43,106 bases of DNA from an uncultured Bacillales bacterium (GTDB taxonomy: Bacteria > Bacillota_I > Bacilli_A > RFN20 > CAG-826). Of the stretch, positions 1 through 43,106 are shown one piece after another (positions within the stretch are counted from its first letter, which is position 1; each line of letters begins with the position of its first letter). Under the pieces are notes generated by a model that worked only from the letters and a program-made list of their open reading frames with translations, was not told where the DNA came from and made no database searches. The stretch lies in assembly GCA_946630435.1 (NCBI GenBank), contig CAMOYS010000002.1, positions 1 to 43,106 on the forward strand, written 5' to 3'. The position numbers were made by a program, and so were the translations under genes.

Positions 1-212
1 ATTTCAAAAATTCTTTGCGTGGCAGGTTTAGATGTAGATTGAACAATATAGATTCTTTTATGAGCAACATCACTTAGACATCTAACGAGAATTTCGCCAT
101 CCGCAAAATGATCAATCTCAACTTCTCCTAAAGGGATATTAGTGAGATCAGATATGTCTTTGGCTAACTTTTTGTTAGCGGTTAATGCAAATATTAATGA
201 TTCTTTTTTCAT
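1..212 (-). CDS. prs: ribose-phosphate pyrophosphokinase (PRPP synthetase), N-terminal ~70 aa only; the gene runs off the left edge
   Basis: Reverse translation from the ATG at 210-212 gives MKKESLIFALTANKKLAKDISDLTNIPLGEVEIDHFADGEILVRCLSDVAHKRIYIVQSTSKPATQRIFE. This is the canonical Prs N-terminus (L..G......F.DGE..V.....V....V.I.QST). The frame is open to position 1. Confidence 0.8.
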   Translation of the reverse strand, partial: MKKESLIFALTANKKLAKDISDLTNIPLGEVEIDHFADGEILVRCLSDVAHKRIYIVQSTSKPATQRIFE

Positions 213-223
213 CAGTTAGGATT

Positions 224-817
224 TTACCAATATTTAATAGATAGTAAAACTATTTTCTTACTGGCTTCTCCTTTCTTAAGGACATTTTTATGTTCAAATT
301 TATAACCTAATTTTTCCAAATGTTCGTATCCTTGAGCACTTTTAATCCAAAAATAGATGCCATAGTTTTCTAAATTGATTTTGCTATTTTGGTTATAAAT
401 ATCTAATGCATCGTAATAAAGTAAGTCGTTTTTAAGGACAAAGTTTTCTGGGAGATAATTTAGTTCAATCTTTGAGAAGCGGCAGAAACGATATATAACA
501 AATAATCTTTCATAATAGATTTCAGGTAGTTCAAAATCGTTTTTAACTAGTAAGGAGTCACATCTTTCTCCTTCAATATAATCAAATAAGACCTCAAATG
601 TTTTCTTATCTTTTTCGATAATCTTAGGAATACGAATTCCTGCTTTTACAAGTTGGTTATAGCGGTCCATCTCATCATTAAACGCCTTAAATCCACGGTA
701 TTTTTTATATGTATATTTTTTATTTTTACGAGTAACTCTATAAGCATCATAAAGTTCATAGGAGCCTAACTCCTCTATTACTTGATAGACTTTACGTTTG
801 ATTTTAATCTCGTTCAT
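224..817 (-). CDS. hypothetical protein with a possible degenerate protein-kinase-like fold
   Basis: 197-aa ORF ending 11 nt upstream of prs on the same strand. YTYKKY, then NDEMDRYNQLVKAGIRIP, then FDYIEGE resembles the N-lobe and hinge of Kdo/RIO/APH-type kinases. The expected HxD...N catalytic loop reads NYLPENF. No family assigned with confidence. Confidence 0.55.
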   Translation of the reverse strand: MNEIKIKRKVYQVIEELGSYELYDAYRVTRKNKKYTYKKYRGFKAFNDEMDRYNQLVKAGIRIPKIIEKDKKTFEVLFDYIEGERCDSLLVKNDFELPEIYYERLFVIYRFCRFSKIELNYLPENFVLKNDLLYYDALDIYNQNSKINLENYGIYFWIKSAQGYEHLEKLGYKFEHKNVLKKGEASKKIVLLSIKYW

Positions 818-891
818 TGCCTTAATATTTTAAATTTATTCTTTATAAAATTAAATCTAACAATAAACAAATTTCTATTATTTAAAGAAAA

Positions 892-900
892 TGGCATAAT
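892..900 (+). promoter_or_regulatory. candidate extended -10 element (TGgCATAAT) for the glycosyltransferase gene
   Basis: TG at 892-893 and CATAAT at 895-900. The ATG at 908 lies 7 nt after the hexamer, and attgact contains no Shine-Dalgarno sequence. The -35 region is weak (tttcta, 872-877). Confidence 0.35.
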
Positions 901-907
901 ATTGACT

Positions 908-1927
908 ATGAAAGTTTTATTATATTTTGAAAATGAAAAAGCCATCCGTAAAAGCGGAATCGGTCGCGCTCTTAAGCATCAAATGAGAGCGTGTGAATCT
1001 CAAGGAATTGAATATACTCTTGATCCAAAAGACACTTATGATTTAGCGCATATTAATACTTATTTCTCTAAATCATATAAAGTTCTCAAACAATGCAAGA
1101 AAAAAGGAATTCCAGTTATTGTTCATGGTCACTCCACTAAAGAAGACTTTAGAGATAGTTTTGCTATGTGGAGATTTATGACTTTATATTATTATCCAAG
1201 ATTAAAGAAAATGTATTCACATGCTGATGTAATCGTTACGCCAACTGAATACTCTAAGAAGTTAATTGAAAACTATGGATATAACGTTCCTGTTTATGCC
1301 TTAAGTAATGGAATCGATTTAAATGCTTATAGTTTTGATCAAAAGAATGTTGATGCTTATCGTAAGTATTTTAATCTTGAGGAAGGTAAGAAATCCGTCA
1401 TCGGTTTAGGCCTCCCATTTAAAAGAAAAGGACTTCATGATTTCATTGAAGTTGCAAGACATATGCCAGATGTTAAATTCATTTGGTTTAGCCATTTGAA
1501 TCCACTTCTTGTATCAAATTTTATTAAAAGAGCTATTAGAAGAAAACCTGACAATGTCATTATGGCGGGTTATGTTGAAGACTACGCTGTTGTTAAAGGC
1601 GCCTTCCAAAATGCTGATGCCTTCTTCTTCCCATCATATGAAGAAAATGAAGGTATTGTTACCTTAGAAGCATTAGCCACAAAATGTCCGGCAGTTATTA
1701 GAGATATCGGCGTTTATGCTGATTGGTTACATAACGGTGTTGATTGCTATAAAGGACATAATAATGAAGAATTTGTGGAAATTTTAACTAAAGTTATCAA
1801 TCACCGTGATGAAAAAGTTATCGAAGCAGGTTACGAAGTTGTTAAAGAAAGATCTATAGATAAAGTTGGTGAAGGTATCAAAGCTATCTATGAAGAAGTA
1901 ATTGCTAAATATGGAAAACAAAAATAA
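908..1927 (+). CDS. GT4 (GT-B) glycosyltransferase, CpoA / glycosyl-diacylglycerol synthase-like
   Basis: Start moved to ATG 908; the ORF-track start at 782 is an in-frame extension through an AT-rich leader. MKVLLYFENEKAIRKSGIGRALKHQ...VHGHSTKEDFRDSF and FFFPSYEENEGIVTLEA (EX7E-type region) are typical of streptococcal CpoA-like glycolipid glycosyltransferases. Confidence 0.8.
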   Translation: MKVLLYFENEKAIRKSGIGRALKHQMRACESQGIEYTLDPKDTYDLAHINTYFSKSYKVLKQCKKKGIPVIVHGHSTKEDFRDSFAMWRFMTLYYYPRLKKMYSHADVIVTPTEYSKKLIENYGYNVPVYALSNGIDLNAYSFDQKNVDAYRKYFNLEEGKKSVIGLGLPFKRKGLHDFIEVARHMPDVKFIWFSHLNPLLVSNFIKRAIRRKPDNVIMAGYVEDYAVVKGAFQNADAFFFPSYEENEGIVTLEALATKCPAVIRDIGVYADWLHNGVDCYKGHNNEEFVEILTKVINHRDEKVIEAGYEVVKERSIDKVGEGIKAIYEEVIAKYGKQK

Positions 1928-2459
1928 AGATTTATTAATGGAATTAGTCCGTTTCGTTCTCATTGGGGTATACGGAACACTTATTGATATGGCTGTCGAA
2001 GGATGGCTAACTTCTTTCGCCTCTAAATGGGCCGATGGTAAAGGCGCTGTTATTGCATTCTTAATCATGTTTGCAGTTGGTTTAGTTGGTTGGCTTGTTG
2101 CCACTCCTGCTACATGGTCACTCACTTCCATCTGGGGATTTAGAAATGTTAGAGAAGATGATGAAAAGAAAGCAAAGAGCTTAAAAGGTTTATTAAGATT
2201 TACTCTATTAGCCTTAGCGGTTTTAGCTATTGGAGCACTTATCCAATTCGCAGGCTATATGATTTGCCTTAATTCTATGCACATTGATATCGTTGTCGAC
2301 TTTAACTTTGGTGAAGCCGCTTCAACAGGTGATTTAAGAGCTATTCTTGCCTGGGGCGTTGTCTTTGTAATTAGAACAATCGTTACCATGGTTTTAAACT
2401 ATGTAACACGAAAATTATTCTTGTATCGTGCACCAAAAAACCCACAGGAAGTCGCCTAA
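1911..2459 (+). CDS. GtrA-family membrane protein
   Basis: ATG 1911 overlaps the GT4 gene end by 17 nt. About 4 hydrophobic helices. LVRFVLIGVYGTLIDMAVEGWL matches the GtrA-family N-terminal motif. The track start at 1902 is a TTG. Confidence 0.65.
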   Translation: MENKNKDLLMELVRFVLIGVYGTLIDMAVEGWLTSFASKWADGKGAVIAFLIMFAVGLVGWLVATPATWSLTSIWGFRNVREDDEKKAKSLKGLLRFTLLALAVLAIGALIQFAGYMICLNSMHIDIVVDFNFGEAASTGDLRAILAWGVVFVIRTIVTMVLNYVTRKLFLYRAPKNPQEVA

Positions 2460-2465
2460 ATTTAA

Positions 2466-2795
2466 TTATTTACCACGATATTCGTTATATTTCTTAGAAC
2501 TACCTCGCACTAAATCTGCGGGGTATTTTTCTTCATTTGATTTTAGTTTTGTTAAGATTATTTCATCCATATCAAGGTGGTAACGATCCGCTAAAAGAAT
2601 GGAATACATTAATACATCAGCAAGCTCTTCTTTAACTTTATCTAAGGATTTTTCTTTATGATCCCATTGATATACTTCGAGTAATTCAGCTGCTTCAATA
2701 ACTAATGATTTAGCGAGGTTTTCTCCTGTATGAAATTGAGACCAATCACGGTCATCTCTAAACTTTAAAACTTTATCAATTGTTTCTTGTTTCAT
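2466..2795 (-). CDS. MazG-like nucleotide pyrophosphohydrolase (small all-alpha NTP-PPase)
   Basis: Start at ATG 2793-2795, preceded by GGTGGTGGATT. The upstream MLIILLQLISIDWWWI extension was rejected. FRDDRDWSQFHTGENLAKSLVIEAAELLE...EELADVLMY carries the EExxE...ExxD metal-binding pattern of MazG/dCTPase-like proteins. Confidence 0.75.
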   Translation of the reverse strand: MKQETIDKVLKFRDDRDWSQFHTGENLAKSLVIEAAELLEVYQWDHKEKSLDKVKEELADVLMYSILLADRYHLDMDEIILTKLKSNEEKYPADLVRGSSKKYNEYRGK

Positions 2796-2898
2796 AATCC
2801 ACCACCAATCTATCGAAATTAATTGTAACAAAATAATTAACAAAATAAGTGCAAAATCTTTTTATTTTATTTAAAGATTTGTTAACATTTTTAGAGTT

Positions 2899-4704
2899 AT
2901 GAAGAAATATTTAAGATTCATGTTTGAGTTAACTGAAGGTTATCGTAAACTATACCTTCTTCAGCTTTCCCTCATTGTTATATCAATCTTTTTAACAATG
3001 CTTTCTTCATACACCGTTAAGATTGTTATCGATTGCTATACCGAAACTAATGGTGTTATTAATATCTATCAACCAAGTTTACTTGGTCCTATTGGTAACT
3101 TTATCGTTTTAATATTTGGTGGACCTGATTTTATCATGGATAATAAATGGATCTTAGCCATTGGAGTTATTGGCTTTGGTTTATTAGGAGTTGGTTCATT
3201 TATTGTTAGAGGATTAATTAGAGGCCATGTTAATACCGGTATTTCAAAAAGAATTAGATTAGATCTTTTTAACCATATTGAAAGACTTCCTTATAGTGTT
3301 ATTAAAACTCATAATAATGGGGATTTCTTACAAACTTGTATGAGAGATGAACAAGTTTTAAGAGAATTTGTTACTTGGAGATTTAATCAGTTATTCCAAA
3401 CCTTAATGACAATGATTATCTCTTTTACAATTCTTTGTACGATTGAATGGAGATTAGCTTTAGTAAGTATCGCAGCGATTCCTTTACTTATTCTTTATTC
3501 TGTTTTTGTTGTTAAAAAGGATGAAAGATTATATCGCGCAACTGATGATTCTGAGGCAGTTGTTATAGGAAAAATTGAAGAAAACATCAATTCCATCAGA
3601 GTGGTAAAAGCCTATAATAACGAACGATTTGAGATTGATGAATTTAATAAAGATTTAAAAGATTATAAAGATAAATTCAAACGTTGGAGAAGATTCTCAA
3701 TGTTATTTATCGCTTCTAGTGACATCTTAGTCTTTGGCCAAATTATCGCGACTGGCTTAGTTGGTGGAGCTTTCACTTATTTTGGAGATATTACCGTAGG
3801 CACAATGGTTATTGCTACTACATATACCGCTTCAGTTATTTGGCCAGTTAGAGAATGTATTAACACGATTATTGATTACGCTAAAGCGACTGTTTCTATT
3901 GATAGAATGATGGAAATCTTTAATACCCCTTATGAAGATTTAGATAAGGGCGAGGATTTCGATATTAAAGGTGATATTGAATTTGATAATGTTTCCTTTG
4001 CTTTTGATGATGATAAAGAAAACCCATTTATTAAGAATTTATCTTTCAAAATTAAAAAGGGAATGACAGTAGCCTTTATGGGTAAAACAGGAAGTGGTAA
4101 ATCCACTACTGCTCATTTATTAACTAAACTTTATGATTACGATTCTGGATCTATCAAAATTGATGGAGTGGAGCTTAAAGATATTTCCAAAAGATGTGTT
4201 AGAAGAAATATCTCTATGGTCCTTCAAGAACCTTTCTTATTTTCCCGTACTGTATTAGAAAACTTAAGAATTAAAGAAAAAGACGCACCAATGGAGAAAA
4301 TTATTGAAGCCACTTCTACTGCGGATATGCATAAAACAATCGAAGGTTTTTCAAATGGTTATGATACCTTAATCGGTGAAAGAGGAACCACTTTATCAGG
4401 TGGACAAAAGCAAAGAATAGCAATGGCAAGAACGCTTTTAAATGAGTCTCCTATTGTTATTTTTGATGATAGTTTAAGCGCAGTTGATGCGGAAACAGAT
4501 GTGAGAATTAGAACGGCTTTAAAACATAGACAATTTAAATCCACTAACTTAATTATTACTCATAGAGTAATGACTGCACAAAACGCTGACTTAATTGTCG
4601 TTTTTGAAAACGGAACTGCAACTGAAATTGGAACACATAAGGAACTAATTAACAAACATGGTTTCTATGAAAAGATATATAAGATTCAAACGAGGATAGA
4701 GTAG
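2899..4704 (+). CDS. ABC exporter half-transporter (TMD-NBD), degenerate-site subunit of a heterodimer
   Basis: Six-helix TMD. Walker A GKTGSGKST, signature LSGGQ, Walker B IVIFDD (Asp replaces the catalytic Glu), H-loop ITHR. Confidence 0.9.
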   Translation: MKKYLRFMFELTEGYRKLYLLQLSLIVISIFLTMLSSYTVKIVIDCYTETNGVINIYQPSLLGPIGNFIVLIFGGPDFIMDNKWILAIGVIGFGLLGVGSFIVRGLIRGHVNTGISKRIRLDLFNHIERLPYSVIKTHNNGDFLQTCMRDEQVLREFVTWRFNQLFQTLMTMIISFTILCTIEWRLALVSIAAIPLLILYSVFVVKKDERLYRATDDSEAVVIGKIEENINSIRVVKAYNNERFEIDEFNKDLKDYKDKFKRWRRFSMLFIASSDILVFGQIIATGLVGGAFTYFGDITVGTMVIATTYTASVIWPVRECINTIIDYAKATVSIDRMMEIFNTPYEDLDKGEDFDIKGDIEFDNVSFAFDDDKENPFIKNLSFKIKKGMTVAFMGKTGSGKSTTAHLLTKLYDYDSGSIKIDGVELKDISKRCVRRNISMVLQEPFLFSRTVLENLRIKEKDAPMEKIIEATSTADMHKTIEGFSNGYDTLIGERGTTLSGGQKQRIAMARTLLNESPIVIFDDSLSAVDAETDVRIRTALKHRQFKSTNLIITHRVMTAQNADLIVVFENGTATEIGTHKELINKHGFYEKIYKIQTRIE

Positions 4705-4706
4705 AT

Positions 4707-6638
4707 ATGGCGGTACTAACTGAAGAAAGAGAACCAATCAAACGTTTGAGTGTTAAATCATTCTCTCAAATCTTTAAGTATGCCTTAAGACATTGGCCAT
4801 ACTTTGTTTTCGTTATTATTGCGATGGTTGTTACTTCTTTCTATGACGCTTCATTTACTCCAATGATGAATAAGTCACTTGTTAAAGCTTTAGAAGGAAT
4901 GACTGTTGCCGGAAATGATTTAGCATCCTTTAACATTAATGTTGAGATGATATTTGGGATTAACTTTAATCTAAGATTCTATGAATTTATGGGTTTATTC
5001 CTCTTCTCAATGCTTGTTAGATGTGTATCTATTTTCTTTACCTTATATTTAGCGGACTTATTATCCGTTCAAATTATGGATGATTTAAGAAGAGAATCAT
5101 TTGAAAAGGTCCAACAACTTAGTTTCTCTTATTTTGATAAAACTCCAACTGGATGGATTCTTGCTCGTATGCAAAATGATACTTCCTCTGTATCTGATTT
5201 ATTAGCGTGGGGCTTAGTTAGATTCTTCTGGACGATATTTGAAATCTTCTTCTTACTCATCACTATGTTCTCTACTTCTTGGGAATTAACTTTGTTAATC
5301 TTAACTTTATCTCCAGTTATTATGATTGCTACACCAATCTTCCAACACTTCTTACTTAAGTTCCACCGTATCGCTCGTAACGCTTATTCTAACTATGTTA
5401 GATGGTTATCGGAATGTATTAACGGAACTTCTACAATTAAGACACTTGGCATTGAAGATAATGTTTATCATGAAGCATCAGAAGTTGTGGATGATATCCG
5501 TAAGAAACTAAAAAGAGCTATGGTTCTCCGTTCTTTCTTTGGGCCATTTGTTAACTTAGTTTCTTCCTTATCCATTGGACTTGTTATTCTTATTTGTTAT
5601 CCAAACATCAATAATCCAGGTGCATGGTTAGTTGTTGATTCTTCTTTATTCGTCTTATTCGTTAGCTCAGTAAGTGAGGTATACACTCAAATAAGTGACT
5701 TCTCTGAAATCTATAATGAATTTGTTGCTAACCAAGCTAATGCTGAAAAGATTATGGCGCTTATAAATGAAGTCCCAGAACTAGAAGATAGGCCAGATGT
5801 TATAGAAAAATATGGTACTTTACTTAATCCAAAACTAGAGGCGTATGAACCAATTGAAGGTGATATTGAATTTAAAAATGTCTCATTCTCTTATCTACCT
5901 GAAATCGAAGTAATTCATAATTTAAACCTTCATATTAAAAAGGGAACAAGTTTAGCGATTGTGGGAGAAACTGGAAGTGGAAAGACCACTACTGCGAATT
6001 TATTATGTCGTTTCTATGAACCTAGTGAAGGTGAAATTTTAATTGATGGAGTAAATTATAAAGATCGTTCTGTCGGTTGGTTACGTAATTCAATTTCTTA
6101 TGTCCAACAAAACCCATTCATCTTTACAGGTACATTTAGACAGAATATTGCTTATGGCAAAATTAACGCGACTGATGAAGAAATTAAGATGGCCGCACAT
6201 ATTGTCGGTATCGATAAATTTATCGAAGAACAAAAAGATGGTTATGATACTGTTCTTTCTGATGGAGGAAATCAATTATCACTTGGTCAAAAACAATTAA
6301 TATCTTTTGCTAGATCAATAGTGCGTAACCCAAGAATCTTAATTTTAGATGAAGCTACTTCTTCAATTGATACTGAATCTGAAGCTTATGTTAGAGGCGC
6401 TATTGATAAGATTCTTGATGGAAGAACTTCGATTATTATCGCGCATAGATTATCAACAATTGTTAACTGTGACCGCATCATCATGATGGAAAACGGGGTC
6501 ATTATTGAAGATGGAACACATCGTGAACTAATGGCGAAAAAAGGAAGATATTTCACTCTTTATATGTCTCAGTTCCAGGATTTAAAGATTGATACTCAGA
6601 TTGAAACATACGAAAGAGAACAGAAATTAGCGAAATAA
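4707..6638 (+). CDS. ABC exporter half-transporter (TMD-NBD), consensus-site subunit of a heterodimer
   Basis: Starts 2 nt after the previous stop. Walker A GETGSGKTT, degenerate signature LSLGQ, canonical Walker B ILILDEATS, H-loop IAHR. Confidence 0.9.
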   Translation: MAVLTEEREPIKRLSVKSFSQIFKYALRHWPYFVFVIIAMVVTSFYDASFTPMMNKSLVKALEGMTVAGNDLASFNINVEMIFGINFNLRFYEFMGLFLFSMLVRCVSIFFTLYLADLLSVQIMDDLRRESFEKVQQLSFSYFDKTPTGWILARMQNDTSSVSDLLAWGLVRFFWTIFEIFFLLITMFSTSWELTLLILTLSPVIMIATPIFQHFLLKFHRIARNAYSNYVRWLSECINGTSTIKTLGIEDNVYHEASEVVDDIRKKLKRAMVLRSFFGPFVNLVSSLSIGLVILICYPNINNPGAWLVVDSSLFVLFVSSVSEVYTQISDFSEIYNEFVANQANAEKIMALINEVPELEDRPDVIEKYGTLLNPKLEAYEPIEGDIEFKNVSFSYLPEIEVIHNLNLHIKKGTSLAIVGETGSGKTTTANLLCRFYEPSEGEILIDGVNYKDRSVGWLRNSISYVQQNPFIFTGTFRQNIAYGKINATDEEIKMAAHIVGIDKFIEEQKDGYDTVLSDGGNQLSLGQKQLISFARSIVRNPRILILDEATSSIDTESEAYVRGAIDKILDGRTSIIIAHRLSTIVNCDRIIMMENGVIIEDGTHRELMAKKGRYFTLYMSQFQDLKIDTQIETYEREQKLAK

Positions 6639-6664
6639 AAAGAACCTCGGCGGAGGTTCTTTTA
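6637..6664. terminator. bidirectional Rho-independent terminator between convergent ABC and gpmA genes
   Basis: AGAACCTC (6641-6648) / GAGGTTCT (6653-6660), 8-bp stem with loop GGCG. Flanked by an A-run on the 5' side and a T-run on the 3' side. Confidence 0.7.
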
Positions 6665-6678
6665 ATACTTTGTATTAA

Positions 6679-7425
6679 TTATTTAGCTTTACCTTGGTTA
6701 GCAACTGCTTCCATTTGGGCTTTAAGTTCAGCTTCATCCATTAAATAATAATGTTTAACAGCTTTCATATTATCATCAAATTCATAGACAAGTGGGACAC
6801 CGGTAGGAATATTAACTCCAACGATTTCTTCATCTTTCATATTGTCGAAATATTTAACTAAAGCACGGAGAGAGTTACCATGGGCAACGATAAGAACACG
6901 TTTACCTTCTTCCATTTCAGGTTTAATAACTTCTTCAAAATATGGAACGGCACGAGCAACTGTCATTTCAAGAGATTCATGAAGTGGAAGATCTTTTTTA
7001 TCAACAGTTCTAAATTGAGCTTGGAGAGCTGGGTTTCTTGGATCATCTTCTTTAAGAGCTGGAGGTGGGCAATCATAAGATCTTCTCCAAATCTTAACTT
7101 GTTCTTCACCGTATTTAGCAGCAGTTTCGGCTTTATTTAAACCTTGAAGAGCACCGTAATGACGTTCGTTAAGTCTCCAAGATTTATAAACTGGGAGCCA
7201 TTCTCTATCAAGTTCAAATAAAACATTGTTCATGGTGTGGATAGCTCTTTTAAGTAAGGAGGTATGAACAACATCAAAGTCATAACCTTCTGCTTTTAAG
7301 GTTTTACCAGCGCGGTGAGCTTCTTCAACACCCTTAGGAGAAAGTTCAACATCGGTCCAGCCAGTGAAAAGATTTAATTTATTCCATTCAGACTCGCCGT
7401 GTCTAATTAAAACTAATTTATGCAT
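6679..7425 (-). CDS. gpmA: 2,3-bisphosphoglycerate-dependent phosphoglycerate mutase
   Basis: [29 protein letters not shown] (RHGESxWN catalytic-His motif), 248 aa full length. AHGNSLRAL is the second His motif. Confidence 0.93.
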
Positions 7426-7587
7426 ATAAAATCCTTCTTTCTTTTAACAATATATCATAGATAAATATTTTTGTCTTAAGTCTTTTTTATTTAGTAGTCC
7501 AATAAACATCTTATAAATAAAGAAAAATTAACGAATAATGTGATAATAAATGAAAATTCTTATAAAATATGATTAGGTCTTAAAGAT

Positions 7588-8583
7588 ATGGAATTAAAAG
7601 ATTTAGCTATTATTGATTTACACCTTCATCTTGATGGAGCGTTATCGCCTGAAATTATTATAGAAAGAGCAATGAAAGAGAATATTGATCTCCCTACATA
7701 TAATAAAGATGAATTAAGAAAATATTTAGAAGTCAGTAAACACTGCGAATCTTTAAACGAATACTTAACTAAATTTGATATTCCAAATCTTGTTCTACAA
7801 ACTAAAGAAGGTATCTATGAATGCACATTGGATTTGCTTCATAGACTTTCATTACAAGGACTTAAATATGTTGAAATTAGAATGGCTCCTCAATTATCCA
7901 CTACTAAAGGTTTAAGCCAAGAAGAAGTTGTTATCGAATTAATAAATTCTTCCCAAAGAGCCGAGCTCCTATATGGAATTTCCTCAAATATCATTCTTTG
8001 TATGATGAGAGGAGACACCAATAGAACGAAGAATTTAGAAACAATCGATGTTGCTTATAAATATTTAAATAAAGGAGTTGCTGCGCTTGATTTAGCGGGT
8101 GCAGAAGCCATATTCCCAAACGAATTATTTAAAGAAGAATTTAACAGAATTAAAGAATTAGGAATTCCATTAACGGTTCATGCTGGTGAAGCAAGCGGAA
8201 GCGAATCAGTTAGGAGTGCTATTAACTTTGGCGCGGTTCGAATCGGACACGGAGTTCACGCGATAGAAGATATGGAATTAATGTGTGAGATAGTAGGAAA
8301 ACGAATTCCTCTTGAAATCTGCCCTACTTCAAATTTAGACACTAAAGCAGTTTCTAGTCTTGAAGAAATACCAGTTAAGAAATTCCTAGAGTTAGGAGTA
8401 AAAGTGACAATTAATACTGATGATCCAACTGTCAGTAATACTACCTTGCACGATGAATATAAGCTTTTAGAAAATATTGGTTTAAGCGAGGAAGAACTAA
8501 AAACAATTGCTTTAAATTCAATTGAAGCTGCTTTTATAAATAATGAGAAAAAAGAAGAGTTAAAATCATTTCTTCCAAAATAA
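7588..8583 (+). CDS. add: adenosine deaminase
   Basis: DLHLHLDGAL, VHAGE and TINTDDP metal and catalytic motifs. 331 aa. Confidence 0.88.
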   Translation: MELKDLAIIDLHLHLDGALSPEIIIERAMKENIDLPTYNKDELRKYLEVSKHCESLNEYLTKFDIPNLVLQTKEGIYECTLDLLHRLSLQGLKYVEIRMAPQLSTTKGLSQEEVVIELINSSQRAELLYGISSNIILCMMRGDTNRTKNLETIDVAYKYLNKGVAALDLAGAEAIFPNELFKEEFNRIKELGIPLTVHAGEASGSESVRSAINFGAVRIGHGVHAIEDMELMCEIVGKRIPLEICPTSNLDTKAVSSLEEIPVKKFLELGVKVTINTDDPTVSNTTLHDEYKLLENIGLSEEELKTIALNSIEAAFINNEKKEELKSFLPK

Positions 8584-8626
8584 TGCGAATTTTATTAACT
8601 TTTAGTGTTAATAATATATAATTTAA

Positions 8627-9955
<1,329 letters not shown>

Positions 9956-9972
9956 TTAAACTTATAAAGTCT

Positions 9973-10004
9973 AAAACGCTGTCACACTGTGATGGCGTTT
10001 TTTA
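9973..10004 (+). terminator. Rho-independent terminator after eno
   Basis: AAACGCTGTCAC / GTGATGGCGTTT forms a 12-bp stem with two G.U pairs and loop ACT, followed by a T-run. Confidence 0.7.
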
Positions 10005-10044
10005 TTGGCTAAATTTTGCTGGGTAATTGCATTTACCATGAACT

Positions 10045-10072
10045 TTGATTATATTGTTATTATTCATATAAT
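10045..10072 (+). promoter_or_regulatory. candidate sigma-A promoter for the flavin-reductase-like gene
   Basis: TTGATT (10045-10050), 16-nt spacer, TATAAT (10067-10072). RBS GAGGT lies 7 nt before ATG 10093. Confidence 0.45.
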
Positions 10073-10092
10073 GAATATTAGAGGTCTAAAAA

Positions 10093-11013
10093 ATGTCAAA
10101 TTATAAAGAAGTTAAAATTGTTGATAATTTCTATCAGAATAGTTTGTTTTTCCCAATGCCAACCGTGGCTATTTCAACTTTAGCGGAGGATGGAAGCACC
10201 ACTATCGGAGCCTATTCCTTAGTTTTTCCTTATTATATCGCGGGTAAAGATTATTACGCGATGATACTAGAATGTAGGAATTCATCAAATACCGCCCAAA
10301 ACATTTTAAGAACCGGTAAGTGCGCACTTAATTTTATCTATGATGATCGTAAATCATTTAAAGAGTTAGTGAGATTAGGTTTCCCAGGTAAAACTCCACA
10401 AGAAAAAATGAAAGATTGTAATTTCAAATTAGTTAAGGGTGAATGTGAAGGAGAAAGACCACTTATTTTAGAAGATGCCTATCAAGTTATGGAATGCACT
10501 TGGGATGATACCTTAGAAAATGGTTTTGAATCAAAGAAACATTTAGGAAAGCTTGAAGGTGTTGAACCTCCATATAAAGACTTTAATGGTGTTACATCTA
10601 AATTTGGATGTCACTTCATCCTTAAGATAGATAAGATTCTCATGGAAGAGAAATTCGCTAATAACTTAAAACAAGGTTTAAAACGAAATTCCTTCCCAAG
10701 AGTACCAGTTGATTATGGTTATCATGATTCTAAGAACTTCTGGTATATGAGATTTGGCGGATTTAAACCTGTTGCCGAACCAATTGCCGCTTCTAATAGT
10801 GGCACAGTTGAATCAGTTATGTATTGTGCTGAACGCTTAGATACTAAAGTAAAATTCACTAAAGAAGCTTGTGAAATGTATGTTAAGATTCCACGTCCAT
10901 TTATGAAAGCTGCTCTTACTCAAATTGCAGAGATTGCTGAAGAAAATGGAATCATGGTAATTGATAAAGCTGCGGCAGAAAGAATAGCGGAGATTCGAAA
11001 GAATAAAAAATAA
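10093..11013 (+). CDS. flavin reductase-like (FMN-binding split-barrel) domain protein with a C-terminal extension
   Basis: FFPMPTVAISTLAEDGSTTIGAYSLVFP...NTAQNILRTGKCALNF follows the flavin-reductase-like pattern (P..V.V.T...G...G....S....NT..NI..TG.F.LNF). The C-terminal ~120 aa are unassigned. Confidence 0.55.
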   Translation: MSNYKEVKIVDNFYQNSLFFPMPTVAISTLAEDGSTTIGAYSLVFPYYIAGKDYYAMILECRNSSNTAQNILRTGKCALNFIYDDRKSFKELVRLGFPGKTPQEKMKDCNFKLVKGECEGERPLILEDAYQVMECTWDDTLENGFESKKHLGKLEGVEPPYKDFNGVTSKFGCHFILKIDKILMEEKFANNLKQGLKRNSFPRVPVDYGYHDSKNFWYMRFGGFKPVAEPIAASNSGTVESVMYCAERLDTKVKFTKEACEMYVKIPRPFMKAALTQIAEIAEENGIMVIDKAAAERIAEIRKNKK

Positions 11014-11018
11014 GGATT

Positions 11019-11053
11019 AAACACTGTCACTGATGTGATGGTGTTTTTCTTTT
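11019..11053 (+). terminator. Rho-independent terminator, sequence-related to the eno terminator
   Basis: AAACACTGTCAC / GTGATGGTGTTT stem with loop TGAT, followed by TTTTTCTTTT. Confidence 0.7.
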
Positions 11054-11099
11054 ATTTTTATATCTAATTATGTATAAATAATTTAAAGGGGGCTTTATT

Positions 11100-11822
11100 A
11101 TGGCTAGAACTAGTAGAATTACTGATATAAATTTTGAAGAAATGGATGAAGTTATCGTCGGCGAAGACGATTTATTATTTCGTAATGCTGATCGATATTA
11201 TTACGAACCTGATAAGAAAGATTTCTTACACGATAAAAAGTTTTCAATTAAGAGCCAAATCTTCTTCTTAATTGTTTCTTTATTATTTATGGCAGGTTTT
11301 ATTACTCTATTAGTTTTAGGAAATAACGTAGAAGAGATGCTTCCTATTGTATTAAGATATAGACTTTCGTTTCTTTTAGGTCTAATTGCGACAGGATTAT
11401 TTTCTCTTGTTATTATCTTTAAAATTCTTTACTGTGCTTTAGAACCAGAAAAGAAACTAATGAAATCGTTATTTAATATTCATAATACAACTTTAGATTT
11501 TGAAAATAAAAATGGTAAAAAGGCTATTATCATTACTAAGTCTTATTCCTATTTATATTACCTTATTAAAGCTATTTTATTTTTATGCGTTATTTTAGTT
11601 GCGGGAGCAATAATCTTCGCCTTTGTCGTTATGATGATCGATTCTGATAACTTAGAAATTGGTCATTTATTTATTGATATATTCGGTGGAGCAATCTTAT
11701 TAACCATTATGGTATTAGGGGCTAATAAAGACTGGTATTTCCATTATTACAGTGCTTATATCTTATCTTTTAACGGATTATCATACATGTTTAAAGATAA
11801 AAAATTCACTAAAATTGATTAA
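11100..11822 (+). CDS. hypothetical polytopic membrane protein
   Basis: RBS AAGGGGG precedes the ATG. 240 aa with about 5 hydrophobic helices and no recognisable motifs. Confidence 0.6.
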   Translation: MARTSRITDINFEEMDEVIVGEDDLLFRNADRYYYEPDKKDFLHDKKFSIKSQIFFLIVSLLFMAGFITLLVLGNNVEEMLPIVLRYRLSFLLGLIATGLFSLVIIFKILYCALEPEKKLMKSLFNIHNTTLDFENKNGKKAIIITKSYSYLYYLIKAILFLCVILVAGAIIFAFVVMMIDSDNLEIGHLFIDIFGGAILLTIMVLGANKDWYFHYYSAYILSFNGLSYMFKDKKFTKID

Positions 11823-11832
11823 TTTATTATCT

Positions 11833-11861
11833 TTGATAATATCATTTTTATTTATTATAAT
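11833..11861 (+). promoter_or_regulatory. candidate sigma-A promoter for the DJ-1 family gene
   Basis: TTGATA (11833-11838), 17-nt spacer, TATAAT (11856-11861). RBS AAGGGGA precedes ATG 11901. Confidence 0.5.
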
Positions 11862-11900
11862 AGATAGTTGTATAATTAACTCAACAAGGGGATATTTAAT

Positions 11901-12458
11901 ATGAAGGGTTTAATGTTACTTGCAAATGGCTTCGAAGATACTGAAGCTTTAACCACTCGTGATGTTTTATTACGAGCAGGTATTGAAGTTGTTACTTATT
12001 CAATTAATTCAAATAGACAAGTTGAATCATCTTTTGGTTTAACTCTTTTAGCGGATAAACCATTTGATCTTATTCCTTCAAATATTGATTCATTTGATTT
12101 TCTTATTCTTCCAGGTGGGGGAAGAGGCACTAAAAATTTAGCCGAAAATAGAAATGTTCATGATTTAATAGAAAAATTCTATGACCGCGATAAGTTATTA
12201 TGTGCAATATGCGCTGCTCCATCAATCTATGGCAAGATGGGATATCTAGAAGATATTAGATTTACTTGCTTTGCTGGATTTAACCAAGGCTATGAAGGAA
12301 TCTTCACTGGCGAAGAAGTTGTAGTCGATCAAAACTTCATCACCGCTCGCTCGATGATGTATAGTGTTAAATTTGCACTTGCTATTATTGAAAAATTACT
12401 TGGAAGCGAAGCTAAAGAAAAAGTCCTTATTGGATTACAAGGACAAGTCGCTAAATAA
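11901..12458 (+). CDS. DJ-1/PfpI (ThiJ/YajL-like) family protein
   Basis: LILPGGGRGTKNL and the nucleophile-elbow Cys in LLCAICAAPS. 185 aa, typical DJ-1 size. Confidence 0.8.
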   Translation: MKGLMLLANGFEDTEALTTRDVLLRAGIEVVTYSINSNRQVESSFGLTLLADKPFDLIPSNIDSFDFLILPGGGRGTKNLAENRNVHDLIEKFYDRDKLLCAICAAPSIYGKMGYLEDIRFTCFAGFNQGYEGIFTGEEVVVDQNFITARSMMYSVKFALAIIEKLLGSEAKEKVLIGLQGQVAK

Positions 12459-12464
12459 TCAAAT

Positions 12465-12496
12465 AAAGCCTAGGAAGTCCGCTCTTTCTAGGCTTT
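12465..12496. terminator. bidirectional terminator hairpin between the DJ-1 gene and the SNF2 gene
   Basis: AAAGCCTAG (12465-12473) / CTAGGCTTT (12488-12496) with a 14-nt loop. The 3' arm contains the SNF2 stop codon. Confidence 0.55.
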
Positions 12497-15400
12497 TAAT
12501 ATGTAATTGATATCTTCTAAAGTTAAGGAAGTTATCGAAGAATCATCATTAGAAATGACTTTATCAAATAAGTCTTTTTTAATGTTTTGAAGTTCCACTA
12601 CTCTTTGTTCAATTGAATCTTCACAAATAAGTTTTATTACTTCAACATTTCTTTCTTGACCAATTCGGTACGCTCTATCTGTGGCTTGGTCTTGAACCGC
12701 AACATTCCACCATGGATCTAAGTGAATAACAACATCTGCGCCAACTAGATTTAATCCAGTTCCACCAGCTTTTAATGAAACTAAGCCTACTTTATATTTC
12801 TTTGTAGAGTTAAATTCATTAGCAAGTCTTACTCTTTCTTCGCCATCAGTATCACCAGTAATTACAAAATAATTAAGACCAAGTGAATTTAGTTTTTCTT
12901 TAACAAGATTTAAAGCTTTTACAAATTGTGAAAAAATAAGAACTCGATGTCCATCTTTAATACGGTCGTTTAATATTTCTACAAGAGTATCAACCTTAGT
13001 TGAACCACCATAATAATTTTCTACAAATAAGTTTGGATCAATACAGATTTGTCTTAATCTCATTAAATATGGAAGAACATCAAAAGCACCGCCGCCATCA
13101 TCCAAAGCTTTCTTAGCTAATAAAACATGAGCGTCATATATTTTTCTTTGTTCTCCATTCATTTCACAAGTAACAAATGTTTCAAATTTATCAGGTAAAT
13201 CTTTTAAAACATCTTTCTTATTTCTTCTTAAGATAAATGGAGCAACAAATCTTTTTACTTCATTAATATAACTATTATTATCTTCATAATTTTGTTTAAA
13301 AGTTTGTAAATCGATTAAGTATTTAGGCATCAAGAAATTAAATATTGACCATAAATCTAAAATTGAGTTTTCAATTGGTGTACCAGTTAAGGCAAAACGA
13401 TGATCAGATTTTAAATTATATATAGTAAGTGATTTCTTGGCTTTAGAGTTCTTAATATATTGAGCTTCATCAAGGATAATTGTGTCAAAATTTATGTCTT
13501 TATAAAGCTCTTCATCTCTTCGAACAGACTCATATCCAGACACATAAATAGTGGACTTATGCATAGGAATTTGTGAAATTGTCTTTGCTCTATGCTCTGC
13601 ACTACCATAGATTGGAATGACTTTCATATCAGGAGCAAAACGCATGAATTCATTCTGCCAGTTAAATAATAAAGTCTTCGGACAAATGATGAGAGAATTG
13701 CCTTTAATCTTCTCTCCTTTGAGGAATGAAATGATTTGGATGGTTTTACCTAAGCCCATATCATCCGCGAGAATTCCATTTAAATAATTTTTATATAAAA
13801 CATCTAACCATCTAACTCCATCAGTTTGATATCCTCTAAGTTCTCCTACAATTTCTCCACATTTAAATGAGCTATCTTTAAAGTTTTTAATTTGATCAAA
13901 TACTTCAAATACATGCTCGCTTAAAGATAAACCAGTTAAATTAGTTAACGATTTAAAAGCGTAATAAAGAGGAACATGATTTTCTTTAACTAGTTCTTTA
14001 GAAGACGCTAAATCATAATTATCAACATTATTTAAGAATTGATTAGATGCATCATTATCTAAACCAATAACTTGATTCTTATAGAGAATGTATTTTTTCT
14101 TTTTTCTTAAGCCATTAATAATTGCAAGCAATTCATCATCACTATAACGAGAGTTCTCCATGAAAACATCAAGAAGATTATTGTTATAGTTAATTCTTAA
14201 TGAAGGTGGAGTAAAGCTAGAGACATGTTTATTTAAAATAGAATCACTTAGATAGACATCTGCTACCTTTTTAAGAGTTTCTAAAGATGAAGTTAAGAAG
14301 TTCCAAATGTGGGACTGATCTTCCAAATTTCCATCAACAAATCCCATATTTTTAAGAATTGATTGATAATGACGATATTGAGATTGATTATATTTTGTTA
14401 ATTGTTTTGGTGATATCTTTTCATTATTAACAAAAAGTTCTTCTCGAGAAGTAATGATGTTATTTTCAAAATCAAAATAGGCATTAATTAATAAGTTTTG
14501 GAACTTAAAATCATCCGCTACTTCAGGAGAAATAATAAATGAGTCTGGATACCTCAAAATATAAGCATACTTAAAGTCTTCAATATTATCTTCAATACAC
14601 GGATATTCGTTAGTGAAGATTAATTGAATCAAATTAGCAATTGCTTCATTATCCGTCAAGACATCAATGGTTTTATCATTAAAATCAAAACTATAATTAC
14701 CTCTAATAACGCATCCATCTAATTTTATAAATGGAAGAGATAAAACATAATCTTTATCGATATAAATCTTAGAGTTTAATGGCTCAAGTCTATTTAAGAA
14801 GGTATATGATTTGCCTTCCATTTCAATAGTTATATTCTTTCCTTTATATATTTCTAAAACTCTTTTAAAAGATTTATCACTTAAAGATAAGAATTTTCCT
14901 GGACTATAAGGGTCAATACTAACAAGATGATTAATTACTTTAAGCAATTCTTTGGCTTCATCATCTAAAATAGTTTCATCATGAGTAAAGGCTAGTTCTT
15001 TACCATATGAGTAATAAGCTTTTTCATCGAACCTAGAAGTAAATGTCTTAAAAGAAGCAACTGAATATTGTCTAGATTGTCCCACTTTTAAAGATAAGAC
15101 AGGTTTTCCATCTAAAATAAGTGTTGGATAAAAATGAACTTTTGGAGAATCATCTAATAATTCTGTTCTATCCACTAAATCGATTTGTTTAGTTAGTTCT
15201 GAAATGAATTTCTTTTTATTCTCTTCAATTATCTTCTTTTGAATTTCTTTTAAAGACAAATCAAGATCATTAATAAACTTGTTATCTTTTATATATTTAT
15301 CTAATGAATAATAAAGCAACGATTTAGCTAAATATCGATCATCTAATTTATCTGCGTAATATGTGTTATATCTAGTGTTATTAGCAGAATCAAATGCTTC

Positions 15401-15607
15401 TAAATCAACACTTGCCACCGAATAGGCGGTTCCTTTTAAAATAATTTCTAAAGTTAAATGGAAGATAGCATAATCACCAGGAACAAAACTGAAATTGTAT
15501 TTGCTATCAAAATAGCGGTTAAAAGAAGCTTCATATTGTAATGAAGGGAGTTTAAACGGTTTTAGTTCATTGACTAAAGTATCAATAATGGAAGCGCGGC
15601 TTATCAT
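12488..15607 (-). CDS. SNF2/SWI2-family ATPase (DEAD-like helicase superfamily) with a long N-terminal SNF2-associated region
   Basis: Motifs I LADDMGLGKTIQ, II DEAQYIKN, III LTGTPIEN, V LKAGGTGLNL and VI DPWWNVAVQDQATDRAYRIGQ lie in the C-terminal ~480 aa. The N-terminal ~560 aa have no recognisable catalytic motifs. Confidence 0.9.
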   Translation of the reverse strand: MISRASIIDTLVNELKPFKLPSLQYEASFNRYFDSKYNFSFVPGDYAIFHLTLEIILKGTAYSVASVDLEAFDSANNTRYNTYYADKLDDRYLAKSLLYYSLDKYIKDNKFINDLDLSLKEIQKKIIEENKKKFISELTKQIDLVDRTELLDDSPKVHFYPTLILDGKPVLSLKVGQSRQYSVASFKTFTSRFDEKAYYSYGKELAFTHDETILDDEAKELLKVINHLVSIDPYSPGKFLSLSDKSFKRVLEIYKGKNITIEMEGKSYTFLNRLEPLNSKIYIDKDYVLSLPFIKLDGCVIRGNYSFDFNDKTIDVLTDNEAIANLIQLIFTNEYPCIEDNIEDFKYAYILRYPDSFIISPEVADDFKFQNLLINAYFDFENNIITSREELFVNNEKISPKQLTKYNQSQYRHYQSILKNMGFVDGNLEDQSHIWNFLTSSLETLKKVADVYLSDSILNKHVSSFTPPSLRINYNNNLLDVFMENSRYSDDELLAIINGLRKKKKYILYKNQVIGLDNDASNQFLNNVDNYDLASSKELVKENHVPLYYAFKSLTNLTGLSLSEHVFEVFDQIKNFKDSSFKCGEIVGELRGYQTDGVRWLDVLYKNYLNGILADDMGLGKTIQIISFLKGEKIKGNSLIICPKTLLFNWQNEFMRFAPDMKVIPIYGSAEHRAKTISQIPMHKSTIYVSGYESVRRDEELYKDINFDTIILDEAQYIKNSKAKKSLTIYNLKSDHRFALTGTPIENSILDLWSIFNFLMPKYLIDLQTFKQNYEDNNSYINEVKRFVAPFILRRNKKDVLKDLPDKFETFVTCEMNGEQRKIYDAHVLLAKKALDDGGGAFDVLPYLMRLRQICIDPNLFVENYYGGSTKVDTLVEILNDRIKDGHRVLIFSQFVKALNLVKEKLNSLGLNYFVITGDTDGEERVRLANEFNSTKKYKVGLVSLKAGGTGLNLVGADVVIHLDPWWNVAVQDQATDRAYRIGQERNVEVIKLICEDSIEQRVVELQNIKKDLFDKVISNDDSSITSLTLEDINYILKA

Positions 15608-16919
15608 TGAGTAACTCCATAAAAGTAATTTTCACTAACTCATTATCCGGAAGAGAATTAATAATTGAAAACACTTGATTTTTTTCATCAGTATTTAAGC
15701 GATTATTTTTCGCAAGTTTATATAAGGTTTGCACTAAAAGAGCTTCGTTATTTTCTTTAATACATTTCTTAACAATAAATGAAATTCTTAATAATCTTTC
15801 TAAGACAGAATTAGTGCTTTCTTGAATTGCTAATAAGACATCTTTTGTAGTAATAACCCTATCAGAAGTCCCTTCTTTTACGAATAAAGGATAATTATCA
15901 ACATAAACTAAATTAGCAGTCTTATCATCTAGTTTATCAACCGCATATTTTAATAAATGTTTACTTGCAAAAGCTTCAAATAGTTGATCTTTAATAAACT
16001 TAATATGCGGATAATACTTATCAAAATGGAACGCAATAAAAGGTAAAGTAGTTTTGTTACTAATAACATCTGGATTTATCACTCTATAATCCTTTTCGAG
16101 ATAGCTTTCATAAAAAGATGCAACACTTGGTAAATTAATATATTTAGTATCGTTAATAGCTTTTATAAATGGGACACTATTAGTTGGGTCAAATTGAATA
16201 ATCTTACTAGCAGCGCTTTTAATTCTTGGATATAAAGAAAGCATCTTGATGATGAAAGCTGCTTTTTTAACATCAGGATTTAATTCCTTAATTAATTCAC
16301 CAAAATCTCTAATAGATAAAGGCTTAAGAATATCTAAAAGATCATCAAGTTTAGTTAAAGAATCAAAAGAGCAATCGTCATTCGCGTATATTAAATTTAG
16401 TAAATTTTCTTTATAATTAATTAGTTCGACAAGGTATTTACTTCTAACATATTCCTTAAACTCTACTTTGTTTTTGTTCATATAAAGAAGCATCGCTAAC
16501 GCATGAACACAATTTGCTTTATCTTTGCAATCACAGCTAGTAGAAAGAACACCATTACTATATTCAACAATAGGATGGTAGATGCTTTCCGCTCTAACTG
16601 TACCTTCGAAAACACCATTAATTGGTTTACAGATTTCTAAGACATGATTGTTTTTTGCTAGATCAATTGCTCTATTAAAGTCATCTGGTTTAAATAAACC
16701 GACATAGGCACCGCGCTTTAAAACATCTTCAAAAGACATTTTAGACATATCTTCAATTGAACAATTATTATCGACAAATGAACCTAAAAGGTTCTTTTGA
16801 TCATAATATGATTTAAAAGACACCCGATAATTCACATTATAGGAGCCAACGATGATTCCTATACCGAAATTTGGGTGTCTAATTAATGTCCCGATAGGTA
16901 GGTTTTTAAATTTTTCCAC
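15582..16919 (-). CDS. SWIM zinc-finger domain protein
   Basis: CDCKDKANCVHALA fits the SWIM CxCx(n)CxH signature. 445 aa. The 3' end overlaps the SNF2 start by 26 nt. Confidence 0.8.
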   Translation of the reverse strand: MEKFKNLPIGTLIRHPNFGIGIIVGSYNVNYRVSFKSYYDQKNLLGSFVDNNCSIEDMSKMSFEDVLKRGAYVGLFKPDDFNRAIDLAKNNHVLEICKPINGVFEGTVRAESIYHPIVEYSNGVLSTSCDCKDKANCVHALAMLLYMNKNKVEFKEYVRSKYLVELINYKENLLNLIYANDDCSFDSLTKLDDLLDILKPLSIRDFGELIKELNPDVKKAAFIIKMLSLYPRIKSAASKIIQFDPTNSVPFIKAINDTKYINLPSVASFYESYLEKDYRVINPDVISNKTTLPFIAFHFDKYYPHIKFIKDQLFEAFASKHLLKYAVDKLDDKTANLVYVDNYPLFVKEGTSDRVITTKDVLLAIQESTNSVLERLLRISFIVKKCIKENNEALLVQTLYKLAKNNRLNTDEKNQVFSIINSLPDNELVKITFMELLNDKPRFHY

Positions 16920-16944
16920 AACCTATAGTTTAACAAATTTTAGC

Positions 16945-18111
16945 TTAGTCTTTAAGTGTTAATTCGTAAACCATGTCTTTGCCATAGCGTTGTTTCATCT
17001 TCTTCATGAAGAAGTCTAATTCTTCAGTTTTGACAAAGGCTAAGATTGTTCCAGCGAAACCACCACCATGGATTCTAACCGCACCTTTTGGAAGTAATGC
17101 TTGGGCATAATCAATAGCTTCTTGAGGAGATCCTTCATATTGATTATCGACTTGGGTATTAAGTAAGTTATTTTGAGAAGAATGTTGAGATCCTTTAATT
17201 TGCTCAAGGAATAGTTCTTCGTCTTTATTTTTAATTGCTTTTAAGCAGGTAACAACTCTCTTATTCTCTTCGTAGAAATGAATGGCTCGTTTACGGTCAA
17301 CAAAATCGAAGTGATCATGGCCGCTTTGTTTTTCTTCTAATAATTCTTCCGCAAATTCTTTTTCTGGAACATCTCTTAAATATTTTTTGCCAAAATGTTC
17401 TGCTACATTATACATTGATTCAGGAATTGCAGAATAATAGCTTGATAAGTTTGCGTGGCTACCACCAGTATTAATTAAAACAAAATGTAAATCATCAAAT
17501 GGGAATTCAATGCGAGCGATATTTGGATTTTCAATATTAGCAAAATCGATAACGTTTAAACCACCATAAGAAACGCCAATTTGGTCAAGAAGTCCACTCT
17601 TTTTGCCAAAATAGTTGTTTTCAGAATATTGTCCAGCTTTGGCTAAAACAAGTTTATCAATGGAGTCCTCGTTATATAAATGGTTGATGATTCTACCAAT
17701 TAATAATTCATATGCAGCAGATGAAGATAAGCCACTTCCTTGAGGAACTTCACTATCAATATAAGCGCTAAATCCACCTACTTTGTAGCCATGTTCTTTA
17801 AGATAATTTAAAACGCCTTTAACGATGCCTTTTGATGTTCCAAAATCAGTTTTACTTAATTTAGTTTTATTAACATTAAAGATAATATCTCTATAACCAT
17901 GCGATTTGATGTGAACTGTTTCATCATCAGTTTTACTAACGGCAGCGGCGATACATAAGTTACAAGTTCCTGTAATACAAACACCATGGTTATGGTCAGT
18001 GTGGTTACCAATAACTTCGAAACGACCACCACAGGTTATATAATTCTCAGCTTTACATTTGAATTTGTTTTCGAATTTTTCTAGTAATTCACTTTTAATT
18101 ATTCTTTTCAT
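16945..18111 (-). CDS. galactokinase-family GHMP sugar kinase (atypical signature)
   Basis: Start at ATG 18109-18111 (MKRII...), with GGAG 9 nt upstream. GGRFEVIGNHTDHNHG is a variant of the galactokinase signature GRVNLIGEHTDY. GHMP motif PQGSGLSSSAA. Confidence 0.75.
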   Translation of the reverse strand: MKRIIKSELLEKFENKFKCKAENYITCGGRFEVIGNHTDHNHGVCITGTCNLCIAAAVSKTDDETVHIKSHGYRDIIFNVNKTKLSKTDFGTSKGIVKGVLNYLKEHGYKVGGFSAYIDSEVPQGSGLSSSAAYELLIGRIINHLYNEDSIDKLVLAKAGQYSENNYFGKKSGLLDQIGVSYGGLNVIDFANIENPNIARIEFPFDDLHFVLINTGGSHANLSSYYSAIPESMYNVAEHFGKKYLRDVPEKEFAEELLEEKQSGHDHFDFVDRKRAIHFYEENKRVVTCLKAIKNKDEELFLEQIKGSQHSSQNNLLNTQVDNQYEGSPQEAIDYAQALLPKGAVRIHGGGFAGTILAFVKTEELDFFMKKMKQRYGKDMVYELTLKD

Positions 18112-18979
18112 TTTTAATAATCTCCAAAATATGATTAACGTATATAGAAGCAACATTGATATTTGTTGTTTTTTCAATTCCTTCAAAAAAGGCATTGGAA
18201 TTAACTTCGGAAAGGATAGGTTCGTTATCTTTTCCTTTTAAAATATCAACACCGCAGTAATCCAAATCTAATACTTCACTCGCTTTAATAGCCATATCTA
18301 AATATTCTTGAGGAAGTTTAACTATTGAGGAAATTCCACCACTAGCAAGATTAGAGAGATAAGAATGTTTATTCTCTCTTTTCATATAAGCAACGACTTT
18401 ATGATTGATAACAATTAATCGATAATCTAATCCCTTAGAAGAAGATATAAATTCTTGGAAAACATGAGCAACTTTATCTAATTTTCGATCAATTGAGGCG
18501 AGTTCCTCATGGTTATTTATCAGATATACTTGTTTTCCAAGGGAACCGTAATTCTCTTTAACAATTAATGGATAACCTAATTCTTTTTCAACTTTATATA
18601 GATATTCATAATCATCTGATTCAAAAAATTTTAAAGGTGATGCGAATGTCTTAGGCATCTTAATTCCATGATTGGCAAGCGCGATATGAGTAAGCATTTT
18701 ATCATCGCAAAGTTCTAAAGCAGATGGCTTATTGAATAATCGATACCCAAGTTTTTCAAGTAGTCTAGCGGTATATCTATCTTTGTCTAAAAAAACAATA
18801 AAATCCCTAGGTTCTAATGTGGATGAGACTTTTTGTCCCATTATAGACACTAACGTTCCATCATTTTTAACGACTTTTACATCAATATCGCGTTTTGAAA
18901 ATTCTTCAAGTAATCTTTTAACTTGATTATCAACCGCGGATACGACTTTAAAACCATTAATAATGATGTAACCAGTCAT
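18095..18979 (-). CDS. RimK-type ATP-grasp ligase
   Basis: 294 aa. ATP-grasp blocks GYPLIVKENYGSLGKQVYLI and DYCGVDIL...PILSEVNSN. Overlaps the GHMP kinase start by 17 nt. Confidence 0.7.
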   Translation of the reverse strand: MTGYIIINGFKVVSAVDNQVKRLLEEFSKRDIDVKVVKNDGTLVSIMGQKVSSTLEPRDFIVFLDKDRYTARLLEKLGYRLFNKPSALELCDDKMLTHIALANHGIKMPKTFASPLKFFESDDYEYLYKVEKELGYPLIVKENYGSLGKQVYLINNHEELASIDRKLDKVAHVFQEFISSSKGLDYRLIVINHKVVAYMKRENKHSYLSNLASGGISSIVKLPQEYLDMAIKASEVLDLDYCGVDILKGKDNEPILSEVNSNAFFEGIEKTTNINVASIYVNHILEIIKNEKNN

Positions 18980-18981
18980 TT

Positions 18982-20133
18982 TTATTTGAGTACTTCTGCT
19001 AATTCTTTGATTTGTTTAATGTTGTTTTCATCCATTGCAGAAACAATTTTAACAACTGGTTCAACAAATGTGATGTTCTTAGCATTTGCTAATTTAGCTT
19101 TAATAATCTTTTCAACTTGAGGTGCCCAAGTACCATTTTCAATAATACCAATTTGTTTATTTTGGAAACCGTGTTCCACTAGACGGGTAATGAAATCAGA
19201 CATGAATGGGAAGATTTCCATATTGTATGTTGTGGTAGCTAAAACGACTTTGCCATATCTAAAGGCATCTTCTAAGCATTCCGCCATATCTTCGCGAGCT
19301 AAATCAGCAATAGCAACTTTTGGACAGCCTGCTTTCTTAAGTTCTTCTTCTAAAAGTAAAGCAGCTTCTTTAGTGTGACCATAAACTGAAGTATAGGCAA
19401 TAAAGACACCTTCTGTTTCAACACCATAAGAAGACCAAATATTATAAAGATTTAAATAATATGGGAGGTTTTCACTTAACACAGGCCCATGAAGTGGACA
19501 AATTGTTTGAATATCTAAGGTAGCAGCTTTCTTTAAAACGTTTTGAACTTGCATGCCATATTTACCAACGATACCAAAATAATATCTTCTAGCTTCGCAA
19601 GCCCAGTCTTCTTCAACGTCTAAAGCACCGAATTTTCCAAAAGCATCTGCAGAAAATAAGACTTTGCTATTTTCATCATAAGTCATCATAACTTCTGGCC
19701 AGTGAACCATAGGTGCAAACATAAATGTTAATTCTCTTCCACCTAAATTAAGTTTGTCGCCATTATTAACGATTAATTTGTGTTCAATTTCTTGATGGAA
19801 GAATTGATACATCATCTTAAAAGCTTGAGCGTTACTAACGACAATAACATCTGGATAAACCTTTAAAAATTCCATAATATTTGCGGAATGATCAGGTTCC
19901 ATATGTTGAACGATTAAATAATCAGGTTTTCTATCTTTTAAGACTTCTTTTAAATTATTTAGCCATTCATCTTTAAAGTTGATTTCGATTGTATCTAAGA
20001 TGGCAATCTTTTCATCCATGATTACATAGGAGTTATAAGCCATTCCATTAGGTACAATGTATTGACCTTCAAATAAGTCTAATTGGTGATCATTAACACC
20101 AACGTAATAGATATTATTGGTAACGTGTTTCAT
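18982..20133 (-). CDS. flavodiiron protein (FprA-type; metallo-beta-lactamase-like domain plus flavodoxin domain)
   Basis: The di-iron ligand motif HMEPDH lies in the N-terminal domain. The C-terminal flavodoxin-like segment is VFIAYTSVYGHTKEAA. RBS AGAGGAAATTT precedes the ATG. Confidence 0.85.
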   Translation of the reverse strand: MKHVTNNIYYVGVNDHQLDLFEGQYIVPNGMAYNSYVIMDEKIAILDTIEINFKDEWLNNLKEVLKDRKPDYLIVQHMEPDHSANIMEFLKVYPDVIVVSNAQAFKMMYQFFHQEIEHKLIVNNGDKLNLGGRELTFMFAPMVHWPEVMMTYDENSKVLFSADAFGKFGALDVEEDWACEARRYYFGIVGKYGMQVQNVLKKAATLDIQTICPLHGPVLSENLPYYLNLYNIWSSYGVETEGVFIAYTSVYGHTKEAALLLEEELKKAGCPKVAIADLAREDMAECLEDAFRYGKVVLATTTYNMEIFPFMSDFITRLVEHGFQNKQIGIIENGTWAPQVEKIIKAKLANAKNITFVEPVVKIVSAMDENNIKQIKELAEVLK

Positions 20134-20155
20134 AAATTTCCTCTTTCGTATATCG

Positions 20156-20167
20156 TGATAATTATCG
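20156..20167. promoter_or_regulatory. Fur/PerR-like palindrome in the leader/promoter of the flavodiiron gene
   Basis: TGATAATTATCG contains the perfect 10-nt palindrome GATAATTATC (20157-20166), 24-33 nt upstream of the fprA-type start codon. GATAAT could also serve as the -10 hexamer. Confidence 0.3.
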
Positions 20168-20211
20168 CATAGAAACGAATTTTAATAAATATAATAAAAA
20201 TATATTTTTTA

Positions 20212-20240
20212 TTTACATAATTTTTTATTCGTATTAAAAT
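20212..20240 (+). promoter_or_regulatory. candidate sigma-A promoter of the TetR/ABC operon
   Basis: TTTACA (20212-20217), 17-nt spacer, TAAAAT (20235-20240). Confidence 0.45.
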
Positions 20241-20248
20241 TGCAAACG

Positions 20249-20264
20249 TTGACACGCATGTCAA
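20249..20264. promoter_or_regulatory. candidate TetR operator (perfect 6-4-6 inverted repeat)
   Basis: TTGACAcgcaTGTCAA lies just downstream of the candidate -10 and 10 nt before the TetR start codon. Confidence 0.5.
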
Positions 20265-20274
20265 TGATAAAAAT

Positions 20275-20880
20275 ATGCCAAGAACAAAAGAACAATGTCA
20301 GAAAATTAAAGAACGTAGAAAAGAAGCGATAAAAGCCGCTGGTTTAAGACTTTTTGCTATAAATGGATATAAATCGGTCACAATTGATGACGTTATGGAT
20401 GAGGTTAATTCCGCTCATTCGCTTTTCTATCATTATTATTCAAGCAAAGAAGAGCTATTTAGAGACATCATGCACGGAATTGAAAATCATTTACAAAGTG
20501 TTTTTGAGGGAATTTCTTTCGATAAAAAAGCTATTCTTATTATTGAAGATTTAATTGATAAACTATATGAGCTTCTTTCTAAAAAACAAAGTGCATATGA
20601 AGTATACTTGCTATTAACTCTTCATTACCGTTTTGAAGATTTACCTCAAGCAAGAGAAACAGACCACAAGATTGCTGTTTGGAATTATCTTTATAAAATG
20701 ATTGAAAAGGGGCAAGAAGAAGGAGATATTTCTAAAGGAAACATTGGTGAGTACACTGTTGCACTATTCTCGATAATTCTTGGTCTTGCTTATAAAGGCA
20801 TGTTTGATAAAGATAAAGACTTATCACCAGATAAATCAATAATTATGAATTTAATATTAAAAGGAAAGGAGACTGAATAA
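20275..20880 (+). CDS. TetR/AcrR-family transcriptional regulator
   Basis: N-terminal HTH AAGLRLFAINGYKSVTIDDVMDEVNSAHSLFYHYYSSKEELF. 201 aa. The stop overlaps the next ATG (TAATG). Confidence 0.85.
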   Translation: MPRTKEQCQKIKERRKEAIKAAGLRLFAINGYKSVTIDDVMDEVNSAHSLFYHYYSSKEELFRDIMHGIENHLQSVFEGISFDKKAILIIEDLIDKLYELLSKKQSAYEVYLLLTLHYRFEDLPQARETDHKIAVWNYLYKMIEKGQEEGDISKGNIGEYTVALFSIILGLAYKGMFDKDKDLSPDKSIIMNLILKGKETE

Positions 20881-22646
20881 TGATAAAAAGAATGCGTTTA
20901 GTATTTAAATCGCTTAGAGAATATAAAGTTTTCGCTTTAATCACACCATTATTTATGATTGGTGAAGCGGCAATGGAATGTGCTCTACCTTTTGTAATGT
21001 CTAAACTAACTGACGAAATTCAAGTAGCAGAACCAAATATCTGGCCATTTGTATGGCTAATGATTGGAGGAGCTTTGATAAGTTTAGTATGTGGTATTTT
21101 AGGTGGTGTATTTGCTTCTAAAGCTGCAACTGGTTTAGCGAAAAACTTAAGATACGATTTATATAAAAAGGTTCAATCCTTCTCCTTTGCAAATATTGAT
21201 AAATTCTCCGTTTCATCCTTAGTTACAAGAATGACTACCGATATTAACACAATCCAAATGGCATTTGGCTTAATTATCCGTGCTGTTTTCCGCGCCCCAC
21301 TTATGATGGCTTTCTCAATTATCATGGCTTTCGTTACAGGTGGGCCAATGGCGTGGATCTTTATCGGAATGGTACCTCTTGTTGCTATTATCTTTATTGT
21401 AATCATTGCCAAAGCGATGCCAACCTTTACTAGATTATTCAAACGTTACGATAAGATGAATGAATCTGTTCAAGAAAATATTGCTGGTATTCGCGTTGTT
21501 AAAACCTTTGTTCGTGAGGAGTATGAAAAGGAAAAATTCCGCAACACCTCCAGCGATTTAGCCAAAGACTTCATTAAAGCTGAGAAAATTGTTGCCTGGA
21601 ATAACCCTGCTTTAAACTTTGCAATTCACTTCTCTAATATGCTTATTTGTACCTTTGGTTCATGGCTTATTTATGAAAATAGTGAAGTCGGTCCAGATGG
21701 TAAGATTATCTTTAATAATTTATCATTAGGTGGCTTATCAGCCTTACAGACTTATGGTGTTCAAATCTTAATGTCATTAATGTTTGTCTCCATGATTTTA
21801 GTAATGCTTGCCATGTCAATTGAAGCGTTCAAACGTGTTTATGAAGTTTTAATTGAAGAACCTACTATTGAAAATCCAAAAAACCCAATCTACGAAGTTA
21901 ATGATGGTTCAATCACCCTCAACAATGTTTCATTTAAGTATAATGAACACGCTGAAAGAAACGCTTTAGAAAATATTAATATCAGCATTAATTCCGGTGA
22001 GTTTGTTGGTATTATTGGTTCAACAGGTTCAGGTAAAACAACTTTAATTAATTTGATCTCTCGCCTTTATGATGTTAGTGAAGGCGAAGTTATTGTAAGC
22101 GGACATAATGTTAGAGAATACGATTTAGAAGTATTAAGAGATTCAATTTCTGTAGTGTTACAAAAGAATGAATTATTCTCCGGGAGTATCGCTGATAACT
22201 TACGCTGGGGTGACTTAAATGCCAGCCTTGAAGATGTAAGAAAAGCTGCACAAACCGCTCAAATTGATGATTTTGTTATGTCACTTAAGCATCAATACGA
22301 CAATATGATTAAGCCTGGAGGCAATAACGTTTCAGGTGGTCAAAAGCAAAGACTTTGTATTGCTAGAGCCTTACTTAAAAAACCTAAAATCTTAATTCTT
22401 GATGACTCCACATCTGCGGTTGATACAAAGACCGATAAGATGATTCAAGAATCTTTAAGAAGAGACATTCCTCACACTACTAAGATTGTTATTGCACAAC
22501 GTATTTCTTCAATTGAAGATGCGGATAAAATTATCGTCATGGATGATGGTAAGATTAACGCTATCGGTACTCACGAAGAATTACTAAAAAATAATGAGAT
22601 TTATCGTGAAGTTTATAATACACAAACTAAGAAAGGAGGTAAGTAA
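20880..22646 (+). CDS. ABC exporter half-transporter, degenerate-site subunit
   Basis: Walker A GSTGSGKTT, signature VSGGQ, Walker B ILILDD (Glu to Asp), and H-loop position IAQR (His to Gln). Confidence 0.9.
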   Translation: MIKRMRLVFKSLREYKVFALITPLFMIGEAAMECALPFVMSKLTDEIQVAEPNIWPFVWLMIGGALISLVCGILGGVFASKAATGLAKNLRYDLYKKVQSFSFANIDKFSVSSLVTRMTTDINTIQMAFGLIIRAVFRAPLMMAFSIIMAFVTGGPMAWIFIGMVPLVAIIFIVIIAKAMPTFTRLFKRYDKMNESVQENIAGIRVVKTFVREEYEKEKFRNTSSDLAKDFIKAEKIVAWNNPALNFAIHFSNMLICTFGSWLIYENSEVGPDGKIIFNNLSLGGLSALQTYGVQILMSLMFVSMILVMLAMSIEAFKRVYEVLIEEPTIENPKNPIYEVNDGSITLNNVSFKYNEHAERNALENINISINSGEFVGIIGSTGSGKTTLINLISRLYDVSEGEVIVSGHNVREYDLEVLRDSISVVLQKNELFSGSIADNLRWGDLNASLEDVRKAAQTAQIDDFVMSLKHQYDNMIKPGGNNVSGGQKQRLCIARALLKKPKILILDDSTSAVDTKTDKMIQESLRRDIPHTTKIVIAQRISSIEDADKIIVMDDGKINAIGTHEELLKNNEIYREVYNTQTKKGGK

Positions 22647-22648
22647 AC

Positions 22649-24577
22649 ATGCCACCAATGAGAATGAAAGGCAAATTCCAAAAAGCCAAAAAAGGAACTC
22701 TTAAACGTCTTATTAAGATGCTTTGGAAAGACTTTAAATGGATGTTAATTGCCGCTGTTATCTTTATTATTCTTTATTCCGCTGGAAATATTGCTTCCTC
22801 CATCTTTATTAAAAATATTTCTAACACCTTAGATGCATCAATTAAAGCAGGTACAAATCCATGGCCTGAATTAACAAATATTTTACTTGTTATTGGTGGA
22901 TTCTATATTGTTGGGCTTATTTCCGCATTCGCCTATACCCGTATTATGGCGGTTGTTACCCAAAAATTCCTTAACACTGTTCGTATTAAAATGTTTAACC
23001 ATATGGAATCTCTTCCAATTAAATATTTTGATACTCATCCACGTGGCGATGTCATGTCTTTATACACAAACGACATTGATACAATTAGACAACTTGTTTC
23101 ACAAGCTTTCCCAACTTCAATTCAAGCTGGGGTTACAATTGTCGCTGCTATTGCAGTAATGCTTTATTTCTCCTTATATCTTTCACTTATCGTTTTCGGT
23201 GGATCTATCCTAATGATCTTAACTGCTAAATTTGTTGGAGGAACATCCTCAAAATACTTTATCAAACAACAAATTGAAACTGGTAAGGTTGAAGGTAACA
23301 TTGAAGAATCTATCCGTGGACTTAAAGTTATTAAAGTCTTTAATCACGAGGAAAAATCTCAAAAAGACTTCGCTGTTATTAATGATGAACTTTGTAGAGT
23401 AAGTACCACCGCTAACGCTGCTGGTAACACAATGGGTCCAATTAATATGAATATTGGTAACATTGTTTACGTTGTTTTAGCGATTGTTGGTGTTAGCTTC
23501 TTAATCAATAACACAATGAATATTGGTATCCAATCTATCTTTAATGGAGGCAAAGCCCCTATTGATATTGGTACATTATTATTCTTCTTTATCGCGTGTA
23601 GAACATTCTCTAATAACGTTAATAACTTCTCACAACAAATTACCTTTATCGTTATGGGTCAAGCTGGTGCCTCACGTATTTTTGAAATGTTTGATGAACC
23701 ATCTGAAACCGATGAAGGATATGTTACTTTAGTAAACATCAAATATCATGAAGATGGAACATTCGAAGAATGTGAAGAAAAGACAAGATATTACGCTTGG
23801 AAACACCCACATAAAGCGGATGGAACAGTTACATATACCGAACTTAAAGGTGATATCGTTTTAGACCATGTTGACTTTGGTTATAACGCGACAACCCTCG
23901 TTTTACATGATGTTAGTATTTACGCTCACCCAGGACAAAAGATTGCCTTTGTTGGTGCTACAGGCGCAGGTAAAACCACCATTACTAACTTAATTAACCG
24001 TTTCTATGATATTGCAGATGGTAAGATTCGTTATGATGGAATTAACATTAATAAAATTAAGAAAGATGATTTAAGAAGATCATTAGGTATTGTTTTACAA
24101 GATGTTAACTTATTCACTGGCACTGTCATGGATAACATTCGTTACGGTCGATTAGATGCAACCGATGAAGAAGTTTATGAAGCTGCTAAGATTGCTAATG
24201 CCTATGACTTTATCACTAGACTTCCAGAAGGATTTAACACCATGCTTACAGGAGATGGCGCTAACTTATCACAAGGTCAAAGACAATTAATTTCTATTGC
24301 TAGAGCCGCTGTTGCGGATACTCCAGTTATGATTCTTGATGAAGCTACTTCTTCTATCGATACTAGAACTGAAAAACTCGTTCAAAAAGGTACCGATAAA
24401 CTTATGGAAGGAAGAACAGTCTTTGTTATCGCTCATAGATTATCTACTGTTCAAAATAGTAACGCTATTATGGTCTTAGATCATGGACGTATTATTGAAC
24501 GTGGTACTCATGAAGATTTAATCGCTCAAAAAGGTACATATTATCAACTTTATACTGGTGCTTTCGAACTCGAATAA
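22649..24577 (+). CDS. ABC exporter half-transporter, consensus-site subunit
   Basis: Walker A GATGAGKTT, degenerate signature LSQGQ, Walker B VMILDEATS, H-loop IAHR. Confidence 0.9.
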   Translation: MPPMRMKGKFQKAKKGTLKRLIKMLWKDFKWMLIAAVIFIILYSAGNIASSIFIKNISNTLDASIKAGTNPWPELTNILLVIGGFYIVGLISAFAYTRIMAVVTQKFLNTVRIKMFNHMESLPIKYFDTHPRGDVMSLYTNDIDTIRQLVSQAFPTSIQAGVTIVAAIAVMLYFSLYLSLIVFGGSILMILTAKFVGGTSSKYFIKQQIETGKVEGNIEESIRGLKVIKVFNHEEKSQKDFAVINDELCRVSTTANAAGNTMGPINMNIGNIVYVVLAIVGVSFLINNTMNIGIQSIFNGGKAPIDIGTLLFFFIACRTFSNNVNNFSQQITFIVMGQAGASRIFEMFDEPSETDEGYVTLVNIKYHEDGTFEECEEKTRYYAWKHPHKADGTVTYTELKGDIVLDHVDFGYNATTLVLHDVSIYAHPGQKIAFVGATGAGKTTITNLINRFYDIADGKIRYDGININKIKKDDLRRSLGIVLQDVNLFTGTVMDNIRYGRLDATDEEVYEAAKIANAYDFITRLPEGFNTMLTGDGANLSQGQRQLISIARAAVADTPVMILDEATSSIDTRTEKLVQKGTDKLMEGRTVFVIAHRLSTVQNSNAIMVLDHGRIIERGTHEDLIAQKGTYYQLYTGAFELE

Positions 24578-24604
24578 GATATAGGAAGTCCGCTATTTGA
24601 AACT

Positions 24605-24640
24605 AAAAGTCGCCTTTGATTGAAGACGACTTTTCTTTTA
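24605..24640 (+). terminator. Rho-independent terminator after the second ABC pair
   Basis: AAAAGTCG (24605-24612) / CGACTTTT (24627-24634), then CTTTT. Confidence 0.6.
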
Positions 24641-24655
24641 CTTAGTTAGATATAA

Positions 24656-25372
24656 TTAACGGTTTTTGAAATAGATTTTTGCAACAAATGATACCTTATC
24701 GTTTACTCTTCCTTCTACATAAGTATTATCACTAGAAAGATAGACATTAACTTCATCTCCATCATGTAATTCATTGACGTAATTAATATCAAGACGAGTT
24801 ATGAAATGAGAGCGATAGAAATCTAATGGGAAGATATCAGATATCATTTCAATATAACGAGTGTTATTAACGTGTCCATTTAAATCGCAGTCACTATATC
24901 TCATTGTTCTTTTATAAAAGAAGGAACATTCTTCTGGTTGTACTTTTTCTGGAAGTGGAAGAGGAGTTTCTCCTTTTAAGCTATCAACAACATAAGGTAA
25001 ATTAGGTCTCATAATTAAACGACGCGTTTTATTATCGATTAAAGCCCACATGGAAGATACTTGGGCTAAGATCTTATTGTCTTTATTACGGATTCCACCA
25101 TTACGGCAGAAGATAAATCCATTTTTAAGTTCACTTGGATAAGTATAGAATTCTTCTATTTCACCGTGTGGTATTAAATCATAAAAATCTACTCTAACAC
25201 GAGAAATAATCCAGTCAATTCCATTATCAGTTGTTTTATCTTTGCCAATACCAATTTCATCAGAGTTACGACTAGCAATTTCTTGAAATAAAGAAAAGAA
25301 ATTAACTAATTTAAGATTTCCAGTTGCATCCACCATTGATGGTCCAACATAAAACTTTTCGAAACGAGGCAT
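24656..25372 (-). CDS. acyl-ACP thioesterase (double hot-dog, FatA/B-like)
   Basis: 238 aa. N-terminal VDATGNLKLVNFFSLFQEIA and second-half YSDCDLNGHVNNTRYIEMI are typical of the bacterial acyl-ACP thioesterase family. Confidence 0.75.
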   Translation of the reverse strand: MPRFEKFYVGPSMVDATGNLKLVNFFSLFQEIASRNSDEIGIGKDKTTDNGIDWIISRVRVDFYDLIPHGEIEEFYTYPSELKNGFIFCRNGGIRNKDNKILAQVSSMWALIDNKTRRLIMRPNLPYVVDSLKGETPLPLPEKVQPEECSFFYKRTMRYSDCDLNGHVNNTRYIEMISDIFPLDFYRSHFITRLDINYVNELHDGDEVNVYLSSDNTYVEGRVNDKVSFVAKIYFKNR

Positions 25373-26430
25373 TATTCATTATCCTCACTTTCTACATTCT
25401 TTTGAGGATTTTTAAGAGCTTTATTTTCTCTAGCTAGATCAAGAATAACAGTGACAAATAAAGCGACAATATATAAACCAAACGCAATGAAGATAGAGGC
25501 TGGAATATATGTCGAATAATTAATAACTAATGTCTCACTCTTTAATAAGTTTTCAGTAACTAAATATGAGGTCATAATGCCTAAACCAAACCCGAGGAAG
25601 ATAATAGTGTGCATAACGATATGACTGGCTAAATCTTTACGTAAATTTCTGAATGATTTCTTACGCATGAATAAAAGTAAATTTCCCACAAGAACTGCGG
25701 TAAATACACCCATAAAGACAATAAATACTGCAGCATAACCCACACTATTTTTAGCGAAGAAAACAAACATAAATAAAGTAACTGCCGCTAATAAGAAGGT
25801 ATATAAAAGATTAAAGATGTAACTGATTGCTTCATTTCTTAAATTAATAACAAAACGATCAAATAAATTCTTTAAACTAAATGGAACTTTTTCTTTATGA
25901 GATTCTACTTTTACTTTCTTTTCCTTTTTAGTAATTACTTCTTTTGGTTTTTCAGAGATAATTAATGGGAAAGAAATATCATTTAAAGAATATTCTCTAG
26001 TTGCAGGAGCAGCGTCTTCAAAATAAGTTTGAGCGCAGACATAAATTAATAAAGGTTTAAATTCACCCAAAGCATTAAGAATAGAACATACTTTTTCTTT
26101 ACGACTTTCAGGATCTGTAACAATCATATCCTTAAGAGGAGTTAATTTTACTAATAGTTCATCTTTGGATGCTTTATTAAAGTTTTCTTTATTATATATA
26201 GCGAGAATATAGCCAATTTTTGAAACATTAACTTTGATACGAATTGTGTCTAAAACTGGATAGTCTTTTTCGTTACAAACAATAGAATATGGAGATTCTT
26301 CAAAATCTTTTAAGTTGAGATTAAAAATATTAACTAATGAATCGTTTAAAAAGAGCACATTATATTTAGATGTGAGTTCGATAATGTCATTACCAGTTTT
26401 GATTTTTAAGTTCGCCATAGCAAATATCAT
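25372..26430 (-). CDS. hypothetical protein: ~190-aa soluble N-domain plus 4 TM helices
   Basis: 352-aa ORF. Its stop overlaps the thioesterase start (TAATG). No recognisable motifs. The alternative start MANLK at 26418 cannot be excluded. Confidence 0.55.
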   Translation of the reverse strand: MIFAMANLKIKTGNDIIELTSKYNVLFLNDSLVNIFNLNLKDFEESPYSIVCNEKDYPVLDTIRIKVNVSKIGYILAIYNKENFNKASKDELLVKLTPLKDMIVTDPESRKEKVCSILNALGEFKPLLIYVCAQTYFEDAAPATREYSLNDISFPLIISEKPKEVITKKEKKVKVESHKEKVPFSLKNLFDRFVINLRNEAISYIFNLLYTFLLAAVTLFMFVFFAKNSVGYAAVFIVFMGVFTAVLVGNLLLFMRKKSFRNLRKDLASHIVMHTIIFLGFGLGIMTSYLVTENLLKSETLVINYSTYIPASIFIAFGLYIVALFVTVILDLARENKALKNPQKNVESEDNE

Positions 26431-26498
26431 ATAACATTATTAAGAAACATTCATTAGTTTTTAATAAACTAAAGGATTTATAGAAGCATATTCCCAAT

Positions 26499-26528
26499 AA
26501 AAAAGCCTCCAATTTGAATTTTGGAAGC
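26499..26528 (-). terminator. Rho-independent terminator after the phosphohexomutase gene
   Basis: On the minus strand, GCTTCCAA / TTGGAGGC forms a stem with one G.U pair, followed by TTTTTT. Confidence 0.6.
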
Positions 26529-26542
26529 TATTTAGAAGTATT

Positions 26543-28222
26543 TTATTTCATGAATTCGTTAATCGTTTTAACGTATTTATTAAGGTGTTCTTCACCTAAC
26601 GCAAAGACATAATATTTAATCTTTGGTTCAGTTCCTGATGGACGAATAGTAATTGTTTCACCATCTTTAAGGAATAATTTAATAACGTTAGATTTTGGTA
26701 AATTAGTTGGTTCTTTATGATCTTTGAAATGGATAAAGCCTTCTTGATAATCACCGATATGGTCAATTTCTCCAAATAATTCGTGAGCTTTATTACCCCT
26801 AAAGGAATCCATAATAGCAAGAATCTTTTGTTTGCCTTCAACACCACTAAGTTCAAAAGCAAGTGTCGCGGTTTTGAAATCGCCAAATTCTTTATAAAGT
26901 TCAGTTAATCTATCAAACAATGTCTTGCCTTCATGTTTATATTTGTTAGCCATTTCGGCAACAAGTAAGCAAGCATTAACCGCGTCTTTATCACGAACAT
27001 CAATATTAGTAAGATAGCCACAGGATTCCTCGAATCCCAATAAATATCTTTCTACTTCACCTTTTTGTTCAAGGAAGAAGATTTGTTCACCAATGAATTT
27101 AAAACCAGTTAAAACTTCATTAACCTGGACACCATATTGTTTAGCCATAACGTTAACCATATCGCTAGAAACGATGGTTTTAACAACGACTGGTACTTTT
27201 GGTAAGGTGCCATTAGCTTTCTTAACATGATAAATAAAGTCAAATAAGAGAATACCAACTTCATTGCCAGTTAAAATAACAGGTTTTCCATTTTGATTAA
27301 CAACGACACCAACTCTATCACTATCAGGATCGGTAGCGAGTAAAACATCATCATTATTTTTAAGCATTAATTCGATACCAAGTTTTAAGGCTGGTTCCAT
27401 TTCTGGGTTTGGATATGGACAAGTTGGGAAATCGCCATTTGGTTTAGCTTGTTCGTTAACAACATCAACATTGAAATTGGTTTTTCTTAAAACAGTAGTA
27501 ACGCATCTATAACCTGCACCATAAAGTGGAGTGTATGCTATATTAAGAATTCTTTTACTATTATCTAATGAACATTTAAGAGTGGAATCAAAGTAATCAG
27601 ATATGAGTTTTTCATCAATAAAATTAATCTTTCCACGGACTACTAATTTATCAAAATCCCCATAGCAAATCCCCTTAAATGGTGATAATGATTGAATTTG
27701 TTCATAGACAGCATTAGCGGCATCAATTGTTAATTGGCAGCCATCGCTTCCATAAACTTTATAGCCATTATATTTAGATGGATTATGAGAAGCAGTAACA
27801 ACAATACCTGCATCACACTTTAAATATCTAACTGCATAAGATAGAGCCGGAGTAGGCATTAATTCTTTATAAATATAAACAGTAATATTATTACTTGCTA
27901 AAACGTTAGCAGCTTCTAAAGCAAAATTACGAGAGTTATTTCTACTATCATAGCCAATAGCAACGGAATTAGTCCTTCTTTGTTTTAAAAGGTATTGGGC
28001 TAAGCCTTGAGTGGCTCTTCTAATAACGAAACGGTTCATGCGGTTTGTACCAACACCCATGACACCTCTTAAACCGCCAGTTCCGAATTCTAAATCAGAA
28101 ATAAAGCGATCAGTAATTTCGTTTTCATTGTCTTTAATAAATATTAATTCAGCTTTTTCATCGCTTGATAAAGATGGCTCATTTAGCCATAAGTTGTATC
28201 TTTGTTCGACTTCTTTAAGCAT
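26543..28222 (-). CDS. alpha-D-phosphohexomutase (phosphoglucomutase/phosphomannomutase)
   Basis: Active-site TASHNPSKYNGYK, metal loop DPDSDR, sugar loop GFEESCG. 559 aa. RBS AAGAGGAG. Confidence 0.9.
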   Translation of the reverse strand: MLKEVEQRYNLWLNEPSLSSDEKAELIFIKDNENEITDRFISDLEFGTGGLRGVMGVGTNRMNRFVIRRATQGLAQYLLKQRRTNSVAIGYDSRNNSRNFALEAANVLASNNITVYIYKELMPTPALSYAVRYLKCDAGIVVTASHNPSKYNGYKVYGSDGCQLTIDAANAVYEQIQSLSPFKGICYGDFDKLVVRGKINFIDEKLISDYFDSTLKCSLDNSKRILNIAYTPLYGAGYRCVTTVLRKTNFNVDVVNEQAKPNGDFPTCPYPNPEMEPALKLGIELMLKNNDDVLLATDPDSDRVGVVVNQNGKPVILTGNEVGILLFDFIYHVKKANGTLPKVPVVVKTIVSSDMVNVMAKQYGVQVNEVLTGFKFIGEQIFFLEQKGEVERYLLGFEESCGYLTNIDVRDKDAVNACLLVAEMANKYKHEGKTLFDRLTELYKEFGDFKTATLAFELSGVEGKQKILAIMDSFRGNKAHELFGEIDHIGDYQEGFIHFKDHKEPTNLPKSNVIKLFLKDGETITIRPSGTEPKIKYYVFALGEEHLNKYVKTINEFMK

Positions 28223-28245
28223 GGATATCTCCTCTTTTCGACAAT

Positions 28246-28274
28246 ATTGTATATTTGTATAGTTTTAATTACAA
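28246..28274 (-). promoter_or_regulatory. candidate internal promoter in front of the phosphohexomutase gene
   Basis: Minus strand: TTGTAA (28269-28274), 17-nt spacer, TACAAT (28246-28251). Confidence 0.3.
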
Positions 28275-28287
28275 GTAATTAGCTCAG

Positions 28288-29361
28288 CTAAATATATTTA
28301 TTGTTATCAACACCTTTAAGTTTATTAACGACATCTTTAACTTCGTCGATATGATCTTTTTTCGCAATTAAGATGACATCATTAGTATTAACAATAACCA
28401 TATCTTCTAAACCAATAGTAACAAACATCTTCTTAGTAGAAGAAACAATGGTTGTGTTTTTAGTATTATAATTCAAAACTTTAGCGCGTTTAGCAATGTT
28501 CCCGTTTTCATCTTTTTGATGATGTCTATCAATTGCTAACCAGCTGCCTAAGTCATCCCATTCAAATGTTCCTTTAGTAACATAAATGTTATCGGCTTTT
28601 TCCATAACACCATAGTCAATGGAAATCTTTTCTAAACTAGCAAATGTGGTTGCATAGTTTTGATAGAATTCAAGTTTAGGAAGTTTAAATAAGTTATCTA
28701 ATGTTTCATATTGTTCTGGCATATATTTTTGGAAAGCATGCATCATTGTGGAGAGCTTATAAATAAACATTCCCGCATTCCATAAATATCCACCATTTTT
28801 AACGTATTTTTTAGCCACTTCTAAGGATGGTTTTTCCTTAAAAGAGCGGACTTTATATAGATTATTTTCGACTTCTTCACCTTCTTCAATATAGCCAAAG
28901 CCAGTGTCTGGGTGAGAAGGGTTAATACCGATTGTAACGATAGCGTCGTTATTCTCTAAGAACTTGGTAGCCTTCTCAATTAGTTCAACATATTTCTTAT
29001 CATCATCAATATATTGATCACTTGGAATAGTTACTACGACAACATCTTGGTTATATCTATCTTGAATATAACGAAGGGCTAAATTAATCGCAGGAGCGGT
29101 ATTTCTACCTACTGGTTCTAAAATAACGTTTTCGTCTTGAATTTCAGGTAAAGAAAGTAAAACAGCTTCTTTATATTTTTCACCGGTAACAACATAAATA
29201 TCTTTATAAGGGGTAAGAGATTTAACTCTTTCAGCAGTATCAAAAATTAATGGGTGTCCACTACCAGAAAGATCTAAGAATTGTTTAGGTTTAGCTGTAC
29301 GGCTTTCAGGCCAGAAGCGTTCACCAACACCACCAGCGATAATTAATGTAATAATTTTCAT
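28288..29361 (-). CDS. sugar-1-phosphate nucleotidyltransferase, mannose-1-phosphate guanylyltransferase-like (no cupin/PMI domain)
   Basis: MKIITLIIAGGVGERFWPESRTAKPKQFLDL matches the GDP-mannose pyrophosphorylase N-terminal signature (AGGxGxRxWPxSRxxxPKQF). Only 28 nt after the upstream gene, with RBS AAAGGAAAA. Confidence 0.8.
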   Translation of the reverse strand: MKIITLIIAGGVGERFWPESRTAKPKQFLDLSGSGHPLIFDTAERVKSLTPYKDIYVVTGEKYKEAVLLSLPEIQDENVILEPVGRNTAPAINLALRYIQDRYNQDVVVVTIPSDQYIDDDKKYVELIEKATKFLENNDAIVTIGINPSHPDTGFGYIEEGEEVENNLYKVRSFKEKPSLEVAKKYVKNGGYLWNAGMFIYKLSTMMHAFQKYMPEQYETLDNLFKLPKLEFYQNYATTFASLEKISIDYGVMEKADNIYVTKGTFEWDDLGSWLAIDRHHQKDENGNIAKRAKVLNYNTKNTTIVSSTKKMFVTIGLEDMVIVNTNDVILIAKKDHIDEVKDVVNKLKGVDNNKYI

Positions 29362-29389
29362 ATCTTATTTTCCTTTCGCCTAAAAATTA

Positions 29390-31108
29390 TTAATCAGTTA
29401 CAACGACATCATCACAAGTATCATCGAGAAGCTGACCAAGTACTTTATTATAGATTTCTGAATCAATTTCAAAACGTTTAAATCTAGCGTGATAAATCAA
29501 ACGAAATGCTGCAAATTTCTTACATATCTTCCACTCTTTTTCTAAATCCTTACCTTCAAAATAGACTGGGAAGAATGCATCATAAAACTTCTTCATAGTA
29601 GCTCTATCAAAGTGAAATATTTGCATACAGCGTTCATCTGAAACTGCATGAGCAAATAAATACATTGAACCAATATCATAATATGGCGAACCGATAGCAA
29701 GATCTGCTAAGTCAATCATGATATTATCACCTTTATCAGTCATAACTGCGTTTCCTGTATGGAAGTCACCATGAATTAATGTTTTAGCGTCTTTATATTC
29801 AAGGATTAAGGCTTTTAATTTTTCAACAATATCTTTATCTAATTTAGGCGCTAAAATGTTCACAAAACCTAATTCGATTTCACTTTGATCTGGGAAAATT
29901 CCTGGAAGAGGAGTGATTTTATGGAATTCACGAGTCATTAAGGCAAAACGTTTTGCGATTTCTGGAATCTTTTCAGGTTCATTAGCGACTGCTCTAGAGA
30001 ATGAAATCTTATTAACAACTCTTTCAAATGAGAAACCAACACGATCGCCAAAGTAACAGATTTCACCACTAATAGGAGTGTTAACGCCAGTAAGCAAAGC
30101 TTCTTTAGCCATAATCTTCTCTTTTTCAATCATGTTAACTGGAATTTTGTTAGAGAAGAGTTTAATCATTATATCTTCGTCTTTTTCATCAAAATATGTT
30201 GTAGAAGTATAGCCATCGCCAGAAATATACATTCCATCAAGTGAGCCATGGCCATATTTCTTAACAAGTGGAATCAAAGAAGAAATACCATTATCTTCAA
30301 GTTTAGAGGCAATATTTGGACTTACTAAACGTAAGAACATTCGATAACCATTTTGGTGTAAACGAATTAAAGTTCTCATTGCACCAAAAGATAAACCAGA
30401 TAATTTGTCGCAGTTAATAATGTTTTCTTTACCTTTATCTAAAACTTTTTCAATTTCAAATGAATCTTCTTTAGAAACATAACCTTCAAGAAGAATTTCA
30501 CTATCAGTTTTTGTGATTTTAAATTCGATATAGCGGTCAAAGACATCGTGGACATTTTGTTCAAATTCTTTAAAGGCATAATATTCTTTTAATTCACTTA
30601 AAGCGTCCACTAAAGAAAGATAATACCAAGCGTGATTTCTTGGATCATTATCATGGAATCTTTCCCAAATCTTATTGCCAATTTCAAGGTAGTCTTGTTT
30701 AATAGCTCTAATGTTAGATAATTTATCGCCTAAGGCCACCATTTTGGCTTCTTTAGAGGCATTCTTAAGGTGATTTAGGGTTGCTTGTTTTTTATCTTTC
30801 CAAGAAACAGCATTGCCATCTAAATCAACATCATAAGAAGTCTCAGATTTTACAATTGAGGCAACTTCTGCGCCGAATTCTTGCTCAATGTCTTCAATTT
30901 TAATAGGAGTATCTTCAGCAACATCATGAAGGACTGCCGCGGCTAAAAGAGTTTGATCATTACTCATTGTGCTAACGATACTTAATGCTTCAAGAGGATG
31001 AACGATATAAGGGAATCCTTTGCCTCTTCTTTCCGTATTAGCGTGAGCTTTTGTTGCGAATATAATCGCTCTATCTAATAAATTTGAATCAATATATTTT
31101 TCTGCCAT
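29390..31108 (-). CDS. three-domain protein: RelA/SpoT-type HD (alarmone hydrolase-like), STAS-like domain, APH-fold phosphotransferase
   Basis: aa 10-180: AHANTERRGKGFPYIVHPLEA...AAVLHDVAEDT (RSH hydrolase HD motifs). aa 195-282: ILLEGYVSKEDSFEIE...NCDKLSGLSFGAMRTLIRL...FLRLVSPNIASKLEDNGISSLIPL aligns with the STAS protein of the same operon. aa ~300-572: Brenner motif HGDFHTGN (29750-29773) and IDLADLAIGSPYYDIG, as in APH(3')-type kinases. Confidence 0.75.
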   Translation of the reverse strand: MAEKYIDSNLLDRAIIFATKAHANTERRGKGFPYIVHPLEALSIVSTMSNDQTLLAAAVLHDVAEDTPIKIEDIEQEFGAEVASIVKSETSYDVDLDGNAVSWKDKKQATLNHLKNASKEAKMVALGDKLSNIRAIKQDYLEIGNKIWERFHDNDPRNHAWYYLSLVDALSELKEYYAFKEFEQNVHDVFDRYIEFKITKTDSEILLEGYVSKEDSFEIEKVLDKGKENIINCDKLSGLSFGAMRTLIRLHQNGYRMFLRLVSPNIASKLEDNGISSLIPLVKKYGHGSLDGMYISGDGYTSTTYFDEKDEDIMIKLFSNKIPVNMIEKEKIMAKEALLTGVNTPISGEICYFGDRVGFSFERVVNKISFSRAVANEPEKIPEIAKRFALMTREFHKITPLPGIFPDQSEIELGFVNILAPKLDKDIVEKLKALILEYKDAKTLIHGDFHTGNAVMTDKGDNIMIDLADLAIGSPYYDIGSMYLFAHAVSDERCMQIFHFDRATMKKFYDAFFPVYFEGKDLEKEWKICKKFAAFRLIYHARFKRFEIDSEIYNKVLGQLLDDTCDDVVVTD

Positions 31109-31109
31109 T

Positions 31110-32189
31110 TTATTCTTTTAACACTCCTGATTTTCTAGCAATTTCACAAATGCGTTTTGCTTGTCTAGCGTTGCTCTTTCTTTCACCATAAATAAGACCT
31201 AAGAATAAGCCAACGCCAACTTCACCACCACCCGCTTTAAGAATGTAGGTAATGAGAAGATAATATAAAGCGGTTGTAGAAGACATAATATCGATATCAG
31301 TATCACTGAAGGCTTTAACCGCTAAAGTATAAGCGTCATCAGCGTATGATTTAAATATCTCATCTAATTGACCTAAATTAGTTATATTCATCTTCTTTAA
31401 TGCAATTAAATATGGGGTAGTTGAAACCGTTGTGATTTCCATATTATTAATCTTCGCAATACGTTCACTAAGAATAAGGAAGTGGCCCATACCAAGATAT
31501 TCTCTAAAGGAATCAGCGTTAAGTTCAACATCATTAAGATTACCTGATTCAACAAGGCTCTTAACGACACGACGATATTCAGATAAGTTAAATCTTAATT
31601 CAGAGAATTGCTTATCCGCTAATTCAAGAAGGCCAGCTAAACTAGATAAAGTTCTAAGTGATTCACGAGGAATTTCAACATCGCTTTTATAACCAGTATC
31701 ATGGTAGATAGAAGCCCAAACATGTTGAAGCGCGGTTCTCATTTGAAGTTCGAATCTAAGTTCATTTACTAAAGGATGTTTTTCATCATAATAAAGGGAC
31801 TTAGGAATTCGACATATATAGTGAAGAGACATATAACCAAAGCGGTCAACATCATGAAGTTTTCTTTTATCAACTGTATTTTCCCAGTCAATTTCAAAAA
31901 CATCACTTATAATGCCTGCGAATTTATCAACTTCATCAGTATAAAAGGTAACAACACGAGCACCGACTAAATCGGTTAAGTCTGATAAAGAGGTGTATTT
32001 ATATCCTTTTCTTTCGAGTTTTCCTTCTAAAGAATCACGTTTTTTAATACGAGATTCGACAGAATTGATAAACATGTCATGCTCACTAACGATTTTATTT
32101 AGTGCTTTATCAATGATGTCTTTTTGAATTTTTAGTGATTCATAAGCGGCATCAAATTCTTCAAGAATCATTTGAGCTTTAATGTCCAT
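31110..32189 (-). CDS. RelA/SpoT-domain small alarmone synthetase with a ~150-aa C-terminal extension
   Basis: Synthetase motifs SRIKKRDSLEGKL, DLVGARVVTF, RFGYMSLHY and ELQMRTALQHVWASIYHDTGYK are all present. RBS GGAGG precedes the ATG. Its stop lies 1 nt before the HD-protein start. Confidence 0.85.
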   Translation of the reverse strand: MDIKAQMILEEFDAAYESLKIQKDIIDKALNKIVSEHDMFINSVESRIKKRDSLEGKLERKGYKYTSLSDLTDLVGARVVTFYTDEVDKFAGIISDVFEIDWENTVDKRKLHDVDRFGYMSLHYICRIPKSLYYDEKHPLVNELRFELQMRTALQHVWASIYHDTGYKSDVEIPRESLRTLSSLAGLLELADKQFSELRFNLSEYRRVVKSLVESGNLNDVELNADSFREYLGMGHFLILSERIAKINNMEITTVSTTPYLIALKKMNITNLGQLDEIFKSYADDAYTLAVKAFSDTDIDIMSSTTALYYLLITYILKAGGGEVGVGLFLGLIYGERKSNARQAKRICEIARKSGVLKE

Positions 32190-32204
32190 GGTTTATCCTC
32201 CTTT

Positions 32205-34082
32205 TTATAAGTTCTTTTTAATTGTTAAAATGTTTTGATTGTTTTTGTATTCGTAAGAAATTTCATCCATTGATTGTTTAACAATAAAGATACCTAAACC
32301 ACCAATTTGTCTTTCACTAGCGTCTAAAGTGATATCAGGATTTTCGAGTTCAAGAGGGTTAAATGGTCTTCCATTATCCACGAATGAAATTGAAACAGAG
32401 ACAGGTTCTTCTTTAAGTTCAATACGAACGATAGCTTTACCAACTTCTGGATTATAAGCAAATTTAACAATATTAGAGAAGAGTTCATCAATCGCGACAT
32501 TGATTTGATAAATCGCTTTCTTGTTATTAGTAACTTTGCTTAAGAAATCATTAACAAATTCGGTAACAACATCGAGATTTTCCGATAAGGAGTCCACTGA
32601 AATCTCTTTTTTAAGGATTGGTGTGCCTTTGAAAAGAACGCTGATAATAGTGATATCATCAAATTGATCTTCACCATTAACAAACTTATTAATTTCAGCT
32701 TGAACAACCTTAGTTAATTCTTCAGGATTTAAGTCAGGATTTGCGTTAAGAATATTGAGTAATCTTTCTTCGCCAAATATTTCTTCGTTTGCGTTAGTGG
32801 CTTCAGTAACCCCATCAGTGTAGAAGAATATTTGATCTCCCGGAAGAAGTTTAAAGGATGTGGCTTTAAATTTAGTTTCTTCTAAACCACCTAAAACAAA
32901 TCCACGAGGAAGTTTAACATATTCGTATTTATTGTTTCTTTTAATAAGAATTGGATTATGACCTGCGTTAGCGACGATTAATTCACCAGTTAAAATATTT
33001 AATCGAGCGGTAACTGCTGTAACAAACAATCCACTTTGATTGAATTGATATAGTTCTTGGTTAGCAAGTTCGAGGGCCTTTTCTAAATAGATACCTGTTT
33101 TTGTAACGGATTTAAGAAAAGTTTTTGTCCCCATCATCTCTAAAGCAGCAGGAACACCTTTACCACTTACATCACCAATAGTGAAAATTAATTCATGAGG
33201 ATTACACATATAGAAGTCATAGAAATCTCCACCAACTTCTTTAGCAGGATCCATAATCGCATATAGTTCAAATTCGCTTGTGTTAGGAAATTCGCGAGGA
33301 AGAATGCCAACTTGAATGTTAGAAGCAATCCCTAGCTCTGCAGCAATCTTTTCTTTATCTTTTGTAAAATCACTATCTTTCTTAAGAAGTTTTTCAGTAC
33401 GAATAGTGAGTTGAAGAGAAATAAAGAACATTAAGGTGAGTAGGACCATTCTCGACATGTAATAATAGACAACTATCTTAACATATCTATTCTCGCCATA
33501 TTGCATAAGGCTATTAAGGTATTCAATTCTCTCATTTACATCTGATGTTTCAATTTTCATTGATTCATCAATACCAGTGTTATCCATACCACCCATTAAA
33601 TATGGGTCCCATTCACCAAATAGCATCGCAAAATACATGCAAAGTAGCATCATGATTGATACGGAGATAAAGATAGCTAAGCTAGTTCTTGGACTATAAT
33701 AGTGGCACGCTAAAACAATAATAACAGCCCAGCCTAAGAGCGAATGCTTAGGAATGATTACATTAATAACGGAAACAACAAAGATAAATAAAGAGAGTAA
33801 GTAATACTTAAACCAAGGTTGTTTAATGTATTTTGTTTTATAGAAGAATAACGGGGTTAATAGTAGAACCATTGAGATAGGAATCACAATGTTAAGGATG
33901 GTCATTATTGATTGCATCCCAAGTTCAAAAACACCAGTTATATAGAAAACCCATATAAGTAGCATTAAGAAAGAGCCAAAAGCACAACCAAATGCTAACG
34001 CTTTATTAGCGGAATATTCATTCTCTTGTAATGTTCTAGAATCAATAGCACGCTTTTTGAAAACAAGAAACGGATTCTTCAT
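32205..34082 (-). CDS. polytopic membrane sensor fused to a PP2C/SpoIIE phosphatase and an RsbW/SpoIIAB-type serine kinase (HATPase)
   Basis: About 6 TM helices in aa 27-225. PP2C motifs GGDFYDF, IGDVSGKGVPAAL, FYTDGVTEA and DDITII in aa 245-485. HATPase N-box DELFSNIVKFA, DNGRPF and GGLGIFIVKQ in aa 495-625. Confidence 0.85.
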   Translation of the reverse strand: MKNPFLVFKKRAIDSRTLQENEYSANKALAFGCAFGSFLMLLIWVFYITGVFELGMQSIMTILNIVIPISMVLLLTPLFFYKTKYIKQPWFKYYLLSLFIFVVSVINVIIPKHSLLGWAVIIVLACHYYSPRTSLAIFISVSIMMLLCMYFAMLFGEWDPYLMGGMDNTGIDESMKIETSDVNERIEYLNSLMQYGENRYVKIVVYYYMSRMVLLTLMFFISLQLTIRTEKLLKKDSDFTKDKEKIAAELGIASNIQVGILPREFPNTSEFELYAIMDPAKEVGGDFYDFYMCNPHELIFTIGDVSGKGVPAALEMMGTKTFLKSVTKTGIYLEKALELANQELYQFNQSGLFVTAVTARLNILTGELIVANAGHNPILIKRNNKYEYVKLPRGFVLGGLEETKFKATSFKLLPGDQIFFYTDGVTEATNANEEIFGEERLLNILNANPDLNPEELTKVVQAEINKFVNGEDQFDDITIISVLFKGTPILKKEISVDSLSENLDVVTEFVNDFLSKVTNNKKAIYQINVAIDELFSNIVKFAYNPEVGKAIVRIELKEEPVSVSISFVDNGRPFNPLELENPDITLDASERQIGGLGIFIVKQSMDEISYEYKNNQNILTIKKNL

Positions 34083-34083
34083 A

Positions 34084-34398
34084 TTAGTCCTCTTCGATAG
34101 TTAAAATGCTACTGAAACCAGTCATGTCGAAGGTTTCCATAATTAAGTCGTTAACATTTCGAAGAATCATCTTGCCTTGTTTTGACATTGTTTTATGGGT
34201 GATTAAAAGGATTCTTAAACCTGCTGAGGAAAGATAATCAAGATCCTTAAAATCAAAGTATAAAGTTTTAACTCCTTCAAGCGCACCATTAAGTGCGGCA
34301 TCAAGTTCAGGAGCGGTAGATGTATCAAGCCTACCTCCTAAAGAAATAGTTAAAACGTCGTTTTCTCTTTTTAAATCAATTTTCATATTGTTCTCCAC
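34084..34398 (-). CDS. STAS-domain protein (RsbV/SpoIIAA-like anti-sigma-factor antagonist)
   Basis: 104 aa. LTISLGGRLDTSTAPELDAAL...FDFKDLDYLSSAGLRILL...MILRNVNDLIMETFDMTGF carries the conserved phosphorylatable Ser motif. RBS GGAG. Its stop lies 1 nt before the next ATG. Confidence 0.85.
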   Translation of the reverse strand: MENNMKIDLKRENDVLTISLGGRLDTSTAPELDAALNGALEGVKTLYFDFKDLDYLSSAGLRILLITHKTMSKQGKMILRNVNDLIMETFDMTGFSSILTIEED

Positions 34399-34410
34399 TT
34401 TAATGTTTAA

Positions 34411-34439
34411 ATTATCTATTAAAGATAAAGATTTTTCAA
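34411..34439 (-). promoter_or_regulatory. candidate sigma-A promoter of the STAS/PP2C/alarmone operon
   Basis: Minus strand: TTGAAA (34434-34439), 17-nt spacer, GATAAT (34411-34416). It lies between the upstream terminator and the STAS start codon. Confidence 0.4.
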
Positions 34440-34483
34440 TTCATTGTTTGTTTAATGTTCATTTTTTATTAATGAAAAATGAT

Positions 34484-34523
34484 GAAAATAAAATAGGAAC
34501 TCGTCCAATCGAGGCGAGTTCCT
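34484..34523 (-). terminator. Rho-independent terminator after the lipoprotein gene
   Basis: AGGAACTCG (34495-34503) / CGAGTTCCT (34515-34523), extendable to 11 bp with one G.U pair. Followed on the minus strand by ATTTTATTTT. Confidence 0.65.
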
Positions 34524-34585
34524 ATATGAAATTTAATTATTTTGCAATTTTGGAATTGGTTTGATAATTTGTTAAGAAAATTTAC

Positions 34586-36844
34586 TTATTGAGGTAATGA
34601 TAAATTGGACATTCCAAGGACAATAGCCATTCCCATGTAATAGATTGTAACATGATCATTAGCCTTTTGAATGAAGGAATCAGCGGCTTCAACTTTCTCA
34701 TAATCTGTACCACCTTTTTGAGTGTTTTCAACAGCAGATTGAGTCATTCTTTGTAAACCATTTGCTGGAACACCGTCATAGTAAGCATAACCACCAGCAG
34801 TTTCAAAGACAGGAGCAGATGCAGAATTAAGTCCTCTAATTAAAGCATGATTTCTTACTTGTTCAACATAAGATGGTGTACCTTCAGAAAGTAAACTAAG
34901 GATAACAAGTTGGAATTGAGCAGGATCGCTAATTTGATATTTAGCCATTAATTCAGCCACTATTTTAGAGGCTTCTTCATCACCAGTTTCTGCTTTTTGT
35001 AAGTTTTCGGCAATGTATTTAGCTTCATTAAAGTTTGTGTTATCTGGTTGACTATAATTGAATTTATCAACTGTTTCACTATTCTTAATAATAACTTCAC
35101 CACAAGTTGGAACATTAGAAATACCAGCGACACTACCAGACTTATTAAAGGCAACGAAATTTAAGAATGTCTTTTCTGGAACTGGAAATAATGATGGGAT
35201 TCCTGTTTCTGGTGGGAAAGCTTTTGGATTAACAATTGTTGGATTGCCATTGACATCATAAGCGAATGATTTACCGAATGGAACGAATAAATCAGACATA
35301 GCTTTGATTTGTGGTGCTAATACATTAGCGCCAAATTGGACAAACCAAGCTTCTTCACCGGTAATATAGTTAACTAAACTACAATCTTCAAAGACGCATT
35401 TACCAACGTTACCATTTGGAGTGTAGCAAGGAACATTTACGTCTTCCGCAAATTGGAATTGGCTGACTGTTTCAGCACCTTCTTCAGGAATATCAGTATG
35501 GTCTTGAATAACAATTGGACCACCACATTTAGAGAATTCACTATTCTTAGCATTAATTAATGAACCAGCGTTATAGAAGAAAGAATTATAGTTGTCATAA
35601 CTCTTACATTTATCAACTTCAAAGACAAATTCATTTGAACAATGCTCTGCAAAATAGTTGATAAAGTTAGAACGAGAAATAACGTTATAAGCAGTAGTCT
35701 TAATAGCATCATAACCAGCTTTATTAAAGATTAAACCACCAGCATATTTGTTGTCTTCATTGCTTTGAGCAAGAGGAGCGTTACCAGTAATATTAATGTT
35801 TCTAACATTAAAGATACCATTTCTAGTACGAATTAAGGCTGTGTGAGATAAAGGTTTGTCAGTTTCTGTATCTTCATTACGAACATTAAGTGGTAATTGA
35901 GAGAAATCAAGTTTGAAGTAATTACCATTTAAAGTTAATTCGGTATTGGAAATATGACCATAAACGTGGGCGGTATCTTTATAAGTTCCATAATATTTTG
36001 GATCAACACCATCAGCTTCACTATAAATATATTCGCTAGGAATATCGTTAGCGGTAATTGAAATATTTTGGTGCAAGATAACTGCACTTGGATCTAATTC
36101 AGTTGACATACCGTTAGCAGTTTTAAATGCATCCCAAACATGTTTGAGACCACCAACGTTTCCTGGGTGCCAATCGTTATCAGCGACATCACCATGTCTA
36201 TCATCAAGATAACCAAGTTCTTTAGCGGTATAAGCGTTATAACCATCGATAACTTGAACTTCATAAGTAACTTTAAAGTTTTCATTAGCTTTTTGTTCAT
36301 TAGTTAAACCACCTGGCATAACAGTTACTCTAAAGGTTTTGCCAACAGCGTTAACGCCAAATTTAACGTCGCATGTTCTAGCGTTTTCAATTTTAAAGTC
36401 ATCGCTAGTAGCAGGAACAAATTCACCTTTATCGTTTTTAACAGTAAGGGAGAATTCATAATCATAATCCCATTCATCTTGATTATGTTCATTTAAGTTT
36501 TGATCAAAGACATGGAATTGTGGCTTAAAGTTAACTGCATTATCATCACCGACAAAGTAACCTTGAGTGCGGTCCATAAATTCTTCACGTTTTTCCGACT
36601 TTTCTTTAATGTTAGAAGCGTAATCAATAAAGGATTGTCTTTTAGTGACTGGAGCAGCGATTTTTAAAGTTACTTCTTCTTCACTAGTGGTAGATGTTGT
36701 TTCACTAGTAGTTTCGCTTGTTGTTTCACTTGTTGTTGTGGAAGTATCTTCACTAGAACTAGTTGGAGATGGATTTTGACCACAAGAAGCAAGGATTAAA
36801 GAAGTAACACTAAGTAGTAACAATTTATGTAATTTTTGTTTCAT
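34586..36844 (-). CDS. large surface lipoprotein (about 750 aa), function unknown, possible beta-helix-like repeats
   Basis: Start at ATG 36842-36844 (MKQKLHK...), preceded by GGAGGATATAAC. Lipobox LILASC with the Cys codon at 36782-36784, followed by an S/T/E-rich linker. NINITGN- and NGNYF-type segments hint at a parallel beta-helix, which is weak evidence. Confidence 0.8.
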   Translation of the reverse strand: MKQKLHKLLLLSVTSLILASCGQNPSPTSSSEDTSTTTSETTSETTSETTSTTSEEEVTLKIAAPVTKRQSFIDYASNIKEKSEKREEFMDRTQGYFVGDDNAVNFKPQFHVFDQNLNEHNQDEWDYDYEFSLTVKNDKGEFVPATSDDFKIENARTCDVKFGVNAVGKTFRVTVMPGGLTNEQKANENFKVTYEVQVIDGYNAYTAKELGYLDDRHGDVADNDWHPGNVGGLKHVWDAFKTANGMSTELDPSAVILHQNISITANDIPSEYIYSEADGVDPKYYGTYKDTAHVYGHISNTELTLNGNYFKLDFSQLPLNVRNEDTETDKPLSHTALIRTRNGIFNVRNINITGNAPLAQSNEDNKYAGGLIFNKAGYDAIKTTAYNVISRSNFINYFAEHCSNEFVFEVDKCKSYDNYNSFFYNAGSLINAKNSEFSKCGGPIVIQDHTDIPEEGAETVSQFQFAEDVNVPCYTPNGNVGKCVFEDCSLVNYITGEEAWFVQFGANVLAPQIKAMSDLFVPFGKSFAYDVNGNPTIVNPKAFPPETGIPSLFPVPEKTFLNFVAFNKSGSVAGISNVPTCGEVIIKNSETVDKFNYSQPDNTNFNEAKYIAENLQKAETGDEEASKIVAELMAKYQISDPAQFQLVILSLLSEGTPSYVEQVRNHALIRGLNSASAPVFETAGGYAYYDGVPANGLQRMTQSAVENTQKGGTDYEKVEAADSFIQKANDHVTIYYMGMAIVLGMSNLSLPQ
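36699..36734 (-). repeat. three imperfect tandem 12-nt units encoding a (T-T-S-E)n linker
   Basis: Plus strand reads gtttcactagta / gtttcgcttgtt / gtttcacttgtt. It translates on the minus strand as TTSETTSETTSETTS, directly after the lipobox. Confidence 0.8.
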
Positions 36845-36949
36845 GTTATATCCTCCGCGCTTTATAAGCGCCAAAAAATCATAACCCTTATTAAAAATAA
36901 AAGCAATAAATAAAGAGGATTGGAGAGAAATAATTAGAATAAAAAAATT

Positions 36950-37387
36950 CTAGAAAGCTGCAACTGTAACAGGAACTTGGTATTTTTGGCCATCTGTTGA
37001 TTCGACCGAGAATTTAGCAACTGTACCAGCACCCTGGAATGTAACATTGAGATAGAATTGGTCCACTATATCAACTTCAAATGCAGTTTGTTCTTCATCA
37101 TAAACGACATTGATACTTGGGAAAGTAGTGTTTGTTGGATAAACTTCAGCTTTAAGCTGGACAATCATATCTTCTTTATAAGTAACAATAAATCGATAGT
37201 CTTTTTCGGTTTTGGTGTAATCAGTAACATCTTGAATATCGATACCTTCTTGAGTAGGAACGACAATCTTAATTTCTTCAACATAAATATCCTTGTTATA
37301 GCCTTTAATAGATATGCCGAAAAGTCCAACGACAAGGAAGGATACAATATAAACTAGAACCACTAATAAGATCGTCGACTTTTTCAT
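36950..37387 (-). CDS. small N-terminally membrane-anchored protein with an Ig-like/beta-sandwich-looking ectodomain
   Basis: 145 aa. One N-terminal TM helix (ILLVVLVYIVSFLVVGLFGI), then a beta-rich region. Starts 6 nt after the upstream permease-like gene ends. Confidence 0.55.
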   Translation of the reverse strand: MKKSTILLVVLVYIVSFLVVGLFGISIKGYNKDIYVEEIKIVVPTQEGIDIQDVTDYTKTEKDYRFIVTYKEDMIVQLKAEVYPTNTTFPSINVVYDEEQTAFEVDIVDQFYLNVTFQGAGTVAKFSVESTDGQKYQVPVTVAAF

Positions 37388-37393
37388 ACTTAC

Positions 37394-39121
37394 CTACTTT
37401 TCATAATAATACGCTTTAACATAAAGAATATATAAAAGGATACACGCTCCAAAGAATAAGACGCTCACGATAATAATGCGCACAAAAGCCGCAGTGAAAT
37501 CGTTATAAAGATTATTTGCTTCAGTTAAGAAGAACCAGGAAATAAAGGCTAAGGCAAATGAAACAATAAAGCCCACAATGGTAGATATTCTTTCATTTGG
37601 ATTAGATATTTGTTCACCATTTGTCGCATATTCTTCGTTTTGTGGATTCATTAAATCTTTGGTAGCACTAAAGAAGATGTGTCCGTATTGAATTAAAAGA
37701 ACGCTGATAGCGACTGCAATTGGAGGGAAAATACCAATATTAGCGAAGTTTCCAAAGACAATAGCACAGCCAATAATAGATGGGATTGAAAGCGATAAAT
37801 TAAAGAATAATTTTGAGGTTAATGGAAGGAAGACATTTATCGGTTTTGTTTTCTTTAAATACGCGGTTCTCCCCTCTTTTGAATACATTGTGGCTACTAA
37901 ACTGTTGCTAGCGAGGTATGGAAGAACGATTAAAAGGATGTTAACAGAATAGGTTAAAATATCACCTTCTAAACGAGTATCAATCGCCGCAAATACCTTA
38001 TCTAAGAAATAAAGCATTAAAGGGGTGACAATATAGACAATTAAGTAAGAGCCAGATATTTCGATATCTCTAAAAGATAGCTTAAATTCTTTGTTAGTGA
38101 AGGTAATAAATTTTTTAAGTTTTTTATTCTTTTTACTCGCACCAAACGTGGTCTTATCAAACTCGAAGGTCTTAGTCATCATGTTGAAGTAGAATGGCTT
38201 GATAACAATATAAGCTAAGCCTTCTAAAGCAAGTAAAATTCCAATAATAATTAAGAAATTAAGGAAACAGGTTCCGTCTAATCGATAAATAGATGCGGCG
38301 GTTCGATTACCAAACATTGTAATAACAACAAATTTGAATGGATAAATGTAGTTATTAAAGTTATTTACGTTATTTTGAATATCATTTTTAATCGATGGCC
38401 ATTCATTAAATAAATCGATATTTTCTGGGATTAAACTAATGACATAAATGACTAGGATGATACCTAAAACAGTAATCGTTAATAAAAGAATCATCTCTGA
38501 AATTGGATATGATTTTAAGAATTTATAAATGTAAAGAAGTGGGATAGATAAGAAGGCCGCTAAAATGACAAAAGCAACATTAGTGAAAATGATAACAATT
38601 AGTGAAAAGAAGAGAGAACCTATTGTTATTTGACCAATTGAAGAGGTAATAATACCAAATCCCACAGTAACTGGAATGATAATTTCAAACGACTTAAAGA
38701 AGTCCTGAATTATATAGACAGTTAACTTCGAAAAGAATAGTCCTGATGAGTTAACTGGCATTGTTACTAAGAAGCGATTATCATCTGCATAATATAAATC
38801 TTTCATTAGCCCATATGTATTCGATAAAAGATTCATCACCATAAAGATGAAGAAGAAAACGATATAAAGGTTAACGAATTCAGTTTTTGTGATAATAGAG
38901 AAAGCATTAATGATAAAGAATAAGACTGCAACTAAAGCGGCAACTATAACAAAACGTAAGCCAAAGAAAACTGACTTTTGAATAATTGTTTTCTTGTCTA
39001 AAGATCCATCACTTTTATGGATGGAGAATTTCATCTTATCTTTAATCTGTAAAAGCGTAACCGCTAAAAAAGATTTAAAGGAAGATTTATCTTTTTCTTT
39101 AGAAATAGCTTTACTCTTCAT
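37394..39121 (-). CDS. polytopic membrane protein, probable permease partner of the upstream ABC ATPase fusion
   Basis: 575 aa with 12 or more hydrophobic helices. Starts 13 nt after the ABC-fusion gene ends. No diagnostic motif; the call rests on context. Confidence 0.5.
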   Translation of the reverse strand: MKSKAISKEKDKSSFKSFLAVTLLQIKDKMKFSIHKSDGSLDKKTIIQKSVFFGLRFVIVAALVAVLFFIINAFSIITKTEFVNLYIVFFFIFMVMNLLSNTYGLMKDLYYADDNRFLVTMPVNSSGLFFSKLTVYIIQDFFKSFEIIIPVTVGFGIITSSIGQITIGSLFFSLIVIIFTNVAFVILAAFLSIPLLYIYKFLKSYPISEMILLLTITVLGIILVIYVISLIPENIDLFNEWPSIKNDIQNNVNNFNNYIYPFKFVVITMFGNRTAASIYRLDGTCFLNFLIIIGILLALEGLAYIVIKPFYFNMMTKTFEFDKTTFGASKKNKKLKKFITFTNKEFKLSFRDIEISGSYLIVYIVTPLMLYFLDKVFAAIDTRLEGDILTYSVNILLIVLPYLASNSLVATMYSKEGRTAYLKKTKPINVFLPLTSKLFFNLSLSIPSIIGCAIVFGNFANIGIFPPIAVAISVLLIQYGHIFFSATKDLMNPQNEEYATNGEQISNPNERISTIVGFIVSFALAFISWFFLTEANNLYNDFTAAFVRIIIVSVLFFGACILLYILYVKAYYYEK

Positions 39122-39134
39122 CTTTCTCCTTTCA

Positions 39135-41330
39135 TTAATCTTTTAAACGAGGATCATCTTCGTTATTACCGATTTTTTCCATATAGAATTCTTCGAGAGT
39201 TTTACCACTCTTTTCGATTTCTTCTAAGGTATAAACACATTCAATATGACCGTGCTTAATAATGGCGATACGGTCACAAAGTTTTTCAACAATATCAATT
39301 AAGTGAGAGGAGAAGAAGACGATATTTCCTTCTTCAGCGTGTTTTCTCATACATTCTTTAACTTGGAAAATAGAGGTTGGATCTAAACCCGTTAAAGGTT
39401 CATCAAGAATCCAAACTTTAGGATTATGGATGAGCGCGGCAATAATAGTGACTTTTTGTTTCATCCCGTGGGAATAAGTCTTAATTTTGTTATCGATATT
39501 ATCTTTGAGTTCAAATAGTTCGATATATTTAGCTAATCTAGCATCACGGTCTTCTTTACTAACTTCATAAATATCAGCGATGTAATTTAAGTATTCTCGA
39601 CCAGTTAATTTTTCATATAAAGCATAGTGATCTGGAACAAAGCCAATTAAGCTTTTGGCGTATACTGGTTGACTCTTAACGTTATAGCCACAAACATAAA
39701 TTTCCCCGCTAGTAATCGGCTGGATTCCAACAATTGACTTAATAATCGTGGATTTACCTGCCCCATTAGGACCTAAGAAACCAAACACTTCCCCACCCTT
39801 AACTACGAGGTTTGCGTCTTTAACTGCATAGTGCTTACTTAAACCATATTTTTTAGAGAAATCTTTTAACTCTAATTTAATTCCAACATTTCCTTCCATA
39901 GGTTCACTAATGCTCCTTCCATTTAAAACACTCTTAAGTGCGATTTGATCTAATTTAATGCCTTTCAACTTGAGATGTAAGGCGTAATGTCTATCAGATA
40001 TATCAAAACCAAGTTGATAAATAAACCACATTCCAAAGCCCACTAAAACATAAACGATAAAATAGATTGCTTGATATATTGGGTGGAATGTAAATTGTTT
40101 TTCGTTAATTGTAAAAGTAAAGGAAATTCTAAATATGTTTTTAGCCCATTCACCAAGTTTGTCAGCGATAAATAACGAGTTAATGAAGAAGAAATCGGTT
40201 GGATGATCAAACGCGGTGAATAATGGGTTAAGAATTAATACCGTAATAAAGTAGCCAAGGAAGGCCAAAGATGAGAAGAAATATTGTTTAAGTTTTGGTC
40301 TATCAAATAAGTGAAGTGCAACACATAGAAGTGGCATAATACACGCAATAACATGGTTATACCAGAATAAAACAATATGTGGATTAAATAAGGTTGAGGT
40401 AGATGGATAATCAGGCATTAGCATTGCTAAAGCTGCACCAAAGACATTGATAAAGTAGGTGAAATAGAATAGCCTTTTAAGCTTAAATATCATGGTTATT
40501 GGGATAATAATCATTGCCATGTTACATAAGTGGAAAGGCCATCCCCACGGATACATTAAGACATCGTATTTAGAGTAATAGAAATATCCAATCGAGGTAC
40601 CTACTGCGATAAATATTAAAGCGGCTTCAATTTTATCTTTATGCGCTTTTCTTAAACCAAAATATAAAGAAAATGGAAGAAGGATTAAGAAAAGATAGAT
40701 GAACATTCTATGAGATATTGAAAAGTTAATTGGGTGATTATAGATACTGCCTAAACCAAAGACAAACATTGGGAAACTAGCCGGCATAGTAGCAAAGTTT
40801 AATAAAACTGATACAGTAGCAACTTCCCCATAAGAATGTTTTGAGATCTTAACTTTGTAGTCTTTAAACCAATAATAAATTGAAATAGTTAAGCCTAATG
40901 CAATCTCCACTGGAAGCATGAAATATGTTAAGGAATAATTCGTATTTCCCTGCATCATTTCGAGCATTGGAAGCATTAAAAAGGTGCACACTAAAAAGAT
41001 AGGACTAGCAATAAATTTGGCATACCATTTCATCGTTTTATAATGGTAGTTTGGTCTTAAAAACAATATAAGAAGTGCCGTTAATTCAAACCAAATGGCA
41101 AAATTACCTAAGATATTTAATGGGGTGGACATTGTCCCACCGAAGTGTGCGTATATAGCAAAGTTTTCATCAATTCCCTGGACTTCAGTGTAACTAAAAT
41201 ATCTAACAGCGAAGACCGCCATTAAGATATAGGTTAAGATACGTTCAAAAATAAGTTTTCTTTTATTAACAAAAACTCCCATCAAGATGAGAGAGATAAA
41301 TAATACTCCAAAGAAAACTAAATAAATCAT
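39135..41330 (-). CDS. fusion of a ~470-aa polytopic membrane domain (unknown family) with an ABC-2/DrrA-class ATPase domain
   Basis: The C-terminal NBD has Walker A GPNGAGKST, signature-like YSHGMKQK, Walker B VWILDEPLTGLD and H-loop FSSH. The N-terminal domain has about 12 TM helices and a WPFHLCNMAM motif that I can only loosely relate to YwaF/TMEM164-like membrane proteins. Confidence 0.75.
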   Translation of the reverse strand: MIYLVFFGVLFISLILMGVFVNKRKLIFERILTYILMAVFAVRYFSYTEVQGIDENFAIYAHFGGTMSTPLNILGNFAIWFELTALLILFLRPNYHYKTMKWYAKFIASPIFLVCTFLMLPMLEMMQGNTNYSLTYFMLPVEIALGLTISIYYWFKDYKVKISKHSYGEVATVSVLLNFATMPASFPMFVFGLGSIYNHPINFSISHRMFIYLFLILLPFSLYFGLRKAHKDKIEAALIFIAVGTSIGYFYYSKYDVLMYPWGWPFHLCNMAMIIIPITMIFKLKRLFYFTYFINVFGAALAMLMPDYPSTSTLFNPHIVLFWYNHVIACIMPLLCVALHLFDRPKLKQYFFSSLAFLGYFITVLILNPLFTAFDHPTDFFFINSLFIADKLGEWAKNIFRISFTFTINEKQFTFHPIYQAIYFIVYVLVGFGMWFIYQLGFDISDRHYALHLKLKGIKLDQIALKSVLNGRSISEPMEGNVGIKLELKDFSKKYGLSKHYAVKDANLVVKGGEVFGFLGPNGAGKSTIIKSIVGIQPITSGEIYVCGYNVKSQPVYAKSLIGFVPDHYALYEKLTGREYLNYIADIYEVSKEDRDARLAKYIELFELKDNIDNKIKTYSHGMKQKVTIIAALIHNPKVWILDEPLTGLDPTSIFQVKECMRKHAEEGNIVFFSSHLIDIVEKLCDRIAIIKHGHIECVYTLEEIEKSGKTLEEFYMEKIGNNEDDPRLKD

Positions 41331-41465
41331 AAGGCGGGAAAACCTAACCTATATTATACACTTGCTTATTATTTTTTTAATAAAAAGCAAAATTTGATGA
41401 ATAAAATTAGATAATGGAAACTAAAAGAAAAGGCTTTTAATTAAGCCAATTCTTTTGAACTTATA

Positions 41466-42089
41466 TTATTCGAAAAGCCATTTTAGGTTATCGTAATTTA
41501 AGTATGTCTTTTCCCAACAGTTATGATCACACTCTGGGTAAATAGTTAATGTAACATCAGTTCCTGCTTCTTTAAGTCTAGAATACATTCTTCTAGCTTC
41601 TTCAGGAAATACTGCAACATCTTTTTCGCCATGGAAGATTCTGAATTTAATATTTTTCATTTGAAAAGCATTCCAATACATTCCACCACCGCAGCAGACA
41701 ATGGCTTTATTAAACAATAAAGGTTCATTCATCATCACTTGATAAATCGCATAACCACCCATTGAAATACCAGAGGCATTGAATTTGGTTTTATCAACGT
41801 AATCTTCATTATAAATGTAACGAACGAAATCCATTAAACGGGAGAAATTATAAAACCAGGTATCATCTTCGCATTGAGGAATAACAGTAAAGCCATTTGC
41901 TAATGGGCTATCACCTTTATTTAGTAAAGCGATGATACAAGAATCTTCAAATCCTTTAAAATCTTTTCCTCTACTACCTGCGCCATGAAGATGAAACATA
42001 ACTGGATATTTTTTACCCTTTTCATAGTTAAGTGGATAGTAAAGCAAATATCTTTGTCCGTTATGTTCTAGTTTTTCGAATTTAATCAT
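41466..42089 (-). CDS. alpha/beta-hydrolase fold esterase (phospholipase/carboxylesterase-like)
   Basis: HLHGAGSRG oxyanion region, nucleophile elbow GISMGG, HGEKD acid, CDHNCW His. 207 aa. Confidence 0.7.
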   Translation of the reverse strand: MIKFEKLEHNGQRYLLYYPLNYEKGKKYPVMFHLHGAGSRGKDFKGFEDSCIIALLNKGDSPLANGFTVIPQCEDDTWFYNFSRLMDFVRYIYNEDYVDKTKFNASGISMGGYAIYQVMMNEPLLFNKAIVCCGGGMYWNAFQMKNIKFRIFHGEKDVAVFPEEARRMYSRLKEAGTDVTLTIYPECDHNCWEKTYLNYDNLKWLFE

Positions 42090-42846
42090 ACAAATTATAT
42101 CCCTTATTTAACTCAATTGTTTTCTTAGCAATTTCATTTAATTGTTCAAGTTCTTCCTTACTTACTGGAGGAGTATTTGCATCGTAAGTGTGGCCACTTG
42201 GATGAAAGTTTTTCATATCTAAATTTTTCACTCCAGTTAAGAAATAAACCCACACAAGTCCAGTCAATGTTCTTCCACGTTCATTCAAATGGAAGCCATC
42301 ACGATCTAAAGTATCACCATAAATTTTACGGGCTTCTTTAATTGCTGTGCCACTTGGAATAATGTATTTAATTCCACTGATTTTACTTACTTCTTCATAA
42401 GCTTTATCAATATCATTTGTCATTGCATCTTGATCCATTGGGTTTGAGCCATATTTTTCATGAGAATATGATTTAGAATAGCTCCATGTTTTATGAAGAA
42501 GATTAGTTGCAAGGGTAAAGTTTCTAATTCCTTTTAGAAGCTTAGTTAATTCAGGGAAGAATGTTTTTGAATCAACTGAATCGCCACTTCTTTGTTGGAA
42601 AGTGACATAATCCCATTTCTTATAAGCTAATCCTTGTTGAATCGAAACAGAATTAATATATTTGCCATTTTCATAAAATTCATAAGCAATCTCACCGCTT
42701 AAAAAGTTCTTCCAATGTAAGCTAATTGGGCATCCGCCGATATATAAAACATAGACATTGATATCTAGTCCGTTTGCCTTAGCAATTTCATGGATATAAG
42801 TATGGGTATCAACTGCAAAAGAATTTCCTACGCATAAAACATTCAT
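42082..42846 (-). CDS. DUF4886-type SGNH-like hydrolase family protein
   Basis: MNVLCVGNSFAVDTHTYIHEIAKANGLDINVYVLYIGGCPISLHW matches the N-terminal pattern I recall for DUF4886 proteins (GNSFS.D...YL..IA...G......LYIGGCSL..H). Overlaps the esterase gene by 8 nt. Confidence 0.6.
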   Translation of the reverse strand: MNVLCVGNSFAVDTHTYIHEIAKANGLDINVYVLYIGGCPISLHWKNFLSGEIAYEFYENGKYINSVSIQQGLAYKKWDYVTFQQRSGDSVDSKTFFPELTKLLKGIRNFTLATNLLHKTWSYSKSYSHEKYGSNPMDQDAMTNDIDKAYEEVSKISGIKYIIPSGTAIKEARKIYGDTLDRDGFHLNERGRTLTGLVWVYFLTGVKNLDMKNFHPSGHTYDANTPPVSKEELEQLNEIAKKTIELNKGYNLYD

Positions 42847-42848
42847 AG

Positions 42849-43106
42849 CTATTTACCTCCAAAGAATAATGAAGCTGCGCCAACTTTTCCTGAATCATAA
42901 CCAAGTCTAGCTTGTTCTACCTTTATAATAGGAGCGTCTTTATAACCATAATCATGATCTTTTAAATATTTTCTAATTCGACTCAAAAGATATTCACCTT
43001 CATTAGCAACACCACCCGAAAGAACAAAGACATCAGGTCTAAAGATGTTAGCGTAATCTAAAATTCCTTCTGATAAATACATAACATAATCCGTAACTAA
43101 TTTATG
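42849..43106 (-). CDS. ROK-family sugar kinase/regulator, C-terminal part only; the gene runs off the right edge
   Basis: The C-terminus PDVFVLSGGVANEGEYLL...ARLGYDSGKVGAASL is typical of ROK glucokinases. The frame stays open upstream of the track Met to position 43106 (HKLVTDYV). Confidence 0.75.
   Translation of the reverse strand, partial: HKLVTDYVMYLSEGILDYANIFRPDVFVLSGGVANEGEYLLSRIRKYLKDHDYGYKDAPIIKVEQARLGYDSGKVGAASLFFGGK

Follow-up and report, generated by a model that had tools for sequence, protein, structure and literature searches.

A four-gene cassette in the genome of a rumen bacterium is, on balance, probably a partner-switching module that lacks a sigma factor and has alarmone metabolism as its output. 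It lies in a 43-kb window, here meaning the whole stretch of DNA analysed, and encodes a free STAS protein (g1), a membrane-bound phosphatase-kinase fusion (g2), a small alarmone synthetase (SAS, g3) and a small alarmone hydrolase (SAH, g4). The same switch adjoins, and is sometimes fused to, an alarmone enzyme pair in gut bacteria of at least four phyla. This reading is carried by the domain identities, the intact catalytic motifs, the conserved co-location and the fusions described below.

Layout and domain composition of the cassette

All four open reading frames lie on the minus strand (g1, 34084-34398; g2, 32205-34082; g3, 31110-32189; g4, 29390-31108), as do the other features given with coordinates, and are separated by spacers of 1, 15 and 1 nt. 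The 5' boundary of the unit is the intrinsic terminator of an upstream lipoprotein gene (34485-34523), read directly from the sequence as a stem of AGGAACTCG and CGAGTTCCT with an inner CC/GG pair, followed by ATTTTATTTT; the terminator scanner missed it because its loop is longer than 8 nt. Between this terminator and g1 lies a candidate sigma-70-type promoter (TTGAAA-17-GATAAT, 34411-34439), proposed from its match to the consensus: it is the top match within 28000-35000 (10/12 positions), in a region where promoter-like sites show no excess over shuffled sequence. Since no terminator was found in the 28-nt gap between g4 and the next gene, a ManC-like nucleotidyltransferase gene (28288-29361) and a PGM/PMM gene (26543-28222), both assigned by Pfam, may be transcribed with the cassette by read-through; the first terminator-like site in the 3' direction lies after PGM (26529-26504). 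The two closest relatives (L001 and L002) are the only ones with ManC and PGM after the cassette, and these two genes are outside the conserved module.

The first gene encodes a single-domain STAS protein of the anti-sigma-factor-antagonist type (PF01740, E = 1e-15; TIGR00377, 71.4 bits, over the cut-off of 53.45). The LSSAGL motif noted in the initial annotation is present at residue 56, and S57-S58-x-G-L-R is invariant across 20 homologues, with Ser58 (numbered from the GTG start) as the predicted phospho-acceptor. The GTG start at 34398 did not hold up equally well: translation probably begins at ATG 34386 (100 aa), which has a GGAG Shine-Dalgarno sequence on its 5' side.

The g2 protein had been described as a polytopic PP2C-HATPase fusion, and profile searches and the location of every quoted motif agree. 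Its N-terminal membrane region (residues ~25-227, 33402-34010), with ~6-7 hydrophobic segments on the Kyte-Doolittle scale, is the presumed signal input and is swapped in homologues for dCache/PDC+HAMP or 5TMR-LYT sensor domains; the PP2C sensors are thus of extracytoplasmic or membrane types (including the polytopic one) that are typical of environmental signalling. This region is followed by a PP2C/SpoIIE phosphatase domain (residues 295-482, 32637-33200; PF07228, E = 2.2e-47, profile positions 2-189 of 192), whose four acidic motifs are located at residues 284, 303, 421 and 475. The C-terminal part is an RsbW/SpoIIAB-type HATPase_c_2 serine kinase domain (residues 500-623, 32214-32585; PF13581, E = 2.8e-19, profile positions 5-127 of 127) with N, G1 and G2 boxes at residues 533, 569 and 594, matching the NCBIfam models for RsbW (E = 2e-10) and SpoIIAB (E = 1.5e-7) under both equivalog cut-offs.

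The reading of g3 (359 aa) as a RelA/SpoT-type SAS with intact synthetase motifs is upheld by PF04607 (E = 1.6e-15; catalytic domain at residues 1-215, 31545-32189) and by catalytic motif residues that are invariant across 55 homologues. Its family profile matches RelP/RelQ structures (E = 5e-15), and its AlphaFold model superimposes on 6fgk and 5dec with a TM-score of 0.85. CapRel, the sole toxSAS compared, gave a weak match (E = 8e-3, TM-score 0.35), and by profile and model g3 thus appears to resemble RelP/RelQ more closely; it scores 54.7 bits against the RelP/YjbM equivalog model, for which the cut-off is 320. A family-specific helical C-terminal domain (residues 220-359, 31113-31532; pLDDT ~90) has no match among Pfam or PDB profiles and just 66 in 1.84 billion representative proteins, mostly in the C-terminal half of 230-420-aa proteins or in short fragments; its role may be regulation or docking.

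The g4 protein combines three domains, as the initial annotation had proposed. The HD hydrolase domain (residues 1-193, 30530-31108; PF13328, E = 6e-18) is modelled with TM-scores of 0.85-0.87 to the RelH small alarmone hydrolase (7qoc/7qod), and its H61 D62 E65 D66 and D128-N132 motifs are invariant in homologues. The embedded STAS domain (residues 197-283, 30260-30520) was not detected by the Pfam search of g4 and was instead recognised by profile-profile comparison with the g1 family (hhalign probability 98.3%, E = 2.1e-14, 80 columns), by the alternating strand-helix fold expected for STAS in the AlphaFold model, and by precomputed PF01740 assignments in the homologues P0136, P0139, P0148 and P0161. 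In the hhalign alignment a Phe stands opposite Ser58 of g1, the canonical phospho-serine position, so that by sequence this copy is not phosphorylatable at the canonical site. The APH-fold kinase domain (residues 293-572, 29393-30232; PF01636, E = 1.2e-12) matches TIGR02172 with E = 3e-47, at a score under the model's cut-off, and APH(2'') and APH(3') in Foldseek with TM-scores of 0.5-0.66; K316, the HGDxHxGN motif (446-453) and D466 are invariant in homologues.

Genomic neighbourhoods of the synthetase and the STAS protein

Conservation was assessed in 50 genome loci around SAS homologues. Each extends 4 kb or more to either side of the SAS, and components were counted on the same strand. These loci span Bacillota, Bacteroidota, Fibrobacterota and Verrucomicrobiota (Bacilli, Erysipelotrichaceae, Acholeplasmatales, Clostridia, Bacteroidales, Fibrobacter and Akkermansia/Verrucomicrobiales). 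An HD hydrolase accompanies the SAS in 43/50 loci, STAS in 37, the HATPase_c_2 kinase in 36, PP2C in 29 and APH in 21, while ManC and PGM, the other neighbours in the window, each occur in 1/50. STAS and kinase are both present in 36 loci and both absent in 11, with three discordant. Across four phyla the SAS/SAH pair remains associated with STAS, kinase and phosphatase. Of the proposed four-gene arrangement it is this association that is retained and not the order: STAS is directly upstream of SAS in 26/80 loci and HD or HD-APH directly downstream in 52/80, and lineages differ in how the genes are arranged, a finding that speaks against simple inheritance of synteny. About a quarter of the SAS loci have no partner-switching gene nearby on the same strand, including seven from Fibrobacter in which HD and SAS stand alone; the SAS-SAH pair is the evolutionary core. 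Several components are also fused. HD-STAS-APH proteins of ~560-570 aa occur in many homologues, an HD_4-SpoIIE-Y_phosphatase3 protein of 782 aa in one locus (L084) and YegS-HATPase_c_2 proteins in two others (L076 and L080); among the loci examined, none involves the SAS itself. The HD-STAS-APH and HD_4-SpoIIE-Y_phosphatase3 fusions support physical coupling.

The reverse comparison started from g1-like STAS proteins (48-64% identity) in metagenomes. A SAS is present in only two of the 26 loci whose flanks reach 3 kb or more, which indicates that STAS/PP2C-kinase cassettes are generic and that SAS/SAH is one of several outputs; other such cassettes pair with MatE-HATPase fusions, STAS-APH fusions and further partners. 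Four loci (L097, L119, L157 and L162) contain a STAS-APH fusion, a PP2C-HATPase protein and a free STAS, with no SAS. The reverse comparison would fit a situation in which the STAS/PP2C-kinase pair merely adjoined the alarmone genes and regulated an unlinked sigma factor, the APH kinase or something else, and the search for sigma factors in the host covers the 43-kb window out of the whole genome. Such incidental co-location is nevertheless very unlikely, given that, despite rearrangement, SAS loci from four phyla have kept STAS in 74% of cases, as against 2% for the other neighbours, that HD is fused both to PP2C and to STAS, and that the intergenic spacers are only 1-15 nt.

The window has no gene for a Sigma70-family protein, and a single DNA-binding protein was found, a TetR ~8.5 kb away, in keeping with the initial annotation, which had placed no sigma factor or DNA-binding protein in or beside the unit. 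A recurrent cognate sigma factor was also sought in related neighbourhoods and none recurs: four Pfam-annotated loci have none, and the 25 Pfam families most frequent in 139 neighbour ORFs (~60 loci) include none.

Comparison with known systems and other readings of the enzyme pair

Partner-switch control of a nucleotide-messenger synthase has a precedent in SiaABC/SiaD of Pseudomonas aeruginosa, in which unphosphorylated SiaC binds and activates the diguanylate cyclase SiaD (PMC7647112, PMC8457831). SiaABCD (c-di-GMP) and SypE/SypA are the closest analogues of the cassette. The former likewise unites in one operon a membrane PP2C (SiaA), its cognate kinase (SiaB), a phosphorylatable antagonist-like protein (SiaC) and a nucleotide-messenger enzyme (SiaD), without a sigma factor. 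The PP2C region of g2 matches the NCBIfam SiaA model (E = 7e-13), but at 48 bits against a cut-off of 700 it is no SiaA orthologue. The cassette further differs in that kinase and phosphatase are fused in g2, the phospho-acceptor is Thr68 in SiaC but a Ser in g1, a classical PF01740 STAS protein, and a RelA/SpoT-type synthetase with a dedicated HD hydrolase takes the place of the GGDEF cyclase SiaD. In Vibrio fischeri, SypE also carries an RsbW-like kinase and a PP2C in one polypeptide that acts on a free STAS protein, and the output is that STAS protein, SypA, rather than a sigma factor (PMC8256260). SypE, however, is cytoplasmic with a central receiver domain, whereas g2 has a polytopic membrane N-terminus followed by PP2C and then kinase, and SypA relates to biofilm formation whereas the cassette STAS is linked to alarmone enzymes. 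RsbU/RsbV/RsbW-SigB and SpoIIE/SpoIIAA/SpoIIAB-SigF use the same three families and the phospho-serine motif S-x-G-L; they differ in their sigma factor, of which there is none in the window and none recurrent in ~60 related loci, and the cassette scores far under the RsbW, SpoIIAB, SpoIIAA and SpoIIE equivalog cut-offs. Rv1364c of Mycobacterium tuberculosis, cited in the initial annotation and included in a comparison of PP2C structures (PMC7647112), fuses PP2C and an RsbW-like kinase as well, but has its STAS on the same chain and is linked to sigma factor regulation, whereas the cassette has a free STAS and a second, non-phosphorylatable copy inside the hydrolase.

On the enzyme side, g3 shares catalytic fold and synthetase motifs with RelP/RelQ and departs from them in its extra conserved C-terminal domain of ~140 aa, mostly confined to the g3 family, and in adjoining hydrolase and signalling genes. 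FaRel/ATfaRel resembles the cassette in having synthetase and HD hydrolase genes side by side, often overlapping or abutting (PMC7229694). The SAS-SAH pair could accordingly be a toxSAS-type toxin/antitoxin or abortive-infection module, with the partner switch as its trigger or safety catch and with growth arrest, by (pp)pApp synthesis with depletion of ATP or by pyrophosphorylation of tRNA, in place of signalling. Type IV toxin-antitoxin systems built as SAS+SAH operons are known (PMC7229694); no feature of the loci is better conserved than SAS-HD adjacency, which stands alone in Fibrobacter, and the g3 catalytic domain matches the PADLOC defence-candidate model PDC-S33 (E = 1e-17). The family is ~50% identical across phyla of one habitat, which suggests horizontal spread, and its variable accessory enzymes recall the make-up of conflict systems. 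We consider this reading unlikely, because the catalytic domain is nearer to RelP/RelQ than to CapRel, the one toxSAS compared, the sensors are of extracytoplasmic ligand-binding types, and g1, g2 and g4 have no PADLOC match. The cassette also lacks a type II antitoxin gene and is found together with sensor phosphatases; its neighbours are housekeeping genes, and neither mobile-element nor defence genes adjoin it. The 50,697 phage and 72,556 plasmid records searched contain no full-length relatives.

Small-molecule-kinase folds recur beside the SAS (APH, and YegS/NAD-kinase-like proteins in 9/50 loci), as does Y_phosphatase3 (PTP, 14/50), and in some loci these accessory enzymes are fused to the HD or kinase domain. 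They raise the possibility, of similarly low probability, that SAS, HD, the APH/YegS-like kinase and the PTP-like phosphatase together make, modify and remove another phosphorylated nucleotide or metabolite under partner-switch control, such as a new messenger or an NADP(H)-related compound. The unique C-terminal domain of g3 and its score far under the RelP equivalog cut-off would fit such a product, as would the metabolic promiscuity of which SAHs are capable (PMC9765508); the canonical synthetase and hydrolase motifs and the structural matches to bona fide (p)ppGpp enzymes speak against it. The accessory enzymes, moreover, are optional, PTP without PP2C in five SAS loci fits a protein-phosphatase role, and APH-fold proteins include protein kinases.

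A proposed model for switch-controlled alarmone turnover

For alarmone control by the switch, we infer phosphotransfer, binding partners, regulatory direction and the nucleotide made as follows. The membrane sensor region of g2 would set the balance between its PP2C phosphatase and RsbW-type kinase domains, and this balance would determine the phosphorylation state of Ser58 in g1. Unphosphorylated g1 would then bind a partner and shift alarmone synthesis against breakdown. This partner may be g3, contacted through its family-specific C-terminal domain in parallel with the activation of SiaD by SiaC; alternatively, g1 and the non-phosphorylatable STAS domain of g4 may compete for the kinase domain. 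The RelP/RelQ-like g3 would synthesise, most likely, (p)ppGpp or pGpp, which the HD hydrolase of g4 would break down. The APH-fold kinase would be an optional accessory, as would the YegS/DAGK-like kinase and PTP of other genomes; where PTP replaces PP2C, it may be the STAS phosphatase. The initial annotation had let the phosphorylation of the free STAS, the embedded STAS or both gate alarmone synthesis against degradation. Co-location and fusions favour an alarmone output, whereas the part assigned to the embedded domain is weakened by its Phe and by its confinement to a subset of loci in some lineages, so that it cannot be the general mechanism. As had been supposed at the outset, no published description of a partner-switching module controlling a SAS/SAH pair was found in the literature, and the cassette suggests an undescribed way of controlling stress-signal nucleotides.

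Gene layout and transcription signals

The cassette lies on the minus strand of the window, whose G+C content is approximately 32%, and comprises the ORFs for a free STAS protein (g1, 34084-34398), a membrane protein that joins a PP2C phosphatase to an RsbW-type kinase (g2, 32205-34082), a 359-aa small alarmone synthetase (SAS; g3, 31110-32189) and an HD hydrolase (SAH) fused to an embedded STAS domain and an APH-fold kinase (g4, 29390-31108). These coordinates confirm the spacers of 1, 15 and 1 nt reported in the initial annotation, with g4 starting 1 nt past the end of g3. The neighboring 762-aa lipoprotein-like protein (34586-36874, minus strand) lacks any Pfam domain and carries a (TSET)n low-complexity run behind the signal peptide. 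Upstream of g1, an intrinsic terminator of this preceding lipoprotein gene can be read from the sequence (34523-34485; 9+2 bp stem and T-run), together with a promoter-like site, TTGAAA-17-GATAAT (34439-34411), which is the top match in the region and a match to the consensus only. With the end of the predicted -10 box at 34411, the listed GTG start of g1 (34398) would have nearly no leader. As a Shine-Dalgarno motif (GGAG) is located 6 nt ahead of the ATG at 34386, and initiation there yields a product of 100 aa that equals its homologs in length, this ATG is most likely the start of g1 rather than the listed GTG.

Downstream of g4, no terminator was found before the ManC-like gene, which begins 28 nt further on, and the first terminator-like hairpin on the g4 strand lies past the PGM gene (26529-26504); transcription from the cassette may therefore continue into ManC and PGM in the window organism. 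These genes encode a ManC-like guanylyltransferase and a PGM/PMM enzyme (26504-29361) of GTP-consuming sugar-nucleotide metabolism and may be co-transcribed with the cassette in the window organism and its closest relatives (L001 and L002), not elsewhere. As they are conserved in these two closest relatives only, ManC and PGM were rejected as members of the module. A riboswitch or leader explanation is unsupported, as an Rfam scan of the entire window returned no RNA family at threshold.

A Pfam scan of all 35 window ORFs of at least 100 aa detected no Sigma70 family, which extends the earlier observation that no sigma factor is encoded in or beside the unit to the whole 43-kb window. The sole DNA-binding protein is a TetR regulator (20275-20880) adjoining ABC exporter genes. 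Further genes of the minus strand include a small MazG-like nucleoside triphosphate pyrophosphohydrolase (2466-2843), which is unlinked to the cassette and belongs to a family that targets nucleotide pools, and a gene (39135-41330) whose product unusually joins a TMEM164-family membrane domain to an ABC ATPase. At 12488-16919, the ORF of a SWIM zinc-finger protein (445 aa) overlaps that of a SNF2-family helicase directly downstream (1039 aa, with a SNF2_assoc domain).

Domains and catalytic residues of the four proteins

All families assigned at the outset (STAS, SpoIIE, HATPase_c_2, RelA_SpoT, HD_4 and APH) were matched by Pfam in the profile check. The g1 protein matches PF01740 (STAS, E = 1e-15) and scores above the cut-off of TIGR00377 (71.4 versus 53.45 bits). 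Its Ser58 has the S-x-G-L surroundings that mark the phospho-acceptor of SpoIIAA and RsbV, and S57, S58, G60, L61 and R62 are invariant among 20 homologs from Bacillota and Bacteroidota. In g2, six to seven hydrophobic segments (residues 25-227) precede a full-length SpoIIE/PP2C domain with all four acidic motifs (residues 295-482; PF07228, E = 2.2e-47) and a full-length HATPase_c_2 domain with its N, G1 and G2 boxes (residues 500-623; PF13581, E = 2.8e-19); every motif previously quoted for this protein is in place. A single-domain STAS antagonist with its Ser, an RsbW/SpoIIAB-type kinase and a PP2C of the SpoIIE/RsbU family, all hallmarks of partner switching, are present, and the component missing from the window is the sigma factor that serves as the alternative partner of the kinase and is usually co-encoded; an unlinked one may be encoded elsewhere in the genome.

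The synthetase g3 matches PF04607 (RelA_SpoT; E = 2e-15, 57.8 bits versus a cut-off of 27), and the residues of its ATP-binding, catalytic and acceptor-site motifs (R47, K49, S53, K57; D73, G76, R78; G118, Y119, S121, H123; E147, Q149, R151) are invariant among 55 homologs. The family profile aligns with RelP/RelQ crystal structures at E = 5e-15 and with CapRel, the one member compared among the validated toxSAS subfamilies (FaRel, FaRel2, PhRel, PhRel2 and CapRel), at E = 8e-3, and the AlphaFold model (mean pLDDT 90.1) superimposes on SAS1 and SAS2 of B. subtilis with a TM-score of 0.85, compared to 0.35 for CapRel. Because of this resemblance to RelP and RelQ, the most likely product is (p)ppGpp or pGpp, ahead of (pp)pApp or a product of another acceptor. 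Nevertheless, g3 falls outside the RelP/YjbM equivalog NF053588 (54.7 bits versus a cut-off of 320) and its single-domain architecture, as residues 220-359 form an additional conserved helical domain that is confidently modeled. Pfam returned nothing for this domain in the window protein and 20 homologs (E up to 5), a profile search of the PDB yielded spurious hits to PUF4 and thermosome only, with no significant stretch, and Foldseek with the whole g3 model recovered matches to the catalytic domain only. An exhaustive search of 1.84 billion representative proteins located the domain mostly inside the g3 SAS family, with 66 matches, most of which are short fragments or fall into the C-terminal half of proteins of 230-420 aa. 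Nothing was found in support of a sigma-factor mimic. PADLOC reported a single, domain-level match of g3 to PDC-S33 and none for g1, g2 and g4, and assignment of the cassette to a known defense system was rejected on this basis.

For g4, the AlphaFold model (mean pLDDT 91.7) resolves three domains. The HD domain (residues 1-193; PF13328 HD_4, 65.5 bits versus a cut-off of 27.2) contains H61, D62, E65 and D66, which are invariant among homologs, and superimposes on the small alarmone hydrolase RelH (7qoc/7qod) with TM-scores of 0.85-0.87; HD_4 family, HD and ED motifs and SAH fold are those of RelH/Mesh1-type enzymes. The second STAS-like domain proposed to lie inside this protein was missed by Pfam in the window sequence and was recovered by other means: residues 197-283 of the model adopt the alternating strand-helix fold expected of STAS, a profile built from 20 g4 homologs aligns with the g1 family (probability 98.3%, E = 2e-14), and PF01740 is precomputed for several of the homologs. 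The family consensus of this domain is N-F-S-G-I-R, with Phe opposite Ser58 of g1. Therefore, the embedded STAS is not phosphorylatable at the canonical site. The APH-fold kinase (residues 293-572; PF01636, 48.6 bits versus a cut-off of 23.2) retains K316, the HGDxHxGN residues H446, G447, D448, H450, G452 and N453, and the metal-binding D466 as invariant positions; with 161 bits, below the cut-off of 228, g4 is not a member of the particular family TIGR02172.

Genomic neighborhoods of the synthetase and of the free STAS protein

Among the candidates scored, the g3 family comprises 5892 full-length matches of approximately 50% identity, and the closest genome match (L002, rumen MAG of the uncultured Erysipelotrichaceae RUG13318) encodes a SAS 97% identical to g3. 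With each GTDB species represented by a single genome, a scan provided 80 SAS loci from Bacilli, Erysipelotrichaceae, Acholeplasmatales, Clostridia (Anaerovoracaceae, Christensenellaceae, Lachnospiraceae and Mogibacterium), Bacteroidales, Fibrobacter and Akkermansia/Verrucomicrobiales, and the record titles name the rumen, the horse or another gut source for nearly all of them. Fifty of these loci, which extend 4 kb or more to either side of the SAS, were searched with each window domain on the same strand. HD hydrolases were detected in 43 of the 50 and APH domains in 21, and the association extends to STAS (37), HATPase_c_2 kinase (36) and PP2C (29) genes, compared to one locus each for the controls ManC and PGM. 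STAS and kinase occur together in 36 loci, are both missing in 11 and are discordant in three. Gene order varies considerably, from STAS, PP2C-kinase, SAS and HD in the window and in L003 to STAS, SAS, HD and then PP2C-kinase in many other Bacillota loci, and kinase, PP2C, STAS, SAS and HD-APH in many Bacteroidales loci. An association that is kept through gene rearrangement is a classical signature of functional coupling, and its conservation around SAS loci despite the shuffled order renders a merely incidental co-location of the switch and the SAS/SAH pair unlikely. No sigma factor was present in four related loci annotated with Pfam, and none recurred among the 25 commonest families of 139 neighboring ORFs (clustering followed by Pfam), so that a search of the SAS neighborhoods for a cognate sigma factor of orthologous cassettes revealed no recurring candidate.

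The components also differ in their domain arrangement. PP2C and kinase are either fused or separate, and the sensor part of the PP2C protein is a polytopic membrane region in the window, dCache/PDC plus HAMP in Bacteroidales and 5TMR-LYT in Clostridia. HD proteins occur alone (~190 aa), as HD-APH (~470 aa) or as HD-STAS-APH (~560-570 aa), and one Bacilli locus (L084) encodes an HD_4-SpoIIE-Y_phosphatase3 protein of 782 aa. In the SAS clusters of two Bacteroidales loci, a YegS/DAGK-like kinase is fused to HATPase_c_2 (DAGK_cat+YegS_C-HATPase_c_2, 434 aa), confirmed by Pfam at L076:12488-13792 and inferred at L080:12309-13613, while stand-alone YegS-like kinase genes were found in nine of the 50 SAS loci. 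The PTP-like Y_phosphatase3 (PF13350, E = 4e-56) is encoded in 14 of the 50 and, over all loci, at L019:3978-4802, L082:7171-7995 and about 18 further sites, always on the SAS strand. As five loci with this enzyme lack any PP2C (L029, L031, L047, L050 and L075), it may represent an alternative phosphatase of the switch. The optional APH, YegS and PTP enzymes are also a hint at a less likely explanation, in which the cluster serves a non-alarmone small-molecule pathway.

Approximately one quarter of the SAS loci lack same-strand switch genes in their vicinity, including seven Fibrobacter loci with HD and SAS only, and the SAS-SAH pair is thus the evolutionary core of the module. In Fibrobacter (L042, L044, L046, L049, L064, L078 and others), HD lies upstream of SAS and a convergent PGM/GlmM-like gene downstream; one exception (L063) presents the order SAS, HD-APH, kinase and STAS. 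Across herbivore-gut Bacillota, Bacteroidota, Fibrobacterota and Verrucomicrobiota (L002-L081), SAS proteins remain ~47-54% identical, whereas the co-located STAS of Bacteroidales is merely 30-40% identical to that of the window, a contrast that points either to strong constraint on the enzyme or to horizontal transfer throughout the habitat. A SAS-SAH core of cross-phylum distribution also fits a rival explanation, namely a toxSAS/SAH toxin-antitoxin or defense module with the partner switch as its trigger. Here, the HD hydrolase gene, which adjoins the SAS in 43 of the 50 loci, would be the adjacent neutralizing gene (SAH or type II antitoxin) typical of toxSAS, FaRel/ATfaRel sets a precedent (PMC7229694), and the domain-level PADLOC match points in the same direction; however, the catalytic domain of g3 is RelP/RelQ-like, the sensor domains are ligand-binding, the neighbors are housekeeping genes, and phage and plasmid collections contain no full-length relatives, only distant matches to the g3 catalytic domain.

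The reverse test started from the free STAS protein. Metagenome contigs were scanned for g1-like STAS (48-64% identity), and of the 26 loci flanked by 3 kb or more, 17 contained a kinase, 14 a PP2C and two a SAS. Since SAS adjoins so few of these genes and other partners also occur beside them, the partner-switching cassette of these bacteria is a generic regulator that can be re-used and that often has no sigma factor next to it, with SAS/SAH as one client. Proteins of ~580 aa adjoin g1-like STAS genes in five loci (L086:8337-10088, L090:8319-10073, L104:8368-10137, L113:5978-7705 and L091:12754-14535); Pfam identifies the L090 protein as a MatE-family transporter with a C-terminal HATPase_c_2 domain and the other four are alike by eye, which points to partner switching that either controls an efflux transporter or is controlled by one. 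STAS-APH fusions recur beside PP2C-HATPase and free STAS genes with no SAS, either as 393-aa ORFs (L097, L119, L157 and L162) or preceded by HD (L099, L124, L135 and L150), and this unit looks like an independent client of switch cassettes. Further cassette neighbors are an HD-CE-methyltransferase protein and a large protein judged glycosyltransferase-like from its sequence.

Proposed coupling of the switch to alarmone metabolism

The sequences show the components with their catalytic residues intact, a co-location that is conserved, and fusions among them, and a mechanism can be proposed on this basis. A membrane or extracytoplasmic signal would tip g2 toward kinase or phosphatase activity, the balance of the two would set the phosphorylation of g1 at Ser58, and unphosphorylated g1 would alter the balance between synthesis by g3 and hydrolysis by g4. 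Two routes are conceivable for this last step. In the first, g1 would bind the synthetase directly, plausibly at the family-specific C-terminal domain of g3; here, STAS lies directly upstream of SAS in 26 of the 80 loci, some loci contain STAS, SAS and HD alone (L018 and L059), and a parallel exists in SiaC, which in its unphosphorylated form binds and activates the cyclase SiaD (PMC7647112, PMC8457831). In the second, the kinase domain would alternate between g1 and the non-phosphorylatable STAS of HD-STAS-APH, so that the role of the sigma factor would fall to the hydrolase or the APH kinase. The HD-STAS and HD-PP2C fusions favor this route, and the confinement of the embedded STAS to some lineages limits it; both routes may also operate side by side. 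A more far-reaching version, to which we assign a low probability, is that the RsbW-type kinase switches between free, phosphorylatable g1 and a non-phosphorylatable pseudo-substrate STAS within the enzyme (HD-STAS-APH in the window, STAS-APH elsewhere) and thereby gates nucleotide-signal enzymes to an extracellular cue. SAS, HD, the APH/YegS-like kinase and PTP would then make and erase a pyrophosphorylated nucleotide, possibly an undescribed one, and a membrane sensor, not the ribosome, would drive this stringent-type response.

Partner switching with non-sigma outputs is already established, including the control of c-di-GMP synthesis by SiaC/SiaD (PMC7647112, PMC8457831), and the module is hence not categorically new; what would be new is SAS/SAH as the output. 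It differs from SiaABCD in that g2 is not an orthologous SiaA (48 bits with NF038263, cut-off 700) and no GGDEF protein, the SiaD-type output, is encoded in the window. In agreement with the initial annotation, which knew of no partner-switching module for a SAS/SAH pair, full-text searches of open-access papers and bioRxiv yielded no account of partner switching, STAS or an anti-sigma antagonist combined with an alarmone or ppGpp synthetase, and neither the 2011 nor the 2020 survey of the RSH superfamily mentions STAS or anti-sigma proteins in its main text. Control of RelP and RelQ is known mainly via transcription and allosteric ligands, and post-translational on/off control of small alarmone synthetases is, to our knowledge, largely open.

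For the stringent-response field, the module offers a signal-transduction input to SAS together with a defined uncharacterized domain. If SAS/SAH is coupled to the switch, this conserved domain of g3 would be a concrete candidate for the docking site, partner switching would add the (p)ppGpp family to its non-sigma outputs beyond c-di-GMP (SiaD and HsbD), and many gut anaerobes would tune alarmones to a membrane or external cue with no need for ribosome-bound Rel. As the module occurs abundantly among rumen and hindgut members of the Bacteroidales, Bacilli, Clostridia, Fibrobacter and Akkermansia, it may bear on the entry to and exit from slow growth in fiber-degrading communities.

Follow-up and report, generated by a model that had tools for sequence, protein, structure and literature searches.

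The 572-residue protein described here is a bona fide three-domain enzyme in which a predicted alarmone hydrolase, a STAS domain and a predicted kinase are joined, and it is no unique oddity: the parts of a conserved multi-gene module are found fused in many interchangeable ways, of which this is one. It is encoded by an uncultured Bacillales bacterium in a 43,106-nucleotide stretch of contig CAMOYS010000002.1, the whole of which is referred to as the window. In the conserved gene set, the hydrolase and the kinase are accompanied by a RelQ/RelP-like synthetase that has a C-terminal domain of its own, by a phosphorylatable free STAS protein and an RsbW-like Ser kinase, and usually also by a PP2C phosphatase with a membrane or dCache sensor. 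The conserved three-part enzyme and this gene set point to an undescribed form of stress-nucleotide control in gut and rumen bacteria. The features of the protein are as follows, with the evidence in parentheses.

29390–31108, minus strand: ORF of 572 aa plus stop, predicted small alarmone hydrolase (SAH), STAS and APH-fold kinase (Pfam HD_4 and APH, AF2 model)
30530–31108, minus strand: predicted RelH-type small alarmone hydrolase (HD_4), aa 1–193 (PDB profile matches, Foldseek, catalytic motifs)
30254–30526, minus strand: internal STAS domain without a phosphorylatable residue, aa 195–285 (profiles, AF2 topology, collinearity with STAS-APH proteins)
30386–30388, minus strand: F241 codon, at the position of SpoIIAA Ser58, the phospho-site (alignments)
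29393–30241, minus strand: predicted APH-fold kinase of the TIGR02172 lineage, aa 290–572 (Pfam APH, TIGR02172, catalytic residues)

The N-terminal HD domain is predicted to be an active RelH-type small alarmone hydrolase. Pfam HD_4 is matched in the window's protein at 6e-18 (65.5 bits, with a cut-off of 27.2), and comparison of the HD part with small alarmone hydrolases gives 4.6e-27 for 7qoe and 1.8e-19 for RelH (7qoc). The domain overlays on the solved SAH structures with TM scores of 0.85–0.87 and an rmsd of 1.6 Å in Foldseek. The set of RSH catalytic motifs is complete, comprising the HD1 Arg, the HD2 His, the HD pair, the ED pair, and the Asp and Asn of DKLxN, and 121 sequences show no variation at R27, H37, H61-D62, E65-D66, D128 and N132. 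The protein departs from the description of SAHs as small and single-domain, having 572 residues and two further domains. SAHs are also able to act on NADPH (PMC9765508).

The C-terminal domain is predicted to be an active kinase of the uncharacterized TIGR02172 lineage. Pfam APH is matched at 1.2e-12 (48.6 bits, cut-off 23.2), and the catalytic Lys and Glu, the HGD Asp, the Asn and the metal-binding Asp are all present; K316, E330, N453 and D466 do not vary among 121 sequences, and D448 is kept in 120 of them. The TIGR02172 model matches at 3e-47 with 161.3 bits, under its curated cut-off of 228.2, and relatives score 242.2 (P0098, which passes), 227.2 (a stand-alone Bacteroidales APH protein) and 223.4 (P0010). 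The window's kinase belongs to the TIGR02172 lineage but falls short of family membership under the strict threshold. A search for its substrate through structural and sequence neighbors returned generic APH-fold matches only: Foldseek matched APH(3') and APH(2'') at just 14–18% identity, and sequence matches to hygromycin and methylthioribose kinases had E values of 0.02–0.1.

The AF2 model of the full protein (pLDDT 93.8, pTM 0.82) is a compact three-domain body with confident linkers, and pLDDT is about 90–95 over both junctions. When the whole model was submitted to Foldseek, the top 50 matches were to HD and APH domains. Among the 120 best homologue clusters, the full HD-STAS-APH architecture is present in 68, and the STAS domain is cleanly absent, leaving HD-APH, in 52, mostly from Bacteroidales. 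The chance that separate genes were joined into this ORF by an error of assembly or sequencing is negligible. The same domains do occur as separate adjacent genes in other lineages, but the architecture is continuous, with gap-free junctions, in 68 independent clusters from many assemblies, as it is in about 15 clusters at 50% identity, and the model is confident over both junctions.

A check of the sequence bore out the placement of the ORF and of every motif quoted in the original prediction: HPLEA spans aa 37–41, AAVLHDVAEDT aa 57–67, CDKLSGLSFGAMRTLIRL aa 233–250, HGDFHTGN aa 446–453 (29750–29773) and IDLADLAIGSPYYDIG aa 465–480. The prediction had placed an RSH-type hydrolase, a middle STAS domain related to the operon's stand-alone STAS protein and a C-terminal APH-fold kinase in one protein. 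It holds for the hydrolase (HD_4 above cut-off, SAH structures matched, catalytic motifs invariant), for the kinase (APH above cut-off, catalytic residues present) and for the three-domain architecture, which is real and conserved according to Pfam, profiles, the AF2 model and the 68 clusters. The architecture had also been called unrecognized as described, and no paper describing it was found. Searches of the open-access literature, including the RSH classification papers, yielded no description of HD_4 with STAS and APH, and neither TIGR02172 nor control of alarmone enzymes by partner switching was mentioned.

The middle region on its own gives no Pfam match. The Pfam STAS model is found in 18 of 32 family members (best 1.1e-6) and not in the window's own sequence. 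Other evidence identifies the region as a STAS domain: hhalign pairs it with the operon's stand-alone STAS protein with a probability of 96% and an E value of 2e-9, a PDB profile search with the middle region matches SpoIIAA-type antagonists (4hyl at 1.4e-5, 1sbo, 1th8), and in the AF2 model aa 197–283 follow the β-β-α-β-α-β-α-β topology of a STAS domain.

As judged from the alignments, this internal STAS domain has lost its phospho-acceptor. The original prediction took S240 (codon 30389–30391) for the phosphorylatable position, which is off by one: all alignments place SpoIIAA Ser58 at F241, and S240 aligns with SpoIIAA Asp57, the helix N-cap at the -1 position. In 67 long-form homologues including the window's protein, column 241 holds F in 46, Y in 12 and other residues in 9, with Ser or Thr in none; column 240 is variable (N/D/S/T/K/E), so that S240 was rejected as a phospho-site on both counts, and the Arg at 245 is invariant. 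By comparison, Ser occupies the phospho-site in 48 of 48 free STAS proteins and five of five STAS-APH proteins. Because the phospho-position is a conserved aromatic residue and never Ser or Thr, the internal STAS cannot serve the RsbW-like kinase as a canonical phospho-substrate, contrary to the suggestion that it could be a substrate of that enzyme. It may still be a partner of the RsbW-like domain, as was also suggested. The proposed S240A and S240D variants would alter the wrong residue, the phospho-position being F241. The idea that a Tyr at this position tracks Y_phosphatase3 genes was also discarded: L087 fits, L092 also has Tyr and lacks such a gene, and L004, which has no STAS domain, has one.

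The neighboring genes and signals in the window are listed below.

31110–32189, minus strand: small alarmone synthetase, 359 aa (Pfam RelA_SpoT, RelP/RelQ profiles, Foldseek)
31575–32189, minus strand: RelQ/RelP-like catalytic part of the synthetase, aa 1–205
31128–31517, minus strand: conserved helical C-terminal domain of the synthetase, aa 225–354
32205–34082, minus strand: membrane protein, 625 aa, PP2C and RsbW-like kinase (Pfam SpoIIE 2e-47, HATPase_c_2 3e-19, NCBIfam RsbW 2e-10)
33393–34082, minus strand: about six hydrophobic helices of the 625-aa protein
32637–33200, minus strand: PP2C/SpoIIE phosphatase of the 625-aa protein
32214–32585, minus strand: RsbW-like HATPase_c_2 kinase of the 625-aa protein
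34084–34398, minus strand: stand-alone STAS protein of the anti-sigma-antagonist type, Ser58 at the phospho-site (Pfam STAS 1e-15, TIGR00377 5e-20)
34411–34439, minus strand: best sigma-70-like promoter match upstream of the STAS gene, TTGAAA-17-GATAAT, 10/12, a weak match to the consensus only
26504–26529, minus strand: terminator-like hairpin 3' of the phosphoglucomutase gene, where the transcription unit may end (weak)

A partner-switching set is thus encoded together, consisting of a phospho-Ser STAS protein, an RsbW-like HATPase_c_2 kinase and a PP2C phosphatase, and this combination recurs in related loci. S58 of the stand-alone STAS aligns with S58 of SpoIIAA, and Ser is found there in all 48 free STAS proteins of related loci. 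Orthologues of the 625-aa phosphatase–kinase fusion are present in L001, L003, L005, L008, L088 and L089. No sigma factor gene was found in the window's operon or in any listed neighborhood. The ManC and phosphoglucomutase (PGM) genes, which lie between the module and the hairpin, are not conserved beside the module in distant relatives. A sugar-kinase role for the APH domain, suggested by these downstream genes, was rejected; their synteny with the module is limited to the closest relative, L001, and elsewhere they do not lie beside it.

One nucleotide separates the stop codon of the synthetase gene from the start codon of the hydrolase gene. The synthetase matches Pfam RelA_SpoT at 1.6e-15 and overlays on 5dec with a TM score of 0.85; the Foldseek list for this protein consists mostly of matches to the catalytic part. 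Its C-terminal domain has no Pfam match and no PDB sequence match even at an E value of 10. Bicistronic, translationally coupled synthetase and hydrolase genes are reminiscent of FaRel/ATfaRel (PMC7229694), and the synthetase has a weak PADLOC match (1.4e-17) to the candidate system PDC-S33, two points in favor of a toxSAS-type toxin–antitoxin or defense module in which the synthetase is toxic, the fused hydrolase is a type IV antitoxin, and the STAS, kinase and switch genes are triggers. This explanation is quite improbable. The catalytic part of the synthetase has the housekeeping RelQ/RelP enzymes as its closest matches (about 1e-16), with CapRel far behind (0.003); PADLOC gives no match for the PP2C-kinase, the STAS protein or the three-domain protein; and the module lies among housekeeping genes, with sensor phosphatases and with no mobile-element context seen, its synthetase being about 50% identical between Bacilli and Bacteroidales. 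The toxSAS–SAH pairs (FaRel/ATfaRel; PMC7229694) likewise have an adjacent synthetase and RSH hydrolase, but the window's synthetase is RelQ/RelP-like, its hydrolase is multi-domain, and its module is a highly conserved chromosomal one with links to sensors.

The related loci derive largely from rumen and gut MAGs of Bacteroidales, Clostridia, Erysipelotrichaceae and other Bacilli. In the nine loci with a three-domain protein (the window, L001, L002, L003, L005, L087, L088, L089 and L092), the synthetase gene lies immediately upstream and a free Ser-bearing STAS is present in all nine; HATPase_c_2 is present in eight, and the RsbW-like kinase is often fused to a PP2C phosphatase. Elsewhere, the same parts occur as HD plus STAS-APH, as HD-APH, or as three separate genes. 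The fusion states were tallied over 86 related loci, in 47 of which the kinase is fused to or lies beside the hydrolase.

HD-STAS-APH, 4 loci: synthetase in 4, free STAS in 4, HATPase_c_2 in 4, PP2C in 3
HD-APH, 8 loci: synthetase in 7, free STAS in 5, HATPase_c_2 in 5, PP2C in 5
HD plus separate APH, 30 loci: synthetase in 30, free STAS in 24, HATPase_c_2 in 26, PP2C in 24
HD plus STAS-APH, 5 loci: synthetase in 1, free STAS in 3, HATPase_c_2 in 3, PP2C in 3

Clostridia encode two-domain STAS-APH proteins with the canonical Ser, often adjoining a separate hydrolase gene. These proteins, annotated as "phosphotransferase", "STAS domain-containing protein" or "TIGR02172 family", are collinear with the STAS and kinase domains of the window's protein, of which aa 231–483 align through the STAS-APH junction (E 4e-30). 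In these proteins, which are themselves uncharacterized, the canonical ISSAGLR Ser is retained and no hydrolase is fused; an HD_4 hydrolase gene and the switch genes named above are often found next to them (L008, L091). The family is very large, with at least 8000 significant candidates, and PF01740 and PF01636 are found together in all of the top 120. Sequence comparison indicates that the three-domain protein arose by fusion of a hydrolase gene to an adjacent STAS-APH kinase gene. The STAS domain that had been described as embedded is therefore real, but by collinear homology it is the N-terminal domain of the STAS-APH kinase family and is not inserted in the hydrolase.

The APH domain could be a protein kinase. 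Its targets would be STAS proteins (in the two-domain relatives the STAS fused to it, in the window the free one) or the synthetase or hydrolase, and the internal STAS would be a degenerate former substrate that now serves in docking. A STAS with the canonical Ser fused to the kinase is the commonest architecture of the lineage, some STAS-APH loci have no RsbW-like gene nearby (L090), and there are weak NCBIfam matches to protein kinases of the same fold, the SrkA/YihE-type PRK11768 and the spore-coat kinase CotI. Such a role is nevertheless unlikely: an RsbW-like kinase for STAS proteins is already present in most loci, Bacteroidales commonly have HD-APH fusions and separate APH genes with no STAS domain at all, and the nearest solved structures are all small-molecule kinases, though at only 14–18% identity. 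The kinase would most likely transfer phosphate to a hydroxyl group on a small molecule of the same pathway, either a nucleotide or a ribose-type compound, a role against which stands the purely generic similarity of the APH domain to known kinases.

The internal STAS domain might also be unrelated to the RsbW-like kinase and act as a structural bridge, in oligomerization or as a nucleotide-binding allosteric domain. STAS domains of other proteins are reported to bind nucleotides, and the compact model with confident linkers (pTM 0.82) and the loss of the phospho-site alongside an Arg 245 invariant in 67 sequences fit such a role. It is unlikely, however, given that the domain is still recognizably like the operon's own antagonist-type STAS, that it descends from a lineage that keeps the Ser, and that switch genes are present in eight of the nine three-domain loci.

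In the best reading of these observations, to which we give an even chance, the partner-switching module controls the alarmone enzymes through docking by the internal STAS and not through a sigma factor. A signal at the membrane PP2C/RsbW-like protein would set the phosphorylation state of the free STAS at Ser58, and the alarmone enzymes would take the place of a sigma factor as the target of the module. The internal STAS, locked in an "unphosphorylated-like" state, would be the docking surface linking the hydrolase–kinase to the switch, either by competing with the free STAS for the RsbW-like domain or by binding the free STAS itself. Synthesis by the neighboring synthetase and degradation by the HD domain would thereby be brought into a different balance. 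Against this reading, neither the hydrolase nor the kinase carries a STAS in Bacteroidales, although the RsbW-like, STAS and PP2C genes are retained there; it follows that the switch has to be capable of working with no internal STAS, perhaps through the C-terminal domain of the synthetase. The Clostridial loci with HD and STAS-APH proteins mostly lack a synthetase (one of five has one), so the kinase–hydrolase pair functions also without it. Gene neighborhood is correlation, not mechanism.

A bolder, improbable proposal is that the kinase and hydrolase form an opposing or sequential pair acting on a nucleotide and, with the synthetase, make and destroy an undescribed phosphorylated alarmone derivative, such as a 2'- or 3'-phosphorylated guanosine or adenosine polyphosphate, at a level set by membrane-sensing partner switching. 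If true, many Bacillota and Bacteroidota of the gut and rumen would share a second-messenger circuit of a new kind.

To our knowledge, the post-translational regulation of small alarmone synthetases is largely unexplained. That of small alarmone hydrolases is likewise (PMC9293644). The module ties an alarmone synthetase and hydrolase, physically and genetically, to a classical Ser-phosphorylation switch with sensor domains, and if control through internal-STAS docking is correct, (p)ppGpp-type metabolism would for the first time be seen under partner-switching control, just as c-di-GMP is under that of SiaABCD. The conserved kinase would represent either a new regulatory layer or new nucleotide chemistry. 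A natural fusion series is available for tests, running from separate genes through HD-APH and the Ser-bearing STAS-APH to HD-STAS-APH without the Ser. Since most of the related loci are from MAGs of the rumen and gut, the module may matter for the starvation and stress physiology of these communities.

The RelH-type SAHs (C. glutamicum RelH and L. levettii SAH; PDB 7qoc, 7qod, 7qoe; PMC9293644) have the same fold as the window's HD domain, which carries all of the catalytic motifs within the protein's N-terminal 190 residues and is 28–33% identical to them (TM 0.85–0.87). The RelH-type enzymes are single-domain dimers, whereas the window's hydrolase is covalently joined to a STAS domain and a kinase inside a signaling gene set. 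Similar to the window's protein, the long bifunctional Rel/SpoT enzymes combine an RSH hydrolase with another catalytic domain that transfers phosphoryl groups, and they also carry a regulatory domain. The second catalytic domain of the window's protein adopts an APH/protein-kinase-like fold in place of the RelA_SpoT nucleotidyltransferase, and TGS and ACT domains are absent.

The switch genes resemble those of the SpoIIAA/RsbV-RsbW-RsbU systems (reviewed in PMC8256260), which likewise have a free STAS with Ser at position 58, an RsbW-like HATPase_c_2 kinase and a PP2C phosphatase. The main differences are that the window's locus has no sigma factor, that kinase and phosphatase are in one membrane protein, recalling SypE, and that the likely outputs are enzymes. 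Precedents for such outputs exist. In P. aeruginosa, the partner-switching-type module SiaABCD acts on a diguanylate cyclase, that of the SiaC–SiaD pair (PMC8457831, PMC7647112), and for All4160, an Anabaena STAS-glycosyltransferase that works with HenR and Alr3423, a non-phosphorylatable variant is active (PMC13555669). In both, the phosphorylation module acts directly on an enzyme, as proposed for the window's module; the enzyme of SiaABCD makes a nucleotide second messenger, and the STAS domain of All4160 is fused to the regulated enzyme. The window's module differs from both in that its enzymes are alarmone enzymes and an APH-fold kinase and that a second, free STAS is present. Its non-phosphorylatable fused STAS resembles the active non-phosphorylatable variant of All4160.

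The gene for the three-domain protein is the last of four minus-strand genes considered together here:

34084-34398, minus strand: stand-alone (free) STAS protein, first of the four genes in order
32205-34082, minus strand: 625-residue protein combining about six hydrophobic helices with PP2C and RsbW-like HATPase_c_2 domains
31110-32189, minus strand: alarmone synthetase, 359 residues
29390-31108, minus strand: three-domain protein, 572 residues, its ATG 1 nt past the synthetase stop codon

Each motif that the original prediction quoted for the three-domain ORF is found in its translation at the assigned residue and coordinate, and the observation is real apart from one detail, the choice of S240 as phosphorylation site. 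The N-terminal domain contains a Pfam HD_4 match (residues 14-138, 6e-18), and in phmmer searches the N-terminal part matches the small alarmone hydrolase (SAH) of Leptospira levettii (7qoe, 4.6e-27), Corynebacterium RelH (7qoc, 1.8e-19) and the hydrolase halves of Rel enzymes (1e-14). RelH and SAH structures superpose on an AlphaFold2 model of the three-domain protein, calculated from an 88-sequence alignment (pLDDT 93.8, pTM 0.82), with TM-scores of 0.85-0.87 and an rmsd of 1.6 Å. The hydrolase residues R27, H37, H61-D62, E65-D66, D128 and N132 show no variation among the 121 aligned sequences. As judged from sequence and model, this domain qualifies as a true small alarmone hydrolase. RelH-type hydrolase domains are also N-terminal in other long proteins, such as P0366 (782 residues), P0385 (638), P0430 (684) and P0441 (697), and C-terminal in many proteins of 250-350 residues with uncharacterised N-terminal extensions; these are predicted to be further uncharacterised multi-domain alarmone hydrolases.

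The middle region forms a discrete module of ~91 residues (query residues 195-285) in the alignment of the best 120 homologue clusters, present in 68 and cleanly absent from 52, the latter forms being ~470 residues long. The window's own middle region gives no Pfam match. Its assignment as STAS is borne out by the family, 18 of 32 members of which individually match Pfam STAS (best 1.1e-6), by the family profile, which matches the operon's free STAS (probability 96%, E 2e-9) and, in the PDB, the SpoIIAA-type antagonists 4hyl (1.4e-5), 1sbo and 1th8, and by the strand-helix order of a STAS domain at residues 197-283 of the model. The phosphorylation site is a different matter. In all alignments, SpoIIAA Ser58 and RsbV Ser56 lie opposite F241, and S240 lies one residue earlier, at the N-cap (Asp57 in SpoIIAA). 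Among 67 long-form sequences, position 241 is Phe in 46, Tyr in 12 and another residue in 9, never Ser or Thr; position 240 is variable (N, D, S, T, K, E), and position 245 is invariantly Arg. S240 is thus not the phosphorylatable position, and the original interpretation of the protein was only partly right: with the phospho-acceptor lost, the internal STAS is not supported as a substrate of the RsbW-like kinase.

The C-terminal domain matches Pfam APH (residues 372-490, 1.2e-12). Lys316, Glu330, Asn453 and Asp466 are conserved in 121/121 sequences, and Asp448 of the HGD motif in 120. Among curated families, the uncharacterised TIGR02172 is nearest (3e-47, under cut-off); it was first defined from five Fibrobacter succinogenes paralogues. 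In one F. succinogenes MAG locus (L057), a single long ORF (6447-8927) matches PP2C and STAS (STAS 3e-27) and adjoins hydrolase and synthetase genes; this locus has no APH gene. The solved structures matched, APH(3') and APH(2''), share 14-18% identity with the kinase domain, a generic similarity only, and hygromycin and methylthioribose kinases score at E 0.02-0.1. That the domain is a protein kinase is a serious rival to a role on a small molecule. The recurrence of the kinase-hydrolase fusion, with or without STAS, suggests that the two enzymes share a pathway, possibly with a common nucleotide as substrate. SAHs are promiscuous, acting on 3'-pyrophosphates and on the 2'-phosphate of NADPH (PMC9765508), and there is therefore room for an opposing kinase-phosphohydrolase pair, a conceivable if speculative arrangement.

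Fusion states were tallied in 86 related loci, searched with the window's domains, and the components turn up in every combination: HD-STAS-APH in 4 loci (Bacilli, Erysipelotrichaceae, Atopobiaceae), HD-APH in 8 (Bacteroidales), neighboring but unfused HD and APH genes in either order in 30 (Bacteroidales), and a separate HD gene with a two-domain STAS-APH gene in 5 (Oscillospiraceae, Clostridia, Alistipes). The STAS-APH family is very large, with at least 8000 significant matches (8000 of 8000 scored candidates, the copy from locus L008 as query). The best 120 of these are all ~380 residues long, combine PF01740 with PF01636, and are named just "phosphotransferase," "STAS domain-containing protein" or "TIGR02172 family." STAS-APH proteins are collinear with the window's protein from STAS through kinase (residues 231-483, E 4e-30), and the canonical ISSAGLR Ser is kept in five of five. 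In L008, the gene order is hydrolase, STAS-APH, free STAS and a membrane PP2C-RsbW-like fusion; a Eubacterium locus has the hydrolase immediately upstream of STAS-APH, and L090 has STAS-APH with no hydrolase nearby. Given the collinear homology, the separate-gene states and the HD genes adjoining STAS-APH, the preferred reading of the three-domain protein is fusion of a hydrolase with a STAS-APH kinase in which the STAS no longer has its acceptor, and not insertion of a STAS into a hydrolase. An assembly artefact is effectively ruled out, since ~15 representative clusters at 50% identity, among 1.84 billion representatives, show the full span.

The free STAS has Ser58 at the phospho-site, as do all 48 free STAS proteins of related loci. 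Its listed ORF has a GTG start (104 residues); since orthologues have 99-100 residues, translation probably begins at the residue-5 ATG (MKIDL...), near 34386. The membrane protein is predicted to hold both opposing activities on the STAS protein within one polypeptide, a combination that recalls SypE. Promoter-like and terminator-like sequences, both consensus matches only, lie upstream of the STAS gene and at 26504-26529, respectively. The hairpin lies beyond the mannose-1-phosphate guanylyltransferase-like (ManC) and phosphoglucomutase/phosphomannomutase genes (26543-29361), which come just 28 nt past the three-domain gene; given the hairpin's position, these two genes may be co-transcribed with it. 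They are rejected as module members, as synteny holds only in the closest relative and they are unlinked in distant ones. Upstream, 34586-36874 encodes a 762-residue predicted lipoprotein with a signal peptide ending in Cys, followed by a TSETTSETTSETTS tract rich in Ser/Thr; the syntenic protein in the closest relative (L001) has no Pfam match.

The synthetase is ~50% identical among Bacilli, Acholeplasmatales and Bacteroidales and always ~360 residues long. Residues 1-205 resemble RelQ/RelP structures (profile E about 1e-16; TM 0.85 to 5dec), with CapRel a remote match (0.003). Residues 225-354 (31128-31517) form a conserved helical domain of ~130 residues (pLDDT about 90-95) that matches nothing in Pfam or, by sequence, in the PDB; every related locus retains it (E 1e-21 to 1e-34 when the closest syntenic relative is set aside). 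The synthetase may be regulated through this domain, which is also a candidate site of contact with the switch where the internal STAS is absent.

In each of the nine three-domain loci examined, the synthetase gene lies immediately upstream and a free STAS is encoded; the RsbW-like domain is present in eight, and the contig of the ninth ends 0.9 kb downstream. Where HD and APH are separate, the synthetase is present in 30/30 loci, free STAS in 24, RsbW-like in 26 and PP2C in 24; clostridial modules mostly lack the synthetase. No sigma factor gene was found in any neighborhood examined. Sensor parts differ: membrane helices in the window, dCache on PP2C in L006, HisKA_7TM in L089. The RsbW-like domain stands alone in L002 and L092. 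In Bacteroidales L006 (genes at 8414-9733 and 10674-12572), and likewise L014, it is joined to a lipid- or NAD-kinase-like DAGK_cat/YegS_C domain; the PP2C of these modules has a dCache_1 sensor, and an NMT1-family gene separates PP2C from this fusion. Y_phosphatase3-family genes flank some modules (L004 8413-9207; L087 3606-4490 and 7697-8590), with an additional PAP2 phosphatase upstream in L004; these may replace or supplement PP2C. Among the loci compared, Y_phosphatase3 genes do not correlate with a Tyr at the phospho-position of the internal STAS.

Synthetase, hydrolase, kinase, phosphorylatable STAS, RsbW-like kinase and PP2C are tightly linked across phyla, and the three-domain protein has three intact domains, descends from STAS-APH and has lost the acceptor residue. 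In the mechanism that we infer, as we do the kinase substrate, the membrane PP2C/RsbW-like protein would set the phosphorylation of the free STAS, and the target of the switch would be the alarmone enzymes rather than a sigma factor. With its state permanently unphosphorylated-like, the internal STAS would offer the RsbW-like domain a docking surface, competing with the free STAS; alternatively, its partner may be the free STAS itself. We give this overall picture an even chance. Most of the doubt concerns the role of the internal STAS. Bacteroidales modules work without it, and clostridial ones mostly without synthetase. Precedents for a switch acting on an enzyme are SiaC, which acts on the diguanylate cyclase SiaD (PMC8457831), and the STAS-glycosyltransferase All4160, in which the fused STAS is phosphorylated and a variant that cannot be phosphorylated is active (PMC13555669).

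Searches of the open-access literature turned up nothing relevant on partner switching with alarmone enzymes, on TIGR02172 or on HD_4 with APH. In the RSH classification papers, small RSH proteins are single-domain with one exception, DUF429 in actRel, and STAS or APH partners are not mentioned. For a specialist in the stringent response or partner switching, the conserved linkage would be surprising and directly testable. Taken singly, each domain falls within a known superfamily (RSH hydrolase, STAS or APH fold), and the departures are from narrower families: unlike single-domain SAHs, the hydrolase carries two further domains; unlike SpoIIAA-type STAS proteins with their acceptor Ser, the internal STAS lacks one; and in contrast to sigma-factor partner switches, the locus encodes no sigma factor. 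The module is undescribed, widespread and experimentally tractable, a variation on known kinds of system rather than a new principle.
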